This document shows, piece by piece, positions 1 to 64,000 of a stretch of DNA of 64,000 nucleotides. Positions within the stretch are counted from its first letter, which is position 1. The number at the start of each line of letters is the position of its first letter. The position numbers were made by a program, and so were the translations under genes. The notes under the pieces are model-generated. The model was given only the letters and a program-made list of their open reading frames with translations. It searched no databases and was not told the origin of the DNA. Source of the stretch: an uncultured Bdellovibrionales bacterium. Lineage in GTDB: Bacteria > Patescibacteriota > Minisyncoccia > Moranbacterales > UBA1568. The stretch is from positions 12,454 to 76,453 of the forward strand of contig CAZUWR010000002.1 in the NCBI GenBank assembly GCA_964624415.1. The letters are read 5' to 3'.

Positions 1-94
1 ATCGCAAGACCATTGGCAGAACCGCCCTTTAAGTAAGACGAAATCCTGCGATTAAATTATTGGGTAAGTATTTACAGTATAACACCTATTCCCA

Positions 95-123
95 ACACAG
101 GGGTAAATTTAATTAATTAATTC
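95..123 (-). repeat. Partial inverted copy of the island repeat family (ACACAGGGGT-AAATTT-TTAATTAATTAAT). It overlaps the 3' end of the P-loop NTPase gene; the TTAATTAATTAA palindrome encodes the C-terminus and stop codon.
   Basis: By eye it aligns to the reverse complement of 8975-9010 (…CCCCTATGCAAT… / TTAATTAATTAA) and of 11070-11100. Confidence 0.5.
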
Positions 124-1398
124 TTTAAGTAGCCCTAACGCTATGTTACTATACAGCCAAGATAGCTTATTTGGAATAATAAAGGTCTTACTCGGTCTTC
201 CAGGATCATCATTTTTTACTCTTATTTCTTCCAGTATGCCAAGCGCAACCATTTCTTTTGCAATCTTTAATGTATATGGCTTGGAATACCCTGATGCTTT
301 CATGAGAGCCTCTATTCCAATCTTTCCATTGTTTTTAATGGCTTCAAGCAAACAGATAGAACGGTTATTCGGCATCGAATCAATGGCTACTCTCAAAATA
401 ACGCCAATATCAGCCCAGTTTATTTTATCTCTCGCTTGGATAATCGCATGTCCGCGAGCAAGGTTATAAAGCCACTGATTTATGCGATCGGGCCGTTCAC
501 ACATCGAAGTTATTTGGTCACCTTGCTCTTGAGTGGTTCCGCGTGACATTGCAAGCATACTAGCTACGATACCAATTGATTCAAGTAATGTCTGGTCTTC
601 ATTTCCAGTTTCCCACTCAATGCCTTTAGGGTGGCTTTCCCAAAGTGTTTTTATAAAATCACCGGTAGCCTCCTTACATGAGCGCTCCTTTTCTCGAACT
701 GGGTTGCGTAATTGATTAGCAAGAGCGGTTGTTGTTTTTTCTGCTGAACGTATCTTTAAGAAGAACAACCGCTGACCAAGGTTCCCCATAGAGCGCCATA
801 CTGCGTTAGAAATCGGCGTAGACGCTCCAAGAAGCATAAAAGGGTATTCTCCTCTATACCCGCGTGATCCATGCACTCCACTGTTCGTTTCTAACCCGCG
901 ACCGTCCATTACCCGAGTTAGTATTCCAAGGAGCATATTGCGATCGTCCTCGCGTTTGGAAAAAACAGGAGCTAGATCGGGCAATATAAGTGTTCGATAC
1001 CGAATACGTGGCAGGAGATCTATTTTTCCCAATTCTGATTCTTTTTTCTTGGCAGAATGAGATACAAAGGAAGCTGGAGTAAAATTATCAACCTGAAGAG
1101 TAACCCCATCCAGATCTGAAAAAAACCCTAAAAGTGTCGTTTTTCCCGATGAAGGCACATCTACATATATAAGTCCGAATGGATTTTGAATATCTTTGAT
1201 TAATAGTTGCGCGATAACACTCAGTCCAATTTCTGTTGCAAGTGTAAGATCCGGAAAATTATCCACTAAAACACCTCGCCACTCATCAAATTGGATGGTT
1301 TTGGTTGGATGTAGCGGAGTGAAGCGGAGATTATTTTGAACTTCTTCAATTTGTTCTTTTTTCTTTGACAATGCTTTTGATAATGGCTTCATACTCAT
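109..1398 (-). CDS. P-loop NTPase with a C-terminal winged-helix-like domain. Possibly a mobile-element replication or regulatory ATPase.
   Basis: Walker A YVDVPSSGKTTLL, then a hydrophobic-Asp stretch (LILPDL). The C-terminal segment ICLLEAIKNNGKIGIEALMKASGYSKPYTLKIAKEMV looks like a wHTH. No specific family is recognised. Confidence 0.35.
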   Translation of the reverse strand: MSMKPLSKALSKKKEQIEEVQNNLRFTPLHPTKTIQFDEWRGVLVDNFPDLTLATEIGLSVIAQLLIKDIQNPFGLIYVDVPSSGKTTLLGFFSDLDGVTLQVDNFTPASFVSHSAKKKESELGKIDLLPRIRYRTLILPDLAPVFSKREDDRNMLLGILTRVMDGRGLETNSGVHGSRGYRGEYPFMLLGASTPISNAVWRSMGNLGQRLFFLKIRSAEKTTTALANQLRNPVREKERSCKEATGDFIKTLWESHPKGIEWETGNEDQTLLESIGIVASMLAMSRGTTQEQGDQITSMCERPDRINQWLYNLARGHAIIQARDKINWADIGVILRVAIDSMPNNRSICLLEAIKNNGKIGIEALMKASGYSKPYTLKIAKEMVALGILEEIRVKNDDPGRPSKTFIIPNKLSWLYSNIALGLLKELIN

Positions 1399-1576
1399 AT
1401 ATTAATAGTTGTAGGAATTAATTTAAGACTACTTTTTAATAGGCTTATAGATGGCGCGCACCAAATTTAATAGCTCCAAAGCACTCTCAAGAGCGACCTC
1501 AGGAGAAAGTTCTTCTCCAAGTTCATCTTTGACTAGTTCAATATACTCTTGTACCTGTGTTTCAGATAACATTGAT

Positions 1577-1822
1577 TTAGATATAAATCCGTGATTTTAA
1601 GTCTTTTTGAATAGCGATAAAACGCTTAGGCTCTACTAAGAGGTGCTCATCAAAAAATTGTTCGACGGTTTTACTTGATTCTTCTGTTTGAGAGAGCACA
1701 AAAACACATCTACGCGGCTCTCGTCGATCTATTTCAATTAATTGATGCCCAAAATACAGCAACACCGCGCACACGTTAAAATCACTTGTTCTCTGCATCA
1801 CCGCTTCTTCATGTATACTCAT
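1577..1822 (-). CDS. Hypothetical small protein
   Basis: 81-codon ORF, co-directional with neighbouring island genes. A hairpin (1831-1851) lies on its upstream side. No recognisable motif. Confidence 0.25.
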   Translation of the reverse strand: MSIHEEAVMQRTSDFNVCAVLLYFGHQLIEIDRREPRRCVFVLSQTEESSKTVEQFFDEHLLVEPKRFIAIQKDLKSRIYI

Positions 1823-1899
1823 AAAATAAAAACTTACGAATTAATCGTAAGTTCATTATAAGGACAATGTATTTTCAAAAAGTGACAACTTAGACCCCT

Positions 1900-2625
1900 T
1901 TATTTTGTCACCGTATTTTTGAGCCTTCTTCTCTTTTGTTTAAGTAAATCGGCAGACTTTTTATCCAAAATGCCCATCTCTTCGTATGATATGTGATCAA
2001 TGTTTTTGTCGCTAAGGTCATTATTAACCACACTCATCGTAATTTTATCGCTACACCCCTCATTAATCTTAACCGCCATTGCGTATTTCCATGGCGCTAA
2101 ATCCTTAATATCTTGCCTTGAGTGAAGTGTTGACTTCGCTTTTCCAAACAGCCTCTCTCTATCACTCTTATGGCACCGCCAAGCAAAAATAAGATCATCA
2201 AGAGTCGTGTTTTTATGAACCTCAAACGTAATGGTTTTTTCTTCTTCATTCACTTGAGCATGCGCATTGAACCGAACCGGTATCAAAACTCCGGTTAAAA
2301 CAAACCTTGTTAAAATAGGGTGCCATTCTTTTCCAAGTCCAAATGCTTTTTTCACCTGGTTTGTTTCTCTGAACAATGCAAGGAATGCTTCTGGATTAGC
2401 TTTCTCAAAGGATTTTGATTGTTGAATGGCCTCCTGCTCGATATTTTGAAACTCTTTTGGATGCTCATGCGCAACTATAGTTTCTCTATCCGATATCCCA
2501 TATTTCTTCCTCAAAGGAATAACATACGACATCAGATCTACCAATCTAGTCGCCACCAAAGCTTCCAAAAGGTAAATGGCATTCAAAACAACTTTTTCAT
2601 TATATACATCCATCTTCATTTTCAT
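1900..2625 (-). CDS. Hypothetical protein (241 aa), island gene
   Basis: Clean ORF with no recognisable domain. Confidence 0.4.
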   Translation of the reverse strand: MKMKMDVYNEKVVLNAIYLLEALVATRLVDLMSYVIPLRKKYGISDRETIVAHEHPKEFQNIEQEAIQQSKSFEKANPEAFLALFRETNQVKKAFGLGKEWHPILTRFVLTGVLIPVRFNAHAQVNEEEKTITFEVHKNTTLDDLIFAWRCHKSDRERLFGKAKSTLHSRQDIKDLAPWKYAMAVKINEGCSDKITMSVVNNDLSDKNIDHISYEEMGILDKKSADLLKQKRRRLKNTVTK

Positions 2626-2881
2626 TAATTTCCTCTATTATACCTTATTATTGATTTTAAGCAGGAAATGGTATACATTTAAGGTGGACTCACATTTACA
2701 ATTTTATCCTAATACTAGGCTTTTTTGCCTATTTTCATACCCATTTGTGTTTTGTAGCGGGCGCCTCCGATGCACGCAAATGGGAAAACCTTTAGGTAAT
2801 TCTGTAAGTGTGAGTCCCGTCGGGGCGTCCACTTTAGGTGAATAGACTACGCTTCGACGACTTAATCTTTAAGTCGTTTTT

Positions 2882-4180
2882 ATGTTAAAGAGAATAGTAA
2901 TTATTTCATTGTTTTTATTTTTTCCTCTATCCTCCTATGCCTCTGATAATAGGCTTTTAGATGGGTTTGATAAATGGGAAGCGGAGCAGAATAAAAAAGT
3001 AACAGTAATCCAACCTAGCAATGTTGAACAAAATAGTGTACAGCCCATACTGTATAGGAATGATGATTATAAATTCAGAATAAAATTCCCAGATGGATGG
3101 GAAATGAAGGATGGTGATGGACAGCATGTGGTTAAAAAGGCTGTAAAAGATAATAGCACCATCCTTATCCTTGTGAGGGAGTTTTCGGATTTCTTAGGTG
3201 ATGCTGGAAAAGACTCATTATCGCCGAAGGACATATCTGATCTTAATTCTGCCGAGTCCAACGATCTTTCTGATGAAGAAATCAATGTATTTCTAGAATC
3301 AATAGCAACCGGACAGCTCGAGGCTTTTCCTGGAAGCACCGTTCTAGAAAAAGGTATCCGCTATATTGATAATAGAAAGGCGGTTTACGTCAAGACGAAT
3401 CAGGTGTATAAGGTGCAAAATATGCAAGTAGAAGGTGTCTCGATAAACTATTTTACTCTCCATAAAGGAAAACTCTATCAAATTGGAGGATTTTATCCAA
3501 CAATACCCATAAATGAAACAGCTAAAGAAAGCATCATAAATACATCATTATCAACTTTTGTCTTTGAGAATTGGGATGATACAAAAAATGCTGTAAATGA
3601 AATAACATCCAATTCTGCTAATGAGGCACTTGGAGATTCGTATGGTAAAAACCTGAATGGGTTAGGGTTATCATTAACTATCATTTTAAGCATTCTTTTC
3701 ACTTGGGGATTGGGATTAATTATCCCTCTATTATTGCGATTTGTTTTTCTAAAAAGGCATCTTTCTGTTGAAATGGCATTATCTGTAGTTGCAGCCGTTT
3801 ACTTTATTCAATTAATAGGTTCTCTTGCGTTGGATAGCAAAAGTAAAAGCCATAGCGCATTACTTTTAGTTGCTTTTATATCCTATAGAATCATGAGGAA
3901 AGGCTCTATAGATAAGGAATCATCAAGAGAAATCCCTCATCCAAAAGTTGAATCCATAAAATATACCGCTAATAAAGAGCTGAGTTTATGGCATTCAAGA
4001 CTTGCGAATGTTATTTTAGTGCTTGTTGTACCAGTAGGCTGGATAGCATTTTTTGTTAGTGATGGGGGTGAATCTCGATATATTCCAATACTACCGCTGC
4101 TTATCGCATTGTCTGATCTCGCTGTATGGATTTTGTATAAAGCTATTCTTTACGTTATTTACGGATATCAAAAAAGGTAG
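2882..4180 (+). CDS. Secreted/membrane hypothetical protein
   Basis: N-terminal signal peptide (MLKRIVIISLFLFFPLSSYAS), a central soluble region and several C-terminal TM helices. Confidence 0.5.
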   Translation: MLKRIVIISLFLFFPLSSYASDNRLLDGFDKWEAEQNKKVTVIQPSNVEQNSVQPILYRNDDYKFRIKFPDGWEMKDGDGQHVVKKAVKDNSTILILVREFSDFLGDAGKDSLSPKDISDLNSAESNDLSDEEINVFLESIATGQLEAFPGSTVLEKGIRYIDNRKAVYVKTNQVYKVQNMQVEGVSINYFTLHKGKLYQIGGFYPTIPINETAKESIINTSLSTFVFENWDDTKNAVNEITSNSANEALGDSYGKNLNGLGLSLTIILSILFTWGLGLIIPLLLRFVFLKRHLSVEMALSVVAAVYFIQLIGSLALDSKSKSHSALLLVAFISYRIMRKGSIDKESSREIPHPKVESIKYTANKELSLWHSRLANVILVLVVPVGWIAFFVSDGGESRYIPILPLLIALSDLAVWILYKAILYVIYGYQKR

Positions 4181-4232
4181 TTTTAAAAAATGCTAATGCT
4201 AGCATGCTTAATTTTATTAAATCTACAATGAT

Positions 4233-4832
4233 ATGTTCGGTATTTTTCTGCAAAAAAACAAAGTGGTGTTACTTACGGCTATCATAGCATCCGTAATAAC
4301 CGCAGGCGCTTCATTGAGCTATGCCGCTATAAAGAACAAGAAAGAGGCTTCTGATCGAAAAATTGAAGCGCTACAGAAATCAATAGAGGACTTACAGATG
4401 AAAAATGAGCAATCTGCTAAGGCTGAAGAGCCTGAAAAGATAAGTATTGAAGCTGTTCAGCAAGCCGAAACATCCGAGATTGCTAGTCAAAAGAAAGTAA
4501 CTGGCAACAAAATTCTGGAATCCACCTCAGAAAAAACTCAACCAAAAGATACTGTTAAAGACGAACCGCTCGTAAAGTGCCTCTCTTATGATGGTAGCGT
4601 AGCTGAATTGAGCGCAAATGATTGTGAAATATTGAAGCAATCTAATGCAGTATTCGAAAAGATTGTAGATGAATACAAAAAATGCGTTTCTGACGCGGAA
4701 AACAGATTCCAGGATCGCCTAAACACGGGGTATGATTCATCAATGGTTACTGCTTACAATAAAACAGCGCAAGCATGTGCACTTGAAAGGAATAACCAAG
4801 TCAACAAATTTCAAAAAAACTTTAAAAAATAA
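4233..4832 (+). CDS. Membrane-anchored coiled-coil hypothetical protein
   Basis: N-terminal TM segment (VVLLTAIIASVITAGASLSYAAI) followed by a charged coiled-coil-like region. Confidence 0.45.
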   Translation: MFGIFLQKNKVVLLTAIIASVITAGASLSYAAIKNKKEASDRKIEALQKSIEDLQMKNEQSAKAEEPEKISIEAVQQAETSEIASQKKVTGNKILESTSEKTQPKDTVKDEPLVKCLSYDGSVAELSANDCEILKQSNAVFEKIVDEYKKCVSDAENRFQDRLNTGYDSSMVTAYNKTAQACALERNNQVNKFQKNFKK

Positions 4833-4927
4833 TAAAACAACCGGTCTGGTATGCGCACAGTATCCAACCAGAACCAGCCAATATGTATCCAATCACAACT
4901 AGTTAATGCTCATCAAGCTTACACCAT

Positions 4928-7900
4928 TCAATCCCAACGAAAATCGCGTATATCTGTATCAATATCCTCACGCTTGGCATCGCTTTCATAATTTTCCGCC
5001 ATTTTTCGAAGCATTCTCGCGGCACGAGGCCACTTCACTTTCAGAGCATCACCCATTTTTTTGTACTTCTCTGCCAGAGCTCTTTCTTGCTCTCCTCCGG
5101 CATCCAGGGATCGCGAAACCACTCCTCGGCTATTGAACAAGCCGGTTTGAATATGACTCTCTATGACTTCGCTTTTAAGTTTCTCAAGGAGATCCCTCAC
5201 AGCCTCATGAGGCCAGTGTCCGTCACTGCCAATGGGAGCGTTGGCAAGCATAAGACCAATTTGAATATCTCCCCCGGTCACATACTTTTTTGAAGCACAT
5301 TCTTCTCTTGCTGCCTCAATCCACTTCGAGAATTCTTTTTCGTTGAAAGATCCGTCCTTTTGGACTCCCGGAACAAGGTGCCAGGAATAGAGTACCTCCC
5401 GGGCGTTCTTCGCCAAAAAAGGAGAGGTCTCCCTCTTTTTCTTCGTTGGACTGGAAATTTGATCATCTTGCTTATAGACATAAGAAATAAGCTCAACAAA
5501 GAATAAATAGTCTTTTTGGAGGAGGCGATGAACAGCTAATGATGAACCGTGTTTTTCAAAACTATGGAAAAATGCTGCAAAAGGCCACTCTAACTTCATT
5601 ATTTCCTCCAGAGAAAGCTCATCTCTCTCCTGGAGCTGTCTAAATATATTTCCAAGATGATACTCATCCAAGGAGCCTCTTCTAAAATCCTTATGTTTAG
5701 AATCAACCAGTAAGACATCCTGCAGTAATCGCTGGAGCAGAGTACTTGGCAGAGATATTCTATGATCGCCGGCTATAGAGAGCGCGGAAAAGGGTCTTTT
5801 GGCGTCGAGGAGTTTTTCAACTGCAAAAGCCGTGTCTTCGATACTATCACCCTGAAAATATCCCGTAGCGTGATCCCAGTACGCGGCTTCTACTTCACTA
5901 CCACGAGCACCCACAAGAGACCACGTGGCTCTGCTTGAAGGTAAGCCTGAGTACAACAGCGCCTCGCGATCTGCAGTGTAGTTCCCTTTGGCCTTTATTC
6001 TTTTGGCCTGCTTCTCGATCCATTTTTGATCAGTGGCTTGTATTCTCCCTTGGGCATAACTTTCAAGCAGCATCGGATGTTTATTGGAGACACCGAGTAT
6101 TGCGTCCAGGACAGCACTGTCTTCTTTTTCATCTCGGATGATTTTTCCAAGTGCCTGCCCGAAAACACCCTGATATGAAATTTCACAGGCGTATTTGATG
6201 ATCTTTTTCAGCGTAACCTTATCCAAAATCTCACGCATTGCTTTCTCTCTGGCTTTGGTGATCGCCACGGTTTTTTCATCGTATTCCTTTGAATCTCCCT
6301 CTGGCAGTTCTGGCCAGGGATTATTTACTAGCCACCCCAGTCTTTCTAATGTATCTTTCGGGGTAATTTTTTCCAGTACTCGATTCAGTGCAGGAAGAAA
6401 CTTTTTTATTTCTCCATCGCCGTAGGTGTTGATCCAGTGCAGCGTGTCCCGGGTATTTTTAAAAAGCTCCGAAACTTTCTCTTTTGGAAGACTTTTGAGG
6501 CTTTCTTTTTCAATTACCTCCAGAAGATGTTCTCGTATTTCTATGGGAAGTCGGATAAAGTCATCCATCGAAGTTGCCAAGTTTTCCTCCGCAGATGCAA
6601 CATCAATCATTCGCGGGAATAAACCTTTGCTATATTCCTGGTCTTCTGCTCCATTTTCTCGCTCAAGCCCGCGTCTTGGATTGCCGGTCTCTCGCCACCG
6701 GAAGCGGTGTGATTCACTGAAGCTTTCGGGACTGAAATAGCCTTTAGCAAAATCCCAAGTTAACTTCGGGTTCTGTGATACAAGTTTTTCAAATACCCCA
6801 ATTCGCTCTTGGGGCGTGGAACAAGTTTGTGGATATGCTGGCCGGAAAATATCCTTCAGGCTATTCAGAGGCCGATTACTATAACCTCTGCCCTGATCAA
6901 TCTGAGCCAGCTTTAAAAGGATGTCTGCAGAATCCCCTAAATACTCTGAGTCCCAAGCTGTGGATTCAAGAGCCCAAAGCAATCCTGAATGCTTACACTC
7001 GCCGAAAATACCACCTTCGTCCTTCATTAATTCTTTAAATACATCTGGTCGAGTTTCTATAGCCCTCGCCAGACCCTGCAGAAAAGCGTCCGGAGCCGCC
7101 TCAGCGAGAAGGGGGGTCATATCTGAGAGTGACGCCCAGACCTCCCAAGTACTGGCTCTGGTTAAAACTTCCTCTACGATTCTATCGGCGAATGCCTGTG
7201 AGGAGGAGATATGAGGGCAATGATCACTGTGAACTGCTAAGAGTACAAGAGATTCGACCAGTCCGGTTTGTATCCACCCAGAATACGGGCTGACTTTTCC
7301 ATACACAGCTGCAGCCCAACGCTTCTCTACTGCTAGACGGTACTTCGGATCAGTCTTGGTAAGTATCGAAAGAAGGGACGTCTTAAAAAGTTTCAGAAAG
7401 CTTTCGCTAAGATGCGAAGCAAGAAGTTCCCAGGTATCGAGCGGTGCTTTAATCATCCATACGCTTCCCGATTTTCTGATAGGCGTGTCATCCACCCTAA
7501 GAAGCTTTTCTAGTTTCTTGGAATATTCCTCATATTTTAATCCAGAAAGAGTTTCCAATATACGACGATCTCCCTCCTTGTTTTCATCCCAAGAGCCCGC
7601 GAACAATGCAGGAAAGAGAAGATCTGTTTTATCGGGAGCTGCCCACGCAGGTTGGCTTGCGCTTGTGGAAGAAAGCTGGCGATGAAGAACCGGGATGCTT
7701 CGTCCAAAATCTCTGGCCAGTTTCTGAGACTGCACTCCAGACACTCCGTTTTCTAAAAACTTCTTTTCTATTACGTTCCGTTTTGGCCGTGAAAGCCTTA
7801 TTACTTTGCCGTGCAGATCAATTGATTGTGCGTCTGCTGTTAGGAAGACGTGATGGCCATTCTTAACGGCGAGATCAGCAGCGTTTCTACAATCAGCAGG

Positions 7901-8707
7901 CGCGACAATTATGAGATTTTTAAAGTTCGCACTACAGTCTTTAAATTGTTGAATATTTTCTACTACTACACATCGAGAAAATGCTCGAAGTTTGTCTGTT
8001 TCAGAAAGCTCAGTAAGAGCAGCGTACAAAAATGCGCTAGGCTCTTCTGGAGAATCCCCCTGCACTTCTAACAACTCAGGAATACCCACTACCCATTGAT
8101 GGATACGGGCAACTTCGATTGCTCGACCACCAATTACAACGGCCGGGGCGATTTCCGGACTGGTTCCTGCTGCCCACTCTTCCCAGAAACCTTCAATGTC
8201 CTGAATGCCTCCAGAGAGCCCTTTAATTTGGCGAGCTAGCCACAGAGCTACTGCGGGTGTAGCTGAAAGCCAAGACACAAGCTTATCAACAGCAATAACT
8301 TTCACATCAGCCCACTCATAAGTAGCCTTCTTCTTGGCTTCCCAGTTCGTCCTGTCTTTCCAGGGGCGTGGAGTAACAAAAATGAAAGTCGTACTTTGAG
8401 GATCTATCCCCAATGGATTTTTTGTCCGTTTCGTGTAATCATCCTCAGCCTTTTTCCCTGGATTAGCTCCCGTCCCGATTTCCCAGACCGACTCTCCTGC
8501 AGGAAAAAAGCGCGAGCCAGAAGAGGATCGCAGATGGCCATCCCAGCCTCCGATTGCCGTGTTGTCACCACTCGGGAAGTCTATCTCTTCGATAGATGCT
8601 GAGCTGGCCAATATCAAACGACTAAGAAGCTGAGGCAGAGTAGTCTCGCAGTCTTTTTTCTTCCCTGTCAGCCAGGTTTTTATGTCACCAGAATCTATCC
8701 AAATCAT
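4928..8707 (-). CDS. Very large (1259 aa) hypothetical protein with no recognisable NTPase or nuclease motif. Candidate defense/accessory function.
   Basis: Uninterrupted 3.78-kb ORF. I found no Walker A, DEAD/DExH, HxH or YxDD motifs by eye. The C-terminal third is predicted helical/repeat-like. Confidence 0.6.
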   Translation of the reverse strand: MIWIDSGDIKTWLTGKKKDCETTLPQLLSRLILASSASIEEIDFPSGDNTAIGGWDGHLRSSSGSRFFPAGESVWEIGTGANPGKKAEDDYTKRTKNPLGIDPQSTTFIFVTPRPWKDRTNWEAKKKATYEWADVKVIAVDKLVSWLSATPAVALWLARQIKGLSGGIQDIEGFWEEWAAGTSPEIAPAVVIGGRAIEVARIHQWVVGIPELLEVQGDSPEEPSAFLYAALTELSETDKLRAFSRCVVVENIQQFKDCSANFKNLIIVAPADCRNAADLAVKNGHHVFLTADAQSIDLHGKVIRLSRPKRNVIEKKFLENGVSGVQSQKLARDFGRSIPVLHRQLSSTSASQPAWAAPDKTDLLFPALFAGSWDENKEGDRRILETLSGLKYEEYSKKLEKLLRVDDTPIRKSGSVWMIKAPLDTWELLASHLSESFLKLFKTSLLSILTKTDPKYRLAVEKRWAAAVYGKVSPYSGWIQTGLVESLVLLAVHSDHCPHISSSQAFADRIVEEVLTRASTWEVWASLSDMTPLLAEAAPDAFLQGLARAIETRPDVFKELMKDEGGIFGECKHSGLLWALESTAWDSEYLGDSADILLKLAQIDQGRGYSNRPLNSLKDIFRPAYPQTCSTPQERIGVFEKLVSQNPKLTWDFAKGYFSPESFSESHRFRWRETGNPRRGLERENGAEDQEYSKGLFPRMIDVASAEENLATSMDDFIRLPIEIREHLLEVIEKESLKSLPKEKVSELFKNTRDTLHWINTYGDGEIKKFLPALNRVLEKITPKDTLERLGWLVNNPWPELPEGDSKEYDEKTVAITKAREKAMREILDKVTLKKIIKYACEISYQGVFGQALGKIIRDEKEDSAVLDAILGVSNKHPMLLESYAQGRIQATDQKWIEKQAKRIKAKGNYTADREALLYSGLPSSRATWSLVGARGSEVEAAYWDHATGYFQGDSIEDTAFAVEKLLDAKRPFSALSIAGDHRISLPSTLLQRLLQDVLLVDSKHKDFRRGSLDEYHLGNIFRQLQERDELSLEEIMKLEWPFAAFFHSFEKHGSSLAVHRLLQKDYLFFVELISYVYKQDDQISSPTKKKRETSPFLAKNAREVLYSWHLVPGVQKDGSFNEKEFSKWIEAAREECASKKYVTGGDIQIGLMLANAPIGSDGHWPHEAVRDLLEKLKSEVIESHIQTGLFNSRGVVSRSLDAGGEQERALAEKYKKMGDALKVKWPRAARMLRKMAENYESDAKREDIDTDIRDFRWD

Positions 8708-8791
8708 AATCTTTTTCTTTTAAAGATACCTCTTTCCACGTTTAAGTAATTATCCTAAGGAAAGAACTATGTGTCAAAATTGCCTTATGCT

Positions 8792-8821
8792 CATCAAACC
8801 AGAACCAACCGATCTCCAAAG
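8792..8821 (+). repeat. Partial extra copy of the 5' arm of the island repeat (TCATCAAACCAGAACCAACC…)
   Basis: About 80% match to 8944-8973. Confidence 0.3.
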
Positions 8822-8940
8822 ACTTCAACTTTTCTATATCATCCAAACCCCAAAAGTATATTTCATGCCCATTGATCATAGTGAGAAGGTATTTGATCTC
8901 TTTTACTGAAATATAAAGCAAAAAGATGGTTTGAATTTGC

Positions 8941-9090
8941 ATATCATCGAACCAGAACTAACCTACTTCTCATTAATTAATTAACAAATTCAACCCCTAT
9001 GCAATACCCCCCAGTAAAATGGTTCGAACTTCATTGACCATCGAGATCCAAGAATGGAAACGGTCTCGAAAGAAGCTATTTTTGTTTTAT
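8941..9090 (+). repeat. Island repeat copy A, immediately downstream of the RT stop codon
   Basis: ATATCATCGAACCAGAACTAACC…TTAATTAATTAAC…CCCCTATG…GGTTCGAACTTCATTGACCATCGAG…CTATTTTTGTTTTATTTAAG. It aligns at about 75% identity with 11037-11200. Confidence 0.6.
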
Positions 9091-9095
9091 TTAAG

Positions 9096-10067
9096 CTACT
9101 TTCTATATTTTTCAACATAGTTTTTATAACGATTCATGGCTTTCTTTCTAGATGAAAATGTTTTTCTATCCTGAGAAGATGGGTTGGCATTAAGAAGGTC
9201 TTTAATCTTCTTTTTCTTCGCTCTTGCTTTTATTCCTACAGCCAAACTGTCGCGACGTAAGTCAATCCCGACATAATGCATCCCGTCCCTATGAGATCGG
9301 ATACTTGTCTTTTTTTCATTTATTCTGAGTGGTTGATTAGGATCAGCCTCAGCCAATAATTTCACAATTTCATTTCTCAGCTCTTCCATTGCTTTCTTGA
9401 AAACATGACTAGCCGTGATACCAATATCATCGACATAAATAGCTATTCTTGGGTCATGTCCTTTGAGCCTCTTTAAAACAAGATTTCGCAACTTCAGGAA
9501 TAAGTTAAGATTGCACCAAACGGCTAGTCGCGGGGATGTAGCAAAGCCCCTTGCAATGGTCATGATGGGTCCACCAGAGCCCTTGGGGCCCAAAGGGACA
9601 CAACAGAGCCTGGTGAGGATTTTAGAAGCTCTGGGGCTACATCCGCACATTCGTTTGAAAAAGAACTCGACCCTGGAGCTCTCAACTTGCTCGAAAAATC
9701 GTCTTAGGTCAAGTTTTAGCATATGCCGCCTCATCTTTGATCCCAAAAGCTCCCTGGCCGCCATCACATGATCTCTTTTTTTAAGACCTCCGAAAATAAA
9801 AAATGGCACCAAATTATCATGAGGCGCCAAAACCAATGCATTTATTTTTCGATGTAGTTTCTTAAGATTCTTCCCTGAAGCATTTCGAATATACTTGCCT
9901 TTTTTCAACTCAGAACTAGCGCTATCTTTCCAGTATGAATCGAGATTTAAAAGACAGTCATTTATCAAATCAAGGGCTTCCTTCGAAGGAAAGTCTTTGT
10001 GGCTAATATGCTTCGCAAGCTCATTTTTACTTTTTATGAAAAGCTTCGGATAAATTGACTTTGACAT
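9096..10067 (-). CDS. Reverse transcriptase, retron-like (fingers-palm only, 323 aa)
   Basis: RT motifs in order: FIFGGLKKRDHVMAARELL…LKLDLRRFFEQV (motifs 2/A), ARGFATSPRLAVWCNLNL (retron-type PQGxxxSPxLxN), IAIYVDDIGI (YxDD catalytic box), INEKKTSI (motif 6), HYVGIDL (retron VTG-like). There is no RNase H, maturase or endonuclease domain. Confidence 0.85.
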   Translation of the reverse strand: MSKSIYPKLFIKSKNELAKHISHKDFPSKEALDLINDCLLNLDSYWKDSASSELKKGKYIRNASGKNLKKLHRKINALVLAPHDNLVPFFIFGGLKKRDHVMAARELLGSKMRRHMLKLDLRRFFEQVESSRVEFFFKRMCGCSPRASKILTRLCCVPLGPKGSGGPIMTIARGFATSPRLAVWCNLNLFLKLRNLVLKRLKGHDPRIAIYVDDIGITASHVFKKAMEELRNEIVKLLAEADPNQPLRINEKKTSIRSHRDGMHYVGIDLRRDSLAVGIKARAKKKKIKDLLNANPSSQDRKTFSSRKKAMNRYKNYVEKYRK

Positions 10068-10383
10068 ACTTTTTCAACCGCTTAGCTCGGTTATAAATAA
10101 GAAGATCTTGCATCTTTTCCCCCCATTCCACCAGAAGTTTTTCCACACCACTTACTCGACCCTTACTTAACTCGGTATCCATGAAAAGAAATGGGGTGAT
10201 AGATGCTGGATGAACATCCATTCGATCGGCAAGTTTCAATAAAAACCCCTTAGAGACTTCTTTCTGTCCAGTCTCAATCATCGCAATAAGGACTGCCGAC
10301 ACATTCAAAGCAGAGGCAAACTCCGCCTGAGTCAAACCAGATTCACTCCTGATTTTCTTAATAAGTTCCGAAAAAGTATACAT
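10027..10383 (-). CDS. XRE-family helix-turn-helix protein whose 3' end overlaps the RT start by 41 nt
   Basis: IRSESGLTQAEFASALNVSAVLIAMIETGQKEVSKGFLLKLADRMDV is a classic XRE/Cro-type HTH. Its stop codon (10027-10029) lies inside the RT ORF (RT start codon at 10065-10067). Confidence 0.75.
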   Translation of the reverse strand: MYTFSELIKKIRSESGLTQAEFASALNVSAVLIAMIETGQKEVSKGFLLKLADRMDVHPASITPFLFMDTELSKGRVSGVEKLLVEWGEKMQDLLIYNRAKRLKKYVKVNLSEAFHKK

Positions 10384-10589
10384 AAAACCACTACGAGACG
10401 ACTACCAATTGATCAAGTCCAGGATGATGCGAACAATCCGAAGGATTGAATACAACATCCGCAAGAACTTTTTCATATTTAGTAGCCGCCTCGCTATACG
10501 AAAGCTTCGATTCAGCAATGAAGAAGTGATTCATAGTGTTTCCATTATAGCTAGGACTGGCTTATTATTATCTTTGTTGCTATTTAGAA

Positions 10590-10880
10590 GCACAAACCAA
10601 CTTCGCCCGACGGTTAAGAGTTTCGAGTGGTAAAAACAGCTTTCGGTAACTATTAAATAACCCGTCGGGCTAATTGATAGGTGCTCTGCAAGTTGAATGT
10701 GCGAAACAAATCACTTACTTCCCAACTCTACCATCCTATCTCTCATCATTATCATGTCCAAACTAGTCCGAATACGACTCGTGATAACCGACGAAATAGG
10801 TTGCTAGGGTCGAGCTCCGCTCAATAAAGAGTGGTCAGATAATTCCTCCAGAGGAACATCTATTATTTTCGATTTTTTAA
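10590..10880. ncRNA. Candidate structured non-coding RNA (possibly the RT-associated ncRNA) in the 0.95-kb ORF-poor stretch upstream of the HTH-RT pair
   Basis: A perfect 9-bp GC-rich stem GCCCGACGG (10604-10612) pairs with CCGTCGGGC (10662-10670) around a 49-nt loop, in an otherwise AT-rich spacer. A weak hairpin plus T-tract lies at 10844-10880. The only ORF here (10409-10633) is implausible. Confidence 0.3.
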
Positions 10881-11036
10881 CCGTTTTTGATGCGTGAATC
10901 ATTTGTTAAGCAACAGTCCTATTCACAATTATATACAAAACGTATAACTCCTGTCAAGCTTCCACTCCAGCAGAGACTTATTCAAAGTAGACAATATCTT
11001 CCCAATTAAGACTGTTCTTATGTGACAGGAAAATAT

Positions 11037-11200
11037 ATATCATCGAACCAAAACCAACCTATTTTTTATTAATTAACACATTCAGCCCCTGTGTAACACT
11101 CTCCATTTCCCCCATATTTTCCACCAAAAGAGTTCGAACTTCGTTGACTACCGAGCTCACATATCAAAAAAGTGACTATCTAAGTCTCTTTTTGTTAATT
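11037..11200 (+). repeat. Island repeat copy B, upstream of the DUF4238-like gene
   Basis: ATATCATCGAACCAAAACCAACC…TTAATTAACAC…CCCCTGTG…AGTTCGAACTTCGTTGACTACCGAG…CTCTTTTTGTTAATTTGCAG. Confidence 0.6.
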
Positions 11201-11342
11201 TGCAGAATTACACTGAAATCTAAACCTGAGTGCGGTTAGTACCGTTTCGATGTTATCTAGTCTAGAGCCAAACTAAATAAAAATGATTAACACTTTTTTA
11301 TAAAATACTACACTAAAATAATTCTTCGCCATCTTTAAACCT

Positions 11343-12350
11343 ATGGCTCAAGGAAAACCAAAAGATCATTATGTGCCACAGTTTTATCTAGACGCTTTTG
11401 CTATAGAGGGTCCGGGAAAGAAACGATCTCATATATACCAATATATGGACAAGCAAGTAGTTTCTTCAAGAATAAGTGATGTTGCTAGTGAAAAAGATTA
11501 CTACACCTTTATACTAGATGAGGAAGATAAGAATACTGTCACTAGAGATGTTGATGATTTTTTTACAAATATAGAGGCTTCAGCAGCACCAGTGATTCAG
11601 CGGATTATAAAAGAAGAAAGTTTGGACATTACTAAAGAAGAAAGGGGATGGGTAGCTGTCTTTTTTTCGACATTAGCTGTACGTACACCAGGCTTTCTTA
11701 ATCTAGCGCAAGCACTACATGGTACTGCAATAAAAGAAATTGGTATAGCTGGAGCAGTGAATAAAGAAGTTCTAGCTGAGGATGTAAGGCGAGCAGGAAT
11801 GACAATTGATGAAAAACAACTTAATAACCTTCATAATTTTGTTATGAAGGGGGACTACGATATTACTTTTTCTAAAAAATCAAAGTCGTATTTTGTTGCT
11901 ACAGGGCTTAAAGACGCAAAAAATCTATCCAATATGTATTTTGAAAAGTTCTGGCATCTACTATTGGTAAATGGAAAAACTCCACTCTTAACCTCAGATA
12001 ATCCGGTTTCTCTTTATAGACCAAAATACATACCGGCCATATATAATGCTGGTTATGGTAATGGGGTCATAGTGATACCTCTTTCACCTAATGTAGCCAT
12101 ATTAATGAGAGAAAAACCTCTTCGAAAAGAAATTTCTCATATTAACGAATATATGGTAAGACGTCTCAATCAGAATACAATCCGTTTCTCTAATGAGTTT
12201 GTTTTTGGAAATCTACACATTCCCCAACTTGAGAAGCTTTTTAATAAAACACCAAAAAAGGCACACCAAAAGGTAAAAGCAACAAGAATAAAATGGACTC
12301 CATACACAGTTATGAGTACGGGCGTTATCCCGGAAGAATTTATAAAATAA
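11343..12350 (+). CDS. DUF4238-family-like protein (N-terminal HYVPQFYL signature)
   Basis: The N-terminus KDHYVPQFYLDAFA matches the HxVPxxYLxxF hallmark I associate with DUF4238 proteins (the family appears near defense/abortive-infection genes). 335 aa. Confidence 0.5.
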   Translation: MAQGKPKDHYVPQFYLDAFAIEGPGKKRSHIYQYMDKQVVSSRISDVASEKDYYTFILDEEDKNTVTRDVDDFFTNIEASAAPVIQRIIKEESLDITKEERGWVAVFFSTLAVRTPGFLNLAQALHGTAIKEIGIAGAVNKEVLAEDVRRAGMTIDEKQLNNLHNFVMKGDYDITFSKKSKSYFVATGLKDAKNLSNMYFEKFWHLLLVNGKTPLLTSDNPVSLYRPKYIPAIYNAGYGNGVIVIPLSPNVAILMREKPLRKEISHINEYMVRRLNQNTIRFSNEFVFGNLHIPQLEKLFNKTPKKAHQKVKATRIKWTPYTVMSTGVIPEEFIK

Positions 12351-12443
12351 TCCTGACTGTTTGTTGTTTCCGACTCTAATGAAAAATGTTTCTATAATAA
12401 TTACATCCTTTATACAGGTAACGTAACTAAGAAATGTAATATA

Positions 12444-12472
12444 AAAACAACCCCAAATGAGGTTGTTTTTAT
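12444..12472. terminator. Bidirectional hairpin terminator between the convergent DUF4238-like and hsp20 genes
   Basis: AAAAACAACCCCAAATGAGGTTGTTTTTAT: stem AACAACC/GGTTGTT with flanking A/T runs. Confidence 0.5.
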
Positions 12473-12527
12473 ATCGCCTGTCCTATGCAAGTTTCTGTAG
12501 GAAATCACTTCCTGTAAGAATCCTCTG

Positions 12528-12941
12528 TTACTTCACCTTGATGGCGATTTTCTTGGGCTTGGCTTCTTCCGCTTTCGGCATCACGACCTTGAGAATGCCC
12601 TTCTCGTAGTGAGCCTCGGCCTGGTCGCCCTTGACGCGCATTGGGAGAATCACCGATCGGGCGAAAGAACCGGAGCGCATCTCCTTGCGGTAGTAGTCCT
12701 CGCGCTTCACCTCCTTGTTTTCCTCGACGTGCCCGCTGATGGTGAGGACATCATTTTCAATCGTGATGTCCACTTTCTCAGGATCGATACCCGCGACCGC
12801 CACCTCGGCGACCACATGATCATTGTCCTGATATACATCGATAGCGGGGGCGAATTCGCCACCAAAGCGACCCAGTCCGAAATCCTCGATAAGTCCCTCA
12901 AGATCTCTTGTGGTGCTCCATGGAATCATTCCTCGTGTCAT
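12528..12941 (-). CDS. hsp20: Small heat-shock protein, Hsp20/alpha-crystallin family
   Basis: Alpha-crystallin domain signature (…DVYQDNDHVVAEVAVAGIDPEKVDITIENDVLTISGH…AHYEKGILKVVMPK). GC content is noticeably higher than in flanking DNA. Confidence 0.85.
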   Translation of the reverse strand: MTRGMIPWSTTRDLEGLIEDFGLGRFGGEFAPAIDVYQDNDHVVAEVAVAGIDPEKVDITIENDVLTISGHVEENKEVKREDYYRKEMRSGSFARSVILPMRVKGDQAEAHYEKGILKVVMPKAEEAKPKKIAIKVK

Positions 12942-13008
12942 ACTTTGTTCACCTCCTTTCTTAGTGATATTTTATTTTCACTCTTTCTACTTCCAGTATA
13001 GTACGGAA

Positions 13009-13035
13009 TTAGCACTTGTCAAGTGCGAGTGCTAA
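13009..13035. promoter_or_regulatory. CIRCE element (HrcA operator) in the hsp20 promoter region
   Basis: TTAGCACTT-GTCAAGTGC-GAGTGCTAA versus the consensus TTAGCACTC-N9-GAGTGCTAA. It lies about 70 bp upstream of the hsp20 start. Confidence 0.8.
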
Positions 13036-13129
13036 TCCTTAAAAATGCGGTAGAAGAAATAAAAGCGCCGCCCCAAAAGTTTCTGGGAGCGGCATTGCAT
13101 TATGTTTTATTATGTGAGCGCAATTACTC

Positions 13130-13279
13130 ACAAGGATCCTCCTGGATGACTTTTTGTAGCACTTCCTCTGCCTCAGCATCGCCGACCGCAGAATAGATTT
13201 CTACTACAAATTTTTTATCATCAGGATCAATCAAGCCCTCCTCAAAACCGTGTTTTGTGATACCATCGGTCATTTTAAC
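13130..13279 (-). CDS. Possible small ORF (about 49 aa; MTDGITKHGFEEGLIDPDDKKFVVEIYSAVGDAEAEEVLQKVIQEDPCE), not in the supplied track
   Basis: Hand translation of the minus strand. GC-rich like its neighbours. No known motif. Confidence 0.2.
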
Positions 13280-13459
13280 CCCCTATTTAAAAACGATTAT
13301 TACCCTATCACCCTCATTGAGATGACCCGGCCAGTATAGAATAAACCGCGAAAAAAATCAAGGTTTTTCATACCCATTAAAAAGCATCTTAACGCTCAAA
13401 TGAAATAAAACCGTGCTAAAAGTGCTATACTAAGAGAGGAGAACATTGTTTCAATCCCT

Positions 13460-14662
13460 ATGTCCGCATTCACATTTTTTCTGCGTTCGCATATCAAAGC
13501 GCTTCTTATCCTGCTCATTTTAGTGATCGCAGGTGTGTTTGCGGTACAGAAAAACATCCAGCGCTCATTCATCCCCGACATCCCGCTCCCGGAGCATCCT
13601 GGGCAAGGGCTCAGCGCCAGTCCTTTCGGTCCCATAGAAGACGTCCCGCAAAAAGCGCCTGTTCCCGCGCCGCCTTCGATGGAACGCATGAAGCAGCAAG
13701 GGTGCGTCGCCGACGGATTCCTCTCGGATTATGGAGAGAATGCCGATAGTATGGCAAAACTCATCAGCCGCTCCAACTGCTACTACCTGCACAGATCGCT
13801 CGAGACCTGGCTTCGTCCGCCGGATTTCGAGTTGGCGAAAAAAATCAAAGCGCGTGTCACCAAGCAAAATATGGTCTACGGGATGTTTATCGCGGAAGCC
13901 ATCGATACCAAGGCCAACTACTATTACCCACCCGAGCAGCGTGATTTTGAATTTTCAAAAATGTGCCGTGATGGAAGCAAAAACAAGTGGGGAGAACACA
14001 CCTGCCAGCCGTCTTTCGAAAAGCGTGAGTATATGCTCTATGTCCAGTACATCACCAAACAGGCTATCGATATGGGTATCCAGAGCTTTATGTTCGGTCA
14101 GGTCTTCCTTCAGGATGCCAATGATCCGGATCGATCACTCCTCAAAACCGTCATGGACAGTATGCGCGGCTATGCAGAATCCCAAAACGTTCAAATCGTC
14201 ATCGGCGCACAAACGAATGACATCGAGGACGAGAGCTATCTACGGATGTTCGACTACATCGAAGGCGGGGTCGGACTTCATACCGATGGCACCATCGAAC
14301 AAGGTGCTTGCTTTTCACGCTGGTGGAAACAAGAGGGTGACTGGTGCTGGGCGCTCCTTTGGAATGAAAAATTCGCGTCCAAGGCAAACAACGTCTTTAT
14401 TCACCTCGACTGGAGTGGCCGATCAGGCGATGATATGAGCACCTTTGCGCGTATGTCTGCAGAAGACCGCGCTCAGGCGATGCGGAACCTACACACCTAC
14501 TTCACCGATCGTCATATCGGCTTCTTCCTCCCGTTTCTCGCGCCCTTGCCGGTCAATAATGGCAGTTGCTACGGCCCAAAAAAGCGCTTTTACTCGCCGG
14601 ATAATAAATACAGCTGCCAGGACGAAAACGCCTTCAATACCATCCTTTCCGGCAAAAAGTAA
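13460..14662 (+). CDS. Membrane-anchored hypothetical protein (400 aa), GC-rich
   Basis: N-terminal TM anchor (ALLILLILVIAGVFAV) and a large Cys/Trp-containing extracytoplasmic domain. Its base composition is atypical for the window. Confidence 0.55.
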   Translation: MSAFTFFLRSHIKALLILLILVIAGVFAVQKNIQRSFIPDIPLPEHPGQGLSASPFGPIEDVPQKAPVPAPPSMERMKQQGCVADGFLSDYGENADSMAKLISRSNCYYLHRSLETWLRPPDFELAKKIKARVTKQNMVYGMFIAEAIDTKANYYYPPEQRDFEFSKMCRDGSKNKWGEHTCQPSFEKREYMLYVQYITKQAIDMGIQSFMFGQVFLQDANDPDRSLLKTVMDSMRGYAESQNVQIVIGAQTNDIEDESYLRMFDYIEGGVGLHTDGTIEQGACFSRWWKQEGDWCWALLWNEKFASKANNVFIHLDWSGRSGDDMSTFARMSAEDRAQAMRNLHTYFTDRHIGFFLPFLAPLPVNNGSCYGPKKRFYSPDNKYSCQDENAFNTILSGKK

Positions 14663-14910
14663 CCCTACCTAAAAACCACTATATTTGCTTTATATAAGCC
14701 ATTTAGCTCTCACTTGAGGGCTTTTTTCCTTGACTTTTTTTGGTAGGTATGCTATAGTAGACAGTCAACCTCACAGGGAGATTGGCTCAGTTCCTCGACA
14801 ATAAGATCGTCCGCTGCAAAGGCTCAGCGTATCCCCCTACATAAGGATGCGACACCTCTGCGAAGCGCGCGACTCTTAGAGAGCATCTGGATAAATGGTA
14901 ATGACACCTT

Positions 14911-15474
14911 ATGCGTATCATTAGTATGACTGTTGCCTCTATGGTGATTATACTGGTCATCACGACCAATGTAGCCTCCGCAGACACTGCCACTACTAAT
15001 ATCAATACCAATATCTCAAACGAAATCAGTACTTACTCAATACAAAATGACCCATTTTTGATAGCCTATGGCCTTGGTACTCTTTCACAGACATCAGCTT
15101 CCGAGAAAACCGCCGAGGAAATCAAATATGAGGAAACGCTTAACAAATGGAAATTGAAACAGGGTCACTTGTGGAATAACCTTCCAAAGGAATCCTTTAC
15201 TATCAACGCTTCCGCTTATACGGCTGCTGCCGATGAGTGTGGCAACGACAAGGGTATCACTGCTTCAGGTATCAAGGTACAGGAAAAAAGAACGCTCGCT
15301 TGTCCTCCGATGTACCCATTCGGTGCAAAGATCGACATCGAGGGTCTGGGTATCTTTACCTGTGAGGACCGTGGTGGTGCCATCAAGGGTAACCACTTCG
15401 ATATCTATACCCAAACCAAAACAGAGGCTTTTGCCTTCGGCCGCCGTAACTTGACGGCTCACGTGGTGCAGTAA
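14911..15474 (+). CDS. Secreted 3D-domain protein (MltA/YuiC-like cell-wall hydrolase fold)
   Basis: Signal peptide, then the C-terminal 3D-domain signature …TASGIKVQEKRTLACPP…IDIEGLGIFTCEDRGGAIKGNHFDIYT…. Confidence 0.75.
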   Translation: MRIISMTVASMVIILVITTNVASADTATTNINTNISNEISTYSIQNDPFLIAYGLGTLSQTSASEKTAEEIKYEETLNKWKLKQGHLWNNLPKESFTINASAYTAAADECGNDKGITASGIKVQEKRTLACPPMYPFGAKIDIEGLGIFTCEDRGGAIKGNHFDIYTQTKTEAFAFGRRNLTAHVVQ

Positions 15475-15482
15475 GCGACATT

Positions 15483-15515
15483 AGCCACTCCCTTTCGGGG
15501 GTGGTTTTTGTTTTG
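15483..15515 (+). terminator. Rho-independent terminator after the 3D-domain gene
   Basis: GCCACTCCCTTTCGGGGGTGGTTTTTGTTTT. Confidence 0.6.
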
Positions 15516-15603
15516 TGTATGCAAGCCACCGCATCCGATGAGTATGTTTACGATTGAGTATACATTGACCTAAGGCCTTTTTTTTGCTACTATTGAACCA
15601 ATA

Positions 15604-15677
15604 GGTCCGATGGCCGAGTGGTGAGGCAAGAGTCTGCAAAACTCTGTACAGCGGTTCAATTCCGCTTCGGACCTCAC
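15604..15677 (+). tRNA. tRNA-Cys (GCA)
   Basis: GGTCCGA…TCGGACC acceptor stem, anticodon loop CTGCAAA, T-arm AGCGGTTCAATTCCGCT, U73 discriminator. Confidence 0.85.
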
Positions 15678-15682
15678 ATATT

Positions 15683-15769
15683 GCTGCAGTGGTGGAATTG
15701 GTATACACGGCAGACTTAAAATCTGCTGCCTTAAACGGCTTGAGGGTTCGAGTCCCTCCCGCAGCACAG
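15683..15769 (+). tRNA. tRNA-Leu (TAA), type II with a long variable arm
   Basis: Anticodon stem-loop GCAGA-CTTAAAA-TCTGC, long variable arm, T-arm GAGGGTTCGAGTCCCTC. Confidence 0.8.
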
Positions 15770-15813
15770 ACATCGTAATACTCTGATTTATACAAAAAGT
15801 AAAACCATAAAGT

Positions 15814-17049
15814 ATGAGTGAATACCCGAAGTTCGAAATCTTGTCAGAGAAGCCATCAGAAGAGACTGTGGTTGATCAAGAATCAGCCTCCTTAGAACGT
15901 GCTCAGGAAATCGCAGGTCAAGGAAACTATGAAGCTATTCACAAAGAACTCGAGGAACAGCATTTGCTTGAGCGATACACGCAGCACATGAAGGAATTAT
16001 ACTCAGGATACTTTGGGACGAAAGATTTTTCGTTAGAAGAAAGATCCTGGGAAATGCTCGCTATCTTGTATCTCTATGATGAACCGACGCTTCAGCACAG
16101 CCTGCGCACCTTTGATATCGCTCATGAAATGGTGACACAAAAACTATACGAACCGAAAAGTGGTGAGGAAGTACATCTTGGTGAGGCTATACAACAAGAA
16201 GGTGTAAATCTCGAACAATTCCTCAATGCCGCACTCTTTCACGATATCGGTAAAGTGACCGTCCCAAGAGAAATTTTGAATAATAGTCTCACAGGCTATG
16301 ATATGGGTTGTATCCTTATGCGGATGATGCGTGAGGGAAAATGTCAGGAATTATTCGATGAAATCGGCATTGAATACACACCTGGTACGGATGATGAAAA
16401 TGCTGCGCTGAAAAATCTGCACAAAAAAGGTTTCCGCTCCATTGAAATTGTTCCTCTTTCCGAAGTTTTTCCGGAAACCGAATATCCAAACTTACTACAG
16501 GATTTTGAATCGCGTGGCTTCTCGAAACAACAATCACTTAAAAGCGTCCTTGATACGCACGAAATGCAAAGCGCGGAAATTTTAAAAAACGATACGATTG
16601 TAGCAGAACTTGCAGGACACCACCACAATTACAAGGAAGAACCTTCAAAACTTACCCTTAGCATCGCCGCAATCCGAGCGAATATACAGATGACGGAAAT
16701 AGATGACCTGGATACAGAGATGACGGAAATAGATGACCCACAGACATATGACATTGCCATGATGCACCTCATCACCATTGCTGATATAACCGATGCATTA
16801 AGGGATACGACTCGTCCTTATAAGGGTGGTAAAAAATTCAGCGAACCGGAAATCTTTGTCAATCTCATACGAACCGTTGGGCAGGCAGAGTATGGCGAAG
16901 GATTCGTTCATTTATGGATCAGCAACAAATACCCCGCTTACAAGGAATCTCTTCAAAATAAGGAGGTACAACAAACAGAGCGAGATATTGAGTGTTGCGA
17001 AATCATCGAGTCTTTTCTTGAAAAACAGCAAGATCCCTCAAAAAAATAA
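15814..17049 (+). CDS. HD-domain phosphohydrolase
   Basis: HSLRTFDIAHEMV … ALFHDIGKVTVP … HHHNY metal-binding pattern. It contains an in-frame 27-bp tandem duplication at 16683-16736. Confidence 0.6.
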   Translation: MSEYPKFEILSEKPSEETVVDQESASLERAQEIAGQGNYEAIHKELEEQHLLERYTQHMKELYSGYFGTKDFSLEERSWEMLAILYLYDEPTLQHSLRTFDIAHEMVTQKLYEPKSGEEVHLGEAIQQEGVNLEQFLNAALFHDIGKVTVPREILNNSLTGYDMGCILMRMMREGKCQELFDEIGIEYTPGTDDENAALKNLHKKGFRSIEIVPLSEVFPETEYPNLLQDFESRGFSKQQSLKSVLDTHEMQSAEILKNDTIVAELAGHHHNYKEEPSKLTLSIAAIRANIQMTEIDDLDTEMTEIDDPQTYDIAMMHLITIADITDALRDTTRPYKGGKKFSEPEIFVNLIRTVGQAEYGEGFVHLWISNKYPAYKESLQNKEVQQTERDIECCEIIESFLEKQQDPSKK

Positions 17050-17059
17050 ATGATGGCAA

Positions 17060-17635
17060 CTAAATACTCTTAAGAAGTTTCGGTATCTTACTGAAATCTT
17101 CTAAGAGTATTTTGCGCATCGAGCCATTATAAAGCGCGGCCGCCGGGTGATACAGGGTGTAAAAATTCCTCTTCCCGAGGTTGGGCATATCGATTTCGAA
17201 GAGCTGTCCATGCACTTCCGATATCTTTTTCCCTTCAATGAAGCGCTCCATCGCATGCCGTCCAAGAGGCACAATGAGTTTAGGGCTAATGAGTCGTATC
17301 TGGGCCTCAAGCCATGGCCAACAATCAGCCACCTCTTCAGGCAATGGATCCCGATTATTCGGCGGTCGATACTTCACCACATTGGTGATATAGATATCTT
17401 CACGCTTAAGTCCTATGGAGGCGAGCATTTCACTCAAAAACTTCCCTGCCGCTCCGATAAACGGCTTCCCTTGCTCATCCTCTTTCTTTCCAGGAGCTTC
17501 CCCGATAAACAGGATTTTTGCTTTCGCACTTCCTTCTCCGGGCACGACGTTTATCGCTGTGTATTTAAGCGCACATTGACATTCCTGTGCCATTGTTTGA
17601 TTTAAGGCTTCAAGTTGTTTTTGTTTTGTGGTCAT
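17060..17635 (-). CDS. udg: Uracil-DNA glycosylase, family 4
   Basis: GEGSAKAKILFIGEAPGKKEDEQGKPFIGAAGKFL … HPAAALY motifs, typical of family-4 UDG. Confidence 0.85.
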   Translation of the reverse strand: MTTKQKQLEALNQTMAQECQCALKYTAINVVPGEGSAKAKILFIGEAPGKKEDEQGKPFIGAAGKFLSEMLASIGLKREDIYITNVVKYRPPNNRDPLPEEVADCWPWLEAQIRLISPKLIVPLGRHAMERFIEGKKISEVHGQLFEIDMPNLGKRNFYTLYHPAAALYNGSMRKILLEDFSKIPKLLKSI

Positions 17636-17687
17636 TGCTTTCGTGCATCGTTTACTGTTGTTTGTTGATTGTTGATTATTGATTGCT

Positions 17688-18650
17688 TTAAATCACCATC
17701 CAGCCATCTGCGGTCTCCTGTATCCTTCCCGGCATCTCAAATCCGCTGGCCAATCGATGCCCGGCCCCGCCGAGCTTTCGTGCCAATGCCGAAAGATCGA
17801 TGCCTTTACCTTCTTCTGAACGCATACTTCCCTTTATGGTAGCGTCATCCATCTGAAAGAAAACGAGTGAGAATTTTGTTCCCGGAACGGTATTAAGAAT
17901 AGTCGCCACCTGATTCACATCGGTAGTCGAAGCTTCACATTCAGCGATGTCTTGTTGCGTCAGAGCGGAAACAATCATACCATTCTTGGGATTGATTTTT
18001 GCTTTCGCAAAAGCCCTTCCCCACAACTTAAGCGTCGATATCTTTTTATTCGTAAAGACGCTTCCTGAAATTTTCGAAAGTGGCGCCCCGCGTTTCATAA
18101 GCACGGAAGCGATTTCCATCACGCGTGGCGTGGTGCATGAGTGCTGGAAACTTCCCGTATCAAAAGATATGCCTGTGAGGAGCGCTGTGGCGATACGAGG
18201 GGTAATGGCAGCATGCGCATACTCCAGGTAATCAAAGAGAATTTCGCACGCTGAAGAATACGAATCATCCACCATCATCACGTCCCCGCTGATAGTAATG
18301 TTTGGGTGGTGATCGATCAATACCGTCGCCTGTTCTTCGGTGATATACTCCAACATCTTGTCGAATCCGCGATCGACGCTATCGGAAGCTATCACTGCCT
18401 GATAATCCTTCCAGTTTACCTTATCAGGAGTATAAAAGTCCCCCACGAACAATTCTGCCAAATATTCAGGAAAGGGATCAAAACACACGATATCGACACG
18501 TTTACCAAGACCGACAAGGTATTCCTTGAGCGCTACATTAGCACCGATCGTGTCAGGATCGGGTCTGGTATGAGCCACTAAGAGGATATCCGTGGCATTG
18601 GCGATGATATATTTCAGATTGCGGAATTCAGAGGAAAATCGTTTGTTCAT
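17688..18650 (-). CDS. nrnA: DHH-family phosphoesterase (NrnA-like oligoribonuclease / pAp phosphatase)
   Basis: DHH motif (VLIDHHPN) and an HTRPDPDTIGA N-terminal motif. Confidence 0.75.
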   Translation of the reverse strand: MNKRFSSEFRNLKYIIANATDILLVAHTRPDPDTIGANVALKEYLVGLGKRVDIVCFDPFPEYLAELFVGDFYTPDKVNWKDYQAVIASDSVDRGFDKMLEYITEEQATVLIDHHPNITISGDVMMVDDSYSSACEILFDYLEYAHAAITPRIATALLTGISFDTGSFQHSCTTPRVMEIASVLMKRGAPLSKISGSVFTNKKISTLKLWGRAFAKAKINPKNGMIVSALTQQDIAECEASTTDVNQVATILNTVPGTKFSLVFFQMDDATIKGSMRSEEGKGIDLSALARKLGGAGHRLASGFEMPGRIQETADGWMVI

Positions 18651-18660
18651 AGCCGTATAA

Positions 18661-18996
18661 TTAGCGAAGCTCGCGAAGGATGTCTTCGACTTTTTGCGCT
18701 TCCTCCTCCGTTGAATCGAGCTTGAAGTGAATGCGTGGCAAAGGGTTCATGTGCAGCTGCTTATTCAAAGCCCCTTGTAAGGCATAAATCTCTTTTTTCA
18801 GCGTCTTGATGATATACTGTCCATCACTGGCCGGAAACACGCTCACAAGCACCTCGCAACGGCGCAGATCAGGAGAAGTGCTCACGCGAGCTACCGTCAC
18901 GATCACACCAATCTTAAAACTCACTTCGGTAGTCAGAAGAGCACTTATTTTATGCTGTAACAATTCATTGATTTTCTCCAAACGCAAAGCCGCCAT
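18661..18996 (-). CDS. rbfA: Ribosome-binding factor A
   Basis: About 110 aa. …IGVIVTVARVSTSPDLRRCEVLVSV… matches the RbfA KH-like core. Confidence 0.7.
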   Translation of the reverse strand: MAALRLEKINELLQHKISALLTTEVSFKIGVIVTVARVSTSPDLRRCEVLVSVFPASDGQYIIKTLKKEIYALQGALNKQLHMNPLPRIHFKLDSTEEEAQKVEDILRELR

Positions 18997-19151
18997 ATCT
19001 TATATTCTTATTAACTTACCCGTTATGTGATTATAAATGTTTTTGAGTATTTCTTGCGGAAAAGATTTTTTCAAAAGCCATTGGCGTACTCGCCTCGGCT
19101 GTGAAAAAATACTTTTGTGTAAGAAATACAACACCAAAAATACTCACTTTG

Positions 19152-19224
19152 TGCCCTTGGTAGGAATCGAACCTACATCTAACCCTTAGGACGGGCCCGT
19201 TCTATCCATTGAACTACAAAGGCT
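19152..19224 (-). tRNA. tRNA-Arg (CCU), tentative isotype
   Basis: Reverse complement GCCTTTGTAGTTCAATGGATAGAAC-GGGCCCGTCCTAAGGGTT-AGAT-GTAGGTTCGATTCCTAC-CAAGGGCA. The cloverleaf folds with anticodon CCT. Confidence 0.65.
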
Positions 19225-19235
19225 ATCCGATCGCT

Positions 19236-19455
19236 TTCCTTTGATTATACCATGAGTAACTCTTTTACATCTCACCGCCATAAACATCTCAGAAGGGGAG
19301 AACTTTAGGGCTTGCCGGAAAAATAGTGTGTATTTTCGCTGCAAATCGTTTATCGCGTGTCAACATATATCCATATGCCTTCGTGCGATAAAGCGATTTT
19401 CGCTGAAAATTCATACTATTTTTCTCGACATGAGATGTAAAAGAGTTACTCAAAC
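19236..19455. repeat. About 200-bp nested inverted-repeat (long hairpin) element between gyrA and the tRNA
   Basis: Outer arms ATGAGTAACTCTTTTACATCTCA (19241-19263) and TGAGATGTAAAAGAGTTACTCA (19428-19449) are perfect reverse complements. The inner pair is TATTTTCGCTGCAAATCG / CGATTTTCGCTGAAAATTCATA. Confidence 0.6.
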
Positions 19456-19550
19456 GAGACGATAGTACACTCTAGCACTAAATCACGATTGAGGCAACTT
19501 TTATACCAAAAGCAAAAGACGCCACACCAATGACGCCTTTTGCTATTCTT

Positions 19551-22019
19551 TTATACGAAGGTGAATGATCCGACTTTATCCCCTGCCTGCGGACGCATCA
19601 CGCGCACACCCTGCGTCACTCGCGAGAGCAGCGGCACGCTCTTGAGCGGCACGCGGATAATAGTGCCTTTGTCTGAAGTAGACATGATATCCGCATCCTC
19701 TTCCTCACCCTTGCGCATCACGCGCGCACCGATGAGATTGCCGGTCTTGGGTGTCACCTTGACCGTCCGGATACCCGACCCGCCGCGCTTTTGGATTTTG
19801 TAGTGCCTGATTTCGCTGCGTTTACCATATCCATTCGCTGTAAGGATGAGGAGTTGGGAACCCTTTTGATCCTGCGGAATCACATCCATACCCACCACCG
19901 TGTCTTTTTCTTTCAATTTGATACCATGCACACCAGCTGCATTGCGTCCCATTGGCCGTGCATCGGTTTCCTTGAAGCGGATAGCCTGTCCATCAGATGT
20001 GGTAATGATAGCCTGATCAGTGCCGGTTGTCGGCCTCACCCATCCGAGTGTATCACCCTTCTCCAGAGTGATGGCGATCAAACCGCTTCGGCGTACATTA
20101 GCGAAATCGCTTATCTTGGTTTTCTTGACCGTTCCATTGGTCGTTGTCATAAAGAGGTACTTGTACCCATCCTCTTTCGCATTGAGTGCGATCATCACGG
20201 TAATTTTCTCGCCCTGAGCCAATTGCAAGAAATTCACCACTGCCTGTCCTTTGGAAGTACGGGATGATTCGGGTATTTCGTATGCCTTGGTCTGGAACAC
20301 TTTTCCCGTATTGGTAAAGAACATCAGATCATCATGCGTCATAATGCTGGTCACCTGAGCGATCGAATCGCCTTCCTTAGTGGTTGCACCGATCACGCCT
20401 TTGCCACCGCGCTTCTGCACGCGATACACATCGGGATTCATACGCTTGATATACCCATCTTCACTAAGAGTAATAAGAGCCTCTTCATTTGGAATCAGAT
20501 CTTCCTGGCTAAATTCACCGATAGCCGATCGCATGACTTTGGTCTTGCGCGCATCACCGTATTTTTCCTTCAGTTCTGCCAACTCATCTTTGATAATACC
20601 GAATATTTTTTTGCGATGCTTAAGAATATCCTCGAGCTTGGCGATGATTTTCAACTTCTCCACCAATTCATCCTCGATTTTTTTGCGTTCCAATCCGGCC
20701 AGTGTCTGTAAACGCATTTCCAAGATAGCAGTGGCCTGCCTATCGGAAAGCTTGAACTTTCGCATCAAATTGGTGTGTGCCAGTTCTCGTGTCGGGGATT
20801 TTTTGATAACAGCAATCACTTCATCAATATGATCGAGGGCTATTTTCAATCCCTCCAAGATATGCGCACGATCCTTGGCTTTCTGCAATTCAAACTGTGT
20901 ACGCCTCACCACCACGTGTTCACGGTGCGTGATATAGTGCTCGAGGATAGACTTGAGGTTGAGAATCTGAGGATCGATACCATCCACCAGTGCCAACATA
21001 TTGAAGTTGAAGTTTTTCTGTAAATCAGTATGCGAATAGAGTTGATTGAGCACCTTCTGCGGATACGCTTCTTTTTTCAGCTCGATCACGATACGTACGC
21101 CGTCTTTGTCGGATTCATCGCGCAAGTCTCGGATACCGGCGATCTTCGCCTCCTTCACCAAGTCAGCCATCTTCTCGATCATCACCGCTTTATTGGTCGC
21201 ATAGGTCATTTCTGTCACCACGATCTGGAACATGCCGGATTTAGTTTCCTCAATTTCCGCCTTGGCGCGAGTCACGACGCGCCCGCGACCGGTGATATAG
21301 GCATTGCGGATGTCTGAAGCATTGTAAATGATGCCTCCTGTTGGAAAATCCGGTCCCTTAATAAACTGAAGCAAATCATCGATAGTCGCTTCAGGATTAT
21401 CGATCAGGCAGGCAATAGCATCGATGAGCTCATTAAGGTTATGCGGCGGGATATTGGTTGCCATACCGACCGCGATACCCATCACACCATTGAGAAGTAA
21501 CTGCGGGAGTTTGGCGGGCAATACGAGCGGTTCTTGATGTACACCGTCGTAGTTCGGTATAAAATCCACCGTGTCCTTTTCGATATCCACAAGCATCTCT
21601 TCAGCAATCGCTTTCAGTTTCGCCTCGGTATATCGATACGCTGCAGGACTATCACCGTCCATCGAGCCGAAGTTTCCCTGGCCCCATATGAGCGGGTAAC
21701 GCAGAGAGAAATCCTGGGCCATACGCACCATCGAGTCATACACCGCGGTATCGCCATGCGGATGCCATTTTCCCAGCACCTCTCCGACTACGGTAGCGGA
21801 TTTTCGAAATTTTGCTCCGGACTTCAAGCCCGTTGACCACATAGAATACAAGATGCGTCTGTGCACCGGCTTCAAACCGTCCCGCACATCCGGCAAGGCG
21901 CGTGATACAATCACGCTCATCGCATAATCCAGATATGACTGCTTCACCTCATCGGTAATCGTACGCGGATTGATGATTCCATCCTTATATTCTTTGAAAA
22001 CGTGATTTTTTTTCGCCAT
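19551..22019 (-). CDS. gyrA: DNA gyrase subunit A (type IIA topoisomerase A subunit)
   Basis: [27 protein letters not shown] active-site region, 822 aa with C-terminal beta-pinwheel repeats. Confidence 0.9.
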
Positions 22020-22037
22020 AGCGTTGCAATAAATTCG

Positions 22038-22307
22038 TTACTTTTTTATCCATTCATTAAGTGATGGTGCCGTATCCGATGGTGGTGTGTTTGTATTGGG
22101 AGTAGACTGATTGGTCTGTTGAGCTGGTTCCGATGCCTGTGGCGCGTTTTCTTGCTGTTTCTGAAATGATGTCGTGAGAGAGAAAATCCACAAAAGACTG
22201 ATAATGCACATAGAAACGAACACGCTCACCAACACATACCGCATACGGACTTCCTCAGGCTTGCTGCGAATCTCTTCTATTTTCCTGTAAATATTCATAA
22301 TCAACAC
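22038..22307 (-). CDS. Small membrane-anchored protein upstream of gyrA
   Basis: Single TM helix and a Pro/Thr/Ser-rich tail. Confidence 0.35.
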   Translation of the reverse strand: MLIMNIYRKIEEIRSKPEEVRMRYVLVSVFVSMCIISLLWIFSLTTSFQKQQENAPQASEPAQQTNQSTPNTNTPPSDTAPSLNEWIKK

Positions 22308-22340
22308 TTCGTATGATAATTACGCTTCTTCAAAGAAGGC

Positions 22341-23042
22341 TTACGCTCGCTCTAAAAGGACTATTTCCATACTCTTACCCTCCAGATCTTTCTTTTTAAG
22401 GGAAAGTTTGGCAACTTTTTCGGTAGGACAATTCCCGATTTCCACACAAAACGCCTTCTCATCCTCAAAGCCAACCGTCATACCATCCATCTTGTAGTGC
22501 ATTGGGATTACGAGAGCAGGTTCGATTTTTCGGATGGTTTCCTCAATCTGCTTGATGGCCAAGGTATCGTTATCCCCCACGGGAATAAACAAGATATCGA
22601 CGGCGGCGATTTTTTCAATTTGAGCGGGAGTCAACTCGTGCCCTAAAGCGCCAAGGAAACACAGATTCATAGACTCTGCCTGAAACACAAATACCGTGTT
22701 CTGACCACGCAAAGCGCCTTTTTCCATATCTTGATAGGAGGCGATACCAAAAGCATTCACTCCTTTAACGGCATATTCTCCCGGATCGCTCAGTGTCACC
22801 TTATCACCCTTAAGCCCGGCTGCCTCAATGTCCACGCTATTGCTATGTGAAAGAAACATAATATCCGCCTGTCCTTGAGGGCTGCGCAAGCCCGTAGCCT
22901 TATCGCACGGATCCGTCCAAATAACGATATCTTCGGTTGCACGGCCAAAAGGCTTCGTGGTTATCTTAAAACAATAGTCTCCGTAATACTGGATATTCAT
23001 ACCATTCAATATACACAAATAAGTAAGACAAGTACCAAACAC
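22341..23042 (-). CDS. Metallo-beta-lactamase-fold metal-dependent hydrolase
   Basis: MBL-like fold with a degenerate HxHxDH region (FLSHSNSVD) and downstream His/Asp residues. Confidence 0.5.
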   Translation of the reverse strand: MFGTCLTYLCILNGMNIQYYGDYCFKITTKPFGRATEDIVIWTDPCDKATGLRSPQGQADIMFLSHSNSVDIEAAGLKGDKVTLSDPGEYAVKGVNAFGIASYQDMEKGALRGQNTVFVFQAESMNLCFLGALGHELTPAQIEKIAAVDILFIPVGDNDTLAIKQIEETIRKIEPALVIPMHYKMDGMTVGFEDEKAFCVEIGNCPTEKVAKLSLKKKDLEGKSMEIVLLERA

Positions 23043-23259
23043 ATTCCTAATAGAATACGTTTGATTTCCTTACTAGTATACTATGCAAGCCTTCCCTTGT
23101 CGAGAATAGCAGACATCCTACCTTGGGGATGGCGGGCATCTTGCCAAAATATACAATATGCGCTACAATACCTTGACGATGAAGAAAAGAGAGAAGTGAA
23201 TATCAGCATCATAATTTTTAATGGATAGCGAGATGCGGCTATCGTAGGATACTTTATTT

Positions 23260-24441
23260 ATGACAAAGAAAACGCTCAAGGACTTGGTGGACAACTCGGA
23301 AACACCAATCTCCGCAAAAAAAGGCTCTGTAAAGGAAAAAACAAGCGAAACAGAGGTATCCGTTATGGAGGCACTGATGGAGGCGCATCCATTTGAAATC
23401 CCAATGGTGGGCGATGTACTTACCGGAACCGTGATCGATACCTCTTCTAATTCGGCTCTTTTGGACTTAGGACCCCTCGGAACCGGTGTTGTTTTGGGCA
23501 AGGAAATGAAGGATGGTCTCGGCTCCAATGCGAAACTGAAAGTAGGAGATGTCGTGACCGCAACCCTCACCGATCTTGAGAACGAGGATGGCTACATCGA
23601 ACTTTCCATCCGTGAAGCTTCTTACGAGAAGTCCTGGGATGATATCGAGAATAAGCGTGATAACAAGGATATTGTTACCACCAAGGTACTCGAAGCCAAT
23701 AAGGGTGGTCTTATGATTGAAATCAACGGTATTGTTGGATTTCTCCCGGTTTCCCAGCTTTCAAGCGAGCACTATCCTCGCGTTGAAGATGGCGACAAGA
23801 ATAAGATTCTCGAACTATTGCGCAAATTGATCGGTCAAGAGCTTACCGTTCGCATCCTTGATGCTGATCGCGAGGCACAGAAGCTTATCGGTAGTGAAAA
23901 GGCTGCACAAAGCGAAAAGGAACGCGAGGTTATCTCGAATCTTAAGATCGGCGATAAAATCGAGGGAGAAGTCAGTGGTGTCGTGGACTTCGGAGCTTTC
24001 GTGAAATTCCCATCTCCAAGCGGAAAGAAGGGTGAAAAACTCGAAGGATTGGTACATATTTCCGAATTGGCATGGCAGCTTATCGATGATCCTCGTGAAA
24101 TCGTCAAAATGGGCGATATGGTGCAGGCACAGATTATCGGTATCGAAGATACCCGTATCTCCCTTTCTATGAAGACCCTGAAGGAAGATCCTTGGAGCCG
24201 CGTCAAAGAAAAGTACAATGTCGGTGACATTGTCGATGGCAAGGTGGACAAGATCAATCATTTCGGATCATTCGTTTACCTCGACAAGGATATCCACGGA
24301 TTGGCTCATGTGAGCGAATTCCAGGATGTCTACGCGGGAAAGAAAATGGAAGATATCTTCAAGACCGGAGAGGTCTACAAGTGGAAAATCCTTTCTATCG
24401 AGCCAAAAACTCACCGAATGGGATTGCTTCCGGTCAAATAA
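23260..24441 (+). CDS. rpsA: Ribosomal protein S1-like, multi-S1-domain RNA-binding protein
   Basis: Four S1-like repeats (GDVLTGTV…, GDKIEGEVSGVVDFGAFVKF…, GDMVQAQIIGI…, GDIVDGKVDKINHFGSFVYL…). Confidence 0.75.
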   Translation: MTKKTLKDLVDNSETPISAKKGSVKEKTSETEVSVMEALMEAHPFEIPMVGDVLTGTVIDTSSNSALLDLGPLGTGVVLGKEMKDGLGSNAKLKVGDVVTATLTDLENEDGYIELSIREASYEKSWDDIENKRDNKDIVTTKVLEANKGGLMIEINGIVGFLPVSQLSSEHYPRVEDGDKNKILELLRKLIGQELTVRILDADREAQKLIGSEKAAQSEKEREVISNLKIGDKIEGEVSGVVDFGAFVKFPSPSGKKGEKLEGLVHISELAWQLIDDPREIVKMGDMVQAQIIGIEDTRISLSMKTLKEDPWSRVKEKYNVGDIVDGKVDKINHFGSFVYLDKDIHGLAHVSEFQDVYAGKKMEDIFKTGEVYKWKILSIEPKTHRMGLLPVK

Positions 24442-24569
24442 GGTCTTCGGACTTTGCAATATACAAAAAACGGGACTTCGTGTCTCGTTTTTTGTATACT
24501 CACTTCGAGTTGTCTTTTTCTCTTTGATGTACTATAATGAGCTATCCATTTATTCATTAACACTTTATC

Positions 24570-25124
24570 ATGTACTCAAATATTTTTGTTATTTATGGTC
24601 CTTCTGGTTCGGGTCAAGATTCTGTTATTGAGGGGGTTCAAAAGCAAATACCGCTAGAAAGAGTTGTTACGACTGTGACACGTACCATGCGCCCAACAGA
24701 ATCTCAGGGACATCCCTACTATTTCATCACCAGGGAAGCTTTTGAAGAAAAAATTAAAAATAACGAACTCCTTGAATACTTAAAAAAATACGAAGGGGAC
24801 TACTACGGCGTAACAAAAAGCGAAATTGAGCGCGTAGCACAAAGTAATAAAATAGGCATATGGAAAGTTGATTTTGCTGGAGCGCGCGATTTAAAACAAC
24901 GATTTCCAGAGCTCACCGTTATCTGTATCAACGCACCACTTTCGGCCATTGAAAGACGCATTCGAAAACGAGACAATCCAACAGAAGAATATCTCCAAGC
25001 TCGATTAAAACATATCCGCGAATGGCTTCCAAAAAGCATTTATGATTTTAAGGTTGAAAATGAAGATGGGAAGCTTGAAGAAACTATTAATCAAGTCTGC
25101 TCAATAATACGAAGCAAGAAATAG
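24570..25124 (+). CDS. gmk: Guanylate kinase-like protein with an atypical P-loop
   Basis: TTVTRTMRPTESQGHPYYFITREAFEEKIKNNELLEYLKKYEGDYYGVT fits GMP kinase. The P-loop is YGPSGSGQDS, with Gln where the Walker A Lys is expected. Confidence 0.65.
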   Translation: MYSNIFVIYGPSGSGQDSVIEGVQKQIPLERVVTTVTRTMRPTESQGHPYYFITREAFEEKIKNNELLEYLKKYEGDYYGVTKSEIERVAQSNKIGIWKVDFAGARDLKQRFPELTVICINAPLSAIERRIRKRDNPTEEYLQARLKHIREWLPKSIYDFKVENEDGKLEETINQVCSIIRSKK

Positions 25125-25129
25125 ATCCT

Positions 25130-26128
25130 ATGTCAGCCTTTATCAAAACAGTCCAAAACACCGCCCACACACACCGCCTGTGGTCAAAGGGATCACGGAT
25201 GATTGTTGGTGTCTCAGGCGGCGCTGACAGTGTGTGTTTGCTTGATGTTTTGGTAGAGCTTGGCAAAAAATACGATTGGGAGCTTCGTGTCGCTCATGTG
25301 AACTACGGTCTGCGTGGATCCGATTCGGATGATGATGAACGTCTCGTCAGAGAATTGGCGCAATACTACCAGCTTCCCTGCTCCGTGTATAAGCCAAAAA
25401 TTACAACCACAAGCAATCTTGAAGAGGTGTTACGCGATAAACGGTATCGTTTTTTCGAAACAATACGCCAAAAATACGACTGTGAAAGCATAGCGATCGC
25501 ACACACCCTCAATGATCAGGCGGAGACCGTCTTGATGCGGCTTATCCGTGGATCAGGACTTTCCGGTCTCTCTGCTATGCAAGCAAAAACAAACCATATT
25601 ATCAGACCCTTTCTTGAAGTAAGCCGCCACGACATCCTAGAATACATCAAAGAGCGCAAACTGACCTATCATACCGATAGTTCCAACAGCGACACTCGTT
25701 TTCTGCGTAACAGTATCCGACATAAGCTTATTCCTTATCTTCAAAAAAACTTCAATCACAATATACAAGAAGTACTCGCCAACACCGCACGAGTTACCGG
25801 CGAAGACTATGCCCTTCTGCAAGCATACGAAAAAGAGCATCTTATTCCCTTTCAGTATAATGACAATAGTCATACACTTACTTTTCATCGCGATGCCTTT
25901 CTCAAACTCGACCAAAGTATACAAAAAATGACCCTTCGCACATTCTTCACTCTTGTGAAAGGTACTATTAAAGGCATTACAAGCGCCCATATACACGGGG
26001 CTGTGCGTATGCTCGAAAGCGAAAAAAGCAAAATCAAGACTCTCTCTTTTGGGGGTATCTGCGTTACCTATACAACCAATCAAGTGGCGATACATATCAT
26101 AGATCTATCCGAAAAAGCCGTTTTATAA
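25130..26128 (+). CDS. tilS: tRNA(Ile)-lysidine synthetase
   Basis: PP-loop VGVSGGADSVCLL, located immediately upstream of ftsH. Confidence 0.85.
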   Translation: MSAFIKTVQNTAHTHRLWSKGSRMIVGVSGGADSVCLLDVLVELGKKYDWELRVAHVNYGLRGSDSDDDERLVRELAQYYQLPCSVYKPKITTTSNLEEVLRDKRYRFFETIRQKYDCESIAIAHTLNDQAETVLMRLIRGSGLSGLSAMQAKTNHIIRPFLEVSRHDILEYIKERKLTYHTDSSNSDTRFLRNSIRHKLIPYLQKNFNHNIQEVLANTARVTGEDYALLQAYEKEHLIPFQYNDNSHTLTFHRDAFLKLDQSIQKMTLRTFFTLVKGTIKGITSAHIHGAVRMLESEKSKIKTLSFGGICVTYTTNQVAIHIIDLSEKAVL

Positions 26129-26270
26129 ACGCATAAGGTTGAAGATAATACGAAAAGATGCTACAGTAGCAAGGACTCTTATGTAAACAGGGGCTTTTTT
26201 TGAGAGATGGTTATGCTGCTCAAAAATAGCCTTTTATAGACCTTTATAAAAAGTTAATCACAATAACTGT

Positions 26271-28103
26271 ATGAAAAACATCACCAAGAATCTGAGTGGT
26301 ATCATTCTCCTGTTTCTTTTGATTTCCGGGATAATGATACTCTATCAGTCCCCAACACCGAAACCAGCTGATGTATCCCTCAGCCAGCTTGCCGAACAAC
26401 TCAATGCCGGACAAGTCAAACAGATCACGGTCAACAAAAATGACCTGGCCATCGACCTTAAGGATGGTAAAACGGAAAAAGCTACTAAAGAATCTGAGGC
26501 TTCCCTCACCGATTCTTTGAGTAATTACGGGGTAGACAAGGACAAGCTTAAAGAAGTGAGTATCACTATCGAGGGTGAATCCGGAACTTCTTTTTGGGCA
26601 GCGGCTATTTTGCCTTTCCTCCTCCCTTTCCTCCTCATCGGAGCATTGCTGTGGTTTATGCTCCGTCAAGCACAGCGAGGAAACTCCCAAGCGATGTCAT
26701 TCGGTATGAGCCGCGCTCGTATGGTAGATCCTAACGACAAAAAGAAGCAGGTAAAGTTTTCCGATGTGGCGGGTGCGGAAGAGGCTAAAATTGAGCTTCA
26801 GGAAATCGTCGAATTCCTCAAACACCCCAAGAAATTCAAAGACATGGGTGCAAAAATCCCCAAAGGTGTGCTCCTTTTGGGTCAGCCGGGAACCGGAAAG
26901 ACTTTGATGGCGCGTGCTGTCGCAGGTGAAGCCGGCGTACCTTTTTTCAATATCAGCGGTTCGGAGTTTGTGGAGATGTTTGTGGGAGTTGGCGCCAGTC
27001 GCGTACGAGATCTCTTCAAACAAGCACTCAAAAGCGCTCCTGCTATTGTTTTCATTGATGAGATCGATGCTGTCGGTCGCCATCGTGGTGCGGGCCTTGG
27101 AGGCGGACACGACGAACGAGAACAGACACTCAATCAGATTCTGGTAGAAATGGACGGTTTTGAGACTGATACCAATATTATCGTTATCGCAGCCACCAAT
27201 CGCCCGGACGTACTTGATCCAGCATTGCTTCGGCCAGGTCGTTTCGATCGCCGCGTCACAATGGATCTTCCAGATATCAATGAGCGCGAAGCCATCCTTG
27301 CTATTCATGTAAAAAACAAACCTCTTGAAAAAGAAGTTCGCCTGCGGACTTTGGCCGAACGAACCCCTGGTTTTTCGGGCGCTGACCTTGCTAACTTAGT
27401 CAATGAAGCCGCTATCCTCGCTGCTCGTCGCAACAAAAAAACCATCAGCATAGCCGAGCTTACCGAGTCCATCGAAAAGGTGATGCTTGGACCGGAACGA
27501 AGAAGCAAAGTAATCAGCCCGAAAGAAAAAGAGATTATCGCCTATCACGAAGGCGGACACGCTTTGGTAGCTGCATTCTTGCCCTATGCCGACCCAGTGC
27601 AAAAGGTTTCTATCATTTCTCGCGGTCACGCTGGAGGCTATACCCTCGCCGTACCGACCGAGGACCGGGGACTGCACTCTTATAGGTACTTCCTTGATGA
27701 ACTCGCCACTTTTCTCGGTGGCTACGCGAGTGAGAAGCTTATTTTTGACGATGTTACGACCGGACCATCCAGCGATCTGGAGCGCGCCACCCAAATGGCT
27801 CGTAGTATCGTTACTCGTTATGGTATGAGCACGCTTGGACCTCGTACCTTTGGAAAAAAGGAAGAGCTGGTCTTTTTGGGACGGGAAATGCACGAGGAGC
27901 GCAATTACTCAGAGAAAACCGCCCAGGAAATCGACCAGGAGGTATCCCGATTTGTGAGCGAGGCTTATGATAGGGCTCGTAGCATCCTCGTAGAGAAAAA
28001 AGATATCCTGAAAAAGATTGCGGAAACGCTTCTGGAAAAGGAGATTCTTGAAAAAGAGGAGTTTGATGCTATTATCGGTACGGTTCCGGCAAAAATCCTT
28101 TAG
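26271..28103 (+). CDS. ftsH: ATP-dependent zinc metalloprotease FtsH
   Basis: N-terminal TMs, AAA Walker A GQPGTGKT, second region of homology, zinc site HEGGHA. Confidence 0.95.
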
Positions 28104-28129
28104 AAGTACTTGCTTCTCCACTGTCATCT

Positions 28130-28162
28130 CAACAAAAAACAAGGTCTCAGAGCCTTGTTTTT
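28130..28162 (+). terminator. Rho-independent terminator after ftsH
   Basis: AAAAAACAAGGTCTCAGAGCCTTGTTTTTTGTTT. Confidence 0.65.
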
Positions 28163-28212
28163 TGTTTGCCTCTTGATTTTTATAGCAAACTTGTCTATAC
28201 TGAGGTTACTTT

Positions 28213-28289
28213 GGGTGTATAGCTCAGTTGGTTAGAGCGCTACATTGACATTGTAGAGGTCTCCTGTTCGAGTCAGGATACACCCACCA
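28213..28289 (+). tRNA. tRNA-Val (GAC), CCA encoded
   Basis: GGGTGTATAGCTCAGTTGGTTAGAGC…CATTGACATTG…GGTTCGAGTCC…TACACCCACCA. Confidence 0.9.
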
Positions 28290-28415
28290 TCGAAGTAATA
28301 CTTACACACAGCTATTTAGTATCTCTTAACGAATACACAAAAAACCCTCTGTAAAGGGTATGGGAGTTTTTATTAAGCCAAACAACCGCTTTGTCATAAA
28401 CAAGCGGTTGTTTTA

Positions 28416-29561
28416 TTATTGGCTTTGAAAATTAAAGTTGCTCGCATCAAGGCCGGTATAGCTATTCTGCGTCGAGGTATTGGTGCTACCGACATTCGCA
28501 CCCTTGAAATTCATATCGCCCCATGTTGTATTGCTACTCGTGATACCCTTGCTCGCATCCGTATTGAATGTATCTATACCGGAATTAAAATCGGATGACT
28601 GCCCCGATCCCGAGTTATTCCAATCGACATTAGCCAGCGATGAAAGACCTAAGTTTACACCCGTCGCTCCCGCTATTTCATTATTCACCTTATTAAGCCC
28701 CTCTGTCATAGCAATCCCTATGAAGGATGAGCCCATACTCGACACAAAGGCAGCAACATTATCCGTATTAAATCCCGCGCTTAAATTCAAATTCTGAACA
28801 TCACCCACCAACTGACCAACGGTGTAACCAGGGGTCTGCACAGTTCCGTTTTTCTCAACTGCCTTAAATCCATTATAGGCAATGGCCTGCACATCAGCCT
28901 TACGCTCTTCTTGAGCAACATAGGCAGCGTGAGCTTCCTGCGCTTTGAGCGTGTAGCTTGCCGGATAATTATTCGGGGACATCCCGGCACTAAAGGTACG
29001 CCAATTTGAGAATATCTGTGTCGGCGAACCATAGTTCATCAGATCGACATTCGGGAGTCCGGAATTCATTGCACTGCGAGCTCCGTTAACCAGATAAGAA
29101 TCATAGTTTGTCGTATCTCCGGGACAAAATCGTCCGACACATCCAGGCTGGCTACCCATAGCGATGCCTTCCTGTCGATAATTGGCAGTATTGCGACCAT
29201 GCGTCGTCATGGAGAAAAAATCATTCATATACGTACTCGCCTGCCGTTGCGGATCTGCCACCAAAAAAGTCTGCCAATTGGCGATAAACATAGGGCCCTT
29301 ACCATTGCCGCCGCCCACCATCATCGATATCTGAGTATTCATCACCTGGACCGTCGCTTGTTTAAGCGCGCCCAAAATCGCTCCGTTCAAGCGTAAGGTC
29401 AATTCCTCCTGTGCTTGTTTAAATATCGACGCCGCCATAGCAGCACCCCAAACATCCGCACGAGCACTTTGAACCTCCGTGAAAAAGAATGATGAAAAAA
29501 TCGCCGCTAAAAGCAAGAGTTTTTTAGGTCCTGAGGACAAAGATGATACATTTTTCATCAT
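28416..29561 (-). CDS. Secreted Gly/Asn/Ser-rich hypothetical protein
   Basis: Signal peptide and a low-complexity C-terminal half. It is the downstream gene of a two-gene minus-strand unit with 29574-30611. Confidence 0.5.
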   Translation of the reverse strand: MMKNVSSLSSGPKKLLLLAAIFSSFFFTEVQSARADVWGAAMAASIFKQAQEELTLRLNGAILGALKQATVQVMNTQISMMVGGGNGKGPMFIANWQTFLVADPQRQASTYMNDFFSMTTHGRNTANYRQEGIAMGSQPGCVGRFCPGDTTNYDSYLVNGARSAMNSGLPNVDLMNYGSPTQIFSNWRTFSAGMSPNNYPASYTLKAQEAHAAYVAQEERKADVQAIAYNGFKAVEKNGTVQTPGYTVGQLVGDVQNLNLSAGFNTDNVAAFVSSMGSSFIGIAMTEGLNKVNNEIAGATGVNLGLSSLANVDWNNSGSGQSSDFNSGIDTFNTDASKGITSSNTTWGDMNFKGANVGSTNTSTQNSYTGLDASNFNFQSQ

Positions 29562-29573
29562 AGTGCAGTAAAA

Positions 29574-30611
29574 CTAATTCGAAGTAGGGGTATCGGCGAT
29601 ACTATTTTCCGTCAACGTTTTTTCCATATCATTAGCAAGATCCGTAAACAACTGCATAAATCCTTCTACCTGAGCGAATGAATTGATTTGCGCTAACGGA
29701 TCATTGCTGTCACTTGGTTTGATCTTATCCTTAAACGTCGTGATATATTGAGCTAAACGCAAAGCTTTCATATGCATCGGAAGCATATTCTCAGGAACCT
29801 TTAGATCCTGAAGCTGCTGAGTAATCAGATTTCCTTTTGATACAAAATCATCCAAAAGCGCGGAATTCTCTCCCGAAAGAACCCCCATAGAGTTGGTGGT
29901 TATAAACGAAGCCAATTTTTGCATATCGCCATCGGATTGCAGGGGCACTGGTGATGTATTGACCAGAATATACGATACGGCCGCCACATACGCCAATGTG
30001 TCCTCTTTTATTTTTGCAACTCGATCAGCCTCTGATAAGTTCGAATATTTCTGCTTTTGGATCTTTATCGATTTCACATCAATCTCAGGCAATGTGTCGG
30101 TACTCACATTATCATTAATGGTCTTTTGGACCACACTGCGCAAATCATCCAACGAAAGATTCTGTTTATTAGAAGCACTTTCTTTTAACGCAGTCGCAAC
30201 TTGTCGAGAAACTTCTTCCGTAAGATTCGTTTTTTGAGACCCTGTTTCTGAAGAAACGGCCATTGCAAGAACATCAGCACTCTGAACATCCGTTAGCGTG
30301 CTTACTTTATCCCCAGGAGCTGCTTTTAGAGGATTGTAGCCGCTCTTGATTTCCGTTCCATCCGAGTAACCATCTCCATCCGTATCAGCTTTATGAGGAT
30401 CCGTACCATATAAACGCTCCTCTTCATTACTCAAACCATCCTGATCCGCATCCTGAAAAATATTTTTACTTGAGGTGCTCTGCGTATCAGCTAAAGAAAA
30501 AACAGCGAAACTAAAGGCAAAAAGGCTGCCAAATACAAATGTAGCCAGTTTGAGATTTTTTATTTTTATTTTCTGTGCAAGAAACGTGAACATAGCACCT
30601 GAATATGACAA
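29574..30611 (-). CDS. Secreted protein with thrombospondin-type-3-like calcium-binding repeats
   Basis: N-terminal hydrophobic anchor, then DADQDGLSNEEERLYGTDPHKADTDGDGYSDGTE (DxDxDG acidic repeats). Confidence 0.5.
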   Translation of the reverse strand: MSYSGAMFTFLAQKIKIKNLKLATFVFGSLFAFSFAVFSLADTQSTSSKNIFQDADQDGLSNEEERLYGTDPHKADTDGDGYSDGTEIKSGYNPLKAAPGDKVSTLTDVQSADVLAMAVSSETGSQKTNLTEEVSRQVATALKESASNKQNLSLDDLRSVVQKTINDNVSTDTLPEIDVKSIKIQKQKYSNLSEADRVAKIKEDTLAYVAAVSYILVNTSPVPLQSDGDMQKLASFITTNSMGVLSGENSALLDDFVSKGNLITQQLQDLKVPENMLPMHMKALRLAQYITTFKDKIKPSDSNDPLAQINSFAQVEGFMQLFTDLANDMEKTLTENSIADTPTSN

Positions 30612-30656
30612 TACACTCTTTATTCAACTATACCACTAGTTTATACTTTCGCAAAA

Positions 30657-32210
30657 TTATGGTCTTTTTATTGTCAAAAATGTATTTTTGTGTTCTATTA
30701 TTAAACCGGCGCTTAAACCACAAACTATCCAAAAAAGCAATTGCCCTTGCTGTATATCCCACAAATAATGATCAGCAATCAAAATAGGAAGAAAACCGAT
30801 AAGCGCTGCGCGCGCATACACATTCAAATAGATTAGCTTCTGTAAAAAATTCTGAGCATCATTTAAAACGACAGTTGTTAACATAGTATGTTTTAGCTTA
30901 CTTCCGACAAGCGTTATGTACCACATCGTAAAAATGAAGAATCCAATAACTCCCAGTTCCGCCCAAATAAGCAAGAATACATTATGTACGGGCTGCAATT
31001 GCCAGTCATACAGTGGATAAATAGTCTGCTGCGCCATAAAAATAACCAGTTGTCCACAACTTATCCCCAAAATAGGGTGGTTGTGTATAACATCAAAAGC
31101 TACCTGTTGATAGAGTACTCGTTCTCTAAGCGATTGAAATAAAAGCGCGTCTTTATCCACTCTTACATAAAACTCTGTGCAAACAAACGCTCCTACAACA
31201 AGTATCGCCACACTAAAAACATGCTTAAAATTAAACTTCTTTAATCTTACTGTATTTTTTCTCATACCAGCATACTCATGCTTTGTTCCACGTGAAACAA
31301 TGACGATAAAACAAACGCTCAAGAGAAATCCTAGAATGGCTGATTTCGAAAAACTTACTCCCAATCCAATGATCTGTATAAGTAAGACTCCATAGTACAT
31401 CAACTTGCCTTGCTCCTGTTCCACGTGAAACATTTTGAAATACATATGGCTCAAAAGGATAGTGCAGCATAAAAAGCCTCCTAGTATATTGGGGTGTGGG
31501 AAGGTACCATAGGCGCGAATGTACTTATCGCCATCAAGAATGATTTTTGCAACCCCCAAAGACGATGGCTGGAGAATACTTTCACGTAAGAAAGTGAGTC
31601 CCAATGAATGCTGCAGCATGAATTGCCCTATACTAAGGGAAGATTCTAAAACACCTGCTAGTATAAAAATACCGAGCACCTTTCGAAAAATAACCTGCTT
31701 TTGAGCTAGCGCATATGTTCCATGTGGAACAATGTGAAACAGTGTAAAGAGGTACAGTCCGTACAATTCAATTAACTTACACACAAAGAAGATCCCTACC
31801 ACACTATCTCTTGCCCAGAGCAAAGAGGCGATTGACCATAGTATCAATACCACAGGAAATCCTACGAGGACACTCCTAGTGTTCCACGTGAAACATTTCC
31901 TTGCTATTGACATAAGTTTTAAATCGTGTCTTTCTTTTAAAAACCATGCTCCTAGAGCAAGCATAAGCATTATGTCAGACAGGTAGAGAGATATATCAGC
32001 ATACTCATTAAATGCTCCGTGCAGTGGTCTGTACCATAAAACCTTCCTTATAGACAAGGGAAGGGTGAAAAGAAAGCCGTAGAAGAGATATACGTCGATT
32101 TTTCCCTTCATATTTTTACCTATGTCTTTCACACTCTTTTCATTAAATGAGGCTTCATTGACTCTAGTATACAGAGTTTTGCTTTTTTTGGATATTTGAC
32201 GAATCTCCAA
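30657..32210 (-). CDS. O-antigen ligase/polymerase-family (Wzy_C-like) polytopic membrane protein
   Basis: 517 aa with more than 10 predicted TM helices. It is the longest frame in the region. Four copies of a 16-bp palindrome sit inside it (see the repeat feature at 31284-31905). Confidence 0.55.
   Translation of the reverse strand: MEIRQISKKSKTLYTRVNEASFNEKSVKDIGKNMKGKIDVYLFYGFLFTLPLSIRKVLWYRPLHGAFNEYADISLYLSDIMLMLALGAWFLKERHDLKLMSIARKCFTWNTRSVLVGFPVVLILWSIASLLWARDSVVGIFFVCKLIELYGLYLFTLFHIVPHGTYALAQKQVIFRKVLGIFILAGVLESSLSIGQFMLQHSLGLTFLRESILQPSSLGVAKIILDGDKYIRAYGTFPHPNILGGFLCCTILLSHMYFKMFHVEQEQGKLMYYGVLLIQIIGLGVSFSKSAILGFLLSVCFIVIVSRGTKHEYAGMRKNTVRLKKFNFKHVFSVAILVVGAFVCTEFYVRVDKDALLFQSLRERVLYQQVAFDVIHNHPILGISCGQLVIFMAQQTIYPLYDWQLQPVHNVFLLIWAELGVIGFFIFTMWYITLVGSKLKHTMLTTVVLNDAQNFLQKLIYLNVYARAALIGFLPILIADHYLWDIQQGQLLFWIVCGLSAGLIIEHKNTFLTIKRP
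31284..31905. repeat. Four intragenic copies of the 16-bp palindrome-like motif TGTTCCACGTGAAACA (31284-31299, 31417-31432, 31890-31905) and the variant TGTTCCATGTGGAACA-ATGTGAAACA (31716-31741)
   Basis: Exact 16-mer matches. The arms TGTTCCA/TGGAACA surround a CACGTG core. The copies fall in three different reading frames of the host ORF (CFTWNT, MFHVEQ, VSRGTK, FHIVPHGT). Confidence 0.7.
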
Positions 32211-32248
32211 AATCTGCTATGATACTAGTGTTTCATATGGTATCGTAA

Positions 32249-32322
32249 GGGCCTGTAGCTTAGCCCGGTAGAGCGCTTCCATGGCATGGAAGAGGTCAGG
32301 AGTTCGAATCTCCTCAGGTCCA
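32249..32322 (+). tRNA. tRNA-Ala (GGC)
   Basis: GGGCCTGTAGCTTAGCCCGGTAGAGC…CTTCC-ATGGCAT-GGAAG…GGAGTTCGAATCTCC…CAGGTCCA, including the G3:U70 Ala identity pair. Confidence 0.85.
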
Positions 32323-32398
32323 CAAAAACAACTGCGTTTATAGTAAGAATATCTGACTAAATTGGTTCGACAATACAAAAAACAATCCTAATACGCAC

Positions 32399-32824
32399 AT
32401 GGGACATTCCTCTCAAAAAAGCCTCGGTTACGCTTTATCTCAACTCAATCGGCTGTGGAATCAACGCTTTATGGAGAAATTGCGTGCCCAAGGGTACTAC
32501 AATCTCAAACCATCGTTTTGCGTTGTATTTATACCTCTTTTTGAAAATGACGGTCAAAGTGCATCAGATCTTGCTCGCGAAGCGAAGATAAGCAAACAAA
32601 CTATGAGTATCTATGCTCATGAATTGAGACAGCGCGGGTATATCAAAATGGTTCAAGATACCACGGACAAAAGAGTATACCGGATTTTTCTCACTGCTAA
32701 GGGGTCACTCCTCCATAAGGTATTCGAATCAACACAGCATTCTATCAGTCAGGAACTCTGCGGACACCTTCTTGCTTCAGAAGCAGCTGAGCTTTCACGG
32801 ATTTTAGAAAAATGCTTTAAATAA
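32399..32824 (+). CDS. MarR-family transcriptional regulator
   Basis: A winged HTH of MarR type (…ASDLAREAKISKQTMSIYAHELRQRGYIKMVQDTTDKRVYRIFLTAKG…). Confidence 0.7.
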   Translation: MGHSSQKSLGYALSQLNRLWNQRFMEKLRAQGYYNLKPSFCVVFIPLFENDGQSASDLAREAKISKQTMSIYAHELRQRGYIKMVQDTTDKRVYRIFLTAKGSLLHKVFESTQHSISQELCGHLLASEAAELSRILEKCFK

Positions 32825-32968
32825 AACCATAAAAGGAAATTTACATCCTAAAATAGAAAAGTATTTGCCAAAAAGAAAGTTTTCTGTTACTCTGTAAAAG
32901 TAGTAATTTATAAGCACTAGCGCATATTGGTTTTATGTATAAAACGAGCATGCTGCTACCACAATGTT

Positions 32969-33235
32969 ATGGCGCTCACGCACCAACAGAAGGATAAAGT
33001 AACAAAAGATATTAAGAGGCATGATAAAGATACCGGCTCTCCGGAGTATCAGATCGCTCTTTTTACCGAAAGAATCAAGAAACTTACGACTCACCTTAAA
33101 AAGAACAGTAAAGATTTTCATTCCCGGCGCGGATTGTTGAAAATGGTAGCAAAAAGACGAAAATTGATGTCCTATCTAAAAAAAACCGATGAGGCATCTC
33201 AGCAGACATTGGCCAAGAAACTCAACTTGAAATAA
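32969..33235 (+). CDS. rpsO: 30S ribosomal protein S15
   Basis: MALTHQQKDKVTKDIKRHDKDTGSPEYQIALFTERIKKLTTHLKKNSKDFHSRRGLLKMVAKRRKLMSYL. The track ORF starts at 32927, but the ATG at 32969 is the likelier start. Confidence 0.9.
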   Translation: MALTHQQKDKVTKDIKRHDKDTGSPEYQIALFTERIKKLTTHLKKNSKDFHSRRGLLKMVAKRRKLMSYLKKTDEASQQTLAKKLNLK

Positions 33236-33242
33236 GTACTCG

Positions 33243-33285
33243 ATGCAGGTTTTCTTAACCTGCATTTTGGTTTTTTTATTTTATG
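33243..33285 (+). terminator. rpsO terminator hairpin
   Basis: GATGCAGGTTTTCTTAACCTGCATTTTGGTTTTTTTATTTT. Confidence 0.7.
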
Positions 33286-33298
33286 AGCAAATAGTTAT

Positions 33299-33796
33299 AT
33301 GGCAAAATTTAAAGAGCAGCGTGTTGGAATGCTAGTAGATATACAAAACATCTACTACAGTGCTCGCGTATTGTACGGGAAAAAAGCGAATTTCAAAAAC
33401 ATTCTCTTAGCCGGGGCTGGGGACAGAAAGCTTATTCGAGCCATAGGGTATGGCATCAGCACGGTTGAGGGGATGGAAGAGAAATTTTTTGACGCGCTTG
33501 AAAAATCAGGTTTTGAGGTAAAAACGAAGGATCTTCAGATATTTCCGGATGGCGCTAAGAAAGGTGATTGGGATGTCGGGCTCGCTATCGATGCCATCAA
33601 AATGTCTCAGAGTCTTGATGCGGTTATTCTGGTTTCCGGAGATGGAGACTATATTCCCTTGGTGGAATATATCCAAAACACCACCGGTTGCCGTGTTGAG
33701 CTCATCGCTTTCCAAGAGTCGACAAGCGGAAAACTCATCGAAAAGGTGGATGATTTCCTCAATCTCTCTTCGGATAAAAAAAGATTTCTTATTTAG
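33299..33796 (+). CDS. NYN/LabA-like (PIN-like) domain protein inserted between rpsO and pnp
   Basis: LVDIQNIYYSA … AIGYGI … GDWDVGLAIDAI … VILVSGDGDYIPLV, matching the NYN acidic-residue pattern. Confidence 0.7.
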   Translation: MAKFKEQRVGMLVDIQNIYYSARVLYGKKANFKNILLAGAGDRKLIRAIGYGISTVEGMEEKFFDALEKSGFEVKTKDLQIFPDGAKKGDWDVGLAIDAIKMSQSLDAVILVSGDGDYIPLVEYIQNTTGCRVELIAFQESTSGKLIEKVDDFLNLSSDKKRFLI

Positions 33797-33819
33797 CTCT
33801 GTTTATCTCCTAAAAATCA

Positions 33820-33850
33820 CCCTTAATTCGGGTGGTTTTTTGTTTTGTTA
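33820..33850 (+). terminator. Terminator after the NYN gene
   Basis: AATCACCCTTAATTCGGGTGGTTTTTTGTTTTG. Confidence 0.55.
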
Positions 33851-34036
33851 ATGATTAGCTATTCAAAACGGAATGTGAGTTTTATTTTTTGACAAAAACT
33901 GAAAAATACTTCACACTAAGAACAGTTTTCATTAATAAGCACACCTTCTCTCAAAGACTGAGGCACTGTAGCGTAGTGAAGTATTGCTTCAATGCGGCAC
34001 CGTGTTAGAGTCTGTGAGTGATGGCGCTCTAAAACT

Positions 34037-36166
34037 ATGCAAGAGAAACAATGGTCCCTCCAGATCGGGGGACGTGAGCTGGTTATTTCAACCGGTCTTT
34101 TAGCGGATCAGGCGAATGGATCAGTAACAGCTCGATATGGCGACACCGTTATCCTCGCTACCGCTGTTATGAGTAAAGGGGCTTCAAGGATAAATGGGTA
34201 CTTTCCGCTCATGGTGGATTTCGAAGAGCGCTACTATGCTGCAGGAAAAATCAAAGGTTCAAGATTCGTTAAGCGCGAGGGGCGGCCATCTGATGACTCA
34301 GTGCTCGCAGGACGTGCGGTTGACAGAACTATCAGGCCACTTTTCAATCCCCGCATGCGCAATGAAGTACAGGTTATCGTCACAACACTCTCTTTCGATG
34401 GCGAGAACTCTTCTGATATCGTTGCTATGATAGCCGCATCCGCAGCACTTTCCCTTTCGGATATTCCTTGGAATGGCCCTATCGGAGCTGTACGTGTCGG
34501 ACTCATTAATGATCAGTTCGTCCTCAACCCGGTCAATGAAGAACGTAAAGAAAGCGCGCTCGATCTTTTGATTTCCGGAACACAATCAAAAATCAATATG
34601 CTCGAGGTCGGAGCTAATGAGGTTCCTGAAGAAACCATTACCAAAGCCTTTGCATTCGGATTTGAAGCCCTCCAAAAAATCGCGGCATTTATCGAAAGTA
34701 TCCGACAGGAAGCTGGTAAAGAGAAAGCTCTCCCGGCACTTTTGAAAGGTTCGGATGAATTCGAAGCAAAAATCCGTGAACTGCTCTTAACAGAAAATAT
34801 CGGCGATGCCCTATATCTTAAAGATAAAAAGGCTGTGTATACTCGCACAGACGAAATACAAGCAACTATTACAGAGTACATCAATACCAACTATGCTGAA
34901 GAATCAGCTAAACTCCAGGATGTTGCCAGGCAAATATTCGACGAAGTTTCCGATGAAATCGTTCATGCAAATGTCTTGGAAAAAGGTTTGCGTCCGGATG
35001 GAAGAAGTTTAACAGAAATCCGTCCTATCACTTGCCGAGTGGGTATTTTGCCACGAACACACGGCACAGGACTCTTCACTCGCGGTGAAACACAAGCGCT
35101 CACTATCACCACCTTAGGCGCACCTGGAGACGAACAGACTATCGATACCATGGAAACAGACACCAAGAAGCGGTATATCCACCACTATAATTTTCCACCC
35201 TATTCCGTCGGCGAAGTTCGCCCGATGCGTGGACCTGGTCGTCGAGAAATCGGGCATGGGGCTTTGGCTGAAAAAGCCCTTCTTCCTGTGCTTCCAAGCA
35301 AAGAAGAGTTTCCTTACACCATGCTGCTTGTTTCGGAAGTTCTTTCTTCCAATGGGTCTTCCTCTATGGCATCGACATGCGGATCAACACTCTCACTTAT
35401 GGACGCGGGTGTGCCTATTAAAGCGCCGGTAAGCGGTATTGCTATGGGTATTATCGTCGGTGATGAAAAAAACTTCAGAGTACTCACTGATATCCAAGGT
35501 CTGGAAGATCACTACGGTGATATGGATTTTAAGGCAGCAGGAACAACCAAAGGTATCACAGCCGTACAAATGGATGTCAAGGTTGATGGTGTAACACTTG
35601 AAATGCTTGAGGCGGTTCTTACTCAATCCCATGGTAATCGCAAAGAAATCTTAGAGAAGATGCTCTCCGCTATTCCGGAATCCCGTCAAAACCTCTCAGT
35701 CTACGCTCCACGCATTATCACGCTACATATTAATCCGGATAAGATCCGTGATGTTATCGGGCCTGGCGGTAAAATGATCAATCAAATCATCGATGAAACG
35801 GGTGTGTCTATCGATATCGAAGATGATGGCTCCGTGTTTATAACATCCGCAGATGAAATAAGCGCTAAAAAGGCAGTAGAATGGATCAATAATATTACTC
35901 GGGAAGTGATGGTGGGAGAAATATTCACTGCACGCATCACCCGTATTATGACTTTTGGCGCTTTTGCTGAAGTGCTTCCGAATCAGGAAGGTCTCATCCA
36001 TATCTCAGAACTCTCCGCTGATCGTGTTGATAAGGTTGAGGATGTAGTTTCGGTAGGGGATATGGTCTCGGTAAAAATAAAAGAGATTGATAGCCAAGGA
36101 AGAATCAACCTTTCTATGAAGGCAACAAAACAACCTTCACCGGAGAATAGTGAGAATCTCAGTTAG
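34037..36166 (+). CDS. pnp: Polyribonucleotide nucleotidyltransferase (PNPase)
   Basis: Two RNase PH domains, a KH and a C-terminal S1 domain (…GEIFTARITRIMTFGAFAEV…). Classic rpsO-pnp neighbourhood. Confidence 0.95.
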   Translation: MQEKQWSLQIGGRELVISTGLLADQANGSVTARYGDTVILATAVMSKGASRINGYFPLMVDFEERYYAAGKIKGSRFVKREGRPSDDSVLAGRAVDRTIRPLFNPRMRNEVQVIVTTLSFDGENSSDIVAMIAASAALSLSDIPWNGPIGAVRVGLINDQFVLNPVNEERKESALDLLISGTQSKINMLEVGANEVPEETITKAFAFGFEALQKIAAFIESIRQEAGKEKALPALLKGSDEFEAKIRELLLTENIGDALYLKDKKAVYTRTDEIQATITEYINTNYAEESAKLQDVARQIFDEVSDEIVHANVLEKGLRPDGRSLTEIRPITCRVGILPRTHGTGLFTRGETQALTITTLGAPGDEQTIDTMETDTKKRYIHHYNFPPYSVGEVRPMRGPGRREIGHGALAEKALLPVLPSKEEFPYTMLLVSEVLSSNGSSSMASTCGSTLSLMDAGVPIKAPVSGIAMGIIVGDEKNFRVLTDIQGLEDHYGDMDFKAAGTTKGITAVQMDVKVDGVTLEMLEAVLTQSHGNRKEILEKMLSAIPESRQNLSVYAPRIITLHINPDKIRDVIGPGGKMINQIIDETGVSIDIEDDGSVFITSADEISAKKAVEWINNITREVMVGEIFTARITRIMTFGAFAEVLPNQEGLIHISELSADRVDKVEDVVSVGDMVSVKIKEIDSQGRINLSMKATKQPSPENSENLS

Positions 36167-36237
36167 CTAAAAACGACTTTTTATTATACAATAAGGATAT
36201 CTTTATAAGGTATCCTTATTTGTTTATCATTCTTCTT

Positions 36238-37323
36238 ATGTCGTTTTTTTCTCAAAAGACACCTTCTCAAAATAATCCTGGCGGACCTGCCTTGAAAGTA
36301 AGGACTATGCAGGATGATATCAATAATTTTTCCGATGCGCCAGCTGAAAAAACAGTTCCCGAAATGCCAGTCATACAAACACAAAAGACTGAGCCGCTTA
36401 AACCGGTTGAGAATATTCCTCAACACAATAATTCGCCATTTGCCAATACTCCGCCTCCATTAGCTGCATCAACATCCAAAGGACCCTTCACGCAAAACCC
36501 CTTCATAACAACACCTCAAACCCAAGATGGTCAGGTACAACAAACACCAACTAGCTTCCAAAAAGATCCGTTCATGCAGGCAAATGATTTCAATGCCAAT
36601 ATACATATAAGTGGCACCTCTTCAACCACATCGAAAGTGCTTTCTTTTTTGGTAACACTTATCATACTAGCCTCCATAGGCGGAGGAGGGTATTATTTCA
36701 TACACACAAGAAATATTGATGTATATTCCTTGCTAGGAAAAACGCCTATACAGGAAACTCCGAAATTACTCTTCTCTAGCGAAAAACCGAATTATCTTCC
36801 TCTAGATAGCTCTATTAGTACCCCTCAGGCATTTCAAACGCTTCTCGCCCAAACAGCGCAGCAAGTGACCAGCCTTAAGAGCACAAAACCTATCGAATTC
36901 TTCGTCACGGACGCCAATAATAAACCGCTTTCTTTTAGGGAATTTTCGAAACTTTCAGGCATACAACTTTCTTCGGCAACGCTTAACGCGCTTGGCGATA
37001 CCTTTTCCCTCTTTGTCTACACAGATGGTCAACGCACCAACATAGGACTTTCTATTACAATAAAAGATGTTACTGCGCTCAAAGAAAGTTTCAAACAAGA
37101 AGAACCTTCACTCATACAATCGCTTACGCCGCTTTTCCTCAACAATTCACCAACAGTAACAACAAAAACATTTAGCGATGGCTCTTACAAAAATATGCCC
37201 CTACGCTATCTCAATCTTCGCGAAGACACGTCGCTCTCTATCGACTATGCTATTACCACTACTCATCTTATTATCGGAACAAGTATGAAAACGCATCATG
37301 CATTACTTGATATTGTTCAATAG
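36238..37323 (+). CDS. Pro/Thr/Gln-rich membrane-anchored hypothetical protein
   Basis: Low-complexity N-terminal half, one TM helix (LSFLVTLIILASIGGGGYYFI), then a C-terminal domain. The track ORF begins at a TTG at 36220; the ATG at 36238 is the likelier start. Confidence 0.45.
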   Translation: MSFFSQKTPSQNNPGGPALKVRTMQDDINNFSDAPAEKTVPEMPVIQTQKTEPLKPVENIPQHNNSPFANTPPPLAASTSKGPFTQNPFITTPQTQDGQVQQTPTSFQKDPFMQANDFNANIHISGTSSTTSKVLSFLVTLIILASIGGGGYYFIHTRNIDVYSLLGKTPIQETPKLLFSSEKPNYLPLDSSISTPQAFQTLLAQTAQQVTSLKSTKPIEFFVTDANNKPLSFREFSKLSGIQLSSATLNALGDTFSLFVYTDGQRTNIGLSITIKDVTALKESFKQEEPSLIQSLTPLFLNNSPTVTTKTFSDGSYKNMPLRYLNLREDTSLSIDYAITTTHLIIGTSMKTHHALLDIVQ

Positions 37324-37354
37324 GGATAGTGTGTTAAGAAATACCAAAAATAAT

Positions 37355-37390
37355 TCTCTTGTAAAAGAGAATTATTTTTTTAAGGCTTAT
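37355..37390 (+). terminator. Strong Rho-independent terminator
   Basis: AAATAATTCTCTTGTAAAAGAGAATTATTTTTTT (perfect 13-bp stem). Confidence 0.75.
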
Positions 37391-37399
37391 ATACAGAAA

Positions 37400-38440
37400 A
37401 AGAAAGTGGCTTTTTTCAAAAACATGAAAATGGTAGTGTAGGAATATATTTTCTTCTTTGACACGCACGCTTCATAAGAGAGTTATTTACGCGATACAAT
37501 GAATTCTTGATTGACGTATGCATTTTTTTTTGCTATACTATAGATAAGAGTAAGTAAAGAACTTTGACAACTAAGGAACGGTGAGGGTATTTCCAATCAC
37601 AATTTCCCCCTATTTGTGATTGGAATTCTCTTACTGTTCAAATGATCTTATAACATAAGATCTCCCCTGACTGACCAGGGAAACATAAAACAAAAATAAA
37701 AAAATGCCCTAAGTCAGCTACCTGTGTAGTAACCTTTACGCGTTAGTATATAGATAACTGACTTAGAAGCATACCTTATAAAAAAATAAAAAATAAGGAA
37801 AAAACAAAAATAAAGAAAAAAACCAGTTCTTTTAAACAAAGGCCAAGTGCCAGAGAACGGTAAAGAGAAAAGATGTTAAAGTCAGAAAGACATCAAACAA
37901 AAAAGCATGCGCACAAATTACATGCGTAGAAAGCTTGATCATAGTATCTTAAGCTAACATATCTACTCACCCGTTGATATACCAGTAGGGATGCTATTAT
38001 CACACTACACATGTTGGCACATGCCGTCAGGCGATTCACACTGCCCAATATTATTTTATTTAAGGCGTGTCACTGAATCGCCTGACAACCAACTATTTGT
38101 CAGGTGTTGATACTTCCAAACGCTCCTTTATAAGGTGTTTTTTTATTCTCAAAATAAGCTTTTTTCCTTTATTGTGTTTACTCTACACACATTTATCATT
38201 TTCGCTTCTCAGTGTCTGATTGTGGATAAAGTGTGGATAAATGGTGAGTAACTCTTCAAAAAACGTGTTTATCCTTGTGGTTACTTTCTGAGTAAGTCGC
38301 TTTCCTTCGTTTACAAGTTATCCTCTTGTTTTCAACAAACACTATCTATCCACATATTTCACAAAGCACTTCTTTTTTATACACCAAACAGTTCTCCCAT
38401 TAATCATACGTAGGAAAGAAAAAACGAGCTATCCACCAAT
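37400..38440. promoter_or_regulatory. 1.1-kb gene-free AT-rich region with a cluster of DnaA boxes and multiple hairpins. Candidate oriC or DnaA-regulated control region.
   Basis: Perfect DnaA boxes (TGTGGATAA = reverse complement of TTATCCACA) at 38221-38229 and 38232-38240. 8/9 matches lie at 38346-38354 (CTATCCACA) and 38430-38438 (CTATCCACC), with weaker boxes at 38268-38276 and 38328-38336. There are long A/T tracts (37681-37700, 37781-37830). Inverted repeats: CCAATCACAA/TTGTGATTGG (about 37592-37627), CTAAGTCAG/CTGACTTAG (37712-37770), TCAGGCGATTCA/TGAATCGCCTGA (38028-38087). Confidence 0.5.
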
Positions 38441-38444
38441 TCGC

Positions 38445-38873
38445 ATGCCTAATAGTAACCATAAAGGAAAAAATATTTATAATGCTTCTATGCAGAGTTT
38501 AATTCGAAAGAAAGGAATCCTAGGAGAAACTATCGCTTGTACCTATCTTACCAAAAAGGGGTACGTGATAGTGGAAAGGAATTTCCAAAATACCAAGGGT
38601 TATAAATATGGTGAAATAGATATCATAGCGCGCTATGAAAATACGCTCGTTTTTGTTGAAGTAAAAACCCGTCTTACTCGAGAGGGGGAAACAATTCTTC
38701 CTGAAGAGAATATTTCTCCAAAAAAGTTAAAAAATATGGAGAAAATAGCCTCAACCTATATTCGAATGCAAAATATGCAAAATATCCCATACCGCTTCGA
38801 TGCCGTTTCCGTACTTTTCAATCCTCAGTCAAAAATAGCGAAAGTAAGACATTTAGAGCATATATTTTTCTAG
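38445..38873 (+). CDS. yraN: YraN-family (UPF0102) endonuclease-like protein
   Basis: GILGETIACTYLTKKGYVIVERNFQNTKGYKYGEIDIIARYENTLVFVEVKTR. Confidence 0.75.
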   Translation: MPNSNHKGKNIYNASMQSLIRKKGILGETIACTYLTKKGYVIVERNFQNTKGYKYGEIDIIARYENTLVFVEVKTRLTREGETILPEENISPKKLKNMEKIASTYIRMQNMQNIPYRFDAVSVLFNPQSKIAKVRHLEHIFF

Positions 38874-38920
38874 ACAAAGATCGGTATTTTGGTATACTGA
38901 AGTGTATAAGGTTGGGGAAA

Positions 38921-38929
38921 TGTGGATAA
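38921..38929. promoter_or_regulatory. Isolated perfect DnaA box (TGTGGATAA) upstream of the dksA/traR-like gene
   Basis: Exact 9-mer match. Confidence 0.4.
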
Positions 38930-38971
38930 TTTCTATTAACAAAAGGAATACTGGCAAATAGGAATCGATAT

Positions 38972-39349
38972 TTGAGAGTATTTCATGTAATGTTTATGGC
39001 ACTGGAACAAACGCAGTTACAGGAATTGCAGGCTCAGCTTGAAAATAAGAAAGTTCAACTTGAACAAGAATTGAATCGTATCGCGACGCCAACCGGAACC
39101 CCCGGCGAGTATAAAACCCGTTTTGAGGATTTTGGAAGAGAGGATGGCGATAGTGAAAGTGAGACACAGCAGTATGTTGACACTATCGGTGTGGAAGATA
39201 CGCTTGAACAGCAATTGGCTGCTGTGACAGATGCTTTGATGCGTATTCAGGATGGATCCTACGGAAAATGCGGGAAATGCGGTATGGATATTGATCCCGA
39301 ACGGCTTCGCGCCTACCCTGCGGCAAAAATGTGCATACAACATGCTTAA
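38972..39349 (+). CDS. DksA/TraR-family C4 zinc-finger protein
   Basis: C-terminal GSYGKCGKCGMDIDPERLRAYPAAKMCIQHA, preceded by a coiled-coil. Confidence 0.75.
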   Translation: MRVFHVMFMALEQTQLQELQAQLENKKVQLEQELNRIATPTGTPGEYKTRFEDFGREDGDSESETQQYVDTIGVEDTLEQQLAAVTDALMRIQDGSYGKCGKCGMDIDPERLRAYPAAKMCIQHA

Positions 39350-39410
39350 AGGAAAGCAAAAATACGCTGCTTGGTGTATCGGTGGGGGTTTGTTTATTAT
39401 TGATCGCATA

Positions 39411-39749
39411 ATGAAGACTTTTTTCATTATGCGATTTGCTGTATGTAATACAGGTGTAGCCTTCAGTATAGCCATACCTGGAACTATACTCCTTATAGTG
39501 AATGTGTTTTTCATACTAGGTATTCTTTTGTGGTATATAAGGACACCGTATGTGAAGAGCGCGCTTATTAACCGGGGTATGGCGTGTCTTGTCGGGGGTG
39601 CCGTATCGAATATGATCGATCGCCTATGGTATGGGTGTGTGGTGGATTATCTGTATGTTTTTCTTGATTTCATATGGTTCAATATCGCTGATATAGCTAT
39701 CGTATGCGGTGGAGCGCTGATTATAATGGAATGTTTTAGAAAAAAATAG
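39411..39749 (+). CDS. lspA: Lipoprotein signal peptidase (signal peptidase II)
   Basis: NTGVAFSI … GGAVSNMIDRL … VVDYL conserved LspA boxes. The track ORF 39252-39749 probably over-extends at the 5' end; the ATG at 39411 is the likelier start. Confidence 0.8.
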   Translation: MKTFFIMRFAVCNTGVAFSIAIPGTILLIVNVFFILGILLWYIRTPYVKSALINRGMACLVGGAVSNMIDRLWYGCVVDYLYVFLDFIWFNIADIAIVCGGALIIMECFRKK

Positions 39750-39806
39750 ACACTGGTTTAAATAAAATCAGAGTATCGTGTATACTGGAAAGAGATTTTT
39801 GATTTT

Positions 39807-41339
39807 TTGTTTATGCCAGCAAAAATATTTTCAGCAGCAGTACTTGGATTGGAAGGGGAAGTGGTTGAAGTAGAGGTGGATGTATTGGGTTCCGGATTGC
39901 ATCGATTCACCCTTGTCGGTTTGCCTGATACCGCTATCAAAGAATCTCGTGATCGCGTGAGTTCGGCTATAAAAAATAGCGGACTAAAACCACCGCATCA
40001 TTGCGGGAGGATCACGGTTAATTTAGCGCCGGCTGATCTGCCGAAAAACAGCCCCCTGTATGATGTGCCGATAGCACTTTCTTTTCTTGTGGCTACCGAA
40101 CAATTGAAATTCGATGTCCATAAAAAAATGTTTCTTGGAGAGCTTGCCTTGGATGGGCGCATCCGCCCGATTCATGGAGCGCTTCCCATCGCTCTTTTAG
40201 CGAAAAAAGCCGGTTTTGAGGAGGTGTATGTTCCGGAGGATAATGCGCAAGAAGCTGCTCTAGCAGGAGAGATTAAGATATTTCCCATAAAGACGCTTAC
40301 GCAAGTGATCAAACACTTGCAAGGGATGGATCGTATCGAGCAAGTTGCTTTTGATGAAAGTCAGCGTATTTTCGATGAACAAATACATCTATTTGACATG
40401 AAACACGTGCATGGGCAAGAACATGCCAAGCGAGCACTGGAAATCGCGGCGGCGGGAGGGCATAATGTGCTACTGAGCGGTCCTCCGGGATCAGGAAAAA
40501 CCCTTCTCGCCAAAACGCTCCCGTCGATTTTACCCAAACTGGTGTTTGAGGAAAGTCTTGAGATAACGAAAATATTTTCCGTATCAGGCCAACTTTCCAA
40601 ACACAATAGGCTTATAACGCAGCGTCCCTTTCGTTCCCCGCATCACAGTGCGAGTGCCGTGTCACTTGTTGGTGGTGGTTCGATTCCTCGTCCCGGGGAG
40701 ATTAGTTTGTCTCATCGCGGGGTCTTATTTTTGGATGAATTCGGCGAATTTTCAAAAACTATTTTGGAAAATCTGCGCCAACCGCTCGAAGATGGGTACA
40801 TTACGGTAACGAGGGCGAAAGGAGCTATCCGATTCCCGGCACGATTTATGCTTATCGCGGCTATGAATCCCTGCCCTTGCGGCAATGCTTCCGATCCGGA
40901 GAAGATGTGTTCTTGTTCTCACCAGCAGCTTGAAAAGTACAAACAAAGGATATCCGGTCCCATACTTGATCGTATCGATTTGCATATCGAGGTTCCTCGC
41001 GTGCCATTTCATAAACTTGAATCTTCACAGGTATCGGAATCAAGCACTGCTATCCGAAAACGAGTCGAAATCGCTCGTGTCATACAACGGAATCGTTTCA
41101 ATAAGTCAGATATTCTGACGAATAGTGAGATGACCGCTAAGCATATAAAGCAGCACTGTCTTTTAGATGCGCCAAGTATGGAATTATTGCGCCAAGCGGT
41201 TTCTACATTTCATATGAGCGCTCGAGGATATCACCGGCTTATCAAGGTAGCACGGACCATTGCTGATTTGGAGGGTACTGATGCTATCAGCGCGCAGCAT
41301 ATCGGTGAAGCGATTCAGTATCGATTTCGTACCGAGTAG
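39807..41339 (+). CDS. comM: YifB/ComM-family Mg-chelatase-like AAA+ ATPase
   Basis: N-terminal Lon-like domain, Walker A LSGPPGSGKT, Walker B VLFLDEFGEF, zinc-ribbon-like CPCGNASDPEKMCSCS. Confidence 0.9.
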   Translation: MFMPAKIFSAAVLGLEGEVVEVEVDVLGSGLHRFTLVGLPDTAIKESRDRVSSAIKNSGLKPPHHCGRITVNLAPADLPKNSPLYDVPIALSFLVATEQLKFDVHKKMFLGELALDGRIRPIHGALPIALLAKKAGFEEVYVPEDNAQEAALAGEIKIFPIKTLTQVIKHLQGMDRIEQVAFDESQRIFDEQIHLFDMKHVHGQEHAKRALEIAAAGGHNVLLSGPPGSGKTLLAKTLPSILPKLVFEESLEITKIFSVSGQLSKHNRLITQRPFRSPHHSASAVSLVGGGSIPRPGEISLSHRGVLFLDEFGEFSKTILENLRQPLEDGYITVTRAKGAIRFPARFMLIAAMNPCPCGNASDPEKMCSCSHQQLEKYKQRISGPILDRIDLHIEVPRVPFHKLESSQVSESSTAIRKRVEIARVIQRNRFNKSDILTNSEMTAKHIKQHCLLDAPSMELLRQAVSTFHMSARGYHRLIKVARTIADLEGTDAISAQHIGEAIQYRFRTE

Positions 41340-41404
41340 TGATTTTTAGAGCGAAACACGCTATACTTAGAACCTATCGACAGGCTCTAAGAATTGCTCG
41401 ATAG

Positions 41405-42379
41405 ATGAGAAGTGCTACTATGAAACGATTGTTGTTTATAGCGATACTTGTAGTGATAGGAGTGGGATTGTGGCGAGGGTTATCGATGCCTGGCAGTTTT
41501 TGGTATGAGCAGCGGGTATGGATGCCAAAAGACCCTGAAAAAGCGTTGCGCGTGACACTAGATGATGAAGGATACATATTTGAGATAATGACGCATGCGC
41601 GTACGGTGAGCGACTTTTTAAAGGAACAACACATAGCGATAGCCGATACAGATACTCTGTCTGCATCAAAAAATGATCCGCTTTACGAAAACAAAATAAT
41701 ACGCATTCAACGTGCCAAGCATATAATCTTAACTATTGGTGGTGAAAAGCGATCGATAACGACATACCAGACCGATACGGAGAAAATGCTGATTGAGAAC
41801 GGTATTTTTCTCGGGAATGATGATATATTGCTTCCGAAAAAGAGTGGGATAGTGGTGGATGGAGGCAATCTTTCGGTTATACGAGTTGATATTACGGAAC
41901 AGATAGTTGATAAGCCGATTGCCTTTACGAAAACCGAGGAAGAAGATGCAACGCTAAGTTTCAGGAAAACGAAAGTGTTGCAGAAAGGGGAGGATGGCGT
42001 GAAACGATTGACGTATAGGATCATATCGCACGATGGCAAGGAGATTGATCGCACTATGACAAAGCAAGAAGTGATAAAGGATCCTGTTATGGAAAAGACA
42101 GTACAAGGAACCTATGTGGAGGTAGGAAAGGCACATACCGGACTGGGAACATGGTATGCATTCACAGGGACGATGGCTGCGGCTAGTCCCTGGCTTCCAA
42201 TGGGAAGCTATGTAAAAGTCACGAATCAAAATAACGGTAAAACGGTTATCGTAAAAATAAATGATCGCGGACCGTTCGGGAAGAATCGTATTCTTGATCT
42301 CGATAAAGTCGCTTTCGCTAAAATAGCTTCTATTGGAGCCGGTATCATACCGCTTAAAGTAGAGGAAATTACAAATTAG
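41405..42379 (+). CDS. Cell-wall protein with a G5 domain and a C-terminal RlpA-like double-psi beta-barrel
   Basis: TM anchor, a G5-like segment (…KTKVLQKGEDGVKRLTYRIISHDGKEIDRTMTKQEVIKDPVMEKTVQGT…) and a C-terminal DPBB region GTWYAF…GSYVKVTNQNNGKTVIVKINDRGPF. Confidence 0.7.
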   Translation: MRSATMKRLLFIAILVVIGVGLWRGLSMPGSFWYEQRVWMPKDPEKALRVTLDDEGYIFEIMTHARTVSDFLKEQHIAIADTDTLSASKNDPLYENKIIRIQRAKHIILTIGGEKRSITTYQTDTEKMLIENGIFLGNDDILLPKKSGIVVDGGNLSVIRVDITEQIVDKPIAFTKTEEEDATLSFRKTKVLQKGEDGVKRLTYRIISHDGKEIDRTMTKQEVIKDPVMEKTVQGTYVEVGKAHTGLGTWYAFTGTMAAASPWLPMGSYVKVTNQNNGKTVIVKINDRGPFGKNRILDLDKVAFAKIASIGAGIIPLKVEEITN

Positions 42380-42384
42380 AGGAG

Positions 42385-42405
42385 TTATCCATTATTGTGG
42401 ATAAC
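42385..42405. promoter_or_regulatory. Pair of DnaA-box-like 9-mers (TTATCCATT and a perfect TGTGGATAA) upstream of rsmA
   Basis: Sequence match only. Confidence 0.35.
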
Positions 42406-42508
42406 ATTGTATAGATTGTGTATAACTTTATGCATACAGAAGAAACAAAAAAGTAGCGTTCATTGCTTTGATAGGGGTTTATCTGTATAGTAAAGATAAA
42501 CGATTTAT

Positions 42509-43333
42509 ATGTTTTTTATTTTCCCTATGGCTATACAGGCTAAAAAACAACTCGGACAAAACTTTTTGAAAGATGATGCGGTACTTGATCGAATCGTGGA
42601 AGCAGCATCGCTTCAAAAAAGCGATGTAGTGGTGGAAATAGGTCCGGGTACAGGCGCTTTGACGCGAGTGCTTTCAGCGCAGGCTAAAAAAGTTGTTGCA
42701 TTGGAGGTGGATACCGATTTGATGCCCACACTCTTGAAACAATTCCCGCTTTCCGGTAATGTATCGATTATCGAACAAGATATCCTGACGGCAGATGTGG
42801 CGGATATACTGCGAAAACAAGACGTAGCAGAAGGAGATAACTATAAAGTGGTAGCGAATATTCCGTATTATATTACCGCACCTATTATCCAGCGTCTTTT
42901 GGAGCTCCCTATGCCACCTAAGTGTATCGTGTTGATGATACAAAAAGAGGTGGCAGAGCGTATTACGGCCAAAGTCGGCGCTCTGAGTATTTTAGCGGTT
43001 TCGGTGCAGTATTACGCCGACCCAGAACTGCTTTTTATGGTGTCGAAAACAGCCTTTGATCCGGTTCCGAAGGTGGATAGTGCGGTAGTGCGGCTTATAC
43101 CGAAGCGCATTTTCAATAAGGATACGGACAAACTCTTTTTCCGTTATGTGAAAGCCGGGTTTTCTTCGCGTCGCAAAACACTGGTCAATAATCTATCATC
43201 CGGGTTTCATATATCAAAAGAAATCGTAGCGGAAAAACTTACGCGTATAGGAATTGATGTGAATATTCGCGCCCAAGCACTTTCTATTGACGATTGGAAG
43301 CGAGTAGTTGAGATTATGACACCACTTGTATAA
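42509..43333 (+). CDS. rsmA: 16S rRNA (adenine1518/1519-N6)-dimethyltransferase
   Basis: LGQNFLKD … VVEIGPGTGALT … NIPYYIT. Confidence 0.9.
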   Translation: MFFIFPMAIQAKKQLGQNFLKDDAVLDRIVEAASLQKSDVVVEIGPGTGALTRVLSAQAKKVVALEVDTDLMPTLLKQFPLSGNVSIIEQDILTADVADILRKQDVAEGDNYKVVANIPYYITAPIIQRLLELPMPPKCIVLMIQKEVAERITAKVGALSILAVSVQYYADPELLFMVSKTAFDPVPKVDSAVVRLIPKRIFNKDTDKLFFRYVKAGFSSRRKTLVNNLSSGFHISKEIVAEKLTRIGIDVNIRAQALSIDDWKRVVEIMTPLV

Positions 43334-44957
43334 GTATCAGCATATACAGCGTGATGATGCCCAGGAGCCATCCCGGAAGCTTTCGGTAGGAAAGCCACTT
43401 TTTTTCACTTAATTGTGAAAGCATAAGTATCCAAAAAGAAGCGCTTCCTCCTATAAGTGCCCATATAATCAGCTTTGATTCATGAAAAATAATTACGCTA
43501 AGGATATAGGAGAGAAAAATACCGCTACCGATAATAACTTTCCCCCACTGTTCACCGAAAAGAACGGGAATAGTGTATACGTGATCGGCTTTGTCACCGA
43601 CAATATCTTTGAAATCTTTTAATGGGAGCGATACCATAAGGATAAAAAGGAAAAAAGCGATGAAGGATCCCGGAAGTTTGGCTATAGTGCCATCGGGTGA
43701 TACAAGAACAAAGCCTATGACGAGAATAAGGACGCTGGCAATAGCTGACCACAGTGTTGCAAGAAGAGGAAATCGTTTGATACGCAGCGGCCAAGCGGAG
43801 TACATCCAAGCCAAGGCTTGATAAGCGAGAAGTAGGAGCATGCTTTTGAAGCTTACTAATCCTGCAAATACCAGGGATAGTAAGAAAAAGGTTATACCCA
43901 AAGACTTGTATTCTTCGAGAGAAAAGGATTTTTGAGGGAGTGGCCGATAAGTATTGGTCATGTTGTCGATATTTTGGTCGAACAAGTCATTAGCAATAAC
44001 TGAAGCGAGCCAGGCGCAACCGATAGCGATGAGCAGATTGATAATTCCGAGTACATTGAAGAGATTAAGTGTGAGCGCCGCATCTGCAAATTTGAGAGCT
44101 AGGCCGATACCGATGAAAAAAAGGCCGCCATGATAGCAAATTTGCGGGATGCGAGCATTGTGGACAAGCGCGAAGAATTGTTTCGGGAAGTATCGCCAGA
44201 GATAGAAGGTTGCAAGAAAAATGCTAAGCGGTGCATAAATGAGGCTCATTTTTATATTGAGCGCGCTAATGAATTCAAAATGAGCCTGGGTGAATAGTGT
44301 GGGTGGCGAGAGGAAAAGTTGCGCGGTATCGATGTCATTGATAAGAAAAATACTTTTCTGGAATCCAAGTAGCAGGAAACTTAGCCAAGAAGGGAATGTT
44401 CCCAAAATAAAGAGTGTGCTGTAAACGCAAACACTTGATAGAGTCGCGCGGAGCAAGGATTTTGTTTTCAAATAGGTGTATACGCCAACAAAGAGAGTGG
44501 TGATGACGACTTCGATGCGTACGCCATAAGTAATGCCCATATCAGGACGGTCGCCGAAAAGGGTGATATATCGATGTCCTAATCCCGAAAGACTGTCGAA
44601 TTTATAAAAACTCCAAAGATGAGCGCCATGAGTGATCCAGGTGTCCAGCAGTGGCGGTGTGAGAATAATCAAGAAACCGAAAAGAAGCAATGATGAGGAT
44701 TTCGTAAGGGATACTTTCCAAAAAAACGCTACCAATGGCCATAAAAGAAGAAATGAAAAGAGGAAAAAGAAGAAGGTATGCGTGAATTCGTAGAATAAAA
44801 ACTGTAGTGAGCGGGTTTCGAAGTCTCCTAACCAAAATTCGATCATAAGTCGCCCGAGGATAAGCGTTGCAAATGACGATAACCATAAAGCAAAGCTTGA
44901 AGGCGTCTCCTCAAGGGAGGTTACAAATTTTTTTGTTAGAGAGAGAAGGCTTTTCAT
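43314..44957 (-). CDS. UbiA-family prenyltransferase fused to an N-terminal polytopic membrane domain of about 270 aa
   Basis: The C-terminal half carries both Asp-rich UbiA boxes: NDLFDQNID (NDxxDxxxD) and DFKDIVGD (DxxDxxxD). The N-terminal half is an extra multi-TM region. Confidence 0.65.
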   Translation of the reverse strand: MKSLLSLTKKFVTSLEETPSSFALWLSSFATLILGRLMIEFWLGDFETRSLQFLFYEFTHTFFFFLFSFLLLWPLVAFFWKVSLTKSSSLLLFGFLIILTPPLLDTWITHGAHLWSFYKFDSLSGLGHRYITLFGDRPDMGITYGVRIEVVITTLFVGVYTYLKTKSLLRATLSSVCVYSTLFILGTFPSWLSFLLLGFQKSIFLINDIDTAQLFLSPPTLFTQAHFEFISALNIKMSLIYAPLSIFLATFYLWRYFPKQFFALVHNARIPQICYHGGLFFIGIGLALKFADAALTLNLFNVLGIINLLIAIGCAWLASVIANDLFDQNIDNMTNTYRPLPQKSFSLEEYKSLGITFFLLSLVFAGLVSFKSMLLLLAYQALAWMYSAWPLRIKRFPLLATLWSAIASVLILVIGFVLVSPDGTIAKLPGSFIAFFLFILMVSLPLKDFKDIVGDKADHVYTIPVLFGEQWGKVIIGSGIFLSYILSVIIFHESKLIIWALIGGSASFWILMLSQLSEKKWLSYRKLPGWLLGIITLYMLILIQVVS

Positions 44958-44964
44958 ACGTATA

Positions 44965-47205
44965 GTGTATCATAGGATGAAAGATGTGTGCTACAATACT
45001 GAGGCTATGAGTGATTTTTTGGAGCGAGAACTCAATCCCGAGCAGGTACGGGCTATGAAGGCGACGGATGGACCGGTGCTTATTTTAGCTGGTGCTGGAT
45101 CAGGAAAGACCAAGACGCTGACGCATAGGTTGGCGTATTTGATGTATGAAAAAAACGTGCCCCCTTCTCATATACTCGCGGTTACCTTTACCAATAAGGC
45201 TTCCCAGGAGATGAAGGAGCGCATCGCGCACTTGCTTTCACGTATGCGGAGCGAGAATGGTACGGAGCAAACCTATCGATCAGCGCTGCCGCATATTGGT
45301 ACCTTCCACAATATCTGCGCCAAGATACTGCGACAGGAAATTGAAATACTGGGCTATGGCAAGAACTTCAATATTTCGGATGACCAGGATCAGTTGTCGT
45401 TGATGAAGAAGGTGATGAAGTCGCAAAACATCAGCACGGAGCAGATTGCGCCGCGTTCGATACTGAGCGCTCTATCCAAGGCCAAGAATGAATTGTTGGA
45501 TGAAGAGCAGTTTGCCGCACAAGCCGGAAGCTATTATGAGGAGATGGTCGCTAAAGCCTATCGGCAGTACCAGCAGGAACTGCGCAAATCAAATATGCTC
45601 GACTTTGATGACCTTATTTTTCTGACCGTCAGATTACTTCGGGATCACGTCTCTATTCTTGAAAAGTATCAAAACCAATTCCGCTATATTATGGTGGATG
45701 AATACCAAGATACGAATCATTCGCAATATACACTCATCACATTGCTTGCGAAGAAACATCGTAACCTGTTTGTTATCGGGGATGACTACCAATCAATTTA
45801 TGGATGGCGGCAGGCGGATATCCGCAATATCTTGGATTTCGAAAAAGATTATCCTGATGCCAAAATTATCACCCTCGATCGGAACTATCGCTCTACACAG
45901 ATTATCCTCGATGCTGCAGGAAGCGTTATTGCGCGCAATGAGAATCAGCGACATAAGAAAATGTGGACGGAAATAACGGAAGGCGAAACCATAACGGTTT
46001 TTTCGGCTCGGGATGAGCGGGAAGAAGCGGAGTATGTAGTGCAGGAAGTCGTCCGGCAAGCATCTGCACAAAATCGGCCGATGTCTGATTTCGCCGTGTT
46101 GTATAGGACAAATGCACAATCGCGTATGATGGAAGAGGCTTTCTTGCGGGCATCGCTTCCATATCGCGTGGTCGGCGGTATCAAGTTTTACCAGCGCAAG
46201 GAAATCAAGGATATTATCGCCTATCTTCGTTTGACCAAAAACCCTCTGGATAACTTGGCACTGGAACGGATTATCAATGAACCGAAAAGAAGTATCGGTA
46301 AGGCGACGCTGGAAAAATGGTTGAAATCGGCTCAGAACGAGGGGAAAGGCATGCTTGAGGCAGGATATGCACTGACAGCCGAGACGAGCGGTTTAAGGGA
46401 GGTGAAAATACGGTCGATACACGATTTTTGCGAATTGATGAGCAGTTTTCGGGAATCGATCGAATCGTCGAAATCACTTTTTCATCTTATCGGGCATATT
46501 TTGAAAAAAAGCGGCTACTTGAAAAGCTTGGATGACAAGACGAGCGAGGGTGAAACACGCCAGGAAAATGTGCGGGAGCTTTTGAGTGTGGCGAAAAAAT
46601 ACGATGAATACGAGACTGGAGAAGCGCTCCAGCTTTTCCTAGAAGAAGTGACATTGGCTTCGGATACCGATTCTATCGATAGAAGCCTTCCAACCATACA
46701 CCTTATGACCATACACAGCTCCAAGGGACTTGAGTTTCCGGTTATTTTCGTTATCGGTCTTGAGGAAGGGATTTTCCCGCATTCAAGAAGCGCGTTTTCT
46801 CCGCATGAATTGGAAGAAGAGAGACGATTGATGTATGTGGCATTGACCCGCGCCAAACAGAAGGTTTATCTACTTTTCGCTGATCAGCGGACGATTTTCG
46901 GATCGACACAAATCAACCCGACATCGCGCTTTGTGGGTGAAATACCCGAGCATCTCGTGAAGGAGGAACGTTTGAAACGGACCGATATGACGGTAACGGC
47001 TTTTACGGAAGAGCAATTTAAAAGAAAACCAAAGATAAAGCTTTTTTCCAAATCGGATGCGTTTCGTCCCGGGGATTCCGTGAAACACCCGGACTTCGGA
47101 CAAGGACTGATTGTCACACTGGCGAATGATATTGCCACTATCGCTTTCAAAAAGAAGGGGTTGAAGAAAATCAATATTTCTTTGGCGTCGCTGGAGAAGG
47201 TGTGA
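44965..47205 (+). CDS. pcrA: ATP-dependent DNA helicase, UvrD/PcrA family
   Basis: Motif I ILAGAGSGKTKTLTHR, DEYQDTN, further SF1 motifs, and C-terminal VKHPDFGQG. The true start may be the Met of MSDFLERE, slightly downstream. Confidence 0.9.
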   Translation: MYHRMKDVCYNTEAMSDFLERELNPEQVRAMKATDGPVLILAGAGSGKTKTLTHRLAYLMYEKNVPPSHILAVTFTNKASQEMKERIAHLLSRMRSENGTEQTYRSALPHIGTFHNICAKILRQEIEILGYGKNFNISDDQDQLSLMKKVMKSQNISTEQIAPRSILSALSKAKNELLDEEQFAAQAGSYYEEMVAKAYRQYQQELRKSNMLDFDDLIFLTVRLLRDHVSILEKYQNQFRYIMVDEYQDTNHSQYTLITLLAKKHRNLFVIGDDYQSIYGWRQADIRNILDFEKDYPDAKIITLDRNYRSTQIILDAAGSVIARNENQRHKKMWTEITEGETITVFSARDEREEAEYVVQEVVRQASAQNRPMSDFAVLYRTNAQSRMMEEAFLRASLPYRVVGGIKFYQRKEIKDIIAYLRLTKNPLDNLALERIINEPKRSIGKATLEKWLKSAQNEGKGMLEAGYALTAETSGLREVKIRSIHDFCELMSSFRESIESSKSLFHLIGHILKKSGYLKSLDDKTSEGETRQENVRELLSVAKKYDEYETGEALQLFLEEVTLASDTDSIDRSLPTIHLMTIHSSKGLEFPVIFVIGLEEGIFPHSRSAFSPHELEEERRLMYVALTRAKQKVYLLFADQRTIFGSTQINPTSRFVGEIPEHLVKEERLKRTDMTVTAFTEEQFKRKPKIKLFSKSDAFRPGDSVKHPDFGQGLIVTLANDIATIAFKKKGLKKINISLASLEKV

Positions 47206-47284
47206 GCACTATAGATGCAAAAAACTTGCGCCCACATATAATACGTATATACTAAATGTAGAGTGTGTATAAATAAGTCATTCT

Positions 47285-47692
47285 ATGAAAAATATGGAAT
47301 ATGTAACGCCATCACAATTAACTGAAAGGCCGAGAAATGCTTCTCATGAGAATCAAGAAAAGCCTGATTTTGGCATTGTGAAAAGTATGCTTATGGAAAA
47401 ATTATCCAGTGATACACAAAAAACTGCTGAAATTCTCAAAAGTTTAGATGAAGAACTTAATCAGCAAGGGCTTAATATTAAAACTTTTTGCGATTTATTT
47501 GGTGCTGCCAGTGATAATGATAAAAATACTATTTTGGAAAAGTTAATGACACTTAAACAACCCGATTTTAGTGGAAACTTTGAAGATATAAAAATTGTAC
47601 GAAAAAAAACAAAAGATACCGTTCAAGAAATAGATAGTATCTTGGATGCTGTCTTGGAAAAAATACGAAGCACGAACAATAGGATTCATTAG
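47285..47692 (+). CDS. Hypothetical protein (135 aa)
   Basis: Clean ORF with no recognised domain. Confidence 0.35.
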   Translation: MKNMEYVTPSQLTERPRNASHENQEKPDFGIVKSMLMEKLSSDTQKTAEILKSLDEELNQQGLNIKTFCDLFGAASDNDKNTILEKLMTLKQPDFSGNFEDIKIVRKKTKDTVQEIDSILDAVLEKIRSTNNRIH

Positions 47693-47697
47693 TGAGT

Positions 47698-48624
47698 CTA
47701 GCGTGGTAATTTTCTCTTTCCGTGGAACTGTCTATAAATATCGCGCAAACCTTTGTCGACGACATGAGTATATACCTGGGTAGTGGTGATTGAGGCGTGT
47801 CCAAGCATAGCCTGCACGCTCCTGATGTCCGCTCCGTTCGAGAGAAGGTTGGTGGCGAAGCTATGGCGAAGGGTGTGGGGATGTACATCTTTGACGATGC
47901 CGGCCTTGTGGGCGTAATGCTTAACGATACGCTGTACGGTGCGCGGCGACAGGCGAAGATCATCGGAGACTGATTTTTTTCCGAAACCTTTCGCGTAGGC
48001 GATAAAGAGGGCTTCGTCGACGTCTGTTCTTTTGCGAAGATACCATTCGATAGCTTGTTTGGCGTCTTCGGAGAGGAAAATAAGACGCAATTTCGAACCC
48101 TTTCCCCGAACACTAAACTCTCCCTTTTCAAGATTGACCTGATCACGGTTAAGACTGACCAATTCAGATACCCGCAATCCCGAAGAAAATAAGAGTTCAA
48201 GGATGGCTCGATCACGAAGCGATTTGAGGCTTTTTCCAGAAGCAGCAGCGAATAATCGTTCTATCTCATCGATTTCAAGAAAATCAACCTCTCGTGTGGG
48301 ATTTTTACCAACCTCGATAGTTTCCGGCGATACAACCAAAACCCCTTGCTTGGTAAGGAATTTAAGAAAGGTGCGCAGGACGATGATGTGATGCGACTGG
48401 GAATTTTTAGCGAGCGCTTCTTTTCGTGATGCCGAGGACCGATTGAGGAAAAGGCGGTATTGTCGGATGCTTTCAGGGGTGATATCGCTTGGTTTGACAC
48501 TTTTTGACCATAGTAAAAACTGGCTTAGGCATTGGTCATAATTTTCCAGTGTCTGCGGCGAACGATTAAGCTCAATTTCCAGGTGTTCCAGGAATCGACG
48601 TTTAAAGTGATCGAGAGTATGCAT
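47698..48624 (-). CDS. xerC: Tyrosine site-specific recombinase, XerC/XerD family
   Basis: Catalytic boxes …HTLRHSFAT… and …LGHASITTTQVYTH…, with an N-terminal SAM-like core-binding domain. Confidence 0.85.
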   Translation of the reverse strand: MHTLDHFKRRFLEHLEIELNRSPQTLENYDQCLSQFLLWSKSVKPSDITPESIRQYRLFLNRSSASRKEALAKNSQSHHIIVLRTFLKFLTKQGVLVVSPETIEVGKNPTREVDFLEIDEIERLFAAASGKSLKSLRDRAILELLFSSGLRVSELVSLNRDQVNLEKGEFSVRGKGSKLRLIFLSEDAKQAIEWYLRKRTDVDEALFIAYAKGFGKKSVSDDLRLSPRTVQRIVKHYAHKAGIVKDVHPHTLRHSFATNLLSNGADIRSVQAMLGHASITTTQVYTHVVDKGLRDIYRQFHGKRKLPR

Positions 48625-48839
48625 AGTCCTATTGTACCATAAGCTTTATATAAGCCAAATAATGACAATATTGAACCGGGAACGATTGACAGAATGCAGA
48701 GGGTTTAGTATCATAGGAATACATAAAAATTAGGGTTTTCTCCAATGGACGCCACGTACTACACGAAGGTGTAGGTGTTCTACGGTGGAAACTTAACTGA
48801 AGGATTGATCTTATTCGTACAAATCTTCTCCATGCGACC

Positions 48840-50024
48840 TTGGGATGGCTCAAGCGCAAGCAGCAAAGGTTTAGAGCCTTCCAGACGAAGGTCTATCGCG
48901 CGCAAAGACGTCTGACGCACTATCTTAAGCAACATAAAACGCTCTATTTCCTGCATTTGTTCAGGAATTACTCGGCGCTTTCGGTTGTGGTGGGGAGCGC
49001 TTTTTTAGTGACCGGTACCAATGTTTCAGCCACGAATGATGCGAATGGCTTTTTATCCGGATATTTTCAGAATGAATCGGCCGCTACGAAACATAAGATA
49101 GCCGCGCAAGCGAGTAAAAAGGACAGCTTATCCATGGTACCTTTGGCGAGCGCTTCAACAAAAGTGGATCCGGATGCTCAGGATGCCGTGCTTTCTGTGG
49201 CGGATATGTCGACGGGTATGTCAAATAGTCGCATTGTGGCGACTTCTGCTGGTATGATGAAAGATCCGGAGGAAGATGGCGGTGTGACCATGTATACCGT
49301 TAAAGAGGGGGATACGGTGAGTGGTATTGCTGCCAAAAACTTTATTACGGTCAATACGATTTTGTGGGCGAATGATTTGGACAACGTTGATGCTATCAAA
49401 CCGGGAGATCAGATATTTATTCTGCCGGTAGCTGGCGTGACACATATCGTGCAGAATGGCGAAACCATCGATTCAATCGCGCAGAAGTATCATGCCGACA
49501 AGGATCGAATTATCGCTTTCAATGAATTGCCGGCAACAGGTGAAGTGAAAACCGATCAGGAAATCGTTATTCCTGATGGCCAAAAAGAAACATCCAAACC
49601 AACTGCTACTCCAGACACTTCCGATACGCTTCGCCGCCAGTATGCCACATCGGCAGGGGCTGGTGCAGTGACCGATATTTCTTCCGGATGGAAAAAACTT
49701 GAAGGCAAAGCAGGTGCAGGACATCGTTTCCCTTACGGATACTGTACCTGGTATGTAGCGCAAAAGCGTTATGTCCCATGGAGCGGCAACGCAGGAACGT
49801 GGTTGTATAATGCGAAAGCGCAAGGATATAGGACAGGAAAGACACCATCAGTCGGAGCTATCGTAGTGACAACGGATAGTCCATACTACGGACACGTTGC
49901 TTTGGTGGAAAGTGTGAGCGGCGGCTCTATCACCGTAAGCGAAATGAACTTTAAGGGTTGGGGCAAGGTGGATCGTCGCGTGATTTCAACCGCGAGCCGA
50001 TCAATCAAGGGATATGTGTACTAA
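48840..50024 (+). CDS. Secreted peptidoglycan hydrolase with 2x LysM and a C-terminal CHAP domain
   Basis: LysM repeats (YTVKEGDTVSGIAAKN…, HIVQNGETIDSIAQKY…). CHAP region …GYCTWYVAQKRY…GAIVVTTDSPYYGHVALVESV…. Confidence 0.75.
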   Translation: MGWLKRKQQRFRAFQTKVYRAQRRLTHYLKQHKTLYFLHLFRNYSALSVVVGSAFLVTGTNVSATNDANGFLSGYFQNESAATKHKIAAQASKKDSLSMVPLASASTKVDPDAQDAVLSVADMSTGMSNSRIVATSAGMMKDPEEDGGVTMYTVKEGDTVSGIAAKNFITVNTILWANDLDNVDAIKPGDQIFILPVAGVTHIVQNGETIDSIAQKYHADKDRIIAFNELPATGEVKTDQEIVIPDGQKETSKPTATPDTSDTLRRQYATSAGAGAVTDISSGWKKLEGKAGAGHRFPYGYCTWYVAQKRYVPWSGNAGTWLYNAKAQGYRTGKTPSVGAIVVTTDSPYYGHVALVESVSGGSITVSEMNFKGWGKVDRRVISTASRSIKGYVY

Positions 50025-50138
50025 TAATAAAAACTGAAGAAAAGAAGAGCAGGCAGCAAGCTTGCTCTTCTTTTGTTGCACTTATTTTTTATGGTATACT
50101 GAAACAGTGCTAGGTTCTTAGTCATTAGCAAAGCGACC

Positions 50139-52238
50139 GTGCTTTCAAAAATGAAAATACAATTGGGATTTCCCCGTCTTTTTCCTCGTCGTACAAGCGT
50201 TTTTTTGACGTTTCTTTTTGCGTTTATATTTTTTTCTTCTTCTATTTCTCCAGCTCAAGCTGTTTGTACAACTCAGGCGGGTTGTGCAGTTGATAAGATT
50301 CTTACGGGTATAGGTGGAACAGTCATTAGTGGGGCATCAAGCGTGGCTAGCTCAGCGTCAGATTCATTCCTTAAACCATTCGCTCTCGGGTTGCTCGGAT
50401 TTGAAGCTGGACTCGCCAATGCTGCTGCCGGACTTTTCGCTTTTATGCTTGATCCGGTCGCTTTTTCCGATATCATGAACAACGGAGTGTTTTATGAAAT
50501 ATGGAAAATCGTACGCGATACCATGAACATGCTCTTTATTCTTGTGCTGCTCTTCTCTGCTTTTGCTACTATCTACCAAATAGATCGGTACAAGTATAAT
50601 AAAATCCTGTGGATGGTGGTTCTGATGGCGCTTTTGGTTAATTTCAGTTGGCCGATAGCACGGACCATCGTGGATTTTTTCAATAGCATGATGTACTTTT
50701 TTGTTCAGTCTGTCTTCCAAACCAATGGACCGGCAGCAGCTAATGGTATCTTAGGTGGTGCAGATCTGAAAAATATCTTCTTACCCAACAATGGCGCTGG
50801 CGCTGAGTGGCCGCAAATCATCCTCGCGGTTGTGACGATGGCTATTTTTGCTATTACACTTCTCGTGCTTTCCTTGATGATGCTGATTCGATTGGTAGCT
50901 TTGCCGGTATTAGTCATGTTTTCACCGCTCGGGTTTGCTGGTATGGCGGCTCCTTTCACACACAGTTATGCGAAAAAGTGGTGGGATAAGCTTTTTCAAT
51001 ACGCTTCTTTCGGACCGATAGCGGTATTTATGGTATTGGCAAGCATTCGCATCCTGGGTGCAATGGGTGATTGGAAATTACATATGGGAGTGACTGTGCA
51101 AAAAATGAGTGCATCAACAGGAGTTTTGTCACCAGAAAGTCTTCAGACATTGATTTTTTTCGCCATCCCGATCATTCTTATGTGGATGGCTATCACATCA
51201 GCGCGAAGTATGAGTAATCAGCTCTCTTCCGAAGCGACAAAATATGGAACAACCTTTGGCAAGTGGGCTGGTCGTCAGCCATGGCGAGCGACGAAGGGGG
51301 TTTTGCGCTGGACGGGTGCTTCCGGTGGTATTGAAGAAGCCTGGAAAAACAGACGGGGATTGTTTGGCGCTGACTCAAGACGCGCCACTGAAGCACGGGC
51401 AAACCGATTGGCCGGGCTTATCGGCGGGGGCACGTCCGGTTTCAAAAATGCCGGATACGAAAACTTTGAAAAACGAGTCGCTGCCGAGCAAGAAGCGCTC
51501 AAGAAATTTGGTAATGCTTCAAAAGCGAAAGGCCTGCTCAATAGCGGTAATGCAGAACAGAAAAAAGCGGCCGCCTTGTATCTTGCCGAGAAAGAAATGC
51601 TTACCAATGCAGAAGACTTGCAAAATGCTTTGCGCGCTGTCGGTACAGATTTTTCTGCGGCACGCAATATCATTAGCAAGGCTCCAAAGTCATCACTTAC
51701 CAATGCTAATGATTTGAGCAAGTCGCTGAAAATCTTAAATGACAACGGCCACCAAAGACTCTTGGGTGAAACTATATTGAAGGCGGAGAAAGGTGCTTTA
51801 GGCACGAATTACACCGAGTATGGTTCCGTGCTGGCTCAATTATCAGCCAGAGATGCTAATGGTAATATAAGGAAAGATGCTTCCGGTAAGGCGATAGTGG
51901 ATGCGGAATTGGAAAAAGCCTATAATAGGCGATTGACCGCAGAAGGCCAGACTCATATTCGAGTAGATACATCAAGCTGGACACCTCAGACAAGTAATGC
52001 TGTCAAAAATGCCGCTTACGGAGAAGTTTTTGATAAGATAAATACTGAAGATTTAGTAAAACAAAATAAAGATGATCTTTTGAAAAATCCTAATTTCATA
52101 GCTTATCTAAAGAGTAGAACTGATGCAAATAAAGAATATAAGAAACAGCTTCTTGCGTCTGCTGGAAGACAGAGCGATAGCTCGGTGATGAGTGCTTGGT
52201 CAGCTGGTGGTATTTCTAATACCTCATCAACACCATAA
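50139..52238 (+). CDS. VirB6/TrbL-like polytopic membrane protein (T4SS-like channel component), tentative
   Basis: Signal/anchor, Cys pair (CTTQAGC) and several Trp-rich TM helices, followed by a long hydrophilic C-terminal tail. It lies next to a VirB3/VirB4 module. Confidence 0.45.
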   Translation: MLSKMKIQLGFPRLFPRRTSVFLTFLFAFIFFSSSISPAQAVCTTQAGCAVDKILTGIGGTVISGASSVASSASDSFLKPFALGLLGFEAGLANAAAGLFAFMLDPVAFSDIMNNGVFYEIWKIVRDTMNMLFILVLLFSAFATIYQIDRYKYNKILWMVVLMALLVNFSWPIARTIVDFFNSMMYFFVQSVFQTNGPAAANGILGGADLKNIFLPNNGAGAEWPQIILAVVTMAIFAITLLVLSLMMLIRLVALPVLVMFSPLGFAGMAAPFTHSYAKKWWDKLFQYASFGPIAVFMVLASIRILGAMGDWKLHMGVTVQKMSASTGVLSPESLQTLIFFAIPIILMWMAITSARSMSNQLSSEATKYGTTFGKWAGRQPWRATKGVLRWTGASGGIEEAWKNRRGLFGADSRRATEARANRLAGLIGGGTSGFKNAGYENFEKRVAAEQEALKKFGNASKAKGLLNSGNAEQKKAAALYLAEKEMLTNAEDLQNALRAVGTDFSAARNIISKAPKSSLTNANDLSKSLKILNDNGHQRLLGETILKAEKGALGTNYTEYGSVLAQLSARDANGNIRKDASGKAIVDAELEKAYNRRLTAEGQTHIRVDTSSWTPQTSNAVKNAAYGEVFDKINTEDLVKQNKDDLLKNPNFIAYLKSRTDANKEYKKQLLASAGRQSDSSVMSAWSAGGISNTSSTP

Positions 52239-52311
52239 ACCATTTTTCGTTTCAAGCCAGCAACATAATTATCCTCATAATCCATAAACCTTTTCTTGTA
52301 TTAGTATACGT

Positions 52312-53607
52312 ATGGAAACATCCAATAATCAAGAATTACTTTTCGATCCACTTCTTGCGCCGATTCATCCGAACGGCACTCCTTTGACAGAGCAGGAAGC
52401 TATCGATATATGGCTGTATTTGAAGCAGGTTTCCGAGGAAACCTATCAACTACTCTCCTCTTCCCTTATAGATGAGGCTTTGCATCGCATGCAGCAAACG
52501 CTTGGGTTTACGGACGAGGTGATGATAAGGATGGCATCGCTTTTGCGGATGATGTATTTTGGTAAGATTACTTTTGAACAATTCCCGGAGTTATTGCAGA
52601 AGGAAGTGGGTATTCCTCAGGATAAGGTTGCCGTGACAGTGAATTTCATACAGGCAGAAGTACTGTCACTTAAAGCGATACCGAAACAGCCTGAGGTGGC
52701 GGAGGATGTTGTCCAAACACAAATGCAAACCACCGCAATAATGCTGCTTGATGCTCTGGCAAAATACCCTCGTATCAACGACCAACAGATTACCACTGAT
52801 CGCATCAAAATACGTAGCGAGAGAGAATCCGTGCGCGGGACGGTACGCAATTGGCTCAGGGCTTATCGTGATAGTGTCGGTGTGCGCCAGCATAGTGCTA
52901 TCGAACGCGGGCAATTCCTGTTCCAATCTGAGAATGCCAAAGGTCTCTCCGCTCAAGAACGCGAGAAGGTGGCTGCGCTCTTGAAATCGCTTGATGATCG
53001 CGAGGCGCTCGCTATCGATGTTCAAAGACAGGAGATAGTGTTTCCAGTATTCATACCATCGCAAACTACCACTGCGCCGCCATCAGCACTGGCGCAACCA
53101 CCAGCATTCGTCGCCGATTCATTTGTAACTGAACAGAAACCGGAGTTTGTACCTGAAATGCAACCGGTAATCGCGCCGCAAAATAACGGACAAGTAGCAG
53201 GTTCTTTTCCTCAGGCGCCGCAACCGACGACATTCAATTTTTCACAAGCCCTGCCTGATCCCCTCCATCCTTCCGTATTAAATCCTCAAACGCTTCAATC
53301 AACACCTCCGGTATCGACTGAGAAATACAATCTTACTCCTGAAGCATCAAGTCCTCTCATACCACTGAATCCGGCTGATGAGAAAGCGTTTCATTTTTCG
53401 TCGGGACACATCTTGCCAGCAGAGAAGCAATCTCCTGAAAACCCGGTCATTCCATCAAAAACACCTTCGCCGCCGTCATCATTCGGGTTAGGATATAATC
53501 CCGGTACGCCGTTTCGCTCATCGCCACAAATAACTGGTCAGAAAAAAGAAGTTTGGGAGATTCCTTCCGGATTACAGAATGTGGTGGATCTGCGAGCAAA
53601 GGAATAA
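52312..53607 (+). CDS. Hypothetical protein with a Pro/Gln-rich C-terminal half
   Basis: No TM helix or recognised domain. Confidence 0.4.
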   Translation: METSNNQELLFDPLLAPIHPNGTPLTEQEAIDIWLYLKQVSEETYQLLSSSLIDEALHRMQQTLGFTDEVMIRMASLLRMMYFGKITFEQFPELLQKEVGIPQDKVAVTVNFIQAEVLSLKAIPKQPEVAEDVVQTQMQTTAIMLLDALAKYPRINDQQITTDRIKIRSERESVRGTVRNWLRAYRDSVGVRQHSAIERGQFLFQSENAKGLSAQEREKVAALLKSLDDREALAIDVQRQEIVFPVFIPSQTTTAPPSALAQPPAFVADSFVTEQKPEFVPEMQPVIAPQNNGQVAGSFPQAPQPTTFNFSQALPDPLHPSVLNPQTLQSTPPVSTEKYNLTPEASSPLIPLNPADEKAFHFSSGHILPAEKQSPENPVIPSKTPSPPSSFGLGYNPGTPFRSSPQITGQKKEVWEIPSGLQNVVDLRAKE

Positions 53608-53647
53608 AGGTATGGTATACTAAGAAGGTAAAAATCTATATTGTTGT

Positions 53648-54046
53648 ATGTTATTCAATGTTCCACAGTACATCGATGTCGAAGATAAAGTGGCAGGACC
53701 GCTGACCGCTAAGCAGTTACTGTGGATGATCGGTATGGGGGCCGCACTGATGTTTTTGTGGAGCATGCTCAATACGGGCGCTTTTTTTGCTGCAGCAATC
53801 CCGGTAGTGTGCGCATTCGTGGCCCTCGCTTTTTACCGGCCTTATAATCAACCCTTAGCTATGTTCATAGCCAATGCATTACTCTTTATGATCCGGCCGA
53901 AAATTTATGTCTGGGAGCGTCCTACCAAGAGGACGCCTCAGCGAAAGGAAAAAAATCCTGTGATGGGAGAGATAGTTGTCAATAAACAAGTAACGGTCGA
54001 AGAAGTGAACCGGCTCGCAAAAATAGTCGATAGTCAGAGACATTGA
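53648..54046 (+). CDS. VirB3/PrgI-like small two-TM protein
   Basis: 132 aa, two adjacent TM helices. It sits immediately upstream of the VirB4 ORFs, as in Gram-positive-type T4SS. Confidence 0.45.
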   Translation: MLFNVPQYIDVEDKVAGPLTAKQLLWMIGMGAALMFLWSMLNTGAFFAAAIPVVCAFVALAFYRPYNQPLAMFIANALLFMIRPKIYVWERPTKRTPQRKEKNPVMGEIVVNKQVTVEEVNRLAKIVDSQRH

Positions 54047-54056
54047 ACAGTTTTTT

Positions 54057-54737
54057 ATGGAAAATTCTCAACAAAAAAAGAAATCGGCTAGCACGCAGCA
54101 ATACGTCGATGTGCGCGAGGTACGAGATGGCGTGATTGTGCTTAAGAACGGCGCACTCCGAGCTATTTTATTGGTGTCTTCTTTGAATTTCGATCTGAAG
54201 TCAACTGAAGAGCAAGACGCTATTATTTCGCAGTATCAAAGCTTTCTAAATTCCTTGGACTTTCCGGTGCAGGTGCTTATTCATTCGAGAAGGTTTAATA
54301 TAGAGCCCTATCTTCAATTACTCAAGGAAAAAGAAGAGGAACAGACGAATGAATTGTTGCGCCTCCAGATTTCAGAGTATCAGCATTTTATTAAAAATCT
54401 GACGGAAGTATCCGATATCATGTCGAAATACTTTTATGTCATCGTACCTTTTGCTTCTATTGAAGATAAGCAAAGTGGTTTGCTTGAAAAATTGAGCAAT
54501 ATGATAAATCCGAAAGAGGCTATTCATGAGCGACGCGAACTTTTTGAAACATACAAAAATCAGCTATGGCAAAGGGTTGATCATGTGAGTATCGGCCTTT
54601 CGGGTACAGGAGTAAAGGTAGCGGCGCTCAATACGGAAGAAATCATAGAACTTCTCTATAATACCTATAATCCATCACTGTTCTCGACGACCCTGACAAA
54701 AAATATCAAGGATATCGAACTGAATACGGCGATTTGA
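54057..54737 (+). CDS. VirB4/TraC N-terminal-domain protein (first piece of a split VirB4)
   Basis: YVDVREVRDGVIVLKNGALRAILLVSSLNFDLKSTEEQDAIISQYQSFLNSL resembles the CagE/TrbE/VirB N-domain. It ends 10 nt before the ATPase ORF, in a different frame. Confidence 0.45.
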   Translation: MENSQQKKKSASTQQYVDVREVRDGVIVLKNGALRAILLVSSLNFDLKSTEEQDAIISQYQSFLNSLDFPVQVLIHSRRFNIEPYLQLLKEKEEEQTNELLRLQISEYQHFIKNLTEVSDIMSKYFYVIVPFASIEDKQSGLLEKLSNMINPKEAIHERRELFETYKNQLWQRVDHVSIGLSGTGVKVAALNTEEIIELLYNTYNPSLFSTTLTKNIKDIELNTAI

Positions 54738-54747
54738 TGAGCAATAG

Positions 54748-56595
54748 GTGAATATATACAATAAAAAGCATCGTATGGCATTTTTTTCCAAAAAACAAGA
54801 ACAACAGGATGAATTCCTGGCGAGCGAAGAACTCTATCAAAGAGGTGTTGCGACGATACGCGACCTTATCGCGCCTTCAGCTATCAAATTGAGCTCCAAC
54901 TTCATGCAGATAGGAGAGACGATGGCTCGGACGCATTTCGTGGTAGCTTACCCGCGATACCTCAATACGAACTGGTTTTCACCGATTGTGAATCTGGACT
55001 TTCCTCTCGATATTTCGATGATGATTCACCCTATCGATACGCGGGAAATCTTAAAAAACCTCCGAAAATCGGTAACGCAAGTGCAGTCTCAGATTCATAT
55101 TGAGGAGGAAGGCGGCAAGGTACGTGATCCGATTCTCGAGACAGCTCTCAAAGATATCGAAGAATTGCGCGACAAACTTCAGCAGGGAACGGAGAAGTTT
55201 TTCCGGTTTGGTTTGTATATCACGCTGTATGCGCAGTCGTTGGAGGATTTGAACCGCATGAGTCAGGCAGTTGAGGCGATTTTGGAATCACAACTGGTCT
55301 ATATTAAGCCGGCAGTATTGCGTATGGAGCAGGGGTTTACTTCGACGCGACCCTTGATGAACGATGTGCTCGATATTGCAAACAACCTCAATACAGCACC
55401 ATTATCCACCACTTTTCCATTCGTTTCGGCGGATCTCTCATCGAATGAGGGAATATTGTATGGCATCAATCGTCACAACAATAGCTTGATTCTGTTTGAT
55501 CGTTTCAAATTGGAAAATGCCAATATGGTGGTATTCGCCAAATCCGGTGCCGGAAAAAGCTATACCGTCAAACTCGAAGTGCTCCGTTCGATGATGCTCG
55601 GTTCGAGCGTGATCATTATCGATCCTGAAAACGAATACCGCCACCTGTGTGAGATGGTGGGCGGATCCTTTATTGATATCAAGCTGGGCACGAATTTCCA
55701 TCTCAATCCTTTTGATCTACCGCGTGTCGGCGAGGACGAAGATCTTACAGCGGTGCTGCGCAATACTATCGCCGGGCTTATCGGGTTGATTCATTTGATG
55801 CTTGGCAATCTCACACCGGAAGAAGATTCGATTCTCGACCGTGCTCTTCGGGAAACCTACGCTATTCGTGACATTACTCCTACGGGGCGTTTCCGCGACA
55901 TACCATCCAACGCTTTTCCGACCATGCTCGATTTGTATGAAGTCTTGAAAAATATGGAGGGTGCAGAATCTTTGGCTGCGCGTCTCGAGAAATACACCGA
56001 GGGCATCTTTTCGGGATTTTTGAGTAATCATACTAACGTATCCTTGCGCGAGCAGTTAGTCGTATTTAATATCCGCGATTTGGAAGAAGAATTGCGTCCT
56101 ATCGCGATGTATATTATCTTGCAATTCATTTGGAATGAGATGCGATCAGAGCTTAAAAAACGGATTGTGGTGGTGGATGAGGCGTGGGTGATGATGCAGC
56201 ACGAAGACGCGGCTTCATTTCTGTATGGCATAGCCAAGCGTTGCCGAAAGTACTATACGGGATTGACGACTATCACTCAAGACATCGGGGATTTTATGCA
56301 TTCGCGCTATGGCAAGCCTATTTTGACAAACTCTTCGCTCCAGCTCCTGCTGAGGCAATCACCAGCATCTATTGAATTGGTTGCGGAGACATTTTTCCTT
56401 ACTGACCACGAAAAATTCCTGCTTTTGGAAAGCAATGTGGGCGAGGGGATTTTCTTTGCCGGTACCAAACATGTCGCTATCAAGGTTATTGCCTCCTATA
56501 GTGAGGACCAGATTATCACCTCTGATCCGCGACAACTCTTGGAAATCGAGCAAGCGAAACAGGATTTCGAACAAGAAAATAAGGAGAATGTTTAA
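54748..56595 (+). CDS. virB4: VirB4-family T4SS ATPase (C-terminal ATPase piece)
   Basis: Walker A VVFAKSGAGKSYTVK, Walker B IVVVDEAWVMM, and TraC/VirB4-like flanking motifs. Confidence 0.8.
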   Translation: MNIYNKKHRMAFFSKKQEQQDEFLASEELYQRGVATIRDLIAPSAIKLSSNFMQIGETMARTHFVVAYPRYLNTNWFSPIVNLDFPLDISMMIHPIDTREILKNLRKSVTQVQSQIHIEEEGGKVRDPILETALKDIEELRDKLQQGTEKFFRFGLYITLYAQSLEDLNRMSQAVEAILESQLVYIKPAVLRMEQGFTSTRPLMNDVLDIANNLNTAPLSTTFPFVSADLSSNEGILYGINRHNNSLILFDRFKLENANMVVFAKSGAGKSYTVKLEVLRSMMLGSSVIIIDPENEYRHLCEMVGGSFIDIKLGTNFHLNPFDLPRVGEDEDLTAVLRNTIAGLIGLIHLMLGNLTPEEDSILDRALRETYAIRDITPTGRFRDIPSNAFPTMLDLYEVLKNMEGAESLAARLEKYTEGIFSGFLSNHTNVSLREQLVVFNIRDLEEELRPIAMYIILQFIWNEMRSELKKRIVVVDEAWVMMQHEDAASFLYGIAKRCRKYYTGLTTITQDIGDFMHSRYGKPILTNSSLQLLLRQSPASIELVAETFFLTDHEKFLLLESNVGEGIFFAGTKHVAIKVIASYSEDQIITSDPRQLLEIEQAKQDFEQENKENV

Positions 56596-56606
56596 GCGCT
56601 CCCTGT

Positions 56607-57251
56607 ATGAATATATCGCACAAGCAAAAACAATTTTGGATGAGCAATGTCGTCATTGTGATAAGCCTATTAGGAGCTGTCTTATTTCCTGCCGCTGATG
56701 CTATTCAGTCGATTATTATAAGTATAGCTTTTCTCATCGTCCTTCCTTTGCTATTCACATATTTATTTTTGAAAGAAAGACTCCCTTTTCTCGGTCTTTC
56801 TTGGGGAAATGTGACGCAGGGTAGCTTGTGGTTAGCGACATTTCTGTCTCTTGAGGTGTTTTCGTTAATCGGATTGATTCGTTATACGGACGCATTGAGC
56901 CGCTTCGATATGCCGCTCGCTGTTCGTTTGAGTTTCCCGTTGTTTATACTCTTTATTGTGGTTGTCGGTATATATGTATTCATGGCTGAATTTTTTTTCC
57001 GAGGATTCGTATTTTCCGTATGGCAAAAAAATATCGGTACCAAGGCTTTGTTCGCCCAAACTACCGTGTATCTCATTTTTTTGGTAGCGTTGTCTCACTG
57101 GAAAATAGGCGCATCTTTTCTTGTTGTTGGTATCATGGCTCTTCTTTCAGGATTTCTCGTTATCCGTTCCCGATCGATAGTGTATTCATTTTTATTTTCA
57201 TATATCTCTGTTATACTAGGGATAGTGAGTATTATTTTTTTCGTAAAATAA
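56607..57251 (+). CDS. Polytopic membrane protein, possibly a CPBP-family intramembrane protease
   Basis: Six or more TM helices, EFFFRG (EExxxR-like) and LSH (FxxxH-like) motifs. Weak call. Confidence 0.3.
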   Translation: MNISHKQKQFWMSNVVIVISLLGAVLFPAADAIQSIIISIAFLIVLPLLFTYLFLKERLPFLGLSWGNVTQGSLWLATFLSLEVFSLIGLIRYTDALSRFDMPLAVRLSFPLFILFIVVVGIYVFMAEFFFRGFVFSVWQKNIGTKALFAQTTVYLIFLVALSHWKIGASFLVVGIMALLSGFLVIRSRSIVYSFLFSYISVILGIVSIIFFVK

Positions 57252-57285
57252 ATTAGAAAAAGCCGGAGTAAAAGATACATCGTTT

Positions 57286-59922
57286 ATGAAACATGGTATC
57301 GTACCAAAAACAAAAATGGCACACAAATTAGTTGTTGTAAGTTTAATTATCTCGCAGCTCGTTTTCGCTTTTTCGATACCGAAGAATGCATATGCCGAAG
57401 TCTTCCCTTGGGATCTGGTAGCTGAGACCGCTTCTATAAATGCTGGCACAAGTGCCGCAAATACTGCAGCAGCAGCCACGGTATCTGCAGCTATTGTGAC
57501 CGCGCTTGGCTTAGGAGCTTCAGTTTTAAGCAGCTCCAATATGAATGGTGTCATGAGTGATGTGGAAAAACGATACCACATCAACACGAGCTCCGTGCAG
57601 AATCTGGGCGAGACAATGAACACTTCTTCCAATAAGGAAACCGTTCCGCAGACGAATGTTTTTTTTAATCCGACCGATCCGAAAAACGGTAAGGAGATAA
57701 CCGCACAAGCCTTTCCTATGTATTTTTCAAGTCCGAAGGAGACGCTTTATTTCACTTGGTATCTTAAGCGGAAAAATTGCGATTTGAAAAATGATAATCT
57801 GAGCGAGGAAGAAAAGGCTTGCGACCTCGATGGGAGCGGGTCCATCACTGTCAATGACTGGAAAGTAGCGGCGATGCGCAGGATTGCGACTGGAGGTTTT
57901 TCATACGATCAAGCGAATTACAGTGTCGCCAGCAACGACAATGACGAGTATAAGGCGCAATTCGGCGGTGATAAAAGCAAGAGCGGGTATTGTTTTGTGC
58001 ATAATTTCGATACAGGAATTGATTACGGTTTAGTCGATGGCGGTGACAACAACGGATGTAAACACCTGTTCCCGAAAACTCCGGGACATACGACCGGAGA
58101 CGGGTCGTCATTCGATGCTGATGCCGAGCGTTTTTGGCAGACTGATCCGCAAGATCCAAGTACGGCGCAAAATGGTAATAAGGATGAAGCAAATGTAGTT
58201 GGACTCGGACAGGATAAATTTACTTGGAGCTATGCTACCGGGGATCAAGTAGGGGTTGTGATTGAAGGACTATCTATGGTTCCGACCAAGTTCCCCGATG
58301 CTTCCATGCAGGTGATGTGGGCCTTCTCCAGAAACAAATGCACTCCTATACCGACAGGAAGATCCGTACCTGGAGCAGCTTACAATGGAGGTGCTTCACA
58401 AATTCCCACGGCGAATATGGATGTGAACGATTGTTTGAAAGATAACCTCATTGATCCGACACAAGGTGATCAAGCCGGAAAATTGGATATTCAGCTTACG
58501 AGCTCCCCGGAGAATCCGGTCATGCATTTCTTTTCGGACAGCAAACCTGATAGGCAAGGTAGTGTCGTGACGGCCCAGTCAGTCCTTTCGAATTCCGTTA
58601 CCCAAAGTTCTCGGGTATCCTATGAATGGCGCGTGTACGCTAATACCAATAAATCACAGACAGATGATACTGCCTGGGAGGATGTGACGCAAGGATTGAT
58701 TGATATGCATAATCTTTCCAATGTGAAAGGGAATGATTTAGCTGCTCTTAAAATCAATCTCAATATTGATGAAAAAACCCAAGTGAGCGGAGAGACAGTA
58801 TCAAAAAGATACTTTAAAGATGGTGTGGGTTACTTGCGTGTCAATCTGACAGCAACAGAAAATTTTGAAGCAGGCAAAAAGCGTGTAGGGAGGGCCTCAA
58901 CTATCATTAAAATGACTGAGGATCAAGCTCGTATACAGACCCATGCAGTCAACGTCGACACTTCAAATTGGAAGCTTCGGTTTGTAAATCCTAGTTTGAC
59001 GGATAATGGCCTGTTATGTGAGGATAACGCTTCTGATCGAACTATTTGCCCGGTCGTAAAGGGGCAGATTATCGGGGTGAATTTCAATCCAGATAAACTT
59101 GGATTACAGCCCAATAACGGAGCTGATATTTCCTGGACAATCAACAACCAACTCTTTCATTGTAGCAGCGCTATTTCACAGGATGGGGATTGCGCCAATG
59201 GAACGGAGAATTTTTTCCCAGTGACGGGCGATATAGGCGAGACATATAATGTGACAATGACCGCCAATAATCCGGTAACAGGAAAATCGATTACGCTCAA
59301 TCGCATGTTTTCTGTTGTTGAACCATCGCTTTTGATAGTATCGGCTGATAGTGCCAAGGTGTGGCCAAAATACCTGGGGCAGTATGTGGATGCCAGTGGA
59401 AAGACCACGGATAACTACAGTCAGGATGTGTTTGAAGCATTCGCTGGAGGGGCGTTTTCCTTAAAGGGTCTTTTTTATCCTAACGCGCTTAAAAACAGCG
59501 CCAGCGTGTCGTGGCTTCTCAATGGTGTGGCTGCAGCGCCTGATAGTGCCGGACTACTCGCTATCGACGCGGCAGCCGCTCCGGGATCAGTTTACACGGT
59601 TTCTTTGAATGGTTTATACTCCCCATCGCAGAATAGTATCAAAGCGATATCGACGATCTGGGGCATTTCAGTGGTCGGTGCCGTGGAAACGAAGCTTTCC
59701 CGTGATATCCAAGTTGAAATTATGCCAAGTGCTGATGGAATCGCTCGAGGACCGATGAGTGGTCCCAAGAAGTTTTTCGCGAGCATTATTTCGTATATTC
59801 CGACATCGATCATTTTCTTCTTCCGTTTGATCGTGACTATGGGAATGATTTTACTGACGCTTGGAGTGATATTTTCCCTTGTTCCTGAGCAAAGAAAATC
59901 CGGTCAAAATTTGAATTATTAA
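57286..59922 (+). CDS. Large (878 aa) secreted surface protein with a C-terminal membrane anchor
   Basis: Signal peptide, a long Asn/Asp/Thr-rich extracellular region, and a C-terminal TM (IISYIPTSIIFFFRLIVTMGMILLTLGVIF). Confidence 0.55.
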   Translation: MKHGIVPKTKMAHKLVVVSLIISQLVFAFSIPKNAYAEVFPWDLVAETASINAGTSAANTAAAATVSAAIVTALGLGASVLSSSNMNGVMSDVEKRYHINTSSVQNLGETMNTSSNKETVPQTNVFFNPTDPKNGKEITAQAFPMYFSSPKETLYFTWYLKRKNCDLKNDNLSEEEKACDLDGSGSITVNDWKVAAMRRIATGGFSYDQANYSVASNDNDEYKAQFGGDKSKSGYCFVHNFDTGIDYGLVDGGDNNGCKHLFPKTPGHTTGDGSSFDADAERFWQTDPQDPSTAQNGNKDEANVVGLGQDKFTWSYATGDQVGVVIEGLSMVPTKFPDASMQVMWAFSRNKCTPIPTGRSVPGAAYNGGASQIPTANMDVNDCLKDNLIDPTQGDQAGKLDIQLTSSPENPVMHFFSDSKPDRQGSVVTAQSVLSNSVTQSSRVSYEWRVYANTNKSQTDDTAWEDVTQGLIDMHNLSNVKGNDLAALKINLNIDEKTQVSGETVSKRYFKDGVGYLRVNLTATENFEAGKKRVGRASTIIKMTEDQARIQTHAVNVDTSNWKLRFVNPSLTDNGLLCEDNASDRTICPVVKGQIIGVNFNPDKLGLQPNNGADISWTINNQLFHCSSAISQDGDCANGTENFFPVTGDIGETYNVTMTANNPVTGKSITLNRMFSVVEPSLLIVSADSAKVWPKYLGQYVDASGKTTDNYSQDVFEAFAGGAFSLKGLFYPNALKNSASVSWLLNGVAAAPDSAGLLAIDAAAAPGSVYTVSLNGLYSPSQNSIKAISTIWGISVVGAVETKLSRDIQVEIMPSADGIARGPMSGPKKFFASIISYIPTSIIFFFRLIVTMGMILLTLGVIFSLVPEQRKSGQNLNY

Positions 59923-59932
59923 CAGTGTCCGT

Positions 59933-60790
59933 ATGAAACTTTCTCGATTCCATACTCTTTCATTGGCCATACTTCTCTGTATGGGCGTGTTTGTGTTTAT
60001 CGGAAGCCCGGTTGCAAAGGCGGTCACAGCTCCGCAGTATACCCAATTGGAGAATATTCCGGGAGCTGAAGGGAAAAACAAGTCATTTCCCGAATACGTG
60101 ACATCCATATATAATCTCGGACTATGGTTGGTGGGTATTTCGGCTATGTTTATGCTCTCGGTCGGGGGGTTTATGTATTTGACAAGCGCTGGCAATACAT
60201 CGGCTGCCGGATCTGCCAAAGGTGTAATCAAGGATGCTCTTATCGGCCTTGTGCTCGGGCTTTTTGCATGGCTTATCCTCAATACCATCAATCCAGACCT
60301 CACGACATTGAATGTGAGCGGACTGCAAACAGGCACATCGGTAACGCCGATTCCCGGAGGGCAGGCACCATCAATACCTTCTGTAGGAGCTAGCGGACAG
60401 TATACAAACAGTGAAGCAGTAGCAGTATTGCAGTCTGCGGGAATTTCTGTAACCAGTAGCGGTAATTGCAGCGATCAGAACAATGCAAACTGTACCAGTT
60501 TGGAAGGAATACCAAAAGATGCGATTAATAAAATTATCAAACTGAAACAGAGTTGCGGATGTTCTTTCAATGTGACAGGAGGTACGGAAGTAGGTCATGC
60601 CAGCCATGGCCCAGGACTGCCCGTAATGGATGTTTCTCAAGACCAGACACTCGGTAATTACCTTAATAATAGATCGAACTTATCATCTGCAGGCATAAGT
60701 AAAATATGTGCTACATCGACATGGCAGAGAGTCTCATATAATTGCGGCGGGTATGTTGAGCAAAAACAACATTTCCATCTCGCATTTTGA
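59933..60790 (+). CDS. Pilin-like protein (VirB2/TrbC-like hydrophobic core) with a Cys-rich C-terminal extension
   Basis: Signal peptide, then two TM helices (LGLWLVGISAMFMLSVGGFMYL … LIGLVLGLFAWLILNTI) in the VirB2-pilin arrangement. Confidence 0.4.
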   Translation: MKLSRFHTLSLAILLCMGVFVFIGSPVAKAVTAPQYTQLENIPGAEGKNKSFPEYVTSIYNLGLWLVGISAMFMLSVGGFMYLTSAGNTSAAGSAKGVIKDALIGLVLGLFAWLILNTINPDLTTLNVSGLQTGTSVTPIPGGQAPSIPSVGASGQYTNSEAVAVLQSAGISVTSSGNCSDQNNANCTSLEGIPKDAINKIIKLKQSCGCSFNVTGGTEVGHASHGPGLPVMDVSQDQTLGNYLNNRSNLSSAGISKICATSTWQRVSYNCGGYVEQKQHFHLAF

Positions 60791-60828
60791 TTGGTGAAGA
60801 ATAGAGGTGGTTTTTATCGGCGTATTCT

Positions 60829-61968
60829 ATGAAAAAGGTATTCTTCATTTCCGCCGTCGTATTGGGTATCACGCTGCTTTTGGCAGGAGTGTACAATTTT
60901 GCGTTCCGCAACAATGTCAATAACCCATTGGCAAATGACACCGCGACCATCGAAGTGAAGAACCCGTCAATAACAGTGCCTGAAATAAAGGAAAATCCTA
61001 TCAAAGCATTGACTGATGAAAAGGCTATGAGTCCTTCGTATGATGCGCAGAGCAATAGTGTCCGGTATTTTTCTTCTCAGAAACGCGAAATAAAGAATGT
61101 TTCTCTGGATACGCAAGATGTGACCACGGTCATGCCTCTTTCTGGAGAGCCGTCTCATGCTGCGTGGTCGCCTCGCAAAAACCAAGCTTTAGCGGAGCTT
61201 AAAACAGGACAAGAAACGCGATGGTATCTTATCGATACGGATACAAAGACGGAGATACCACTGAAAAACGGTATCGAAACACCCATATGGACACAGTTGG
61301 GAGATCGCATTGTATATAAATACTATGATACCAAAACAAAAGCGCGAACCTTAAATACCGCTAATCCTGACGGGAGCGATTGGAAGGAGATTGGAGAAAG
61401 TCCTTTTAAGAATATGAGTGCTACGGTCATGCCACAGGGAGGACTGTTTGTTTTCTGGAATCAAGGTAATGCTTTCGAGGAAACATCTTTGCGTAGTGTG
61501 GCACTTGTCGGCGGTGATGTGAAAACGATGTTTTCCGGAAAATTTGGCGCTGATTATGCGTTTTCTCCTGACGGACAAAAGATACTGATGAGCTCGACCA
61601 ATAAAAAAGGTGGTACGCTGCCGATGCTGGGATTACTGCTGAATCAAGGTGCTCAGTATCAAAATCTTTTGATCCCGACACTGGTCACTAAAACCGTGTG
61701 GGCAAAGAATGGGAAGTTAGTATACTATGCTCTTCCCGGGGCGCTCCCTGAGAATGCGATTATCCCCAATGACTATTTTTCCCAGGCTATTCTAACGCAG
61801 GACACGTTTTGGAAGGTGAACCTCGAGACAGGAGAAAAAAACCGTATCGTGGAAACGAAAGACATAACTACCAGCTACGACGCCTCATCTATGATACTTA
61901 GCGATGATGAGACTATGCTTATCTTTATAAATCGTGTAGACGGAAAGCTCTACAGTATCCGTCTCTAA
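60829..61968 (+). CDS. Membrane-anchored TolB-like (PD40/WD40-like) beta-propeller protein
   Basis: N-terminal anchor and repeated …SP(D/R)G… blades (AWSPRKNQ, FSPDGQKILMSS, etc.). Confidence 0.6.
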   Translation: MKKVFFISAVVLGITLLLAGVYNFAFRNNVNNPLANDTATIEVKNPSITVPEIKENPIKALTDEKAMSPSYDAQSNSVRYFSSQKREIKNVSLDTQDVTTVMPLSGEPSHAAWSPRKNQALAELKTGQETRWYLIDTDTKTEIPLKNGIETPIWTQLGDRIVYKYYDTKTKARTLNTANPDGSDWKEIGESPFKNMSATVMPQGGLFVFWNQGNAFEETSLRSVALVGGDVKTMFSGKFGADYAFSPDGQKILMSSTNKKGGTLPMLGLLLNQGAQYQNLLIPTLVTKTVWAKNGKLVYYALPGALPENAIIPNDYFSQAILTQDTFWKVNLETGEKNRIVETKDITTSYDASSMILSDDETMLIFINRVDGKLYSIRL

Positions 61969-62124
61969 TGCTTTGCGCGGAGCATGCTTCTCAGTAACTG
62001 TCTAAAATATTTTCATTTTTTGCTTTTGCGTGGTGTTTTTTCGAACTGCCGGGTCAAAGACGAAAGGCGAGAAAAAATATCATCAAAAGCTAAAAAATAA
62101 GGGAAAAAAGATTTTAGACAGTTA

Positions 62125-63357
62125 CTAAAGACCCAATGCCATCAAAAGCCAAAACTGATACGCGAGATCATTTTTCCAGTACGGTGTATCCAAGAGGCCG
62201 ATGAGCAAAAGAGTTATGAATATCCCGACAAGCGTCCATTTTACGGATGCTTTTTTTGGTATGTCGGTACGCGTGCAAAGTAGGCTTCGTATCCATAAGA
62301 CAATCAGTATGAGGAAGCCGATAAGCCCGATAATCCCTGTCTGGAGCCAGAAAGCAAGGTAAAGGTTATGCGGATGCGGCACGGCCCACTCAAGGTAGGG
62401 TGGGAAATAGTGTTGATAAGCAAGGTAGGTGGTCTGGAAATTGCCCGGACCGATACCAAAGAAAGGATGGTCAGAGATCATTTTCGCGGAAGACTGCCAG
62501 ATCATGATGCGCGAAGCCAATGAAGAACGGTCGCTGAGATGAATGATATCGGAAAACTTCTGTGTGTGTGCTTGGAAAAGCAAGAAGACTGTGATAAGAG
62601 CGATGTATAGAGCTCCGATTCTGATGCGTATTGCCGGCGATGATACGCTTGTAAAGAAAAGAATACCGAAAAAACCGATAAGGGAATCGATAATCACCGT
62701 ATACGAAAGCGTAAGGTAGAGCGTTACACAAAGTAATATCCATGAGGTTAGATCAATGACACCCCGAAGATTTTTTTTGTGCGAAAAGGTCTGAGTCACC
62801 CAATACCATCCAAGCAAAACTCCCGGAAAAAGAAAGAGCGCGAGATAATTCGGCGAGAGGTAAAAGGCCTTGAGGCGCCCGTCATAAGTGAGGCTGCCTC
62901 GGGAAAAAAAGAAGAGAGCCGCAATCGCGGTGAGCACCAGTGTGGCGTACCATACCATCAGTGTTTTCTGAACCACAACAGAGGGATTGTTTTGATGTAT
63001 GGTTTGAGAGGTTTCTTCCTGATGAATGGTTTGGAATACCAGCCATCCAAAGAGTGCAGGAAAGAAAAACCAGCTCTTAATAATGCCCAGTTGAACCAGG
63101 GTGAGACCATTGAGTATTGATGAAGAAATGACACCGAGAAAGATCATCGTAATTGCTATTAAAATTGACGTAGGAAGCTTTTGTATTCTCAAACCATCAG
63201 TATGACATCGTGTCCATACAAATACCGCAGAAGCGAAAATAACCATCAATTCCGGCATATATATCGGCACTCCGAGCACAAAGAAGCGCGCTCCGGCAAA
63301 AGGGAGCGTCATAATGGTCGCGAGCAGGAGATACTGAAGGATAGATTGGGGTTTCAT
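62125..63357 (-). CDS. O-antigen ligase/polymerase-family membrane protein (second paralog)
   Basis: 410 aa, about 10 TM helices, Wzy_C-like loop. Confidence 0.5.
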   Translation of the reverse strand: MKPQSILQYLLLATIMTLPFAGARFFVLGVPIYMPELMVIFASAVFVWTRCHTDGLRIQKLPTSILIAITMIFLGVISSSILNGLTLVQLGIIKSWFFFPALFGWLVFQTIHQEETSQTIHQNNPSVVVQKTLMVWYATLVLTAIAALFFFSRGSLTYDGRLKAFYLSPNYLALFLFPGVLLGWYWVTQTFSHKKNLRGVIDLTSWILLCVTLYLTLSYTVIIDSLIGFFGILFFTSVSSPAIRIRIGALYIALITVFLLFQAHTQKFSDIIHLSDRSSLASRIMIWQSSAKMISDHPFFGIGPGNFQTTYLAYQHYFPPYLEWAVPHPHNLYLAFWLQTGIIGLIGFLILIVLWIRSLLCTRTDIPKKASVKWTLVGIFITLLLIGLLDTPYWKNDLAYQFWLLMALGL

Positions 63358-63473
63358 AGCGATTTTAGAATAGCATTTTTTCCATTTTAGACATAGGAAT
63401 CAGTGTTATGTACTATATTTTATTTTTTGGTGAGTATGTTACTATGGATGGGTACTAAATCTTTAAAGAAAGC

Positions 63474-63821
63474 ATGAATATGGCACTTTCAATTCAAGGT
63501 ATGACCGAGGATGTCCTCCGTATTTTTAGCAAGTACACATCCACAGGAACAAATCCTTGGGATTACAAGGTAGCTGCTTTTGATTTGCAGTATCAACTCG
63601 GTAATCTTTCGAAACGTATTTCTCAGCTCGATAACAATCGGTATAACGAAGGTTTATCTCCGGAGAAAATAAAGGCATGTATCGCCGATGAAATTGCGGA
63701 TATTATGGCGGAAGCGCTCTTTATCGCCCATGAGCTCGATATCGATGTCGAAAAAGGATGGCGTGCAATGATCACAAGCGATGAGACAAAAATCAAAAAT
63801 CGTCAAAGTGATTCTGAGTGA
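63474..63821 (+). CDS. MazG-like nucleotide pyrophosphohydrolase domain protein
   Basis: …EIADIMAEALFIAHELDIDVEKGW… matches the EExxE/D MazG helix pattern. Confidence 0.5.
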   Translation: MNMALSIQGMTEDVLRIFSKYTSTGTNPWDYKVAAFDLQYQLGNLSKRISQLDNNRYNEGLSPEKIKACIADEIADIMAEALFIAHELDIDVEKGWRAMITSDETKIKNRQSDSE

Positions 63822-64000
63822 TAGTATGTTTCAGTAAAATAAAACATGACATCCTTTGTTTTATCAGGTTATTTTTGTGAGATTTTTACAGCGCGGAGGG
63901 AAATAAGGAAAAGCAAAAGAGGGACGATATGCACGGAGTAGAGCGGAGTTTCGACGAGGGAGTGCGCGGTGAAAATAATGAGGGATATGGCTGGCCAGAG

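Follow-up and report, generated by a model that had tools for sequence, protein, structure and literature searches.

A putative chromosomal replication origin adjoining an uncatalogued structured RNA gene in a Moranbacteria-type genome of the Patescibacteria

The window analyzed here, a 64-kb stretch of DNA, contains one long AT-rich interval in which tandem perfect DnaA boxes occur in the absence of open reading frames, and the original prediction had taken this entire 1.1-kb region as a candidate replication origin. The locus hence raises the question of how much of the interval is origin DNA, and what the remainder encodes. The ORF-free gap spans positions 37324 to 38444 (1121 nt) and is, as had been claimed, the longest non-coding stretch of the window, the runner-up being 709 nt in length. 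It probably reaches 38489, since yraN starts at ATG 38490 both in the relatives and on L001, a Logan contig of identical sequence in which its gene call begins at 2986 (window position 38490). An exact look-up of the 142-aa yraN ORF returned no match, because the true start is probably the one at 38490. It is likely that the gap is a composite of the terminator of the upstream gene (37346-37379), a structured RNA gene (37511-38147) and an origin (38144-38489). The description of the region as gene-free therefore holds for proteins and fails for RNA, as about 600 nt of the gap are occupied by the RNA gene. Likewise, the origin assignment can be retained only for the right-hand 300-340 nt or so (38144-38489), which very probably constitute the chromosomal replication origin, while the left-hand 640 nt or so (37511-38147) are a predicted RNA gene running from promoter to terminator, and not origin DNA. 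An unrecognised ncRNA gene had been listed earlier as an alternative to the origin; it is borne out for 37511-38147, alongside the adjoining origin. The features of the left part of the gap are the following:

37346-37379, plus strand: intrinsic terminator serving hyp367 (36220-37323), the gene upstream, with a T run 3' of a perfect 15-bp inverted repeat
37511-37539, plus strand: predicted promoter of sigma-70 type driving the RNA gene, TTGACG and TG-n-TATACT separated by 17 nt, with an extended -10
37546-38147, plus strand: predicted structured ncRNA gene of about 600 nt, identified by homology from promoter to T-tract, covariation and fold z-score
37559-37571, plus strand: boxA-like element GAACTTTGACAAC, a conserved block G-N4-TT-N3-A in alignment A2
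37576-37639, plus strand: helix P1, about 20-24 bp, supported by covariation, with an invariant C-rich loop at about 37603-37613 (AUUUCCCCCUA)
37681-37707, plus strand: first A-rich linker, conserved and predicted single-stranded, AAAACAAAAAYAAAAA, with a mean identity of 0.74 across 59 genomes
37773-37825, plus strand: second A-rich linker, which aligns to relative L002 and in part to L004; the closest DnaA box is 400 bp away
37905-38085, plus strand: 3' domain predicted by RNAalifold on 64 homologs, with a long-range helix (37905-37926 / 38008-38024) and a hairpin (38027-38085)
38122-38143, plus strand: predicted terminator of the RNA gene, a short hairpin (38122-38136) and a T7 run (38137-38143), the T-tract being conserved in homologs

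The inverted repeat of the hyp367 terminator (I5) is 100% complementary around a 4-nt loop and is kept in L002. Downstream of it, the sequence comparisons show that the RNA gene is real, how far it extends and on which strand it lies. Homology to the RNA spans from promoter to T-tract in 59 genomes, an exact 21-mer of its hairpin is present once in each of 65 species-level Moranbacteria/Patescibacteria genomes, and the RNA gene is more conserved than the neighbouring proteins. Its promoter presents 10 of 12 consensus matches plus the TG extension, and the pattern TTGAC...TGCTATA(A/C)T recurs in the 61 homologous upstream regions listed. In the RNA, A-rich linkers connect no fewer than five helices that covariation supports. 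In helix P1, double compensatory changes are observed in 10 of the 20 pairs, 97.9% of cells are paired (35-50% with slid partners), 145 cells carry double changes (7-31 for slid partners), and the observed score was reached in none of 500 shuffles; 36 nt of this helix are identical among the window, L002 and L004. The 3' domain presents double changes in 16 of 17 pairs of the long-range helix and in 10 of 11 pairs of the hairpin, as determined via RNAalifold on the 64 homologs, and the single-sequence minimum free energy fold yields the same 3' helices. This fold has an energy of -181 kcal/mol, with a z-score of -11.4 on the plus strand versus -7.1 on the minus strand, and the RNA is assigned to the plus strand because a G.U pair is found in 57 of 62 sequences. 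The 8-12-bp inverted repeats previously ascribed to origin DNA do exist, but as covarying RNA helices. Besides the RNA gene itself, the window contains no complement to the C-rich loop. The element GAACTTTGACAAC, compared with the consensus of other clades (UGCUCUUUAACAA in E. coli, GUUCUUUGAAAAC in Firmicutes), may be akin to the NusB/NusE boxA of rRNA leaders. As in rRNA leaders, the predicted transcript is long, untranslated and structured and has a near-consensus promoter, with a GAACtTTgAcAAc block 13-25 nt past its start, but no rRNA follows.

The RNA is a candidate gene that had not been catalogued before, structured, about 600 nt long here and 450-600 nt across relatives. The covariance search proposed earlier for tmRNA, RNase P, SRP and 6S RNAs was run on the gap and matched none of them: at gathering thresholds the gap is empty for all 4227 Rfam models, which include RNase P, tmRNA, SRP, 6S, OLE, GOLLD, ROOL, raiA and the riboswitches, and the same holds for 17 homologous loci (0 matches). 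Under permissive settings, only chance-level matches were obtained at E <= 10 (1.8 kb) and nothing relevant at E <= 1 (L004 homolog), while ARAGORN located neither a tRNA nor a tmRNA in the gap and a literature search returned no account of such an RNA. Known ncRNA models therefore do not cover most of the region; a little over half of it is covered by an RNA that none of them match. Single-copy and clade-wide in Moranbacteria-type Patescibacteria, this predicted RNA is in no Rfam family. It shares with OLE, GOLLD, ROOL, HEARO and raiA a length of 450-600 nt, covarying helices, restriction to one lineage, presence in single copy and a conserved neighbourhood. It differs from these large ncRNAs in lacking an Rfam match even at permissive thresholds, in its invariant C-rich loop AAUUUCCCCCUAUUU, A-rich linkers and boxA-like 5' element, and in having DnaA boxes beside the gene in roughly three of every four genomes.

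Two other identities for the RNA were weighed. A highly diverged RNase P RNA, tmRNA, SRP or 6S RNA might fall below Rfam detection, as documented for RNase P RNAs that scored below Rfam thresholds in 10 of 35 complete CPR genomes (PMC8172020), and such an RNA would also be single-copy and clade-wide, as this one is. The two strands of P4 (GAGGAAAGUCC / ACAGAAnnCGGCUUA), however, are missing from all 63 homologs when at most one substitution is allowed, GAGGAAAGTCC is likewise found in none of the 63 (at most one substitution) and the CR-V strand in only one. The RNA has neither a tRNA-like 3' end nor an SRP motif, pairing of its 5' and 3' ends is no stronger than in shuffled sequence (-11.34 versus -11.32 kcal/mol), RF00010 and the other families are absent at E <= 10 on 1.8 kb and at E <= 1 on the L004 homolog, and its size and architecture are unlike those of 6S or SRP, all of which makes a diverged housekeeping RNA close to negligible as an explanation. 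That the transcript might act in cis as a long regulatory leader, a riboswitch or attenuator, for the yraN-dksA-lspA operon is suggested by the location of yraN, in most genomes, directly 3' of the terminator-like hairpin of the RNA and in the same orientation. A box cluster of about 300 nt nonetheless separates the RNA from yraN in the window and in L002, yraN lies 1.6-4.5 kb away in L024, L038 and L049, and opposite-strand genes come next in L031 and L047. Given also the lack of a riboswitch family match and a length of 450-600 nt with a boxA-like element, which is atypical for a leader, we regard this possibility as very unlikely, and the preferred reading continues to be that of an independent RNA gene.

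DnaA boxes accompany this gene beyond the window. A box in the same orientation is found 160-340 nt upstream of the RNA hairpin in about three quarters of the relatives (45 of 62), and a tandem pair in 42% of genomes; these boxes are kept even at loci with monotonic local skew. In the lineage of the window, the tandem pair sits instead about 75 nt past the RNA terminator, inside the putative origin. A link between the RNA and replication may be inferred from these positions, and we hold it possible, if rather unlikely, that the RNA founds a class of its own among large structured RNAs and has a functional tie to DnaA or to the control of replication, beyond lying next to the origin. If so, it could be regulated by DnaA, modulate initiation by transcription into or near the unwinding region, or sequester a factor via its invariant C-rich loop or A-rich linkers.

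The right part of the gap, up to the probable start of yraN, has a different organization:

38144-38220, no strand assigned: candidate DNA-unwinding element, AT-rich and T-rich on the plus strand, between the RNA T-tract and the tandem boxes
38221-38240, minus strand: tandem perfect DnaA boxes, TTATCCACA, with a 2-bp spacer (11-nt register)
38276-38284, minus strand: 7/9 DnaA box (TGTGGTTAC on plus), the third of the left-hand array, aligned with a conserved block in L002
38318-38437, plus strand: right-hand array of opposite orientation, with boxes at 38318 (TTATCCTCT), 38329 (TTTTCAACA), 38346 (CTATCCACA), 38377 (TTATACACC) and 38429 (CTATCCACC)
38478-38492, plus strand: putative promoter read in the sequence, a TATAAT hexamer (38478-38483) before the probable yraN start ATG 38490

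The tandem perfect boxes at 38221 and 38232, 2 bp apart, are present as originally described, and the four or more 7-8/9 boxes reported for the next 200 bp have become six within 210 bp. Box enrichment was computed at two levels. Perfect instances of TTATCCACA on the minus strand (TGTGGATAA on the plus strand) are located at 38221-38229, 38232-38240, 38921-38929 and 42396-42404, that is, four in 64 kb against an expectation of 0.61, a number reached in none of 100 shuffles. When up to two mismatches are allowed, 9 boxes are found in 38143-38437 (counted over 311 nt), versus 1.3 +/- 1.1 in shuffled sequence (0 of 2000), and the 300-nt segment starting at 38101 has the highest weighted box score in the 64 kb (14; mean 1.6, sd 1.6). 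The boxes form two opposed arrays, three reading TGTGGATAA on the plus strand and then five reading TTATCCACA, a layout also seen in L043, L061, L029 and L060. Conservation is specific to the boxes: in the syntenic locus of L002, where a box cluster occupies the same gap and the skew minimum lies at 12315, box columns are 83% identical to the window versus 35% outside boxes (Fisher p = 8e-12), and the tandem pair is kept in the same register as TGTTGATAA / TGTGTATAA.

The position of the cluster coincides with a switch in strand composition. The skew minimum test put forward earlier was carried out on the 64-kb window only, and it places the cumulative G-C minimum at 38460, within 38144-38489. 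Third-codon-position skew, measured on the plus strand, is -0.10 for plus-strand genes and -0.17 for minus-strand genes to the left of the site, and +0.18 and +0.20, respectively, to its right; the switch is thus independent of gene strand, since the sign flips for genes on both strands. Its polarity, C>G giving way to G>C, matches an origin. A reading of the site as a terminus was discarded, given this polarity and a search for dif-like sites that found none. To the right of the site, 19 of 23 genes are on the plus strand, co-oriented with a rightward fork, as had been observed for the downstream genes; the upstream genes, those nearest to the region having been described as also mostly on the plus strand, are about evenly split (50/50). 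With only about half of the left-hand genes on the minus strand, and with rpsO, pnp and the RNA gene running head-on to a leftward fork, gene orientation on this side counts against the origin reading. Pfam scans of essentially all ORFs of at least 100 aa detected no dnaA, dnaN or other origin indicator gene (rpmH, gidA, parAB) in the window, in agreement with the earlier statement that dnaA and dnaN are not adjacent, and the loci of the relatives (8 kb) present no DnaA domain-IV signature; adjacency of such genes to oriC is usual, not obligatory. As to hyp367, it was considered as a replication factor and rejected, being a single-pass membrane protein with no family match.

The recurrence of clusters at skew minima was computed across relatives. 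Counting the window, there are 14 loci in which a distance of 0-425 nt separates the dense cluster from the local skew minimum, these being minima of stretches of 64 kb here and 8-21 kb in the relatives. Across the 14 loci, the cluster is placed in one of three ways with respect to the RNA gene: directly after it, after lspA or several kb further on. Loci with just an upstream box pair present monotonic skew. The RNA gene can be ruled out as a constant marker of the origin, since the sign of the skew switches across it in only 11 of 36 loci, and it keeps its identity where the origin lies elsewhere, as in L004 and in L050, where it is found at 466 kb of a complete 1.29-Mb genome.

An alternative account of these data is that the cluster lets DnaA regulate a promoter (yraN-dksA-lspA) or titrates DnaA, that the skew switch marks a rearrangement or inversion breakpoint, and that oriC is located elsewhere, for instance beside dnaA. 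Neither dnaA nor dnaN is nearby, a TATAAT hexamer lies right before yraN (at 38478, 41 nt past the box at 38429), boxes accompany the promoter of the dksA-like gene, synteny breaks at the equivalent clusters of other genomes, further conserved box groups exist at 31012-31161, 38921 and 42396, and the tandem pair alone is clearly no origin in many relatives. This account is nevertheless unlikely when confronted with a change of sign that is of the origin type (C>G to G>C) and affects third positions on both gene strands, with opposed arrays and an adjacent low-stability segment in the densest cluster of the window, and with dense clusters that match skew minima in 14 loci and three contexts, which independent breakpoints would not produce. 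It is extremely unlikely that the whole 1.1 kb is origin DNA, with the A/T tracts at 37681-37830 unwinding and the inverted repeats acting as DNA structure. Inverted repeats are indeed abundant, and the gap has its least stable 50-mer, 37771-37820 (-50.3 kcal/mol per 50 nt), within the RNA gene. Tracts and repeats, however, are kept in L004, L050 and many other genomes in which the local skew minimum and cluster are 2 to >8 kb away or absent. The repeats show the covariation of RNA helices, strand-specific G.U pairs included, and a conserved promoter and a conserved terminator delimit the whole unit. The A/T tracts originally proposed as unwinding elements (37681-37700 and 37781-37830) exist, but they are conserved linkers of the RNA located 400-540 bp from the boxes.

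For the preferred reading, an origin confined to 38144-38489, the T-rich segment 38144-38220 is the more likely candidate unwinding site, as judged from its position. It is less AT-rich than the tracts within the RNA gene; the overlapping segment 38126-38175, at -54.6, ranks with about the least stable 1% among the window's 50-mers (99th percentile, -54.5). From this anatomy we infer how initiation might proceed. DnaA would occupy the tandem perfect boxes at 38221 and 38232 and then spread onto the weaker boxes of the two opposed arrays, and the resulting oligomer would open the neighbouring T-rich, low-stability DNA at 38144-38220. Forks departing both ways would then lead to the observed G>C excess on the plus strand rightward and C>G leftward.

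This arrangement resembles that of E. coli oriC, which has an unwinding element beside box R1 and opposed left and right arrays, is unlinked from dnaA, and places its 13-mers relative to R1 as 38144-38220 is placed relative to the TGTGGATAA-reading boxes, i.e. 5'. In both, high-affinity boxes reading TGTGGATAA have a T-rich segment of low stability 5' of them, an opposed second array follows at about 100-200 bp, the whole measures about 300 bp, and the site lies at the cumulative skew minimum and not adjacent to dnaA. The window differs in having two perfect tandem boxes with a 2-bp spacer where E. coli has a single R1, in lacking recognisable GATC/13-mer repeats and IHF or Fis sites, and in its flanks, a structured RNA gene and yraN instead of gidA/mioC. 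The BUS of B. subtilis-type origins consists of tandem DnaA boxes, a short GC spacer and DnaA-trios (PMC8287927, PMC6669920). A same-orientation tandem pair 2 bp apart is a hallmark of the BUS, and this pair geometry recurs across the clade. A BUS core calls for three or more NAN trios, on the correct side of a DnaA box and no further than 16 bp from it (PMC8287927); no such runs (at least three within 16 nt on the expected side) are found beside 38221, 38232 or 38276, and those beside 38346, 38377 and 38429 are at chance level, with 43% occurrence in shuffled AT-rich sequence. Trio scoring is hence uninformative here, because the DNA is AT-rich and the chance rate is 43%.

A literature search found no dissection of a Moranbacteria origin. 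In CPR genomes, origin assignment usually relies on nothing but skew or the location of dnaA, and the locus offers a concrete, sequence-defined candidate oriC that is unlinked from dnaA. The origin position appears to shift within one conserved gene neighbourhood among relatives, which bears on metagenomic estimates of replication rate and on checks of genome completeness. The RNA may matter more than the origin, as a single-copy, phylum-wide and covarying element of 450-600 nt that Rfam models do not capture; large structured RNAs of such size are rare and have often proved to have unusual biochemistry. An RNA gene would also explain the long "intergenic" gap left blank in the annotation of such genomes.

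Box groups away from the skew switch comprise those that 45 of 62 relatives carry ahead of the RNA promoter, the group at 31012-31161, which lies inside a coding sequence, and two auxiliary pairs to the right of the cluster:

38901-38929, minus strand: auxiliary DnaA boxes upstream of the dksA-like gene, 7/9 at 38901 (by eye) and perfect at 38921
42396-42425, minus strand: auxiliary DnaA-box pair between the G5-domain gene and ksgA, perfect and 8/9, 21 nt apart

As conserved groups away from the skew switch, these are reminiscent of E. coli datA and DARS1/2 and of the B. subtilis clusters, but differ from datA/DARS in that no IHF site is present at the box groups and that one of them is intragenic. 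They may serve titration or regulation, or be remnants. Both additional perfect boxes of the original prediction are real, the one at 38921 as given and the other at 42396 instead of 42397. The perfect box at 38921 is about 23 nt (the pair about 20 nt) downstream of a promoter-like site at 38871-38898, and the syntenic site of L002 also has a pair, at 12677 and 12686. The pair at 42396 has its counterpart in L002 at 16144 and 16165, with the same 21-nt spacing.

The longest protein-free stretch of the window (1121 nt; runner-up 709 nt) lies between a gene for a single-pass membrane protein of no family (36220-37323) and yraN. It probably extends to 38489, because yraN begins at ATG 38490 in the gene call on the identical Logan contig L001; this start is shared by relatives, and the longest yraN ORF begins at 38445. 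A perfect TATAAT (38478-38483) lies shortly before 38490 and, with that start, would make the yraN mRNA leaderless or nearly so. The flanks are ordinary housekeeping genes: rpsO, an NYN-domain gene, pnp and the membrane-protein gene on the left, and yraN, a dksA-like gene, lspA, comM/yifB, a G5-domain gene, ksgA, a UbiA-family gene and pcrA on the right. As originally remarked, dnaA and dnaN are not adjacent; domain searches detected neither gene anywhere in the 64-kb window. The left-neighbour protein has its closest homologs in Candidatus Moranbacteria and Parcubacteria MAGs, with identical copies on a 142-kb NCBI contig and a Logan contig. Alignment with the syntenic gaps of two related loci, L002 (GCA_028711705.1) and L004, whose neighbouring proteins share just 43% and 32% identity, respectively, with that of the window, revealed two unlike parts. 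Conservation across 37505-38147 is far above that of the proteins, including 36 nt identical in all three loci; 38150-38444 can be aligned with L002 only and is absent from L004. The original prediction, which took the whole 1.1-kb gap as a candidate origin, is supported for the ~300-340 nt adjoining yraN, which behave as an origin; slightly over half of the gap is a separate RNA gene.

Elements of the gap
37511-37539, plus strand: RNA promoter, near-consensus with extended -10
37546-38147, plus strand: structured RNA of ~600 nt
38122-38143, plus strand: RNA 3' end, short hairpin followed by a T7 run
38144-38489: origin candidate
38221, 38232, 38276: left DnaA-box array, reading TGTGGATAA on the plus strand
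38318, 38329, 38346, 38377, 38429: right DnaA-box array, reading TTATCCACA

The DnaA-box cluster originally noted was confirmed by both box counts and window scores. Four perfect TTATCCACA boxes occur in 64 kb, each on the minus strand (38221, 38232, 38921, 42396), against 0.61 expected (0/100 shuffles attain four). When up to two mismatches are allowed, 38143-38437 holds nine boxes, compared with 1.3 ± 1.1 in shuffles (0/2000). The cluster is the top-scoring 300-nt window of the 64 kb (score 14; mean 1.6, sd 1.6). Its opposed arrays, a layout that recurs in box clusters of other Moranbacteria, look like those of E. coli oriC, whose left and right halves oppose each other. Within the window, cumulative G-C descends over 38 kb, reaches its minimum at 38460 and climbs over 26 kb. 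On the left, plus-strand skew at third codon positions is -0.10 in plus-strand and -0.17 in minus-strand genes; the corresponding values on the right are +0.18 and +0.20. Since the skew flips for genes of both strands, the switch is not due to gene orientation. This skew evidence is local, and no indicator gene adjoins the candidate. At the equivalent place, L002 presents seven one-mismatch boxes, two of them in tandem with the 11-nt register preserved, adjoining its own skew minimum at 12315. Between window and L002, identity within the aligned cluster is 83% in box columns and 35% in the remainder (Fisher p = 8e-12).

Wherever a dense box cluster occurs downstream in the 65 related loci, it falls within about 0-425 nt of the local skew minimum (14 loci, counting the window). 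These clusters lie directly after the RNA (window, L002), after lspA (e.g. L043, L053, L060, L061) or 4.3-4.7 kb downstream (L031, L047). We regard as improbable the rival reading of a DnaA-regulated promoter or titration site at a rearrangement breakpoint, mainly because that coincidence would have to be repeated in all 14 loci and in three separate contexts. A terminus was also considered, and is countered by the polarity of the switch, the orientation of right-side genes (19/23 co-oriented away from the candidate, in line with the original remark) and a search that found no dif-like site. Only half of the replichore left of the candidate is co-oriented, so that a leftward fork would meet transcription of rpsO, pnp and the RNA gene head-on. 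The evidence supports an origin of an ordinary kind, E. coli-like in layout and unlinked from dnaA. In L004 (ERZ25039515 contig_26151), the local skew minimum (~3063) lies 8 kb away from the RNA gene. It lacks canonical DnaA boxes and is flanked by repeated ATTCGTA/TACGAAT heptamers (2830-2870 and 3520-3610); this site may be an origin that uses a divergent box, or it may be unrelated.

DnaA binding, opening and initiation at 38144-38489 are what we infer from sequence. By analogy with the E. coli arrangement of R1 box and 13-mers and with the box 6/7-trio arrangement of B. subtilis, unwinding would be expected 5' of the TGTGGATAA boxes, in the T-rich segment 38144-38220, whose core (38126-38175) is among the least-stable 1% of the window's 50-mers. 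The tandem pair has no DnaA-trio run beside it, and at the window's base composition the pattern is expected by chance in 43% of cases, so that membership in the basal unwinding system of B. subtilis-type origins is not supported. The A/T tracts first proposed as the unwinding element (37681-37700, 37781-37830) are instead conserved A-rich linkers of the RNA, and the inverted repeats originally noted are its helices.

The RNA gene, hitherto uncatalogued, is the less expected result of the two, and bears out the unrecognised ncRNA gene that the original prediction had listed as an alternative. Homology spans promoter through hairpin and T7 run in 59 genomes. The 5' hairpin (37576-37639) shows double compensatory changes in 10/20 pairs, 97.9% of cells paired versus 35-50% with slid partners, and double changes in 145 cells versus 7-31; its score was attained by 0/500 shuffles. 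Covariation extends to 16/17 pairs of a long-range helix (37905-37926/38008-38024) and 10/11 pairs of a hairpin at 38027-38085. The plus strand folds at -181 kcal/mol (z = -11.4; antisense z = -7.1), and one G.U pair retained in 57/62 sequences fixes the RNA strand. Because the next gene is distant or on the opposite strand in several genomes, the RNA is an independent gene and not a leader. Directly after its start stands a conserved GAACtTTgAcAAc block, presumably akin to the boxA of rRNA leaders; the boxA-like GAACTTTGACAAC (37559-37571), kept across homologs, suggests by analogy rRNA-style antitermination on a non-ribosomal RNA. No Rfam family matches the RNA at gathering or permissive thresholds, in the window or 17 relatives. 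Since Rfam thresholds are known to miss CPR RNase P RNAs (PMC8172020), defining features were checked directly: P4 strands, a tRNA-like 3' end and an SRP motif are all absent, and 5'/3' end pairing at best equals that of shuffled sequences.

Each of 65 species-level genomes, almost all labelled Moranbacteria/Moraniibacteriota or Patescibacteria, contains a single exact copy of the main hairpin's 21-mer. Sixteen hairpin loci (L008, L010, L022, L031-L033, L035, L039, L040, L048, L053, L056, L057, L065, L069, L070) come from public MAGs labelled Bdellovibrionales, Micavibrio, Pacearchaeota archaeon, Bathyarchaeia archaeon or Saccharibacteria; most share the pnp/membrane-protein/RNA/yraN synteny, and these are probably mislabelled or contaminated bins.

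DnaA boxes also occur elsewhere. At least one lies 160-340 nt upstream of the RNA hairpin in 45/62 genomes (loci L004-L070), 26 of the 45 carrying a tandem pair TGTGGATAAcTTGTGGATAA; window and L002 have none there. The site is bounded by the membrane-protein stop codon and by an AT-rich palindrome AAAGTAAtTTACTTT that probably serves that gene as terminator; it lies ~155 nt before the RNA promoter, and 80/87 boxes share one orientation (background 0.07 per 180 nt). Loci whose only boxes are this pair have monotonic skew, and the pair alone is therefore not an origin. Two conserved intergenic pairs, both right of the origin candidate, may mark DnaA-regulated promoters, and the second-densest box window of the 64 kb lies within a gene:

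38901-38929 (L002 12677-12694): box pair between yraN and the dksA-like gene, just downstream of a promoter-like site
42396-42425 (L002 16133-16173): box pair between the G5-domain gene and ksgA, with the same 21-nt spacing in both genomes
31012-31161: five one-mismatch boxes in 150 bp, inside a minus-strand Wzy_C/O-antigen-ligase-like ORF (30657-32210)

L002 shares the last set with identical spacing (38, 11, 21 nt), and the block is the ORF's best-conserved DNA (77% over 177 nt; most of the ORF is unalignable as DNA). The block may represent a datA-like site for DnaA binding within a gene, or mere coding conservation.

Two further regions were noted. A low-GC patch (4928-12350), which may be a retron, defence or mobile island, comprises:

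4928-8707: 1259-aa protein of no family
9096-10067: RVT_1 reverse-transcriptase gene
10027-10383: adjacent HTH gene
11343-12350: DUF4238 gene

A type IV secretion or competence-like cluster (52312-61968) encodes a PrgI-family protein, a TraG/VirB4-like ATPase, a T4SS pilin, an Rce1-like membrane protease and an 878-aa protein; a like pair (~210-aa membrane and ~1000-aa secreted protein) lies directly right of the box clusters sited after lspA.
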